Source: Pirellula staleyi DSM 6068 | GTDB taxonomy: Bacteria > Planctomycetota > Planctomycetia > Pirellulales > Pirellulaceae | Assembly: GCA_000025185.1 (NCBI GenBank) | Contig: CP001848.1 | Coordinates: forward strand, 5,280,001 to 5,312,000 | Direction: 5' to 3' | DNA: 32,000 bases | Shown: positions 1-32,000 of the stretch, in pieces | Layout of the letters: each line of letters starts with the position of its first letter | How positions within the stretch are numbered: position 1 is the first letter of the stretch | Made by a program: the position numbers and the translations under genes | The notes under the pieces: generated by a model | Databases searched by the model: none | What the model was told of the DNA's origin: nothing | The model's input: the letters and a program-made list of their open reading frames with translations, nothing else

Positions 1-2
1 CA

Positions 3-992
3 TCAACTTCGCCAGCCGAGCGCACCTCGGAGGAGTCTGCCGTCACTGCGGAAGTGGTCTTGCCGGACGAAGAGCCAGAGCACACGCACAAACATTTTCA
101 CTGCGACAACTGTGGCAGCGATTTAGCGGTTGAACCTTCGCAGCGCAGTCTCGTCTGTCCCTTTTGCGACAGCACCTACGTACGCGAGTTGCCCGCCTCA
201 CTCGGTCGCGAACGACCCGAGTTCGTGATTGGCTTTGCGATCACTCCCGCCCAGGCCGAAGCCAAGTTCAAACAGTGGCTCGGCGAGAACACCTGGTTTC
301 GTCCCGGTGATTTGGCGACCAAATCGATGGTCGACAAACTCCGCGGCATGTACGTCCCCTTCTGGAGTTTTTCGACGCTGGCCGAGAGCACCTGGCAAGC
401 ACAAATCGGCGAGTATTACTACCGGACTGAAACCTACACCGTGCGGGTGAATGGCAAGTCGGAGACACGCACAAAACGCGTGCGTTACACCGAGTGGTGG
501 CCCCTCGGCGGAAATCATCATCAGTACTACAGCGGCTATCTGGTCTCGGCGAGCAAGGGGCTCACGCAGGCCCAGGCCGTGCAGATACAGCCGTACCAAA
601 TGCAATCGCTCAAGCGCTACGAGCCCTACTTTTTGGCAGGCTGGATGAGCGAGGAATATTCCGTCGATCGCGCAGCGGCGCTCGCCTTCTCGCAGCAAGA
701 GTTTTACCGACGCGAAGAGCAAAATGTCGCCGCCCACTTGCCCGGCGATACGCACTCGCAGCTGTCGGTGCAAACCGAGTTTTCGCAAACCAATTCCGAC
801 CTGATTTTGCTGCCGATTTACGTCGTCAGCTACAAGTATCAAGGGCAGCTCTTTCAGTTTCTTCTGAACGGCCAGACTGGCAAAATGTCCGGAGATAAAC
901 CGGTTGCCTGGCAGCGAGTGGCGATCGTCGTGGGGGTGGTGATAGCTGCGATTTTGCTGGTTGTTTTGGTGATCACTTTCCTGGCCCGCTAA
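3..992 (+). CDS. Zinc-ribbon protein with C-terminal transmembrane anchor; probably 5'-partial, otherwise GTG start at 54
   Basis: The frame is open from position 3 to the left edge with no stop, so the gene may start outside the window. It has a CxxC...CxxC ribbon (HCDNCGSDL...LVCPFCDS). A hydrophobic C-terminal helix (VAIVVGVVIAAILLVVLVITFL) sits directly before the stop. It is clearly paralogous to the next ORF: shared blocks are YVPFWSF/YVPYWTF, LLPIYVVSYKY/LLPVWIMAYRY and FLLNGQTGK/FLVNGQSGR. Confidence 0.75.
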   Translation, partial: STSPAERTSEESAVTAEVVLPDEEPEHTHKHFHCDNCGSDLAVEPSQRSLVCPFCDSTYVRELPASLGRERPEFVIGFAITPAQAEAKFKQWLGENTWFRPGDLATKSMVDKLRGMYVPFWSFSTLAESTWQAQIGEYYYRTETYTVRVNGKSETRTKRVRYTEWWPLGGNHHQYYSGYLVSASKGLTQAQAVQIQPYQMQSLKRYEPYFLAGWMSEEYSVDRAAALAFSQQEFYRREEQNVAAHLPGDTHSQLSVQTEFSQTNSDLILLPIYVVSYKYQGQLFQFLLNGQTGKMSGDKPVAWQRVAIVVGVVIAAILLVVLVITFLAR

Positions 993-1069
993 CCTGTGCG
1001 CGATGACGCGCGGAACTCCTCGCTCAACAACTTCGGCTCGATGTTTTTTTCAGAACGATTCACCTTCCT

Positions 1070-2062
1070 ATGTCGCAACTCGTCACTAAATGCCAGGTGT
1101 GCAAGTCGCTAGTCGACGAGGAAGATCTGTTCTGTCCCGGCTGCGGATGCGAAATCCCCCCGCACCATGCGACCACCGACACCGAGCGAAGCATGCGCGA
1201 CCAAGGGACGATCGTCGCGCGGCATCATTTCGAGTGCACTGGCTGCGGTGCCTCGATGAGCTACGACCCCTCTGCGCAAACGCTCCGCTGTCCTTTTTGT
1301 GGGAACGAAAAACTCGATCGCGGAAAAGATCAGCGTGTTCTGAAGCCGAGCGGTGTGATTGCTTTCACCATCACGAAAGACCAGGCGCTCGCGCAGCTCA
1401 GCGTGTTTTTTAAGCGTGGATTCTGGCGTCCTGACGATCTGGCGCAGCAAGCCAAAATCACGCAGCTCACGGCTGTTTATGTGCCGTACTGGACGTTCAG
1501 CGCGCGAACCTACACCAATTGGACAGCCGACTCGTCGGCCACGCCGTCGCATGCGCGGGGCAATTGGCTCCCCATGAGCGGCGAGCATCGGGGTAGCTAT
1601 CGCGGCATTCTCGTCGGCGCTAGTGGCGTTCTGACGCCAGCCGAGACTGCAGCGATCTGCCCCTACGATCTTTCGAAGCTGGTCGACGAGTCGGCTGTCG
1701 ATCTCGAGAATGCGGTCTACGAACCATTTCAAGTGCAGCGAAAGTATGCTCGTCCCTTGGCCCAGCAAGCGATCGACAATCTCGAAGCGCAAGCGTGCCG
1801 CGCTTATGTCCCTGGCGAATGTCGCAACATGAAGGTGAATGTGCGACTCGAAGGTCTCGCTGGCGAGCCGATTTTGTTGCCGGTCTGGATCATGGCCTAT
1901 CGCTATGGGGACGAAGTACATCGCTTTCTCGTGAATGGTCAATCGGGGCGATGCACCGGCACGGTTCCCACCTCGAAAACCAAAGTCGCGGTTGCGTTTG
2001 GCATTGCCCTGCTGGTGGTGCTGGCGATTGTGGTGATTCTATTTTTTCTTTCACGCATGTAG
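1070..2062 (+). CDS. Double zinc-ribbon protein with C-terminal transmembrane anchor (paralog of 3..992)
   Basis: 330 aa ORF with an ATG start. It has two Cys4 ribbons (CQVCKS...CPGCGC and CTGCGA...CPFCGN) and a C-terminal helix (VAVAFGIALLVVLAIVVILFFL). It is collinear with the upstream ORF over the whole post-ribbon region. Confidence 0.8.
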   Translation: MSQLVTKCQVCKSLVDEEDLFCPGCGCEIPPHHATTDTERSMRDQGTIVARHHFECTGCGASMSYDPSAQTLRCPFCGNEKLDRGKDQRVLKPSGVIAFTITKDQALAQLSVFFKRGFWRPDDLAQQAKITQLTAVYVPYWTFSARTYTNWTADSSATPSHARGNWLPMSGEHRGSYRGILVGASGVLTPAETAAICPYDLSKLVDESAVDLENAVYEPFQVQRKYARPLAQQAIDNLEAQACRAYVPGECRNMKVNVRLEGLAGEPILLPVWIMAYRYGDEVHRFLVNGQSGRCTGTVPTSKTKVAVAFGIALLVVLAIVVILFFLSRM

Positions 2063-2408
2063 CGCGAGTGATTCGAAGCGCCGAACACATTACTTGTCTG
2101 TGTAATAAGTTGCAGCACTTGCGAGCCCGCTGCGAATCGCAATCTCGCATAATTCGAGGGAATTTCCTGCATTTTGCAAGATTCGTGCGATCTTGTTTTC
2201 ATCTCGAAATCCAAGTGTCCACGAGGCTTACGTTTCTTAAATTCACTCCACGAATTGTTTGCGTACAATTACCGGCAAGATGCACCAATTGACCGCGAAT
2301 AACCCCTTAGGCTTTTTTTCAAACCAAGTTCGCGCCAGCAAGTGACTTGATCACTGAAGCGATGCGAGCTATCGATACCAACTGCTACGATTGAAGGAGA
2401 CAACTCTC

Positions 2409-2822
2409 ATGTCCACAGCCACTATCGGAACGAAGAACAACACCCACTCGATCGCGATCGGCTATTTGTGCTGGCTCTTGGGTGTGTTTGGAGCCCATCG
2501 TTTTTACTACGGAAAACGGATCACCGGCACGATCTGGTTTTTCACCCTCGGTGTCTTCTTCATCGGCTGGATCATCGACTTGTTCCTGATCCCTTCGATG
2601 GATGCCCAGGCCGATCGTAAGTATGTCGCTGGTCGCCTCGACTACAACATCGCCTGGCTAATGCTGACCTTCCTCGGCGTTTTCGGAGTCCACCGCTTCT
2701 ACATGGGAAAAGTGCTCACCGGGCTACTCTGGTTTTTCACCGGTGGTCTGTTCCTGATGGGGTGGCTCTACGATTTCCTGACGCTCAATGAGCAAGTGAG
2801 CGAAGTGAATCAGCGAGGCTAG
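2409..2822 (+). CDS. Tandem TM2-domain membrane protein
   Basis: Two copies of the TM2-type motif are present: GVFGAHRFYYGKRITGTIWFFTLGVFFIGWIIDLFLIP and GVFGVHRFYMGKVLTGLLWFFTGGLFLMGWLYDFLTL. I prefer the ATG at 2409 over the TTG at 2391 because AAGGAG at 2394-2399 lies 9 nt upstream of it. Confidence 0.8.
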   Translation: MSTATIGTKNNTHSIAIGYLCWLLGVFGAHRFYYGKRITGTIWFFTLGVFFIGWIIDLFLIPSMDAQADRKYVAGRLDYNIAWLMLTFLGVFGVHRFYMGKVLTGLLWFFTGGLFLMGWLYDFLTLNEQVSEVNQRG

Positions 2823-3194
2823 GCGGGGGCGGAGCGCAGCGATTCCGAAAATCGCCCCTTATCTGCTGCCAAGCGCTTTTTGCGAGTTCCCCCGGAAGTC
2901 ACTGCAGGTTCAGTTTGTGATTGCCGGGGGATTTCTCGCGGATTTCGATTCGTCGCGCTGCCGAAGGTGAGGTCGACCTAAAAATCCTGGCTCTGCGGCC
3001 CGCTAGCGGTTTTTCACGCCCCAAGGGGTGCTGCGTTCGTCTCAACCACTTGCCAAGGGGCGTAGATTGCACCATGCTGCCGGTTGACGATTCTGGCGAA
3101 AAGTTGGCTGCGGATGGAGCGAACACTCTGGCAGCTCGCGCCGAGCTGAATCGTCCGATAGCCTGCCCGAGCTCGCCTGAGAAGGAACGGATGT

Positions 3195-3521
3195 ATGCCG
3201 CTGTTCGAGGTCGAAACCGACGCCCACATCATCATCACCTGGGCTGCTGACGAAGCAGCTGCCACGGCCGTTCTGCGCGATGCCTATCCCACCGACCGCG
3301 TCATTCGCATGACCAAGCGGCCACGCGATTCGTGGGTCATCAGCAAAGGGGCCTTGGGGCTGAAGTCTGCCACTGCCGACATCTGCAGCACAGCCCGCGA
3401 TTGTCTCTCGAAAGCAGCCGGCGACAAAGTGCATGCGATTCGACTCTATATGCAGGCCACCGGCGCCGACCTCGATGTCGCCCGCAAAGTGATCGAATCC
3501 AACATGGTGATGGGCTGGTAG
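3195..3521 (+). CDS. Small hypothetical protein (108 aa); C-terminal segment resembles the ribosomal L7/L12 C-terminal helix motif
   Basis: ATG start with GAAGGA 8-14 nt upstream. Codons are G/C-ending, like the neighbouring genes. The segment KVHAIRLYMQATGADLDVARKVIES resembles the KIxVIKxVRxxTGLGLKEAKxLVE pattern of L7/L12 C-terminal domains. I see no other recognisable domain. Confidence 0.55.
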   Translation: MPLFEVETDAHIIITWAADEAAATAVLRDAYPTDRVIRMTKRPRDSWVISKGALGLKSATADICSTARDCLSKAAGDKVHAIRLYMQATGADLDVARKVIESNMVMGW

Positions 3522-4089
3522 TGGTCTTTTTCCGCACAGCCGGAGGGGGCTTAACTGCCAGCAGTGCTATCGATTCGTCGTCACGCTAGCGGTCCCTCTG
3601 ACAGCCGACTTGCGGCTTTTCGAGTCAATAAGTGCGGTTGCAGCAGCCGCTATCAAAGGTACGTCCACCACGTACTTCCAGCTTTTCTCGCCTCCGCCAT
3701 GTGCGGTTCTTGTTGCAACAGCGGTGGCCTCCTCTCGGGTCGTAGAACCTTGGCTTTCTGCTGTCGACCGAGGTCCGGTTGTACCGTCTATGCCGATCGT
3801 CCGCCTGACGACTAGTTCGCTGTAACTTTCGGGCCATACCGTCGAAAACGGTAGTAACGCCGAGGTGTATTCCTCGGTGCATTAGCAACCGACGTGGCAC
3901 GAGGCCGCGACAGTTGCCGCGATTGCATCCCTGCCATGGAACTTCCAGTCGCTGGGGCGATTGGTTGTGCAGCCGCGACAAGATTTAGACAAAGCCACTT
4001 CATCCATTGCACGGGTGCTATGGTCCCTTCGGTCGCGACGCGACCAGGTTGATGGTTATCGCCGCCGTAGGACGCAAAGGAGTGCTTCC

Positions 4090-5514
4090 ATGAAATTCAC
4101 GTTCCGCCATTGGCGTTGGTCGTTGCCGGTTTATGCCGCAGCCATCTGCCTGAGCAACACTGTACGTGCCGATGCAGAAGCACCGACCGTCGAACTGGCT
4201 CAACCGATTGGTTCGGTTTCGACGCCAGTCACCGCTTCGGTCAGCGACGAGGAGCCCACACCAGCGGCTCCTATCGCTGAGTCGTCGGAGCCCATCACAC
4301 CGGTTGCTCCCGAAGTCCAGTTGCAACCCGCACCTGTTGCAGCTGCTGAACCTGCAACGCTGACGCCAGCCAAAATCGAGGCTGAACCCGCCGCATCGCA
4401 GCCCGCTAGCCCGGTGGTGAGCGAAGCGGTAGGCAACTCGGTTTTGGCACGTCGCCAAATCGAACCCGAAACCACGCTCGAGGAAGAAGAAGGCCTCGAA
4501 GTGGTGGAAGAACGCTATCCTACCGGTCAGGTGCGCGTGCAGCGTCAAATGACGCAAGATGCTGAAGGGAACTACGTTCCTCACGGCGTTTGGCGCGAGT
4601 TCGACGTCAAGGGACGCCTGATCGTCGAAGGTCGCTACAACATGAGCGAACGCCAAGGACCTTGGCGCCGCTTCTATCGTGGCGATGAAGCCCCGATCTT
4701 CCAAACCTCGCCGTTCAAAGAATTCACCGGCCCCTTCATTTCGCAGGTTTCGTTCCACGAAGGCCAAATGAATGGCAAGTGGATCATCACCGACGCCCGC
4801 CAACGCAAGGCGAGCGAAATCGAATTCTCGGAAGGTCAACGTCACGGCAAAGCGACGTTCTACTATCCCAACGGCGTAATCATGACACAGGCCAACTACG
4901 ACCACGGTCGTGTGGATGGCGATGTGTTCAAGTGGGCTCCGAACAGCACGATCGTGGCGAAAGAAGTGTATCAAAGCGGTCGTAAGATCGCCCCCAAGCT
5001 CGAGATGTTCGACGCACAGCACAAGAAGCAGCAAATCACCTACTTGCATGCTCCGCTGGTCGTCAAATCGCCCGACGACTGGACCACTTGCTCGCTCGCT
5101 GTGTTCGAAGCACGTGGACAAGACGAACGTCACGGCCCTTTCACCATCTGGCATCCCAACGGCCAAATCGCTCGCCAAGGCGAATACCGCTTCAATCTGC
5201 CTGTCGGCAAGATCAGCTTCTGGTATGTGAATGGTCAGAAGCAGATGGAAGGTGAATACGTCGACGGCAAGCAAGAGGGTCCTTGGACCTGGTGGCACCC
5301 GAACGGAATCAAGTCGATCAGCGGCGAGTACAAAGATGGTAACCCGGTCGCTCGCTGGTCGTGGTGGAAAGATGACGGCAAACTCGCCCAGAAAGCCGAC
5401 CTGTCGTCTGGTGGCGTGCAAGCTGCCGCTCCAAGCCCCGTGATCACCGGCGAAGAACCTGCTGCTGAATCGGCCAACCTCGAACTCAACGGCCTCTCGC
5501 CCACGATTCGATAA
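4090..5514 (+). CDS. Secreted MORN-repeat-variant (YwqK-like) protein with an Ala/Pro/Glu-rich linker
   Basis: I prefer the ATG at 4090 (AAGGAG at 4077-4082, 7 nt spacer) over the upstream 3961 start. The N-terminus MKFTFRHWRWSLPVYAAAICLSNTVRADA looks like a signal peptide. Repeats of the G-x-W-x-x-(Y/W)-x-x-G type occur throughout: HGKATFYYPNGV, HGPFTIWHPNGQIARQGEY, GKISFWYVNGQKQMEGEYVDGKQEGPWTWWHPNGIKSISGEYKDG. Confidence 0.8.
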   Translation: MKFTFRHWRWSLPVYAAAICLSNTVRADAEAPTVELAQPIGSVSTPVTASVSDEEPTPAAPIAESSEPITPVAPEVQLQPAPVAAAEPATLTPAKIEAEPAASQPASPVVSEAVGNSVLARRQIEPETTLEEEEGLEVVEERYPTGQVRVQRQMTQDAEGNYVPHGVWREFDVKGRLIVEGRYNMSERQGPWRRFYRGDEAPIFQTSPFKEFTGPFISQVSFHEGQMNGKWIITDARQRKASEIEFSEGQRHGKATFYYPNGVIMTQANYDHGRVDGDVFKWAPNSTIVAKEVYQSGRKIAPKLEMFDAQHKKQQITYLHAPLVVKSPDDWTTCSLAVFEARGQDERHGPFTIWHPNGQIARQGEYRFNLPVGKISFWYVNGQKQMEGEYVDGKQEGPWTWWHPNGIKSISGEYKDGNPVARWSWWKDDGKLAQKADLSSGGVQAAAPSPVITGEEPAAESANLELNGLSPTIR

Positions 5515-5545
5515 GCTCTGCGAGTCGCGGACAACGAAAAAATAA

Positions 5546-5594
5546 AGCCGCGTGAGCTGCTCGTAACAAGCAACTCACGCGGCTGTTTTCGTTT
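5546..5594. terminator. Bidirectional intrinsic terminator between convergent genes
   Basis: A perfect 10-bp stem pairs GCCGCGTGAG (5546-5555) with CTCACGCGGC (5573-5582). On the + strand it is followed by TGTTTTCGTTT. On the - strand it is followed by TTTATTTTTT (complement of 5536-5545). It lies between the stop of the MORN gene (5514) and the stop of cheB (5651). Confidence 0.75.
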
Positions 5595-5650
5595 CTAGGC
5601 CGCGTTACACCGTGAATGCTTCGCTGTGAAGGCTCGGCAAACGCTGCGAA

Positions 5651-6829
5651 TTAGACACCTACTTTTTGCGGCGCCCAAAGTTTTTTCACCTGCGACTGAA
5701 TGACTTCAGCGGCATCGTCGAGCCCGAACTGGCGATCGACATTTCCTTCAATAAACGCGACGCGATTCATGCCATAGACGTCGCTTGTGGCTTCATCTTG
5801 ACCGAGGACATAGCCTCCGGCAGTTCGAATCGCGCGACAGCCGTCAGAGCCATCGCGTCCCATGCCAGTCATAATCACGCCGATCGCGCGACGTCCATAA
5901 ACTTCGGCCGCCGATTGCATCATCACGTCGACACTGGGGCGATGACCACTCACAGGATCGCCGTCGCAAACAAGCAGCTTACCACCTCGGACATTCTTTT
6001 GAATCTTCAAGTGATGACCACCTGGGGCCAGGTAAGCAGTGTTCGGTTGGAGCACATCGCCCGTCTCTGCTTCCTTACAGCGAATCAATCCGAGACCATT
6101 CAAGCGACTCGCCAGCGACTTGGTGAAATGCGGCGGCATATGCTGCACGATCACGATCGGCGGGAGTGGCGTGGTGAGGTTCATGAACATGCCAGCCAGT
6201 GCAGGGGGGCCACCGGTCGAAATGCCAATCGCGATCAGCTTATCGGTTAAGTAGGGTGCCGTTTGTGGCATCGCTACGGAGGTGGGTGCGAGGACCGAAA
6301 GCGGTGTACGCATCTGACGCATCCGAGCGCGGCGTGCACGAATTTCCAAGATCTTTTTCAGATCTGCACCGGCGACGTTGCGAATCTTGCGGATCAATTC
6401 ATCGCGCAGCAGTTGGTCGGCAGCTCGCTGCCCATCGGGCTTAGCGACATAGTCGATCGCACCCCGGTCGAGCGCTTCGAGTGTTACATCGGCGCCGAGC
6501 TGCGTGAGCGAGCTCACCATGATGACCGGCACACTCCGCTTGGCAAGAATCGCCGTGAGTGTTTCGAGACCATCCATTTTGGGCATCTGAATATCGAGCG
6601 TCACCACGTCGGGCATCAGCTTCTCGAAAAGCACGAGCCCTTTCTCACCATCTTCAGCCTGGCCACAAACTTCGATGCCGGGCTGGGCATTGATGGCATC
6701 GGTGATCAAGGCGCGCATCAGCGGAGAATCGTCGATCACTAGCACGCGAATGGAAGAGGTAGGCACGGTGAGTTTCCTTGGCAAAGCGTCAGCGAAATGA
6801 GGGGCTTGGGGAGGAATCGACTCGTCCAT
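5651..6829 (-). CDS. cheB: Chemotaxis response regulator protein-glutamate methylesterase CheB (receiver + methylesterase domains)
   Basis: The receiver domain reads IRVLVIDDSPLMR...DVVTLDIQMPKMDG...DYVAKP. The methylesterase catalytic motifs are GISTGGPPAL (Ser), VQHMP (His) and TGMGRDG (Asp). I chose the start at MDESIPP (6829); the ORF stays open to 6940, so the start is uncertain. Confidence 0.9.
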   Translation of the reverse strand: MDESIPPQAPHFADALPRKLTVPTSSIRVLVIDDSPLMRALITDAINAQPGIEVCGQAEDGEKGLVLFEKLMPDVVTLDIQMPKMDGLETLTAILAKRSVPVIMVSSLTQLGADVTLEALDRGAIDYVAKPDGQRAADQLLRDELIRKIRNVAGADLKKILEIRARRARMRQMRTPLSVLAPTSVAMPQTAPYLTDKLIAIGISTGGPPALAGMFMNLTTPLPPIVIVQHMPPHFTKSLASRLNGLGLIRCKEAETGDVLQPNTAYLAPGGHHLKIQKNVRGGKLLVCDGDPVSGHRPSVDVMMQSAAEVYGRRAIGVIMTGMGRDGSDGCRAIRTAGGYVLGQDEATSDVYGMNRVAFIEGNVDRQFGLDDAAEVIQSQVKKLWAPQKVGV

Positions 6830-7150
6830 CGCGCAGCAGTCGCCACGCCCTGGCAAATCGATCGCTCGGCAAGTCGCGCGGCAGTTCACGACGTTCCAAA
6901 CGAATGCTTCGCAAGCGTAGCTCGCAACCACGTGCGCCAAGTAAAATTGCCTTCGCGCGATTCCCCACCCCTACGGTATTTCGAGATGCCCCCGATCCGA
7001 TTGGCGGCAAAATCGTTACGATACAACCTGCTCCGAAGCGACCCACTGTGCGTTCTCGGGCAGTGCGGCTGCGAGGTCCGTTACCAGGCCGATTCCGTCG
7101 GCGAGCCAAGCTCCGTTTTCCCTCTCCTTTGCTGAACATTTTGCGACTTT

Positions 7151-8476
7151 ATGGCAGTAGATACCCCCGCCTCGATTGCAATCATCGGCGCTGGCCCGAT
7201 CGGCCTCGAAACGGCTCTTTACGCTCGTTTTTTGGGTTACGACGTCACCCTTTTTGAACAGGGGGAGATCTGCAGCGGCGTTCGCTCGTGGGGGCACGTG
7301 AAGATGTTCACGCCACTGGGTATGAACAGCTCGCCGCTAGGACTTGCCGCCATCGAAGCCCACGATGAGAACATCGTTTTTCCCGCTGCAGATGCGATTC
7401 TCACGGGCCAGGAGTGGTACGAAAAATATCTGCTGCCGCTATCGCAAACAGATCTGCTGGTCGACAACATCCGCATCGGCACCAAGGTTGTCGCCATCAC
7501 GAAAGAGAACTTGCTGAAGGGTGAGCTCGTTGGGGATGAAGAGCGGGGTGATTGGTCGTTTGAAGTGACCTATCTCGATCCTCAAAACGAGCTTCGCCTC
7601 CGCACCGAGCAGTTCGATGTGGTGATCGACGCCAGTGGTGTTTTGGCACAGCCGCGCGAATGTGGCCTGGGTGGGGTGCGTCCTCCTCTGCCACTTGCAG
7701 AGGAGAAATTCCTACGTACCGAAATCCCAGTCTTCAGCGACAATCACGGATCAGGAGAGCGGGCTTCGAGTCTAGAGTTCTACGGCGGTAAAACGACACT
7801 GCTCGTCGGAGGTGGGTATAGCGCAGCGACTGCAGCGGTGATGTGGAAAGAGCTCGCCGATCAGTTTCCCGGTACGAAACTGATCTGGTCTACACGCCGC
7901 GCTCGACAGACGTCTGCCGACGGCATCAGTGGCCCGATCAAGCGAATCGAAAACGATGCTTTGCCAACGCGCGATGCACTCGCGCGAGAAGCAAACAGCT
8001 TGACGATGCCCGGCAATGGATTTCGAATCGAGCATCTGAGCGAAACGATGGTCGAGCGGATTGAATCCACAGCCGACGGACGTTTGGAAGTCACACTGCG
8101 TGGTGAGAAGCCTTCGAAAATCACGGTTGATCGTATTTTAAGTCTCTGTGGCTATCGGCCCGATCTCGATCTGTTTCGCGAGCTTCAAGTCCATCTTTGC
8201 TACGCTACGGAAGGGCCGATGCGACTCGCAGCCTCGCTGATGAAGTCGGATAAGTCGCAAGGTTCTAGCGCCGACTGTTTGAAGACTTCTTCAGGAGGTC
8301 CTGAAGACTTACTCACAACAGAGCCGAACTTTTATATCCTCGGCGCGAAGAGCTATGGCCGGCGGAGCGACTTCTTGTTTCAATCCGGACTCATGCAAAT
8401 TCGCGATTTGTTTCGCATCATTGGTGATCGCGATACACTCGACCTCTACCAATCGGCCCGTCCACTTCCCAAGTAG
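7151..8476 (+). CDS. FAD/NAD(P)-binding oxidoreductase (two-dinucleotide-binding-domain flavoprotein, YpdA/TrxB-like)
   Basis: The N-terminal Rossmann fold reads IAIIGAGPIGLETALYARFLGYDVTLFE (GxGxxG). A second nucleotide motif is LLVGGGYSAATAA (GxGxxA). The C-terminal EPNFYILGAKSYG is typical of this flavoprotein class. Confidence 0.75.
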   Translation: MAVDTPASIAIIGAGPIGLETALYARFLGYDVTLFEQGEICSGVRSWGHVKMFTPLGMNSSPLGLAAIEAHDENIVFPAADAILTGQEWYEKYLLPLSQTDLLVDNIRIGTKVVAITKENLLKGELVGDEERGDWSFEVTYLDPQNELRLRTEQFDVVIDASGVLAQPRECGLGGVRPPLPLAEEKFLRTEIPVFSDNHGSGERASSLEFYGGKTTLLVGGGYSAATAAVMWKELADQFPGTKLIWSTRRARQTSADGISGPIKRIENDALPTRDALAREANSLTMPGNGFRIEHLSETMVERIESTADGRLEVTLRGEKPSKITVDRILSLCGYRPDLDLFRELQVHLCYATEGPMRLAASLMKSDKSQGSSADCLKTSSGGPEDLLTTEPNFYILGAKSYGRRSDFLFQSGLMQIRDLFRIIGDRDTLDLYQSARPLPK

Positions 8477-8493
8477 ATCGCTGGGCACGTTTG

Positions 8494-9423
8494 ATGATCG
8501 ACTCACCCGAATTAGCAGCCTCGCCAGGAGTACCAGAAGTTCCGCTGTCGCATCTCGATCAGTTGTGGTTTCAGGTGAGTGGCCTGCTATGTAACTTGGC
8601 GTGTCATCACTGTTTTGTGAGCAGTAGCCCGACGAATCGCTCGTTGGAAATGCTTTCGTTCGACCAGATCAAAACGCGGCTTGAAGAATCGATTCCGCTC
8701 GGAGTGAAAGAATATTACTTCACCGGCGGTGAGCCGTTTTTGCATCCGCAAATGACGGAAATCCTCGAGCTTTCTTTGCAATATGGCCCCACGACGGTGC
8801 TGACCAATGGCACCGTTTTGAAAGACTCTTGGCTCGCGCGACTCGCCGCAGTTCAGGCCGCGAGCATCTATTCGCTCGAGTTTCGCTTGTCGATCGACGG
8901 CCCCTCGGCAGCAATCAATGATCCGGTACGAGGCAGCGGAACTTTTGCACGCGCCATGGCAGGTGTGAAGAAGCTGTGTGCTCATGGTTTTCTGCCACTC
9001 ATCACCGCAGTTCGGACGTGGAACGAGGAAGACGAATCGCAGATCCTCAGTGAGTTTGTCGAAGTTTTACGCGAACAGGGCTACGCCCGTCCCCGGCTTA
9101 AAATTCTTCCGTCGCTGAGACTAGGCGAAGAGGCCCGCCGCAGTGGCGCTTATGCCCACGATGAACGAGTGACGGCGGAGTTGCTGATCGATTTCGATCG
9201 CTCACAACTCCTTTGCGAACACGCGCGGCATGTGAGTGTGCGGGGCGTTCACGTTTGTCCGCTGCTGGTGGAACAGCCGACCTCGATCCTGGGCGACTCA
9301 CTCGCAGAATCACTTCAAAAGCCAGCGCGGCTCGATCACGGGGCCTGCTTTACCTGCTATCAATTCGGGGCCATTTGTAGCAACAGCGCCAGCCGCTCGA
9401 TGCGTGGTGAGGAACATGCATGA
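8494..9423 (+). CDS. Radical SAM enzyme with C-terminal SPASM/twitch-like cysteine cluster
   Basis: The CX3CX2C motif CNLACHHC is encoded at 8590-8613. The SAM-binding motif is FTGGEPFL. C-terminal cysteines are CEHARHVSVRGVHVC and CFTCYQFGAIC. The gene starts 17 nt after the flavoprotein stop, at the ATG at 8494 (a TTG at 8491 is also possible). Confidence 0.85.
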   Translation: MIDSPELAASPGVPEVPLSHLDQLWFQVSGLLCNLACHHCFVSSSPTNRSLEMLSFDQIKTRLEESIPLGVKEYYFTGGEPFLHPQMTEILELSLQYGPTTVLTNGTVLKDSWLARLAAVQAASIYSLEFRLSIDGPSAAINDPVRGSGTFARAMAGVKKLCAHGFLPLITAVRTWNEEDESQILSEFVEVLREQGYARPRLKILPSLRLGEEARRSGAYAHDERVTAELLIDFDRSQLLCEHARHVSVRGVHVCPLLVEQPTSILGDSLAESLQKPARLDHGACFTCYQFGAICSNSASRSMRGEEHA

Positions 9424-10235
9424 GTGACCATGGGGCTCGTTCACCGGAGCGCATCGCGCTGCTCGGCGGCGTGTATAGCAACTATCTGGCGCTCGAAGCT
9501 GTGATTGCCGACGCCAGAGAGCAGGGGGCCACGAAGATTTATTGCTTGGGTGATCTCGGCGCGTTTGGTCCGTTTCCCGACCGGGCAATCGAAATCCTGC
9601 GCAAGCACCAGATCGAAACCGTTCGGGGTAATTACGACGACTCAATCGGGCGTGGCCTGGCCGATTGTCAGTGCGGCTATACCGACGAGCGCGACAACCA
9701 TTTCGCTCGGCTCAGTTATGAATACACCTTCAAAAACACTTCAGCAACTTCACGCGAGTTCTTAAGGAGTTTGCCTCCGGAAATCCGCTTCGAGGTGCAT
9801 GGTGTACGGGTGCTGCTGTGTCATGGTAGTCCTCGGAAGATGAACGAATTTGTCTGGGAGTCGACCTCGAGCACCCATTTTCTCGAGTATCTGGCCCGTC
9901 AGCATGCAGCCGACGTGGTCTGCACCACCCATACTGGAATAGCTTGGCAGCGGACACTGAGTGAGGGGCGTTTGTGGCTGAATGTCGGCGCGATCGGACG
10001 CCCCCCGAACGACGGCCTGACGAGTATTTTGTATGCACTTCTCGACTTCTTCCCGAAAACGATGCCGACGGCGCGAGCCACCCTGCGGCGGGTCGCGTAT
10101 GACCATGAGCGACTCGCCGTGGAGATGCGTGCCGAGCAATTGCCAGAGGAGTTTATCGAGACCATTCTGACCGGCTGGTGGACCACCTGCCTCGAGATCT
10201 TGCCAGCCAAAGAGCGAAGTCGCGGCCGGCATTAG
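9420..10235 (+). CDS. Metallophosphoesterase-fold protein (Metallophos_2/YfcE-like) with non-canonical first metal motif
   Basis: Recognisable motifs are CLGDLGAFGP (GD), VRGNYDD (GNxD), LLCHGSP and CTTHTG (GHTH-like). Its ATG overlaps the radical-SAM stop as ATGA (9420-9423), which suggests translational coupling. Confidence 0.75.
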   Translation: MSDHGARSPERIALLGGVYSNYLALEAVIADAREQGATKIYCLGDLGAFGPFPDRAIEILRKHQIETVRGNYDDSIGRGLADCQCGYTDERDNHFARLSYEYTFKNTSATSREFLRSLPPEIRFEVHGVRVLLCHGSPRKMNEFVWESTSSTHFLEYLARQHAADVVCTTHTGIAWQRTLSEGRLWLNVGAIGRPPNDGLTSILYALLDFFPKTMPTARATLRRVAYDHERLAVEMRAEQLPEEFIETILTGWWTTCLEILPAKERSRGRH

Positions 10236-10510
10236 TGCGGGCTCCATGCGGGCTCTATTTCTCGGAGCGGCTGTTTCGTCCAATTCCGCTAAAAATACTC
10301 GCGACACGCACGTCAATCGTCCGCGCGACACGCACTAGTGCTACAAACGGCCCGGTGGGAGGGTGCAACCGGTCCCGAGTCGACAATTTCCACCAAACAA
10401 GGTGGTTGCCAAAGTTGGTAAAGAACTCCGGACTGGGTAAACTGTAGTGGGGCTTCTTATCTATCGGCCCGCTTAGGATTCTTTCACCACGCCTGTCGGG
10501 GACCTCCCTG

Positions 10511-13500
10511 GTGCGACGCGCTCGACGACAGTTCGGTACTGCCCTCCGTGCGCACGGAGTGGGTCGCGCGTACTTCTTGCTGCACCGCTTGCTAGTCGTG
10601 GCTGCCACGCTGCTGGTCGCGCTGCTCGTTGCATCAACGGCGGCTGATGCCCAAACGGGCGCTGTCGATCCACCTCAGCCGACCACTCCCGCGACAGGCA
10701 CCCCCGCCAACACAACGCCGGTCCCGGCACCGCCGGCGACGACAACTCCACCAACCCCCACGGTTCCTCCGGCGACGCCTGCGACCCCACCCGTTCCCAC
10801 AACCCCTGCGCCGATGCCAGCCGCTGGCGATGCAGGGGCTCAGCAGCGTTCGCTTCTCGATACCTATTTGCTGCGCGACAGCAAGGGGAATCTGGTGCCG
10901 GTGATCGGGATGTCGTTCGAAGATTTTGAAAAGCTGCTCCGCTTGCAGCGACAACTTGCCCCTCCTGAGCCACCCAAGTTCTCCATCGACGTCGTGAGCC
11001 TGAAGGGGACCGCCGATGCTTCACAAGCCAAGCTCAGCGCGAAGATCGAAATTCGTACGCAAGCTGCTGGTCGGCATCCTGTTCCGCTCCGCATGACGGA
11101 AGCGATTTTGCTCGACGAAGCAAAGTACGAAGGTCCCGGCGAACTCTTCCTGACGTTCGATGCCGCCGCTGGTGGCTATGTCGCCTGGGTCACTTCGAAA
11201 GGGGCCGAGTCCCACACCATTTCGCTTAACGTTGCTACACCAATCAGCACCGTGGCAGGGCAATCGCGATTGAAGCTCACGTTGCCTCGTGGCACGGAAT
11301 CGTCGCTACGCGTAGCGGTCGCTGAATCTCGCGTGTCGGCCGAACTCGACACGGGCAGCGAAGGGATCTTGAGTGTCGAGGCCGTGGAGGCTGGCGGCAG
11401 CGAAATGGCGGTACTCGGCGCTGCGGGTCAAGTGAGCATGCGGTGGAAACGCGTTTCCACCGGCGATTCGACCGCGCGTAGCATTCTCGAAAGCAGCGGC
11501 GAATTGATCGTGCGAGTCGAAGGCAAAAATCGAATCAGCACCGATGCTCGCCTTCGTGTGCGCAGTTTCGGGTCGGCAGTCGAGAGCTTTCGTGTTCGAT
11601 TGCCGCGTGGCATGGAACTCGTCCCCACCAGTCCCGTCGGTTATCGCGTGGAAGTGGTGAGTGATCCCGCGACCAGCATGATGGAGGCGGACAGTTCCAA
11701 GCGTCCCGCGCAAGTGGTGGAAGTGCGGCTCGATCGCCCTACCAACAGCGTGATCGAAGTCCGCTTGCTCGCGGCACTCGTGCCCGACAGTCAAAATGGT
11801 GGCATGGCTCTCGAGCCTGCTGAATTCGATGTACTCGGAGCTGTGCGGCAGCGTGGGACGGTCGATTTCGTGGTGGAAGGGGACTGGAATCTCAGCTGGA
11901 CCGAAGATAGCAGCGTGCGCCGCATCGATGCAGAAACCGATGTCGCTAGTCCCGCGCGAACCGCTGCCCGCTTCGAATACTTCCGGCAGCCTTGCAAACT
12001 GGGACTCACCGTGGCTTCGCGGCCAACGCGAGTGTTTGTGGAACCGAGTTATGTGGTCTACGTCGATGGCAAATTACTGCGACTCGAAGCGACGCTGAAG
12101 TATCGCTGGCGCGGCACGCAGCCTCAAACGCTCAGTATCGATCTAGGGAACTGGAGCATCGCCAAAGCGGAGCCCGATACGGTGCTCGATCCGACGCGGC
12201 TCTCGCGCGAGGCGCGTCCCCTCGCAATTCCTCTGCGCGACGATATCGCAGTTCCTGCAGACTTCGAAATCAAACTCGAAGCACAGCAAACCCTCGCTGA
12301 AAATAGCTCCGTTGTCGACTTTCTGCTCCCGCGTCCCGACGCCGACATCGTGACCCCCGCATCGGTCACACTGTTGCCCGCCGACAACGTGCAGCTCACC
12401 CCTTCGACCACCGATTTGCAAGGGCTGCTCGCCGATATCGCCGCCTCGTCGGCACGGCTCCCGACGCGCGGTCAACCGGCGCTCACCTATCGCGATTTGT
12501 CGACCGGCGATCCCACTCGCTTTGTGGGAACCATCAAGCTGCTGCCGAGGCGGACGACCCTCAGCTCGGTTGCGACCCTTTCGTTCGCTCGCGAGCGATT
12601 GCATGTCGAGCAGGTCCTCGAGTTCACCGTGGCGCATCAATCGCGTCAATCGTTCGAGCTCCTTTGGCCGCAGTCGGTGGTGCCACAAGATCTGCAGCTC
12701 AAGTTGGGCGAGAAACTTCTTAGCTTCACGCTGGCCGATACGGCAGACGACTTGCGTTCAGGACGTCGCCGACTAGTACTCGATACCGGCGCTCCGCAGC
12801 TTGGCAAGATCGACATTAACGCGACCTTTTCGATGCCGGTTCCAGCCGTGGCCGAGAACGCCTCGGTAAGTTTTCTCGCGCCGCTGCTGACAGCCGCCGA
12901 AGAACCGAATCTACAACTGCTCACCTCCACGGTCTCTGCTCGCACCTCGAGCGAAATTCGTACAACACCACTCACCATCGACGAAGACCTGCTGTCGGTC
13001 GACGCCGCCCGAGGTGATGGTGTGGCCTGGAGCGTCAATCTTCCGAGCGGCAGTTCGCCACTCGAGATCCAGCTCGCCCCACTAGAAGCAGTTCAGCAGC
13101 AACTCACCACCACCGACAAAATGTGGCTGCAGACCTGGCTCTCCCCTTCGGGCCGCGAAGATCGCGCGGTCTGGCAACTCACTACGAGTGCCTCGAGTGT
13201 GACGTTTCGACTCCCCACGATTACAGCTTCCAACATCCTGGTGCTTGTCGATGGAAAGCAAACCACCTTTGCACTGCAACCTTCGGGTGTGCTGAAGATC
13301 GACGTTCCTTCCTCGTCACGCACGCAGGAACGGGTCATCGAACTTTGGTACACGCTCGGCACGGGACTATCGAGCTCCGGTTACTCGCAGCGCACTCTCG
13401 ATCCACCCACGATGGTCGAAGCGCCGAGTACAAGACGATTTTTCTGGCAACTTTGCCTCCCCGAAAGTCAATTGCTGCTCGTCGATCCACCTGGCTATGG

Positions 13501-14056
13501 AAGCCAAACAAGCTGGCAACAGCAAGGTCCCTGGTGGAGCCGCCGCTCGAGTTTGTCGCAGCGCGATTTGGAAGATTGGATTGCGGCAACGCACCAAGAT
13601 CAACTTCCACCGGCGCTGCAGCAGTCGCTGTATGCCGATTTTGGTAAACCACGCCCCCTCGTGGTCACAGTGATTAGCCGTCGTCTATTGATTTTGATTG
13701 TCTCGGGACTCGTTGTCCTCGTCGGACTAGCGATACTTCAGCTGACATGGGCACGGCATCCCAGCCTGCTACTAGTCGCCGGAATAACGATTTTTGCGGC
13801 GAGCGCGATGTTCCCTTACGGCGCATTCCTGGCTGCTCAAGCTGCCATGATTGGCATGGCGGCGATGGTGGCCACCTCTCTCTTTGCCTACTTAACATCG
13901 GGACGAGTTTTCTGGATCACGCCCGCCGCTGTGCCGCGAAAAAGCGTATCGGAAGTTCGTACGCGAGGAGCCCGCCCACCGGTTGCAGCTAGTGGATCAC
14001 ACACCACCACAGCCACTGCTGCTGCAGGATTGGGAGCGTCGGAGATTCAGCCATGA
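10511..14056 (+). CDS. Giant membrane-anchored hypothetical protein A (1181 aa)
   Basis: The domain order is: N-terminal signal/anchor, Pro/Thr linker, about 940 aa soluble region, then three C-terminal TM helices. It is an uninterrupted 3.5 kb ORF with host-like G/C-ending codons. The N-terminus FLLHRLLVVAATLLVALLVASTAADAQ looks like a signal or anchor helix. The three C-terminal hydrophobic helices are encoded at about 13658-13903. The GTG start at 10511 is uncertain, and an in-frame GTG 15 codons downstream is also possible. Confidence 0.8.
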   Translation: MRRARRQFGTALRAHGVGRAYFLLHRLLVVAATLLVALLVASTAADAQTGAVDPPQPTTPATGTPANTTPVPAPPATTTPPTPTVPPATPATPPVPTTPAPMPAAGDAGAQQRSLLDTYLLRDSKGNLVPVIGMSFEDFEKLLRLQRQLAPPEPPKFSIDVVSLKGTADASQAKLSAKIEIRTQAAGRHPVPLRMTEAILLDEAKYEGPGELFLTFDAAAGGYVAWVTSKGAESHTISLNVATPISTVAGQSRLKLTLPRGTESSLRVAVAESRVSAELDTGSEGILSVEAVEAGGSEMAVLGAAGQVSMRWKRVSTGDSTARSILESSGELIVRVEGKNRISTDARLRVRSFGSAVESFRVRLPRGMELVPTSPVGYRVEVVSDPATSMMEADSSKRPAQVVEVRLDRPTNSVIEVRLLAALVPDSQNGGMALEPAEFDVLGAVRQRGTVDFVVEGDWNLSWTEDSSVRRIDAETDVASPARTAARFEYFRQPCKLGLTVASRPTRVFVEPSYVVYVDGKLLRLEATLKYRWRGTQPQTLSIDLGNWSIAKAEPDTVLDPTRLSREARPLAIPLRDDIAVPADFEIKLEAQQTLAENSSVVDFLLPRPDADIVTPASVTLLPADNVQLTPSTTDLQGLLADIAASSARLPTRGQPALTYRDLSTGDPTRFVGTIKLLPRRTTLSSVATLSFARERLHVEQVLEFTVAHQSRQSFELLWPQSVVPQDLQLKLGEKLLSFTLADTADDLRSGRRRLVLDTGAPQLGKIDINATFSMPVPAVAENASVSFLAPLLTAAEEPNLQLLTSTVSARTSSEIRTTPLTIDEDLLSVDAARGDGVAWSVNLPSGSSPLEIQLAPLEAVQQQLTTTDKMWLQTWLSPSGREDRAVWQLTTSASSVTFRLPTITASNILVLVDGKQTTFALQPSGVLKIDVPSSSRTQERVIELWYTLGTGLSSSGYSQRTLDPPTMVEAPSTRRFFWQLCLPESQLLLVDPPGYGSQTSWQQQGPWWSRRSSLSQRDLEDWIAATHQDQLPPALQQSLYADFGKPRPLVVTVISRRLLILIVSGLVVLVGLAILQLTWARHPSLLLVAGITIFAASAMFPYGAFLAAQAAMIGMAAMVATSLFAYLTSGRVFWITPAAVPRKSVSEVRTRGARPPVAASGSHTTTATAAAGLGASEIQP
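10667..10822 (+). repeat. Pro/Thr-rich low-complexity linker coding region within protein A
   Basis: It translates to DPPQPTTPATGTPANTTPVPAPPATTTPPTPTVPPATPATPPVPTTPAPMPA. At the DNA level it is an ACN/CCN-rich, imperfectly repetitive tract. Confidence 0.8.
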
Positions 14057-17000
14057 TCGGCGAATCGTCCTTGCGCCGCTGGCTCGCCCCGCTCGCGCTG
14101 CAACTGCTGGTTACGATGCTCGGCACATTCCTTTGTTTCGGAGCTGATCCCGAACCGACCGAGTCGGTCCTCTACCGCCGCGTGTTTGTTCCCGAAGCTG
14201 ATTTGTCGACCGAAATTCGCGGACTTCTGCCGATTAAGCGAGAAGAATTCGATCGGCTGATTGCCATCGCCGCGCAGCCCAGCAGCGACGCTGGCGCTGC
14301 AACCACCGCGCGGCTGACGCAAGTCGACTACACCGCGCGGCTCGAAGGAGATCAACTGGTTGAAGGGGAACTGCTGGCCGAGGTAACACTCAGCAGCACA
14401 GAACCGACAATCCTCTCGCTTGGTGAAACATCGCTCGCGCTCGGGGCAGGGGAGTGGCTCGGTGGTGCGTCGAAGCCCGCCATCGTCGGAACCGATCGCT
14501 CGGGCAAGGCGATGCTGCTCGTTCAGCAGAGTGGAACATGGCAACAGAAATTCACCGCGCGAGGGCAGCGTGAAGCGACGGTGCTCACGATTCCGCTGAC
14601 ACTTCCCCCCTCGAGCCGCAGTCGCTTACATCTTGATCTGCCAACCGATGTCGAACTGTCGTGCGATGTCGGCATTGTTTCGCGCGATGTAACCTCCGCA
14701 GACAAACAAGTCGGCGGCCCCCAAGAGGAAGCAAGCAAAACGTCAGCCAATCCCTCGACACGACGCTGGATCGTTCAGCTCGGTGGTCATCAGCAAGCCA
14801 GTCTGGTGATCACGCCGCTGGCCTCGGTGGGGCAACTCAGTTCTCTCGTGCTGCTGCGCGAATCGGCCAGCTATTTTCTCTCGCCCGGTGCAATCGACAC
14901 CGAATTTCAGTTGGAATTCGACGTTCACTCGCGCCCCCTCACCGAGCTTTCGATCAAGCTTCCACCGACGGTCGAACCGGTAGCAATCCGCTGGGGCGAA
15001 CAACAGCTGACCTGGACCACGTTCACCGCCGACGACGAAACCAAGACGCTGCGAGTACCGCTCCCAACGCCACTGTCGGGCATGGGACGTGTGATTCAAG
15101 TCAGCACCGTCTCTCCCACACCACTCGCTAGTAAATTCGACTTGCCGCGCATTGCAGTCGAGCATGCAACCTGGCAAGAGGGACGTGCCACCGTCACCGC
15201 CTCGCGTGCGCTGCGACTCCGTGCTACCCCGCGCCAAGGCTGTTGGCAATCAGCGGTCGCCAGCAGCAGTTCGCCACGCTGGGGCGAGTCCCTGCAGTTT
15301 CAGTATCACAAAAGTGATGCTGCTGTAGAGGTCGAGCTCGAATCTCCGCAGCTCCGCCTGGGGATCACCTCGGGAACGATCGTTTCGATCGATGGAACGC
15401 AAATGTCAGGAGTCTTTACTGCCGACCTCACAGCACTCGCCGGAGACCGCTTCGAGCTGACGGCGATCCTCGCGCGACGCTGGATCGTCGATGCGGTGGA
15501 ATCGACACCTGCCAATCTTTTCGAAGATCGCGTCCTTACTCCCACAGGTCCAAATTTGCAGCAGCTACGGATGCGACTCGTCCGCCCCTTACGCGAAGGG
15601 AATACGGTTCGCATCGTCATCCGCGCACATCAGCGACGCTTGGCCCCCGATCAGCAAGTTCCGATCGACTGGCTTCGCATGGTGGAATTCCCCACGATTG
15701 TCGAATCGCGCGAGTGGCTGGCGATTAAATCGAGCGATCCGTCGCTGGTGCCGCAGTGGATTGGGGATGCCAGTATCACGCGTCTCGACCTGCAACGTGC
15801 TACCCCCGCAGAACTGAGTCTGTTTGAATCATCCCCCGGTCCCAACGGAGTGCTGCTCGATCGCTTGAGCAACAACTTGAAGCTCGATGTTCGACGCGCC
15901 GATCCTCGCTTCTCGGCCGAAAGTAACATCACCACCAAACTCGACCGCCGAGGGATCGAGCATGTGCTGGCGGTGAAAGTCATGCCAGAGACCACGGCAA
16001 TTTCGAAGCTTTTGATTCGACTGGCACCGGCTCCCGAAGAAGAACCAACGTGGAGACTTGTGGGAGCAGCAGCCCGCAGTTCGACGATCACACAAACGCT
16101 GCTGAGCCCTCCACCGGGCGATTCGCCGCAGCGCGAGCAGCTTTGGCAACTCGAGTTTTCTACTCCACAAGGTGGCACGTTTGAACTTGAAGCCACCACG
16201 CGTCAAAGCCCCTCGCGCTTGGTTTCGGTCCCACTCCTTTCGCTTCCTCAAGCAACCCAGCAGCAGGGGACGGTCTCGGTCGCAGCGCTCGATGCCACCG
16301 AATTTCAGCTGATCGCCGATCGACTCACGCCCCTCCCTCAGTCGTACGCCGCTAACGTCGTCGAGGCGAGCCGTCATTTCTACCAGTACGATCCGGGACG
16401 TAATGCCACGCTCGTTCTGCAAATCGCGAGTGCGAAAAAAGAGGGCTCTGCCGCGAAGTCGACGGAGAACCTAGAAAAGCTGCCGGAGACAGCAGAAGCA
16501 CCTCGCGCAATTGCGTGGTCGATGGTGGTGCACTCGCGCTATCCGTGGAGTGGCGATGCACTGCACGAAGCGTCGCTTCACCTCGAAAACTGGGGGCTCG
16601 ATCGGCTGCCGATTCGTCTCCCACCGCAAGCGCTGCTGCAAGAGATTGAAATCGATGGCCGCCGCGCTCCGCTGCCAATCGTTCGCCCGACCGATAGTGA
16701 ATTGACCATTGCACTGCCGCGCGACAATCGTCTCTCGAAAGTGGTGGTGCGCTATCAAGCCCCGGCCGAGCCGACCAACTGGCTCTACGAGCGTAAGCTC
16801 GAACTCGTTTCACCTATGCTCGCCATTCCGGTTGCCCACCGGGAATGGCTCGTCACTCCACCTGGCGGAATGCTGCCGATCAACGAGTCGGCCCTGCGCG
16901 TCTTGCCGCTCGATAGCTCGTCGCAAACAGTCGCGCAGCGAGCCCCTGGCGATCGCATTGAACTCGAAACGGGAAAACTAGCGCCCGCCACATTTTGGGG

Positions 17001-20000
17001 CTGGCCTCGGCTGCCACGCTGGCTCAGCAGTGGTTCGCCACCTCGTGCGAAGTCGGCTTCCTTCCGCGCTGCAGGCCCCGTAGCGCCAGGAGCAATCGAT
17101 CCACCACAAACTGCTGGCGATCCCGAACCTGTCTACCGCGTCAATCTGGCATCGGCCGGCGAAACGACACTCATCGTCTACGATCCCACACGAGCCACAA
17201 CGCTCGGACTCGCAGCTGCCTTGTGCTCCATGGGCTTGGTCGTGTGGCTGCTCCGCGAGCGGCTGCTCACCGCGCTCACGAGTGCCCTCGCACTTCTCCT
17301 CCTCTCGATCATCGTCCCGAACAGTCTCCTTCCTCTCGTAGCTGGTGTTTCTGCCGGGATTCTTGCTGGAATTCTCGTCGCGGGACTCTTCCCAACGCGC
17401 GTCGTCGTCGCACGTTTGCACGATGATCGGACCGGCAGCACCACCCGTCTACTTCCCTACGCTGGTGCACTCCTGCTGCTCGCCGCGCTAGCAGGACAAC
17501 TACGATCGCAAGAGTCCGCGCCGATGCCACTCGCGCAGCAACAGCCCATCGCAAAAGTGGTGATCGCTGTCGATGCCGAGAACAAGCCAGTAGGGGATTA
17601 CGTGTTTGTTCCCCCAAACTTCTACGAGACCCTGCTTCGCCGCGAGGCATCAGTCACAACGTCGCAAACCCCGTGGCTGATCCGCGACGCACAGTACGAC
17701 CTGCAACTTTCTCCCTCGGTGACCGACGAAGTGGTTCGTGCGGAAATGCTCGCCGTCACTTACACCATCACCACCCAAAAACAGGCGGAGAAAGTTGCGA
17801 TTCCGCTAAAGCGCGCCGAGCTTCGACTCGTAGAAGGCCGCGCTCAACTCGATGGATTTCCAGCGAGTGCTGTTTGGTCGGAAGATGGCAACTCCCTGCT
17901 GCTCGACATCCCCGCCGCTGGCGACCACAAACTTAAACTCGCTTTTGCTCTGGAAACACGCGTTGAACCACAGCAATCGCGGGTGACAGTTTCTATCCCG
18001 AAAGTGGCTCACGCAGCGCTGCGGATCAGTTCGCCTGTTGCGCTCCAGCGTCTCGAAATCCCTTCGGCCCTCGGTGCCAGCGAAACCTCGCTCGACGAGC
18101 CCCTCACTTACGCCGCGCTGGGTGCCACCTCCCTGCTCGATGTCAGCTGGACCTCGCTTGCCACCGACGAACTGCAGTCGGTTGTCGAAGCCGATCAACT
18201 CCTTTGGTGTCGTATTCGCCCCAGTTCCGTTATCGTCCAAGGGAAATTCATCGTCCGTCCGCTCCGAGGCTCCATTCGCGAAGTGGCGATCACCGCGCCA
18301 TCGAACTATGTACTTTTGCCCGGCAGCAACAACCCGCTGATCGCCCGCTCTTGGAAAACCGAGGGGGAGCCCGCGACGTTTCATTTTGAACTACGCGAGC
18401 GAACTGCGTCGGAAGTGAAGATCGATGCTTCGTTCTTGCTCGCTGGAGGAACTGGTGTTGGGAACGTCGCCATTCCGAAAGTGAACGTTCTTGCCGATCG
18501 TATCGCGCGCAGCTGGGTCACACTTGCGACCGGCAGTGAACTCGAAATCGCTCCGCTCACCGACGAGAAAGGAAAGCTCGATCCTCTCGTGTTTGTCGAA
18601 GCGTGGGGACCAACCACGCTCAGCGAAACGCCCGCCGTGGCACTCGATCTCAGCACCAATACCGCTAGTTCCGTGGTGGTCGCGCCCGCCATCGAACAAA
18701 GCCGCTGCGAGCAATGGATTGATTTCTCGGTCGCGCGTGCTACTTGCAAGATTCAGTTTCAAGCGTCGCTGCAGGGGCTCTCGTCGCATCATTTCGAGCA
18801 CCGCATTCGCCTCCCCGCATCGGTCGTAGTAAAGCGACTCGTCGTACGCGAAGACAACAAGCTCGCCCCTTGTCGCTGGGCGCAGTCGAAGGATGGCACG
18901 GTCGATGTGCTGTTGCTACAGCCTCCCGCCACACTGCAGAACATCGAACTCGAAGCCTCGATCCCCGCGCCTCAGCAGGGCAAGCTGGAACTGGCGGAAT
19001 TCCTCGTCGAAGGAGCCGAATGTGCCGGCAGCCGAGTCCGTCTCTATCGACTTCCCGACGTGCAGCTGTCACTGGGAAAACTGGTCGGCTACGTCGCAGA
19101 ACCCAATCCTGCAGTAGGGGAAGATTGGCCACTCCTCGGACGTTTAGTAGCTGAGGTTCGCCGTATTCCGCTCGAGCAAATGAATCAGCGCCGTGAACTC
19201 GAACTTGTCATCGCCCCTAATGAACCAGCGGCGCACGGAAAACTCATCACCACCATCGAGCCGAGCGACGACGGTTGGCAAGCCAAACTTTCCGCCGATT
19301 TCACATCCACTTCGGGCTCGATCGACATCTTCCGTGTTCTCCTTCCAAGTCAATTGGAAGCGCCGTCGGAAATCACACCTGCTGTCGATCACCAACTCGT
19401 CACCACGATGGGCGAATCGCAACGACAACTTGTCGTTAAGCCACCCAAACCTGTCGACAGCCAATTTGCATTTTCACTAACGGCAAAACTGGCCCCGGCG
19501 ATGGGTGGCATTTTACGAGTCCCGATGCCAATGCTTCTCGATCTCACCGAAGTCGACTCGCTGGTCGTGCTGCCGCAGCGTGTCGGATCGCAAACGTTGA
19601 ACTGGCAAACTTCGGGGCTTCAGTCACTGCCACGCGATGCTGCTGTGACACTCGTTCCCGACTTGGCAGCGAGTAGCGAAGTGTTTCGCGTGGTGAGTTC
19701 GTCACCGTCAGCGGAACTGGCAATCACTGCTCCGTCTAGCAGCAATCCGACGCTCTTTCTGGCCGACTATCAGCTGATCATCGACTCCACCGGATCGGTG
19801 AGTGGAAACTCCGTTTTCCTACTCGATTCCGCTGGAAAATCGACGATTCCACTCGAACTTCCTCCGCGCAGCACGCTGCTGTCGGTCACGATCGACGGCT
19901 GCCTTGTCATCCCACAAGTCATTTCGTCGGGCCAAGTTCTCGTACCACTTCCGATCACCGGCGTACCGCAAGTGATCGAGGTCAACTGGCTCTACAAAAC

Positions 20001-20793
20001 GTCGCTTGCTTCCACTACTTCCCAGGAAACACTTGAACTTCCGCAGCTCGCAGCGATTGCTGCCGCTCGAACTTGCTGCACTCTGCGATCTTCAGACGAT
20101 GTATCGCTCGTCAACTTGCCATCGAGCCATCAAGTGGTTTCTGGTTTTCGAATCGACACCGATCGACTTTCGGCTTTTGTCGACTCGCGGCTGTCCCTAC
20201 GGAGCAGTAAAAGCATCGATATGTCGTCGCAAGCGATCAGCCAATGGCTGCAGAGTTCGCAAGCGGAAGCTCTCACGGTCTACAACGATTTGCAAGCGAG
20301 GGCCTCTCGAAGTTCGCCCGACGAACTTGTGATGTACCAAGCGCTGGGTAATAAGATCCGATTTACGACAAGCTCGCAGCTGCAGCCCGGTGACACAATC
20401 GACGTGCCGCAGTGGCTGATTCCTAAACGAACTTCCGAAGCACGTGTTCCTGAAGTTTCACACGTACAGGGCTGCACCGGTGAAGGGGCGCTGCGGAGCG
20501 TCGCGGTGGCACGAACCGAGCCGCGCGATAGCCGTCCTGCCAGTCATCGCTCTCTCGCTTTGGCCGCTCTCGGAGCGATCATCCTTGCTTCCGTCAGCAT
20601 CTTACTGATCAGCCCCTTGCGACACTGGATCGTCACGCATCTTGGATTCGTCTGCGTCCTGACTGGACTCGCAGTTTGGCCATTGCTTCCGGATGCTTGG
20701 ACTTCGATTTTGCTTTGGCTCATCCTGGCTGTCATCAGCGGCATGCAGCTGCCGCGCCGCTGGATGGTGACCTCGACACAACAAGTACGGTAG
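14053..20793 (+). CDS. Giant membrane protein B (2246 aa): two A-like modules separated by an internal four-helix TM cluster, ending in a three-helix TM cluster
   Basis: It is an uninterrupted 6.7 kb ORF whose ATG overlaps the stop of protein A (ATGA, 14053-14056). It has an N-terminal signal-like helix (LAPLALQLLVTMLGTFLCFGA). The internal TM cluster is at aa 1051-1150 (17203-17502). The terminal TM cluster is at aa 2167-2233 (20551-20751). Confidence 0.85.
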   Translation: MIGESSLRRWLAPLALQLLVTMLGTFLCFGADPEPTESVLYRRVFVPEADLSTEIRGLLPIKREEFDRLIAIAAQPSSDAGAATTARLTQVDYTARLEGDQLVEGELLAEVTLSSTEPTILSLGETSLALGAGEWLGGASKPAIVGTDRSGKAMLLVQQSGTWQQKFTARGQREATVLTIPLTLPPSSRSRLHLDLPTDVELSCDVGIVSRDVTSADKQVGGPQEEASKTSANPSTRRWIVQLGGHQQASLVITPLASVGQLSSLVLLRESASYFLSPGAIDTEFQLEFDVHSRPLTELSIKLPPTVEPVAIRWGEQQLTWTTFTADDETKTLRVPLPTPLSGMGRVIQVSTVSPTPLASKFDLPRIAVEHATWQEGRATVTASRALRLRATPRQGCWQSAVASSSSPRWGESLQFQYHKSDAAVEVELESPQLRLGITSGTIVSIDGTQMSGVFTADLTALAGDRFELTAILARRWIVDAVESTPANLFEDRVLTPTGPNLQQLRMRLVRPLREGNTVRIVIRAHQRRLAPDQQVPIDWLRMVEFPTIVESREWLAIKSSDPSLVPQWIGDASITRLDLQRATPAELSLFESSPGPNGVLLDRLSNNLKLDVRRADPRFSAESNITTKLDRRGIEHVLAVKVMPETTAISKLLIRLAPAPEEEPTWRLVGAAARSSTITQTLLSPPPGDSPQREQLWQLEFSTPQGGTFELEATTRQSPSRLVSVPLLSLPQATQQQGTVSVAALDATEFQLIADRLTPLPQSYAANVVEASRHFYQYDPGRNATLVLQIASAKKEGSAAKSTENLEKLPETAEAPRAIAWSMVVHSRYPWSGDALHEASLHLENWGLDRLPIRLPPQALLQEIEIDGRRAPLPIVRPTDSELTIALPRDNRLSKVVVRYQAPAEPTNWLYERKLELVSPMLAIPVAHREWLVTPPGGMLPINESALRVLPLDSSSQTVAQRAPGDRIELETGKLAPATFWGWPRLPRWLSSGSPPRAKSASFRAAGPVAPGAIDPPQTAGDPEPVYRVNLASAGETTLIVYDPTRATTLGLAAALCSMGLVVWLLRERLLTALTSALALLLLSIIVPNSLLPLVAGVSAGILAGILVAGLFPTRVVVARLHDDRTGSTTRLLPYAGALLLLAALAGQLRSQESAPMPLAQQQPIAKVVIAVDAENKPVGDYVFVPPNFYETLLRREASVTTSQTPWLIRDAQYDLQLSPSVTDEVVRAEMLAVTYTITTQKQAEKVAIPLKRAELRLVEGRAQLDGFPASAVWSEDGNSLLLDIPAAGDHKLKLAFALETRVEPQQSRVTVSIPKVAHAALRISSPVALQRLEIPSALGASETSLDEPLTYAALGATSLLDVSWTSLATDELQSVVEADQLLWCRIRPSSVIVQGKFIVRPLRGSIREVAITAPSNYVLLPGSNNPLIARSWKTEGEPATFHFELRERTASEVKIDASFLLAGGTGVGNVAIPKVNVLADRIARSWVTLATGSELEIAPLTDEKGKLDPLVFVEAWGPTTLSETPAVALDLSTNTASSVVVAPAIEQSRCEQWIDFSVARATCKIQFQASLQGLSSHHFEHRIRLPASVVVKRLVVREDNKLAPCRWAQSKDGTVDVLLLQPPATLQNIELEASIPAPQQGKLELAEFLVEGAECAGSRVRLYRLPDVQLSLGKLVGYVAEPNPAVGEDWPLLGRLVAEVRRIPLEQMNQRRELELVIAPNEPAAHGKLITTIEPSDDGWQAKLSADFTSTSGSIDIFRVLLPSQLEAPSEITPAVDHQLVTTMGESQRQLVVKPPKPVDSQFAFSLTAKLAPAMGGILRVPMPMLLDLTEVDSLVVLPQRVGSQTLNWQTSGLQSLPRDAAVTLVPDLAASSEVFRVVSSSPSAELAITAPSSSNPTLFLADYQLIIDSTGSVSGNSVFLLDSAGKSTIPLELPPRSTLLSVTIDGCLVIPQVISSGQVLVPLPITGVPQVIEVNWLYKTSLASTTSQETLELPQLAAIAAARTCCTLRSSDDVSLVNLPSSHQVVSGFRIDTDRLSAFVDSRLSLRSSKSIDMSSQAISQWLQSSQAEALTVYNDLQARASRSSPDELVMYQALGNKIRFTTSSQLQPGDTIDVPQWLIPKRTSEARVPEVSHVQGCTGEGALRSVAVARTEPRDSRPASHRSLALAALGAIILASVSILLISPLRHWIVTHLGFVCVLTGLAVWPLLPDAWTSILLWLILAVISGMQLPRRWMVTSTQQVR

Positions 20794-21120
20794 CCTCTCT
20801 TAGCACGCTTACCTCAGCACTGGTTTGCCAATTCCACGCGAACCTCGCATGCTGCGAAGGGCTCTACCCTCTGTACCAATTTGTTTGCTAAAATTGATTA
20901 ATCTCAAGCACGAACACGGCCAATCCCTTTCGCATCGATTTCGTTTCGGATGGATGCTAAAGCTCCTCTGCTGATCGACGAAGCAAAGCCCAGCCCCTCG
21001 TCGCATAGACTTGCCTAGTTACCCCTCGTCACCACAGCCGAGAGCGTGCTTGAGAGCAAATCCCACAGCCCACAGCCCAAAAATCACCCAGCCAACTCCT
21101 TCACCAACCAACACACACAT

Positions 21121-21195
21121 CGGGGCGTAGCTCAGCCTGGCTAGAGCGCTACGTTCGGGACGTAGAGGCCGCAGGTTCAAATCCTGTCGCCCCGA
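21121..21195 (+). tRNA. tRNA-Pro (anticodon CGG)
   Basis: I folded the cloverleaf by hand. The acceptor stem pairs CGGGGCG with CGCCCCG. The D stem pairs GCTC with GAGC. The anticodon stem pairs CTACG with CGTAG around the loop TTCGGGA (anticodon CGG, G37). The T stem pairs GCAGG with CCTGT around the loop TTCAAAT. The discriminator is A, CCA is not encoded, and the length is 75 nt. Confidence 0.95.
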
Positions 21196-21770
21196 CTTGA
21201 CTGGACAAGAAGCCCTTCGGCGAGAACGTCGAAGGGCTTTCTTATTGTGGGGACTAGAGTTACGTCGACGAGCTTCGAGTTCAAACAGACGATTTCTAGA
21301 AGTAGTCGCTTTTCTGCGATATCGGCCGCAAGCCATTTAGCCCCAAGAGCTTGCGAAAGTTCAAACACTTTCACCGCCCAATCGCCTCTTTCCGACTGCT
21401 GACGAGCAGTTCCTTCGAGTCGCGTTTGCAGCTTCGTTTCCTTGGAACGTAGTTCCGACTGCTTCGCGGCAAAAGTCTCCGATTCAATCTCATCGAGGAG
21501 ACGCAGGTTCAGCAGACGATCTTTCTGCTTCCGAACAGCGTCGACTTCTCGTTGCAATTCATCGCGCTCAGACGTCGCATCTTGCTCCGCAGTTGTGGAC
21601 TTGGCACGAAGCACTTCGACCACCCAGCAGCAAACACCCTCATCTTCGATTCGCATCCTCTGAAACAGATCGAGCATTTGGCGATCTAGTTCCGATTCCA
21701 CCAGACGAACACGAGGATGACCTGCGGCGTTGTAGCGAGCGCATCGATAGTACCGATACTCGCATGCCAA
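21177..21770 (-). pseudogene. 5'-truncated large serine recombinase (zinc beta-ribbon remnant + coiled-coil C-terminal region only)
   Basis: The translation starts mid-domain at EYRYYRCARYNAAGHP, which resembles the second half of the recombinase zinc ribbon (the YVYYHC-type motif). A long coiled-coil follows (ELQREVDAVRKQKDRLLNLRLLDEIESETFAAKQSELRSKETKLQ), then EKRLLLEIVCLNSKL...RKPFDVLAEG, which is typical of the C-terminus of this family. No resolvase catalytic domain is present, and an in-frame TGA lies at 21792-21794. The last codons run through the tRNA terminator hairpin and into the tRNA 3' end. Confidence 0.7.
21210..21247 (+). terminator. Intrinsic terminator downstream of tRNA-Pro
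   Basis: A 10-bp perfect stem pairs AAGCCCTTCG (21210-21219) with CGAAGGGCTT (21230-21239), followed by TCTTATTGT. Confidence 0.6.
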
Positions 21771-21824
21771 GAATAAAACGCTCTGCAGCCCTCAGAAGGG
21801 GCCTTGTTCGATGACATTCGTTTA

Positions 21825-22970
21825 CTAATCCGCCCCTGACGGTTTTGAGGCAGATTGGATCCATTTCTCGAATGCAGCGAAACGCTGCTCTTCATCCTTA
21901 AAACCAAGGGTGGATGGCGAAAAAAGGACTCGGTCATCTGGCCGTAGATACTTAAAACCAAAATCTGCCGGGTTTTTGCCTGCCCGAACAATCAGAGACG
22001 CCAAAGCAATGTCGCGAAGCTGTGATTTGATCACAACACCTCTTGAGAAAAAGGTTTCTATCGGCGATGCATCATCCAAATAAACCTGAACCAATTTGTC
22101 GTCCTCGGCGAGGCGATATTTTGCAAGTGCCAGAAGTGCGAACTGCTTTTGGTTGGGAGGAGTTGCTGGATCGCGTAGTAATTCTCGCGCAATCGGAGCC
22201 GCGCTGTCGTCAACGTACCGAAGTCCATCCATCATCCGCTCGAAGGCCGAGCGTTGATCTCCGCCACCCCGTAGCCATCTCGATTGAATGGCACTCCAAG
22301 CGTTGTCAGTACTCACCAAGTCGACAATGGCTGAATGTCGCCAAAGTTCTTTGATCAACTGCCGATCTTCCTCGGAAATGAGCGATTCGTACCTGATCCC
22401 CAAGTAAACGACGGTCAGTGCTGTACTCCCCGAGATGCTCATACGCCCTTGCTGGTTCTTCAAAATAGATCGTACCTGTCGGCAACGCTCCAAGAACCGC
22501 CTGGGGTAAGTGTCCTCAGCACTCGCCGATTCTTCCCATAGCGATGACTCCTCTTTTTGCAGACTAAGGAAGGTTTGGCGTGCGACACGCGATGTTCCGA
22601 ATAGCTTGCGGTAGCGATCCCAATCAGGAAATTCGTGATTGTCGACCCCCTCCGGATCATTGAGGAAAGCTTCGGCGCGGAGTTGGAAGTCGGTGTCGCG
22701 TACGGCTGCCCACAGCTTTGCACAGCGCCAACGAATCTCTGGATCACCTCCGCGCAGGCCAGCAAGGAGTTCCGACTTGGCCGCTAAACCCAACTCCGAT
22801 AATTGAAGACTGGCATTCTCGCGTACTTCAAACGATTCATCCCCCAGTTGTTGAATCCACTGGCCAATCTGTATCGGCCTAACGCTCGAATCGTCACCCA
22901 CCGCAGCGTTCAAGGCGCAGCAGTAAGCGATGCAAAGGATGATTAGTGATTTGCGAGCCCCAGACGACAT
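21825..22970 (-). CDS. Secreted protein with N-terminal HEAT-like motif
   Basis: The signal peptide is MSSGARKSLIILCIAYCCALNAAVG. The segment QWIQQLGDESFEVRENASLQLSELGLAAKSELLAGLRGGDPEIRWRCAKL matches the LGxxxFxxREx-A-xxL...DxEVRxRA HEAT-like pattern common in planctomycete secreted proteins. The rest is unassignable. It starts 29 nt downstream of the preceding gene in the same operon. Confidence 0.7.
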   Translation of the reverse strand: MSSGARKSLIILCIAYCCALNAAVGDDSSVRPIQIGQWIQQLGDESFEVRENASLQLSELGLAAKSELLAGLRGGDPEIRWRCAKLWAAVRDTDFQLRAEAFLNDPEGVDNHEFPDWDRYRKLFGTSRVARQTFLSLQKEESSLWEESASAEDTYPRRFLERCRQVRSILKNQQGRMSISGSTALTVVYLGIRYESLISEEDRQLIKELWRHSAIVDLVSTDNAWSAIQSRWLRGGGDQRSAFERMMDGLRYVDDSAAPIARELLRDPATPPNQKQFALLALAKYRLAEDDKLVQVYLDDASPIETFFSRGVVIKSQLRDIALASLIVRAGKNPADFGFKYLRPDDRVLFSPSTLGFKDEEQRFAAFEKWIQSASKPSGAD

Positions 22971-22999
22971 GCGACTATTTCCCCATTCAGATGCTTGCG

Positions 23000-25597
23000 T
23001 TAGTTCTTGGAAGCAGTGGATGGCGGCAACACATAAATCGTGCTCACAGAGGGGATCGTTACCGTCTTGGCTTCGGTAAGTATCTTGATGACCTCATCTG
23101 TTGCAGCGCGCAGCCGGGGGAGATTCACTCCTTGATTAGCACGGGTAAGAGCGCGTGCCACTTCAGGCGAGTCGAGCACCATCAAGCCGAGATGGAGCCG
23201 CTTGGAACTAGAAGCGAGGATTTCAGCGGATTCGGAAGAAAGCGTCGAAAGGGCCGGGAGGACAATGCTATTCCCGACTACATCGCCTTCTGCAAATCGC
23301 CTGGCCAATGTTGGCGAGTCGAGCACAGTCAAGTTCCTGATGTAGAAGAGCTGCTTGTACTGACACAGCGCCGGAGCAGCATCGCTGGAAACCGTCTCGA
23401 GATTCGACAACGTCCAATTAATTTGGCGGGCAAACCGCTCGGCGAGCGGCACGGAGTCGAGTTGCTTCAGATCAATCTGCAAAACACCGGGGATTTTTGC
23501 CAGCGACTCGGCAGCTTTGGGAGAGAGTTTCTCAGCTGCAGGGCCCGAAAGGATCAGGTAGGGACCAGGGAACGACGCTAATGCGGAAGCTGATTCGTCT
23601 GGCAATTCGCCGAGACCTTGTATGGCAAGAATCCCTTCGTACCTAGCAAGTTCCACAGCCACATCGGGGGGAAGCGTGGGGAAACCGCTGCTGGGGAAAC
23701 CAAAGTCGCCACCAAAGTATAGTTTTGGCGAATTGCTGAGCCTGGTGTAACCGAGATCCTTGATGCCCCGGTTGAGCGAACTCACCAGAACTTGCGCTGC
23801 TTCGCGTGAAAGTTCGGTGAGGTTGGGAAACACAATGAAGCCACCGCCGAGGTTCGTATCGGTTGGCGTGCCAGCAAATGCGCCCGCGAATTCCACCGGG
23901 AGCGTGGTGACGCCGAGGTTCAAGCGAAAGGTTTGCCGGGCCATGAGACTCACCGTTTCGAGCGAGACCTCCTGTACCGACGGGAACGAAATCGACAGCC
24001 AACGTTTCTTCAATAAAAGCTGCGCTGTCTCGGTCGAAAGTTCTTCCAAGTTGGGGAAATTTAGTTCACCACTAGGACGATATTCGACCGTGCCGTCGGC
24101 CCTCCGAATCTCTTGATCCGGGAAATTACCAAGCGCCGCGGCAGCTTCGAGTGAAATCGATGTGACGCCTGGAAAGTTAAAGCCGTTGCTCTTGGCAAGT
24201 GTTTCGGCGAGGAGTGCCGAGTCGAGTTTCTGCAAACTAGGAAGGCTTAGGCTGGCGCGTTGTGACACTCCAGCGCGAAAAGTAGTGCTGGCCAGCGCAG
24301 CACTGACAATGCGAACTTGTCCTGGACTGAGTACTTTCACATCCTGTAGTGAGATACCCAAACCAGAACTCAAAATCGTCTTCAGAATCTCATCAGAGGG
24401 TAGCTCGTTTCCCACGAGTGTCAGGCCGATGCGTCTAGGACACGCCGCCAGCGTTTCGGCAGTTGTGGGTGTCAACGCAGCGAGCGGCAAGTAAACGCCC
24501 CCCCAGAAACTATCTTGACCTTTGACCCCAACGAGTTGTTCCAGATGCTCGTTCGACAACTCCTTAAGTTTGGGCAGAAGTACGACAATTGCTGCCAGTT
24601 TTTTGGCCAGCGCGAGGGAGTCGAGGGATGTTAGATTGGGAAGCGAAAGTGTGCCGATGGTACCAGCTAATTCTTCCTGGACTTCTGGCGAGACTTGCGA
24701 CAAACCGGCAAGCGTCAAGCTGCGTGAGGTCTTGGCCAACTCCTCGGCAACTTCTGGTGAGATCGACTTGAGGTAAGGGAACGATAAGGCTTCGGGCCGC
24801 GAAGCAAGTTTCGCAGCCAATGGCACCGAATCGAGTTCAGTTAGGCCCGTGAGAATCAGATGCCCGCGAAGCTTGACGAGAGCGTCAGCTGCTTCCGTCG
24901 ATACAGATGTCACCGAGTGTAGCCAGACGTTTGCCGCTTGGCTTTTTGCGAGTGCTTCGGCTACCGCAGGCGACAACCTCTTGATGCCAAGGATTAACGT
25001 GTCGCCTCGAAATTCGGCGAGCACTTCAGCTACCTCGGGAGTGATCTCGAACGTGGTGCTGAGTTGCAAGATACCAAAGCGAGATTCCGCTTCCGTTGCC
25101 TGAACGAGCTCCCTCACTTCCGCTGCCGTGACAATTTGAGAGGCCTTAGGCGCAACTTCCGGAAGAGATTGCTCCTGGTTTGACAGAGAACTTGCTGGGA
25201 AACGCCCCAACTGAAACAACTCGCCTATGGTTGGCGAATTGGGAAGTGATGGGTTCGCCGGAATATCTTTCAACCGCCGCCCCACTTCCAGTTGTCGTTG
25301 CGGCACTTCACGGTCGCGGGTTGTCAGCAGCGTGTTGACCGCATTGCCAAACTCGTTACGCGGCCCCCCATATCTGGCAAGATGACACGCCGAGCAAGTT
25401 CCAGATCGATGAACGCGTTTGGAGAGGGCTCGCCTGGCTTCAAGATTATCAACGCTGCGAATGAGTTCGCGAACCGCACCGTCGAGTCCACAGATGGCAC
25501 CTGCCTCGCGGGTGACTCCGAGCAATGCCACGCTCAGCAGCATCCCTAGGAGGGTGCAGAAAAGTTTGGAGCGGCCGTTGCCTTTGCATGTATACAT
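23000..25597 (-). CDS. Secreted LRR-like solenoid protein with a single N-terminal CxxCH motif
   Basis: I prefer the ATG at 25597 (MYTCKGNGRSKLFCTLLGMLLSVALLGV, signal-like) over 25687, which would overlap the anti-sigma gene by 40 nt. The CSACH motif is encoded at 25382-25396. After it come about 25-30 degenerate 22-24 aa units of the form L-x-x-L-S-P-E-x-A-E-x-L-A-x-x-x-x-x-L-x-L-x-G. Confidence 0.75.
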   Translation of the reverse strand: MYTCKGNGRSKLFCTLLGMLLSVALLGVTREAGAICGLDGAVRELIRSVDNLEARRALSKRVHRSGTCSACHLARYGGPRNEFGNAVNTLLTTRDREVPQRQLEVGRRLKDIPANPSLPNSPTIGELFQLGRFPASSLSNQEQSLPEVAPKASQIVTAAEVRELVQATEAESRFGILQLSTTFEITPEVAEVLAEFRGDTLILGIKRLSPAVAEALAKSQAANVWLHSVTSVSTEAADALVKLRGHLILTGLTELDSVPLAAKLASRPEALSFPYLKSISPEVAEELAKTSRSLTLAGLSQVSPEVQEELAGTIGTLSLPNLTSLDSLALAKKLAAIVVLLPKLKELSNEHLEQLVGVKGQDSFWGGVYLPLAALTPTTAETLAACPRRIGLTLVGNELPSDEILKTILSSGLGISLQDVKVLSPGQVRIVSAALASTTFRAGVSQRASLSLPSLQKLDSALLAETLAKSNGFNFPGVTSISLEAAAALGNFPDQEIRRADGTVEYRPSGELNFPNLEELSTETAQLLLKKRWLSISFPSVQEVSLETVSLMARQTFRLNLGVTTLPVEFAGAFAGTPTDTNLGGGFIVFPNLTELSREAAQVLVSSLNRGIKDLGYTRLSNSPKLYFGGDFGFPSSGFPTLPPDVAVELARYEGILAIQGLGELPDESASALASFPGPYLILSGPAAEKLSPKAAESLAKIPGVLQIDLKQLDSVPLAERFARQINWTLSNLETVSSDAAPALCQYKQLFYIRNLTVLDSPTLARRFAEGDVVGNSIVLPALSTLSSESAEILASSSKRLHLGLMVLDSPEVARALTRANQGVNLPRLRAATDEVIKILTEAKTVTIPSVSTIYVLPPSTASKN
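23048..25075 (-). repeat. Array of degenerate ~23-24-codon LRR-like repeats (protein-level periodicity)
   Basis: Consecutive units include IKRLSPAVAEALAKSQAANVWLHS, VTSVSTEAADALVKLRGHLILTG, LTELDSVPLAAKLASRPEALSFPY, LKSISPEVAEELAKTSRSLTLAG and LSQVSPEVQEELAGTIGTLSLPN. The pattern continues to LSSESAEILASSSKRLHLGLMVLDSPEVARALT. The DNA copies have diverged. Confidence 0.7.
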
Positions 25598-25647
25598 TGC
25601 GATTGACTCTCTGAAGCTTGCGCCGTGTGCTTGAGGGGACAAGTGGG

Positions 25648-26535
25648 TCACAAGCCATCGGTTTGGGCCATCAAAGGCGTTACCCAATCGTGGGTGTCTC
25701 CCGACGATTCCACGCTGACGAAAAACATCTTAGGCTGCTGAACGAACTGATTCGCCTGAATCGGCAGTATCAAATCGCCCGCGTTACGATCCACAGCAAA
25801 GATGCCACCATCGATCATCTCGTTACCCGACAAATCGCTCCCCACAATCCAAACCTGATACAGCCTCCGCTGCACTGCTTCGCCGCTGGCCAATGCCCGT
25901 AGTCGCAAATAGCCAGTCTGCTGCCCGCTGCTCCAAACAATATCGCCGCTTGGCTCGCTACCGCCGACGCCATTGTCGCTAACCAGTTGCAGATGCAGCA
26001 CATCTGGGGATGAGGTAAGAAGCTGCTCACGCAGTTCAGCAATCGTTGGCTCGGAGCTGGGTCGAGAAGTTTCGCCATCAGTGGGGCGCGATGGTGGTGC
26101 GCTATTTTCTGCCACCGATGGCAATTTAGGGGAAGGACTCGATGGCAGGCTACTGGACGGCCAGCGGCTCCAAGCAAACACCGCCAGCACGAGACACGCA
26201 GCCGCTGCTGCCCAAGCGATGCCTTCACGCCAACGCATCCTGTTTCCAAGCTGCTTTTCACTCCCAAGGGTAACGTAAGGAGTGACAGGGAGTTCCGAAG
26301 GATTCTGTGCCAAGATGCGTTCCCGCAAGTGCTGCGGTAGCGGTTCGCAATCTTCCGCAGCCGCAGCGATGTCCAGCATTGCAGCAGTGCGGTCAAGAGC
26401 CGCAACGTCAACGTCGGGATTCTCTTGCAACAGCGACTTTAGTTCCAGCTGCTCGGCTGTGCTAAGTCCCTCTATTGCCTGATCCGCAAGGAGCCTGAGT
26501 ATTCGGTCATGATTGGTAGGATGAGATGAGTTCAT
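25648..26535 (-). CDS. Anti-sigma factor, single-pass, with C-terminal RskA-type (anti-sigma-K) domain
   Basis: The N-terminal sigma-binding helices read ILRLLADQAIEGLSTAEQLELKSLLQENPD. The TM helix is IAWAAAAACLVLAVFAW. The C-terminal pattern YQVWIVGSDLSGNEMIDGGIF...KMFFVSVESSG resembles the RskA extracytoplasmic domain. Its ATG overlaps the sigma factor stop (ATGA, 26532-26535). Confidence 0.8.
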   Translation of the reverse strand: MNSSHPTNHDRILRLLADQAIEGLSTAEQLELKSLLQENPDVDVAALDRTAAMLDIAAAAEDCEPLPQHLRERILAQNPSELPVTPYVTLGSEKQLGNRMRWREGIAWAAAAACLVLAVFAWSRWPSSSLPSSPSPKLPSVAENSAPPSRPTDGETSRPSSEPTIAELREQLLTSSPDVLHLQLVSDNGVGGSEPSGDIVWSSGQQTGYLRLRALASGEAVQRRLYQVWIVGSDLSGNEMIDGGIFAVDRNAGDLILPIQANQFVQQPKMFFVSVESSGDTHDWVTPLMAQTDGL

Positions 26536-27092
26536 GCTTCACCTTCATTGGCCAGATCCAGTGTGCCAGTGGAAAGCTCTCGCAGACGAAGTAGGCCTCG
26601 TCGCGAGTGAGTCTTCACAGAACCGAGAGGCATGTTTAGCATTTCGGCTGTTTCCGCCTGGGATAGACCGTGAAAGAAAATCAACTCTAGTACTTGCCGC
26701 TCCTCGCACCTCAGTTGAGATAGCAGTTCGCGAACACGACCAACCTCATCGCGCAGCTCTAGACCATTCAAGGGAATTGCAACAGGCGTCGTCCCTTTCG
26801 CATCGATCGGTATGGTCTTGACCTGCCGTGTATGTTTGCGATGACGGTCGATTAACCGACGTCGCGCTATCATGGCGACAAAAGTCGCCTCCGAAGGCTC
26901 TCGCTGAGGGTCAAATCGCGATGCATGCCGAAACAAATCGATAAATATCTCTTGAACTGCATCCTCCGCATCGCTGGTCGTCGGAGACATGCGCCGCGCA
27001 AGTGACCACACGAGTCCGCCGTAGCGAGCGAGGCACTGGTCGACGGCCCCTGGATTTCGTGCCGCGACTTTATCAAGGATCGTGTCTGGCAC
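26532..27092 (-). CDS. ECF (sigma-70 family group IV) RNA polymerase sigma factor
   Basis: The region 2 motifs are DAEDAVQEIFIDLFRHASRFDP and FVAMIARRRLIDRHRK. Region 4 reads EERQVLELIFFHGLSQAETAEMLNMPLGSVKTHSRRGLLRLRE. The start codon is GTG. Confidence 0.9.
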   Translation of the reverse strand: MPDTILDKVAARNPGAVDQCLARYGGLVWSLARRMSPTTSDAEDAVQEIFIDLFRHASRFDPQREPSEATFVAMIARRRLIDRHRKHTRQVKTIPIDAKGTTPVAIPLNGLELRDEVGRVRELLSQLRCEERQVLELIFFHGLSQAETAEMLNMPLGSVKTHSRRGLLRLRELSTGTLDLANEGEA

Positions 27093-27803
27093 GCAGGATT
27101 CCGGCTTGGTGTGTCTTCAATAGTGGAGGGCGAGTCGGTTACCCGGCAACGTTTGCTGTAGATTCTCTTCTGCTTTACTCTGACCATGGACTCGTTGAAA
27201 AGACCTTACTGGATTCATTCGGCAGACAAAATTTGGGGGCTGGCCAAAGTGCGTCCGCCATTCAGGTAGACAAACTAGCCGAATCTGCAGAACAAGTGCT
27301 CACCAATCACTCCGGGGGGCGAGAGTCTTTCATTTTCGCGTTAAACGAAGAATCACCTGGACTCAAGCTTGGTCGTCCCAAGCCGATCGATTTTCGCGAT
27401 CATTTCGGCTTTCAGTCAGATTGGTTTGCGTCCGCGCGGCTGGGTCGCATACCGCAAGACCGATGCTTCTTCAGTGATCTAGTAAACGACACTCCTCCAG
27501 CGACTTTTTTCGTCCCAAATGTGAAGACTTGCCAGAAGTAGTTCCATAGACGTCCAGTCGTCCTGACTTAAAAAATGAATGGCTGATTGCTTAGGGTGGG
27601 CAGTTAGCCATTTTTCGTTTGGGGGATGGTGCTTGGGGGGGCTAGCGAGTGGATTGGAACGTTCAAAACGTGGGCGGCTGGAAGCTTAGCAAGAATCGTT
27701 CGGCTGCAACTCGCGGTGCGGTATCACGTTAGCTAGATCATCCCGCCACTATCTCGGGGATTTGCGACAGCGTTTGTCACAGTCGCTTTAGAATGTTGTC
27801 GAA

Positions 27804-27828
27804 GGAATCGGAGACCATTCCGCTCGTT
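27804..27828 (+). promoter_or_regulatory. Candidate ECF-type promoter (GGAAT-N16-CGTT) upstream of the second ECF sigma gene
   Basis: GGAAT at 27804-27808 and CGTT at 27825-27828 are separated by 16 nt. The CGTT lies 30 nt upstream of the ATG at 27858, and GGGAGG at 27846-27851 serves as the ribosome-binding site. The arrangement resembles the general ECF GGAAC-N16/17-CGTT architecture. This rests on pattern matching only. Confidence 0.3.
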
Positions 27829-27857
27829 GAAAAAATCCGTTCAGAGGGAGGCAATTC

Positions 27858-28739
27858 ATGTTCAACCCGTTCAGTGAGGTCGCTGGCGACAGTTCCGATG
27901 CCACACTGGTCGATCAGGCCAGGAATGGGGACGGTGCCGCTCTCGAGAAGCTGGTTCTGCGACACCAGGCATGGATTTTTAACATCGCCGTACGGATGGT
28001 TTTCGATCCGCACGAGGCCGAGGAAGTGACCCAAGAGGTGCTCGTTAAAGTCATCACCAAGCTCAGCACGTTTAAGGGTGAGAGCCAGTTTCGGACCTGG
28101 CTCTATCGCATTGCCGCCAATCACGTCCTCAACATGAAACGTCGCAGCGCGGAGGCAAAGACGACCACGTTCGCCGACTATGGAACTGCGATTAGCAGCA
28201 CGCCCGATGCCGACCTGCCTGATCCCCACAGTGTGCCGGTTGAAGTGCCGATTCTGGTGGAAGAAGCGAAGTACAGCTGCACCATGGGAATGCTGCTTTG
28301 CCTCGATCGCAAGCAGCGGTTGATCTTCACGCTCGGCGAGATTTTGGGGGCAAGTGATACCGTCGGGGGGGAAGTGCTAGAGATGACGGCCGAGAACTTC
28401 CGCCAATGCTTGTCGCGTGCGAGGCGTGATCTGACCAGTTTCATGAACAACCAGTGCGGGCTCGTGAATACGAAAAATCCCTGCCGATGCCCGAAGAAGA
28501 CACGCGGCTTCATCGAGCATGGTCATGTCGATCCGCACCGGTTGATGTTCGCTGCCCAGCATGTGCAGCGGGTGCGTGATGTCGCGGGAGAAGCGGTGAG
28601 AGAAATCGAAGCGTTGGTCGAGCAGCAGCACGTCGGCATTTACCGCGATCACCCTTTTCTTCAGCCGACCGATCAGATCGCTTGGTTGCGACGGATGCTG
28701 CAGCGCGAGGATGTGCGCGGAGCGCTGCACCTTCTCTAA
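27858..28739 (+). CDS. ECF sigma factor with ~95-aa C-terminal extension containing a C-x8-C-x-C motif
   Basis: Region 2 reads LEKLVLRHQAWIFNIAVRMVFDPHEAEEVTQEVLVKV...FRTWLYRIAANHVLNMKRR. Region 4 reads RLIFTLGEILGASDTVGGEVLEMTAENFRQCLSRARRDL. The extension then begins NNQCGLVNTKNPCRCPKK, with the cysteines encoded at 28455-28490, and runs to the stop. A strong ribosome-binding site precedes the ATG. Confidence 0.85.
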   Translation: MFNPFSEVAGDSSDATLVDQARNGDGAALEKLVLRHQAWIFNIAVRMVFDPHEAEEVTQEVLVKVITKLSTFKGESQFRTWLYRIAANHVLNMKRRSAEAKTTTFADYGTAISSTPDADLPDPHSVPVEVPILVEEAKYSCTMGMLLCLDRKQRLIFTLGEILGASDTVGGEVLEMTAENFRQCLSRARRDLTSFMNNQCGLVNTKNPCRCPKKTRGFIEHGHVDPHRLMFAAQHVQRVRDVAGEAVREIEALVEQQHVGIYRDHPFLQPTDQIAWLRRMLQREDVRGALHLL

Positions 28740-28839
28740 AAAAACGGGACTCGCGTTGTCACAGTCGGTCGCCTGCAGGTGTCTATGGCTTGGAGGGAGC
28801 AATAGTTCCCCCGAATTTCACTCACCTGGAGGAATGATC

Positions 28840-29166
28840 ATGACTCTCAATTTGCCCCAACCGGTCGCTGCCTACTTCGCCGCAGACAAGGCTAGCGGCG
28901 AGTCCGTCGCTCAGTGCTTTGCGGAAAATGCTGTCGTCAAGGACGAGGGGCACACCTACAACGGTCGCGCTGCGATCAAAAAATGGAAGGAGGAAGCGGC
29001 GTCGAAATACGAGTACACGTGCGAGCCACTCACGTGCGAGAGCCACAACAGCAAGAGCATCGTCACGTGTCGGCTTGTCGGCAATTTTCCTGGTAGCCCT
29101 ATCGATCTGCGATTCGCCTTCGAGTTGGCGGGTGAGCAGATTGCGTCGTTAGAAGTTGCGCCCTAA
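28840..29166 (+). CDS. SnoaL/NTF2-like small protein (108 aa)
   Basis: I prefer the ATG at 28840 because GGAGG at 28828-28832 lies 7 nt upstream. The sequence VAAYFAADKASGESVAQCFAENAVVKDEGHTYNGRAAIKKW...LRFAFELAGEQIASLEV fits the alpha+beta cone of SnoaL-like/NTF2 family proteins. Confidence 0.65.
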   Translation: MTLNLPQPVAAYFAADKASGESVAQCFAENAVVKDEGHTYNGRAAIKKWKEEAASKYEYTCEPLTCESHNSKSIVTCRLVGNFPGSPIDLRFAFELAGEQIASLEVAP

Positions 29167-29193
29167 ATGACAGACCAGGAAAGGAGACTTCCC

Positions 29194-30165
29194 ATGTTCG
29201 CCGTTTACGCGACGCACGCTGCTCCCGACGATCCACTCTCAGCGCTGTGTATCGGAGAGATGCCAGAACCCAATGTGCCCGAGGGCTGGGTGCGGGTGAA
29301 GGTGAGTCACGCCAGTCTTAATCGCCACGATCTGTTCACGCTGCGCGGCATCAGCGGACATCCGGAGGGAATCGCCTATCCACTGATCCTGGGGAACGAT
29401 GCGGCCGGGACTTTGGACGACGGCACGCCCGTTGTCATCTACCCGATGATGGGAGGCGACGACTGGCGAGGTGACGAGACGCTCGATCCCCAGTGGCACA
29501 TTCCGAGTGAATTTATCCACGGGACGCTGGCCGACTATGTTGTGGTGCCGAAGCGAAACGCACTCCCATTGCCCCAGGGCCTGTCACCGTTGCACGCCTC
29601 GGTGCTGGGCACAGCCTGGCTGACTGCTTATCGCGCGCTGTTCACGAAATCGGGATTGCGCGCTGGCGAGACGGTCCTGATCCAGGGGGCAACGGGAGGC
29701 GTAGCGACAGCCCTCATTCAACTGGGGCGCGCCGCTGGCTTCGAAGTCTGGGCCACGAGCCGAACCGAGGAAGGGCGAGCTCAAGCGGAGCGACTCGGCG
29801 CACACCAGACGTTTCTGCCCGATCAACCAGTGCCACGGAAAGTGCGAGCAGTCATCGACAGCGTCGGAGTTGCCACGTGGTCGCATAGTCTCGCTTCAGT
29901 GGCGCGGGGCGGAGTGCTGGTGATGCTGGGCGGCACAACTGGGTTTGACGTGCCGCTGAATATCCTGACCGTGGTGGCGGAGCAACTGACGATCACCGGT
30001 TCGATCATGGGGAGACTCCAGGACATGGAAGACATGATGAGGCTGATTGCTCACACTGGTATCCATCCGGAAATCGGGGCCATCCTACCGATGCAGCACG
30101 CTGCCGAAGGATTTCGCGCAATGTGGGAAGGTAGGCCCCAAGGGAAAATCGTCTTCACGCGATGA
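29194..30165 (+). CDS. Quinone-oxidoreductase-like medium-chain dehydrogenase/reductase (zeta-crystallin type)
   Basis: I prefer the ATG at 29194 because AAGGAG at 29181-29186 lies 7 nt upstream. GroES-like N-terminal motifs are VRVKVSHASLNRHD and PLILGNDAAG. The NAD(P)-binding motif is VLIQGATGGVATALIQLGRAAG. The C-terminus ends in GKIVF. Confidence 0.8.
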   Translation: MFAVYATHAAPDDPLSALCIGEMPEPNVPEGWVRVKVSHASLNRHDLFTLRGISGHPEGIAYPLILGNDAAGTLDDGTPVVIYPMMGGDDWRGDETLDPQWHIPSEFIHGTLADYVVVPKRNALPLPQGLSPLHASVLGTAWLTAYRALFTKSGLRAGETVLIQGATGGVATALIQLGRAAGFEVWATSRTEEGRAQAERLGAHQTFLPDQPVPRKVRAVIDSVGVATWSHSLASVARGGVLVMLGGTTGFDVPLNILTVVAEQLTITGSIMGRLQDMEDMMRLIAHTGIHPEIGAILPMQHAAEGFRAMWEGRPQGKIVFTR

Positions 30166-31534
30166 CTTCAGCCGGGCGGCCGTCGCTTGGTCTAAGGAAA
30201 TAGAGAAGCAAGCCTAGTCCGAAAATCGCGCTCACAGCCGAGCCAAGGAGCGTGCCAATTTTCCCGGCTGAGAGCTGCTCCGCGTCGAGCGCGAGCCCGG
30301 CGATGAAGAGCGACATCGTAAAGCCAATGCCTGCCAGACAACCGGCTCCCAGGAGAATTTTCCAGTTCACTCCGCTGGGAAGTCGTGCGAGGCCGAGTTT
30401 CACAGCTATCCAACTAAAGGCCACGATTCCTAGAGGTTTTCCGAGGATCAGGCCAGCAGCAACAGCGAGCGCGACCGAGTCTGTGACAGCGGCGAGTTCA
30501 ATTTTTACACCAGCGTTCGCCAGAGCGAAGATAGGCATGATTCCGAATGCGACCCAAGGGTGGAGCGCTGTTTCCAAACGATCGAGTGGCGAGACCGTTT
30601 CCCGGGCGGTGGTGGTCATCAGCTGAACCAACTCCTCGTGATCCACAGGGTGGTCGTGTTGGGGATCTTGGCCCAGCTTCAGCAAAACTACTCCCTCGGC
30701 CAGGTTCACCAAGCTGCGCCGGGTAAACCAAGAGGCTGCTGGCGTGAGCAAGCCGAGAACCACTCCTGCAACCGTTGGGTGGACACCCGATTTCAGGAAG
30801 GCCAGCCAGACGCCAGCTCCTAGTACGACATAAGCGGGGACTAGCCGAACCCCGATCCAGCGGAACAAGTAGATCACACCAAAACTGGCGATGCTGATGC
30901 CCAGAAACAACAGCGATGTATTCGAGGTGTAAGCCACGGCGATAATCAGGATGGCCCCGATATCATCCACGATGGCCAGCGTGAGTAGCAGGATCTTCAG
31001 TCCGAAGGGAACGCGATTGCCGAGCAGAGTCAGAAACCCCACCACAAAAGCAATGTCGGTGGCCATAGGTATGCCCCAGCCTTTCACTCCCGGTCCCCCG
31101 CCTTCTACGAAGTAGTAAACGGCAGCGGGAACAATCATTCCCCCTAGAGCAGCTGCGGCTGGCAGAGCTACCTTGCGAGGATCGCGAAGTTCGCCGAAGA
31201 CGATTTCGCGTTTGATCTCTAAACCAACGACGAAAAAAAAGAGCGTCATCAGCCCATCGTTGATCCAGAGCAAGAGCGGCTTGTAGAGTTCAAAGCGTCC
31301 TACAGTGAAACCGACACGCGTCTGCCAAAGCTGGGCATACCACTCTGACCAAGGCGAGTTGGCCACGATGAGAGCGAGGAGTGTGCAGGCCAACAGCACC
31401 ATGCCCCCCGACGTTTTGTTATGCAGAAATCGGTCGACGGGGCGTAGCCATGGTTCGATCAGCGTCTGGCGAGATTCCTGGGTCGGACCGGTGGGGTGAT
31501 GGGCATCTGGCAGCCACTCGGGGATCTTCATCAC
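30155..31534 (-). CDS. nhaA: Na+/H+ antiporter NhaA
   Basis: Diagnostic NhaA blocks are present: LLWINDGLMTLFFFVVGLEIKRE, GWGIPMATDIAFVVG and LLTLAIVDDIGAILIIAVAYT. The protein has about 12 hydrophobic segments across 459 aa. Confidence 0.92.
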   Translation of the reverse strand: MMKIPEWLPDAHHPTGPTQESRQTLIEPWLRPVDRFLHNKTSGGMVLLACTLLALIVANSPWSEWYAQLWQTRVGFTVGRFELYKPLLLWINDGLMTLFFFVVGLEIKREIVFGELRDPRKVALPAAAALGGMIVPAAVYYFVEGGGPGVKGWGIPMATDIAFVVGFLTLLGNRVPFGLKILLLTLAIVDDIGAILIIAVAYTSNTSLLFLGISIASFGVIYLFRWIGVRLVPAYVVLGAGVWLAFLKSGVHPTVAGVVLGLLTPAASWFTRRSLVNLAEGVVLLKLGQDPQHDHPVDHEELVQLMTTTARETVSPLDRLETALHPWVAFGIMPIFALANAGVKIELAAVTDSVALAVAAGLILGKPLGIVAFSWIAVKLGLARLPSGVNWKILLGAGCLAGIGFTMSLFIAGLALDAEQLSAGKIGTLLGSAVSAIFGLGLLLYFLRPSDGRPAEVIA

Positions 31535-31637
31535 AAGGCGCTCCGACTTGTTTCAGTTCTCTCCAAAGGAAAAACCACCCCGAGAACGAAACTCAAGTTC
31601 GACCGCATCGCCTCCCGCCCAGGCTGTGGGTCCGAGA

Positions 31638-32000
31638 TCATCGGCCGGACTCATTTTTGCGAGTGCCGGGGCTGGTGATCATTTTATCGGCGGCTCGAGG
31701 GACGGAACCCACCTTGAGCAGATTTTCTCCGTCGTTCAGCGGCTTAACGTGTCGGGCCTGCTCGTTGATCACGTCAGCTTCGCTGGATAAACCACCTTCT
31801 GCTTTCGTGGAGGTCGCATCAAGTTCGGCGGTTGGCGGTTGAGCAGGGGTTCGTCGCTGAAGCGGACCAGAATCGTGCCTATCCCCCGATTTTCCATGGA
31901 GCATGGTGACAGGAATACCTTGGGGAAAGACCACTTCGCGAGCCTCGTCTGGCATCGAAATGCCATGCTGCTGAAAAGCGAGTTTCACCAGACGAATTAC
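31638..32000 (-). CDS. 3' end of a gene continuing beyond the right edge; possibly a mechanosensitive (MscS-family) channel C-terminus with a disordered tail
   Basis: The frame stays open to position 32000 (VIRLVKLAFQQHGISMPDEAREVVFPQG...). The motif (A/L)F-x-x-x-GI-x-(M/I)P...V resembles the C-terminal beta/alpha domain of MscS-family channels. Only about 120 codons are visible, so the call is tentative. Confidence 0.4.
   Translation of the reverse strand, partial: VIRLVKLAFQQHGISMPDEAREVVFPQGIPVTMLHGKSGDRHDSGPLQRRTPAQPPTAELDATSTKAEGGLSSEADVINEQARHVKPLNDGENLLKVGSVPRAADKMITSPGTRKNESGR

Follow-up and report, generated by a model that had tools for sequence, protein, structure and literature searches.

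Two open reading frames of 1181 and 2246 aa lie on the forward strand of the analysed window, i.e. the whole 32,000-nucleotide stretch of Pirellula staleyi DSM 6068 DNA (contig CP001848.1), and overlap in the four bases ATGA at 14053-14056; the coordinates given in the preliminary description were confirmed. The top entry in a search with the first, ORF A, was P0001 (99% identical), whose cluster holds P. staleyi ADB18719.1 / Psta_4066, and the second, ORF B, corresponds to Psta_4067. A comprises one module and B two, denoted B1 and B2. The features of the pair are given below, with signal peptides and topology judged by eye and from hydropathy.

10511..14056, + strand: ORF A, Psta_4066, module A, 1181 aa, GTG start (ORF call, homolog search)
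10511..10654, + strand: predicted signal peptide of A, residues 1-48, hydrophobic core 19-48, ending ...TAADA/Q (hydropathy; helix 18-45 in the model; family-wide n-h-c pattern with AxA-Q)
10655..10858, + strand: Pro/Thr-rich disordered linker of A, residues 49-116 (sequence; pLDDT <50 for 46-116)
10859..13678, + strand: ectodomain of A, residues 117-1056, modelled as a chain of ~9 beta-sandwich units (AlphaFold2; weak internal domain repeats)
10862..10948, + strand: opening motif of A, residues 118-146, beta-hairpin and helix, LLRDSKGNLVPV.G..FE.FE.LL (conservation; alignment to B1 58-73 and B2 59-73)
13223..13345, + strand: closing motif of A, residues 905-945, in register with those of B1 and B2
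13679..13900, + strand: C-terminal three-helix membrane anchor of A, residues 1057-1130 (hydropathy, structure model, conservation)
13901..14053, + strand: predicted cytoplasmic tail of A, basic and disordered, with a conserved TTATA-like stretch (sequence, conservation, model)
14041..14044, + strand: GGAG Shine-Dalgarno-like motif in the last codons of A, beginning 12 nt upstream of the B start codon (23-locus comparison)
14053..14056, + strand: ATGA overlap of B start and A stop (ORF calls; 23 two-gene loci)
14053..20793, + strand: ORF B, modules B1 and B2, 2246 aa, ATG start (100% identical to Psta_4067)
14053..14148, + strand: predicted signal peptide of B, residues 1-32 (hydropathy, family N-terminus pattern)
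14149..17193, + strand: B1 ectodomain, residues 33-1047, paralogue of the A ectodomain (hhalign A-B1)
17194..17418, + strand: B1 three-helix membrane cluster, residues 1048-1122 (hydropathy; the A-B1 profile alignment extends through it)
17419..17502, + strand: cytoplasmic basic loop (..GSTTR) and internal signal-peptide-like helix 1133-1150, proposed to re-export B2 (hydropathy, ~50 B homologs)
17503..20544, + strand: B2 ectodomain, residues 1151-2164, paralogue of A and B1 (hhalign)
20545..20754, + strand: B2 three-helix membrane cluster, residues 2165-2234 (hydropathy)

The suggested translational coupling of the two genes is borne out by their relatives. An A-B pair with a 4-nt (A/G)TGA overlap was found at 23 of 23 two-gene loci, including a clade at 22% identity, and in most of these GGAG or a one-base variant (CGAG, TGAG) occupies the same position. 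Beyond the two-gene form, the preliminary description had asked about split, three-gene versions, and none was met among the loci checked; fully fused versions do exist, as a single clade carries one-gene A-B1-B2 fusions of 3,410-3,901 aa with the module order unchanged. More than 160 A homologs were retrieved at E<=1e-3, with 40 invariant columns, and the A profile matches 3,913 cluster representatives at E<=1e-3 (1,739 at E<=1e-30), all of them hypothetical proteins; B homologs are always ~2,100-2,500 aa. In the pattern-limited and top-hit-limited searches from which taxonomic range was taken, the named homologs among the matches listed all belong to Pirellulaceae, Pirellulales or unclassified Planctomycetota, and on these matches the trio of modules appears conserved across, and specific to, the Pirellulales (Planctomycetota). 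A conserved gene neighbourhood, for which the preliminary description had proposed a check, did not emerge: the pair is adjoined by unrelated housekeeping genes, and no flanking gene is common to more than four of 28 loci.

The same architecture had been read three times in the two translations, as three paralogous modules of ~1100 aa. Although pairwise BLASTP is borderline (best E 0.039 for A against B and 0.009 for B1 against B2), profile-profile scores are decisive. Family profiles compared by hhalign are colinear for A-B1 (99.7% probability, E 1.9e-25, 934 columns), A-B2 (99.5%, E 5.3e-23, 813 columns) and B1-B2 (99.8%, E 8.8e-29, 821 columns), and these real pairs, scoring 215-268, lie far above reversed or column-shuffled profile controls (scores 14-35, E 0.01-0.9). 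With plain HMMER, the B2 profile matches the A module of the fused relatives in register (E 1e-9 to 1e-12). The similar opening and closing motifs noticed in each module are superimposable in the profile alignment; A131-146, within the family's most conserved stretch, aligns with B1 58-73 and B2 59-73, and A E944 with B2 position 852 (also E) and B1 898. At the level of sequence, A, B1 and B2 are thus three anciently diverged copies of one module of ~1,100 residues.

By hydropathy, each module has an N-terminal hydrophobic segment and a C-terminal three-helix cluster (A 1049-1129, B 1048-1122, B 2165-2234), as had been proposed for each unit; the model of A places its three helices at 1057-1130. 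An extra helix, B 1133-1150, precedes B2, and in most of ~50 B homologs a basic residue at this B1/B2 junction is succeeded by a run of 13-21 residues without charge, in whose vicinity an AxA/AQ-like motif is often found. The N-termini of the A and B families have n-h-c regions ending AxA-Q, so that the helix opening each unit, first described as a signal or anchor, looks like an ordinary cleavable Sec signal peptide and not an anchor. On this reading the mature pair would cross the membrane 10 times (3+3+1+3), which is one of the two counts (nine or ten) originally offered, or 12 times were the signal peptides retained. Charges flanking the helix clusters follow a positive-inside distribution, and in the topology that we infer ~3000 residues are extracytoplasmic, as predicted.

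A count of 10-12 helices also invites comparison with transporters. Pumps of the RND/SecDF type combine 12 helices with large loops in the periplasm, and by analogy the 12 potential helices here (3 x [1+3]) and three large periplasmic domains might form a new transporter or channel, built from a similarly duplicated ‘helix, large periplasmic domain, helix cluster’ unit, albeit as three repeats of 1+3 helices and not two of 1+5. The only PDB sequences matched by the B profile are indeed AcrB TM2-4, at E 0.23-9, which is not significant. However, conservation in the membrane-helix region is confined to G, P, Q, W and one loop Arg (in the A anchor R1082 is invariant and Q1110, P1102 and W1127 nearly so), with no conserved acidic or basic residue within the helices that could act as a proton relay, the periplasmic parts, being all-beta, differ from RND porter domains, and the neighbourhood has no conserved ATPase, adaptor or outer-membrane factor. 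We therefore regard a transporter as very unlikely.

The absence of any recognisable named domain was upheld by sequence searches. Neither A, B, B1 nor B2 has a Pfam or NCBIfam match at E<=1, no Pfam family was seen repeatedly in the 22 B homologs compared, PADLOC returned no match, and HExxH, Walker A, thioester and CxxC motifs were not found; nor did a search for an already characterised family (BatD-like, DUF) yield an assignment. By these criteria, and with no significant PDB-sequence match, the modules belong to no described family. AlphaFold2 models were made for module A alone, the fold of B1 and B2 being assumed to be alike from the profile alignment. The full A model (pLDDT 81.5, pTM 0.46) and that of residues 580-1135 (pLDDT 88.8, pTM 0.62) show an all-beta ectodomain, mostly at pLDDT >90, followed by three helices, which refines the beta-like segments of the preliminary description to a chain of beta-sandwiches whose relative arrangement is uncertain. 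Each ectodomain would accordingly be ~1,000 residues long and made up of a generic building block, the beta-sandwich domain, occurring roughly nine times.

The reading that we favour, by somewhat better than even chances, is that Psta_4066 and Psta_4067 form a Pirellulales envelope complex, viz. a periplasmic pseudo-trimer of the three modules at 1:1:1 that would serve, without enzymatic activity, as a scaffold or binding platform. A Sec-type signal peptide would export each module, which would fold in the periplasm into its beta-sandwich chain and be held in the cytoplasmic membrane by its C-terminal three-helix anchor, the short basic tail being cytoplasmic. Within B, what was once the second module's signal peptide would persist as an internal start-transfer helix and so place B2 outside again. 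Because of the (A/G)TGA overlap with its upstream GGAG, the B1-B2 fusion and the fusion of all modules in one clade, output of A, B1 and B2 would be fixed at 1:1:1. Stoichiometry and fusion logic suggest that the modules assemble side by side as a pseudo-threefold heterotrimer with a bundle of 9-12 helices. Since no catalytic or energy-coupling signature is present, and neither partner genes (neighbourhood of 28 loci) nor catalytic motifs (motif search) were found, the complex may have a structural or binding role, as a platform that rises from the cytoplasmic membrane into the periplasm, in keeping with the ‘dedicated envelope machine or scaffold’ first suggested.

What such a platform might hold is hinted at by fold likeness. 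For the membrane-proximal half of A, the best eight PDB matches in Foldseek are all Ost1/RPN1 (E 1.8e-11 to 3e-10, probability 1.0, with the entire target aligned including its membrane helix; TM-score 0.26-0.33, rmsd ~14 Å), i.e. ribophorin I, a non-catalytic subunit of the eukaryotic oligosaccharyltransferase (PDB 6c26, 6ezn, 6s7o). Besides a single membrane helix, Ost1 contains a pair of similar lumenal domains rich in beta structure, and binding of glycosylated peptide has been reported for it (PMC7226087). It shares with the modules a signal peptide, tandem beta-sandwiches on the non-cytoplasmic side and a membrane helix placed last. By analogy, A and B could be accessory, substrate-holding subunits of a membrane glycosylation or envelope-polymer enzyme with its catalytic partner encoded elsewhere, near which the membrane-adjacent beta-sandwich pairs would keep a nascent (glyco)peptide or a lipid-linked glycan. 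Mu-adaptin C-domains and M1 aminopeptidase N-domains, which both bind peptides and with integrin alpha legs come next in the ranking, would suit this; the M1 likeness (LTA4H, ERAP2, aminopeptidase N) covers one domain of ~225-230 residues within the 580-1135 fragment (rmsd 6-8 Å, probability 1.0), without the catalytic HExxH domain or a sequence match. We nevertheless consider it unlikely, as Ribophorin_I similarity is absent from Pfam at E<=1 and Ost1 from the profile search of PDB sequences at E<=10, the TM-scores are low, the Ost1-like fold takes up under half of a module of ~9 domains and three helices (times three, against two domains and one helix), and no STT3/PglB-like or other glycosyltransferase is conserved beside this bacterial, periplasmic pair. 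The resemblance is perhaps just ‘two beta-sandwiches plus a helix’.

Integrin alpha legs (thigh, calf-1, calf-2) likewise lead a long beta-sandwich chain to a membrane anchor in paralogous, heteromeric subunits (Foldseek E to 1e-7), although at TM ~0.1, with no beta-propeller/FG-GAP head and no Pfam match, this likeness is generic. It would fit the inner, cytoplasmic-membrane part of a trans-envelope connector, i.e. of a strut or ‘press stud’ that crosses the periplasm, fastens the cytoplasmic membrane to wall or outer membrane and thereby controls the periplasm, which is unusually plastic in planctomycetes; a possible site would be the crateriform structures. These have been described as press-stud-like links between outer and cytoplasmic membranes, in a paper that names no protein components (PMC5394234). 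With some nine beta-sandwich domains on a firm multi-helix anchor, a module could reach across tens of nanometres, and the locus is single-copy, self-contained and lineage-wide. Nothing, however, ties the genes to crateriform structures, which occur across Planctomycetes (Planctopirus, Gemmata) beyond the taxa of the named homologs listed; no peptidoglycan- or outer-membrane-binding domain was detected, and at a pTM of 0.46 the chain may be either extended or compact, so that a connector seems distinctly improbable.

The size of both proteins and their fold matches to integrins, DUF11-type and further beta-array proteins might also recall ordinary giant surface adhesins or cell-surface proteins, a kind abundant in planctomycetes. 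We give this reading hardly any credence, as three C-terminal helices per module would retain the proteins in the cytoplasmic membrane, tandem sequence repeats and adhesin, dockerin or sorting domains are lacking in A and B, and strict one-to-one orthology with fixed length and order contrasts with the rapid repeat turnover typical of adhesins.

Returning to the periplasmic platform, Ost1, M1-peptidase N-domains and integrin legs are all stalk or ligand-holding beta-sandwich modules; the likeliest job would be to keep a polymeric partner, whether a polypeptide, a glycan or a component of wall or outer membrane, held or spaced at a set distance from the membrane. This structural or binding role is the weakest step of the explanation; beta-sandwich arrays fit many roles and the absence of known motifs is also compatible with a new enzyme.

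In general plan the module also resembles BatD (‘oxygen tolerance’) and comparable bacterial membrane proteins with periplasmic beta-sandwiches, in which a signal peptide precedes the beta-rich periplasmic portion and the membrane anchor lies at the C-terminus. A and B differ from BatD in size, three-helix anchor and triple paralogy, and have no Pfam BatD match at E<=1. The bat operons are linked with MoxR; a MoxR ATPase, not conserved as a neighbour, is encoded upstream in one related locus.

The two genes of the pair, ORF A and ORF B of Pirellula staleyi DSM 6068, have a G+C content of about 0.60 throughout, with slightly lower values in the flanks, and are laid out in the window as follows:

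10511-14056, + strand: ORF A, Psta_4066 (ADB18719.1), GTG start, 1181 aa, carrying module A
14053-20793, + strand: ORF B, Psta_4067 (100% identical), ATG start, 2246 aa, carrying modules B1 and B2
14053-14056, + strand: ATGA overlap of the A stop and B start
17419-17502: B1-B2 junction, a basic loop plus an internal helix with a short h-region of about 11-16 hydrophobic residues

A preliminary description, made from the sequence alone, had proposed that A, B1 and B2 are three paralogous modules which share an opening and a closing motif. Pairwise BLASTP comparison of the modules was borderline, with best E-values of 0.039 for A against B and 0.009 for B1 against B2, and one weak A-B2 alignment that was long (~500 residues) and colinear; profiles were therefore compared instead, by hhalign on alignments of the A family (57 homologs) and the B family (22 homologs), with B divided at residue 1125. 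Each pair of modules gave a single colinear alignment at 14-16% identity: A-B1 with a probability of 99.7% (E 1.9e-25, 934 columns, including the membrane cluster), A-B2 with 99.5% (E 5.3e-23, 813 columns) and B1-B2 with 99.8% (E 8.8e-29, 821 columns). The real pairs scored 215-268, compared with 14-35 (E 0.01-0.9) for reversed and column-shuffled control profiles, which bears out the proposed three-fold paralogy, and the opening and closing motifs indeed fall in register in the profile alignments. Plain HMMER searches also cross-detected the modules in register in fused relatives. Taken with the controls and the motif register, these profile comparisons argue that the paralogy of A, B1 and B2 is real and ancient. 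Similarity between domains within a module is weak, the best hhalign probability being 74%.

Hydropathy analysis places a hydrophobic segment near the N-terminus of each module and three clustered helices near its C-terminus, with an extra helix at residues 1133-1150 of B. An AlphaFold2 model of A, built from 63 sequences, has a mean pLDDT of 81.5 (at least 90 for 611 residues) and consists of a signal helix, a disordered Pro/Thr linker (residues 46-116), an unbroken all-beta region of roughly nine sandwich units (118-1056), three helices (1057-1130) and a disordered basic tail at the C-terminal end. A second model, covering residues 580-1135 and built from 97 sequences, reached a pLDDT of 88.8 and a pTM of 0.62. 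The three paralogous modules, every one of them combining a large all-beta portion with a three-helix cluster, are produced from one unit, coupled or fused.

By eye, the N-termini of most A and B homologs consist of a basic n-region, an h-region and an AxA motif with Q, D or E after it, the residues at positions -3 and -1 being small, so that they look like ordinary Sec signal peptides with a putative cleavage site. A Tat signal was considered for A and rejected: the RRxF-like stretch at its N-terminus is found in P. staleyi only and is well separated from the hydrophobic core. Arg and Lys residues are placed in a way that fits an N-out, C-in topology; in B, a basic loop (..GSTTR) after the B1 helix cluster is followed by a helix that would re-export the chain, placing B2 in the periplasm as well. 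Across about 50 B homologs, a basic residue is followed at most B1-B2 junctions by 13-21 uncharged residues, and an AxA/AQ-like motif is often nearby; the short h-region seen in the window recurs in these homologs and at the junctions in the homologous loci L019, L020 and L026. The junction looks like a signal peptide kept from a formerly separate gene, and the junction helices resemble cleavable signal peptides more closely than membrane spans, which makes it conceivable that a polyprotein is processed by signal peptidase. Such cutting of a polyprotein into subunits is, to our knowledge, essentially unknown for bacterial chromosomal proteins.

Considering what these modules resemble, domain searches returned little. 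Pfam had no match at E<=1 for A, B or 22 B homologs, NCBIfam had none, PADLOC models gave 0 matches at E<=0.1, a tblastn search of plasmids found no match, and a viral fold library returned generic beta-arrays only. The A profile found nothing among PDB sequences. A motif scan found no HExxH, Walker A, CxEQ or CxxC, and in B a single GxSxG and a single LPxTG-like match. The literature search found no paper naming Psta_4066, Psta_4067 or their accessions, and no relevant paper joining Planctomycetes with ribophorin; no described family, domain or system that takes in A and B emerged from these searches.

In structure searches of the PDB with Foldseek, the top match to the full A model was Ost1/ribophorin I (E 5.5e-8), followed by integrin alpha ectodomains, M1 aminopeptidase N-domains, PIG-T and complement C5. 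For the membrane-proximal fragment the best eight matches were all Ost1/RPN1 (E 1.8e-11 to 3e-10, over ~450 columns and the whole target), with integrins forming the next group from E 3e-7. Despite these low E-values, superposition of Ost1/RPN1 on this fragment gave TM-scores of 0.26-0.33 and an rmsd of ~14 Å, and the likeness is, as modelled, one of domain type and order, two beta-sandwiches and then helix, and not of rigid superposition. As a subunit, Ost1 is non-catalytic; it has a pair of similar, beta-rich domains in the lumen and one helix, and has been reported to bind glycosylated peptide (PMC7226087); a comparable role for A-B, as an accessory that holds substrate for an enzyme encoded elsewhere, seems to us unlikely. 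Ost1 has a single membrane helix after its beta-sandwich pair, whereas module A has three; the Ribophorin_I profile is not matched in Pfam at E<=1, the A and B profiles find no Ost1/RPN1 chains in the PDB at E<=10, and no STT3/PglB gene occurs among the neighbours of 28 A-B loci.

The BatD Pfam profile has no match at E<=1 in A, B or 22 B homologs, and the bat/MoxR-vWA operon setting of that family is not that of A-B, where MoxR lies upstream in one lineage only. Alpha-2-macroglobulin and complement-like MG proteins are set apart by the lack of both a Pfam match and a CxEQ thioester motif, and the complement C5 fold matches to A have probabilities of just 0.21-0.25. The integrin matches might suggest an adhesin, integrin-alpha-like or bacterial Ig-like, but no FG-GAP, Big, Cadherin or PKD profile in Pfam is matched, and we regard this as highly improbable. 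A transporter, for which the three-helix clusters might speak, is very improbable too: the B profile matched only AcrB membrane helices among PDB sequences, non-significantly (best E 0.23), and, in contrast to RND/SecDF transporters, the conserved membrane residues of A and B are G, P, Q and W only.

The family itself is widespread. A word-indexed search found >160 A homologs at E<=1e-3, all 'hypothetical' and without a Pfam domain, and HMMER with the A profile against 1.84 billion cluster representatives gave 3,913 matches at E<=1e-3, of which 1,739 reached E<=1e-30. All named sources belong to Pirellulaceae, Pirellulales or unclassified Planctomycetota; the cultured ones include Anatilimnocola and Pirellula. 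B homologs are always ~2,100-2,500 aa long, and a split B1/B2 form was not seen among the loci and homologs examined. All 23 two-gene loci overlap the A stop with the B start as ATGA or GTGA, and the pair and its overlap are kept even in a clade whose B is only 22% identical. In most of these 23 loci, a Shine-Dalgarno-like GGAG or a one-base variant of it lies at a constant distance upstream of the B start; in the window it falls within the last codons of A (14041-14044). The otherwise disordered tail of A contains a near-invariant Glu (E1178), and because the GGAG is embedded there and kept across most loci, this conservation may reflect, at least partly, constraint at the nucleotide level, on a ribosome-binding site for B, and not on the protein.

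A single ORF combines A, B1 and B2 in three MAGs of Pirellulales, in two proteins from metagenomes and in one truncated contig; the complete fusions are 3,410-3,901 aa long with module order unchanged, and in a neighbour-joining tree of A modules the fused forms make up one clade. Several independent triple fusions were considered and rejected, the clear cases all lying within that clade. A homolog outside it, P0227 (1742 aa, on an 81-kb ENA contig), is ambiguous: an A module without its membrane cluster is joined to a B1 module of which only the first half is present. It may have arisen by an independent fusion, be a copy in decay or be an artefact of assembly. No flanking gene is common to more than 4 of 28 loci; having no conserved neighbours and a constant module set, the A-B unit is self-contained, always of three modules in fixed order.

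With this anatomy, Sec would export the modules, which would project from the cytoplasmic membrane into the periplasm and come together 1:1:1 as a pseudo-threefold heterotrimer, an arrangement suggested by the invariant number and order of modules, the conserved translational coupling and, by Rosetta-stone logic, the fusions of the partners. A and B lack catalytic and nucleotide-binding motifs, and no charged residue is conserved in their membrane helices; this, together with the lack of a conserved partner gene, favours a non-enzymatic structural or binding platform. A Sec-exported periplasmic heterotrimer of this kind, its function read from anatomy, is the picture towards which we lean, with modest confidence.

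Planctomycetes have crateriform 'press-stud' contacts that join the outer and cytoplasmic membranes, for which the describing paper names no protein components (PMC5394234), and a large anchored periplasmic complex could in principle serve as such a stud or as a trans-envelope strut. We think this quite unlikely, since nothing links the A-B genes to crateriform contacts and the contacts have a wider distribution than that established for the family. A bolder combined reading, which we consider very doubtful, would make a planctomycete-specific pseudo-threefold heterotrimer the cytoplasmic-membrane foot of crateriform-type press-stud contacts, with B and the 3,400-3,900-aa fusions as membrane polyproteins cut by signal peptidase I at internal signal peptides into three subunits, or, alternatively, would make the membrane-proximal half homologous to eukaryotic ribophorin I.

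The building blocks of the trio are ordinary, namely beta-sandwich chains, signal peptides and helix anchors; its assembly plan, a fixed trio of 1,100-residue paralogs, coupled or fused and with putative internal signal peptides, is not one that we can match to anything known. We rate the trio as a new kind of envelope component, its function being inferred from anatomy. Giant 'hypothetical' membrane proteins are common in the phylum, and the planctomycete envelope is itself unusual, with a plastic, invaginated cytoplasmic membrane and a very large periplasm. An important function is implied by the retention of ~3,400 residues per genome as an unvarying set of three modules, even where divergence is so deep that identity falls to 22%. 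A large, membrane-anchored, lineage-specific and single-copy periplasmic complex would be a testable candidate for a part in planctomycete envelope architecture, and so solid and widespread a finding offers a handle on planctomycetal envelope biology. It is also a clean natural case of stoichiometry being controlled first by translational coupling and then by fusion of the genes, and it may provide an example of a membrane polyprotein in bacteria, with signal peptides inside the chain. In structure, the nearest match to this bacterial protein is a subunit from the eukaryotic ER, Ost1/ribophorin I. Were the role to prove purely structural, a definition of the family would still annotate several thousand 'hypothetical' database entries.

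The surroundings of the pair comprise the following features, the last being from homologous loci in relatives:

2391-2822, + strand: TM2-domain protein
3961-5514, + strand: MORN-repeat protein
5651-6940, - strand: CheB-like methylesterase with receiver domain
10239-10255: short hairpin 3' of the gene upstream of A; a spacer of 275 nt precedes A
21121-21196, + strand: tRNA-Pro(CGG) gene, ~330 nt downstream of B
21209-21240: strong hairpin (14-bp stem) directly after the tRNA-Pro gene
21825-22970, - strand: protein with a weak, sub-threshold HEAT-repeat match
23000-25687, - strand: 895-aa protein, no family match
25648-26535, - strand: RskA-type anti-sigma factor
26532-27092, - strand: ECF sigma factor
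30155-31534, - strand: NhaA Na+/H+ antiporter
L001 6387-9431; L003 6645-9479 (- strand); also L010 and L012: dockerin-type protein, four loci only

The hairpin at 21209-21240 was rejected as a terminator of the pair, as it adjoins and belongs to the tRNA-Pro gene and not to B. Upstream of A, on the same strand (7151-10235, +), lie genes for a flavoprotein (Pyr_redox), a radical-SAM protein and a metallophosphoesterase, the latter two overlapping by 4 nt (9420-9423); a flavoprotein homologue also lies upstream of the A gene in L004, L011 and L021. In the Anatilimnocola-like lineage a divergently transcribed gene just upstream of the A gene encodes a ~1,000-aa protein with a dockerin-type domain, and in one MAG lineage (L002, 8642-9673) a MoxR-type AAA ATPase gene, preceded by one for an FHA-domain protein, lies directly upstream of it. 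These were rejected as conserved neighbours, MoxR being confined to one lineage and the dockerin protein and flavoprotein to four loci each. Antisense 'shadow' ORFs within A and B, such as 11306-11794 (-), appear conserved, with equivalents in 22 loci; they are probably not genes, their conservation likely arising because they mirror the conserved high-GC coding strand. The run of minus-strand genes at 21825-27092 may be an ECF-controlled envelope operon.
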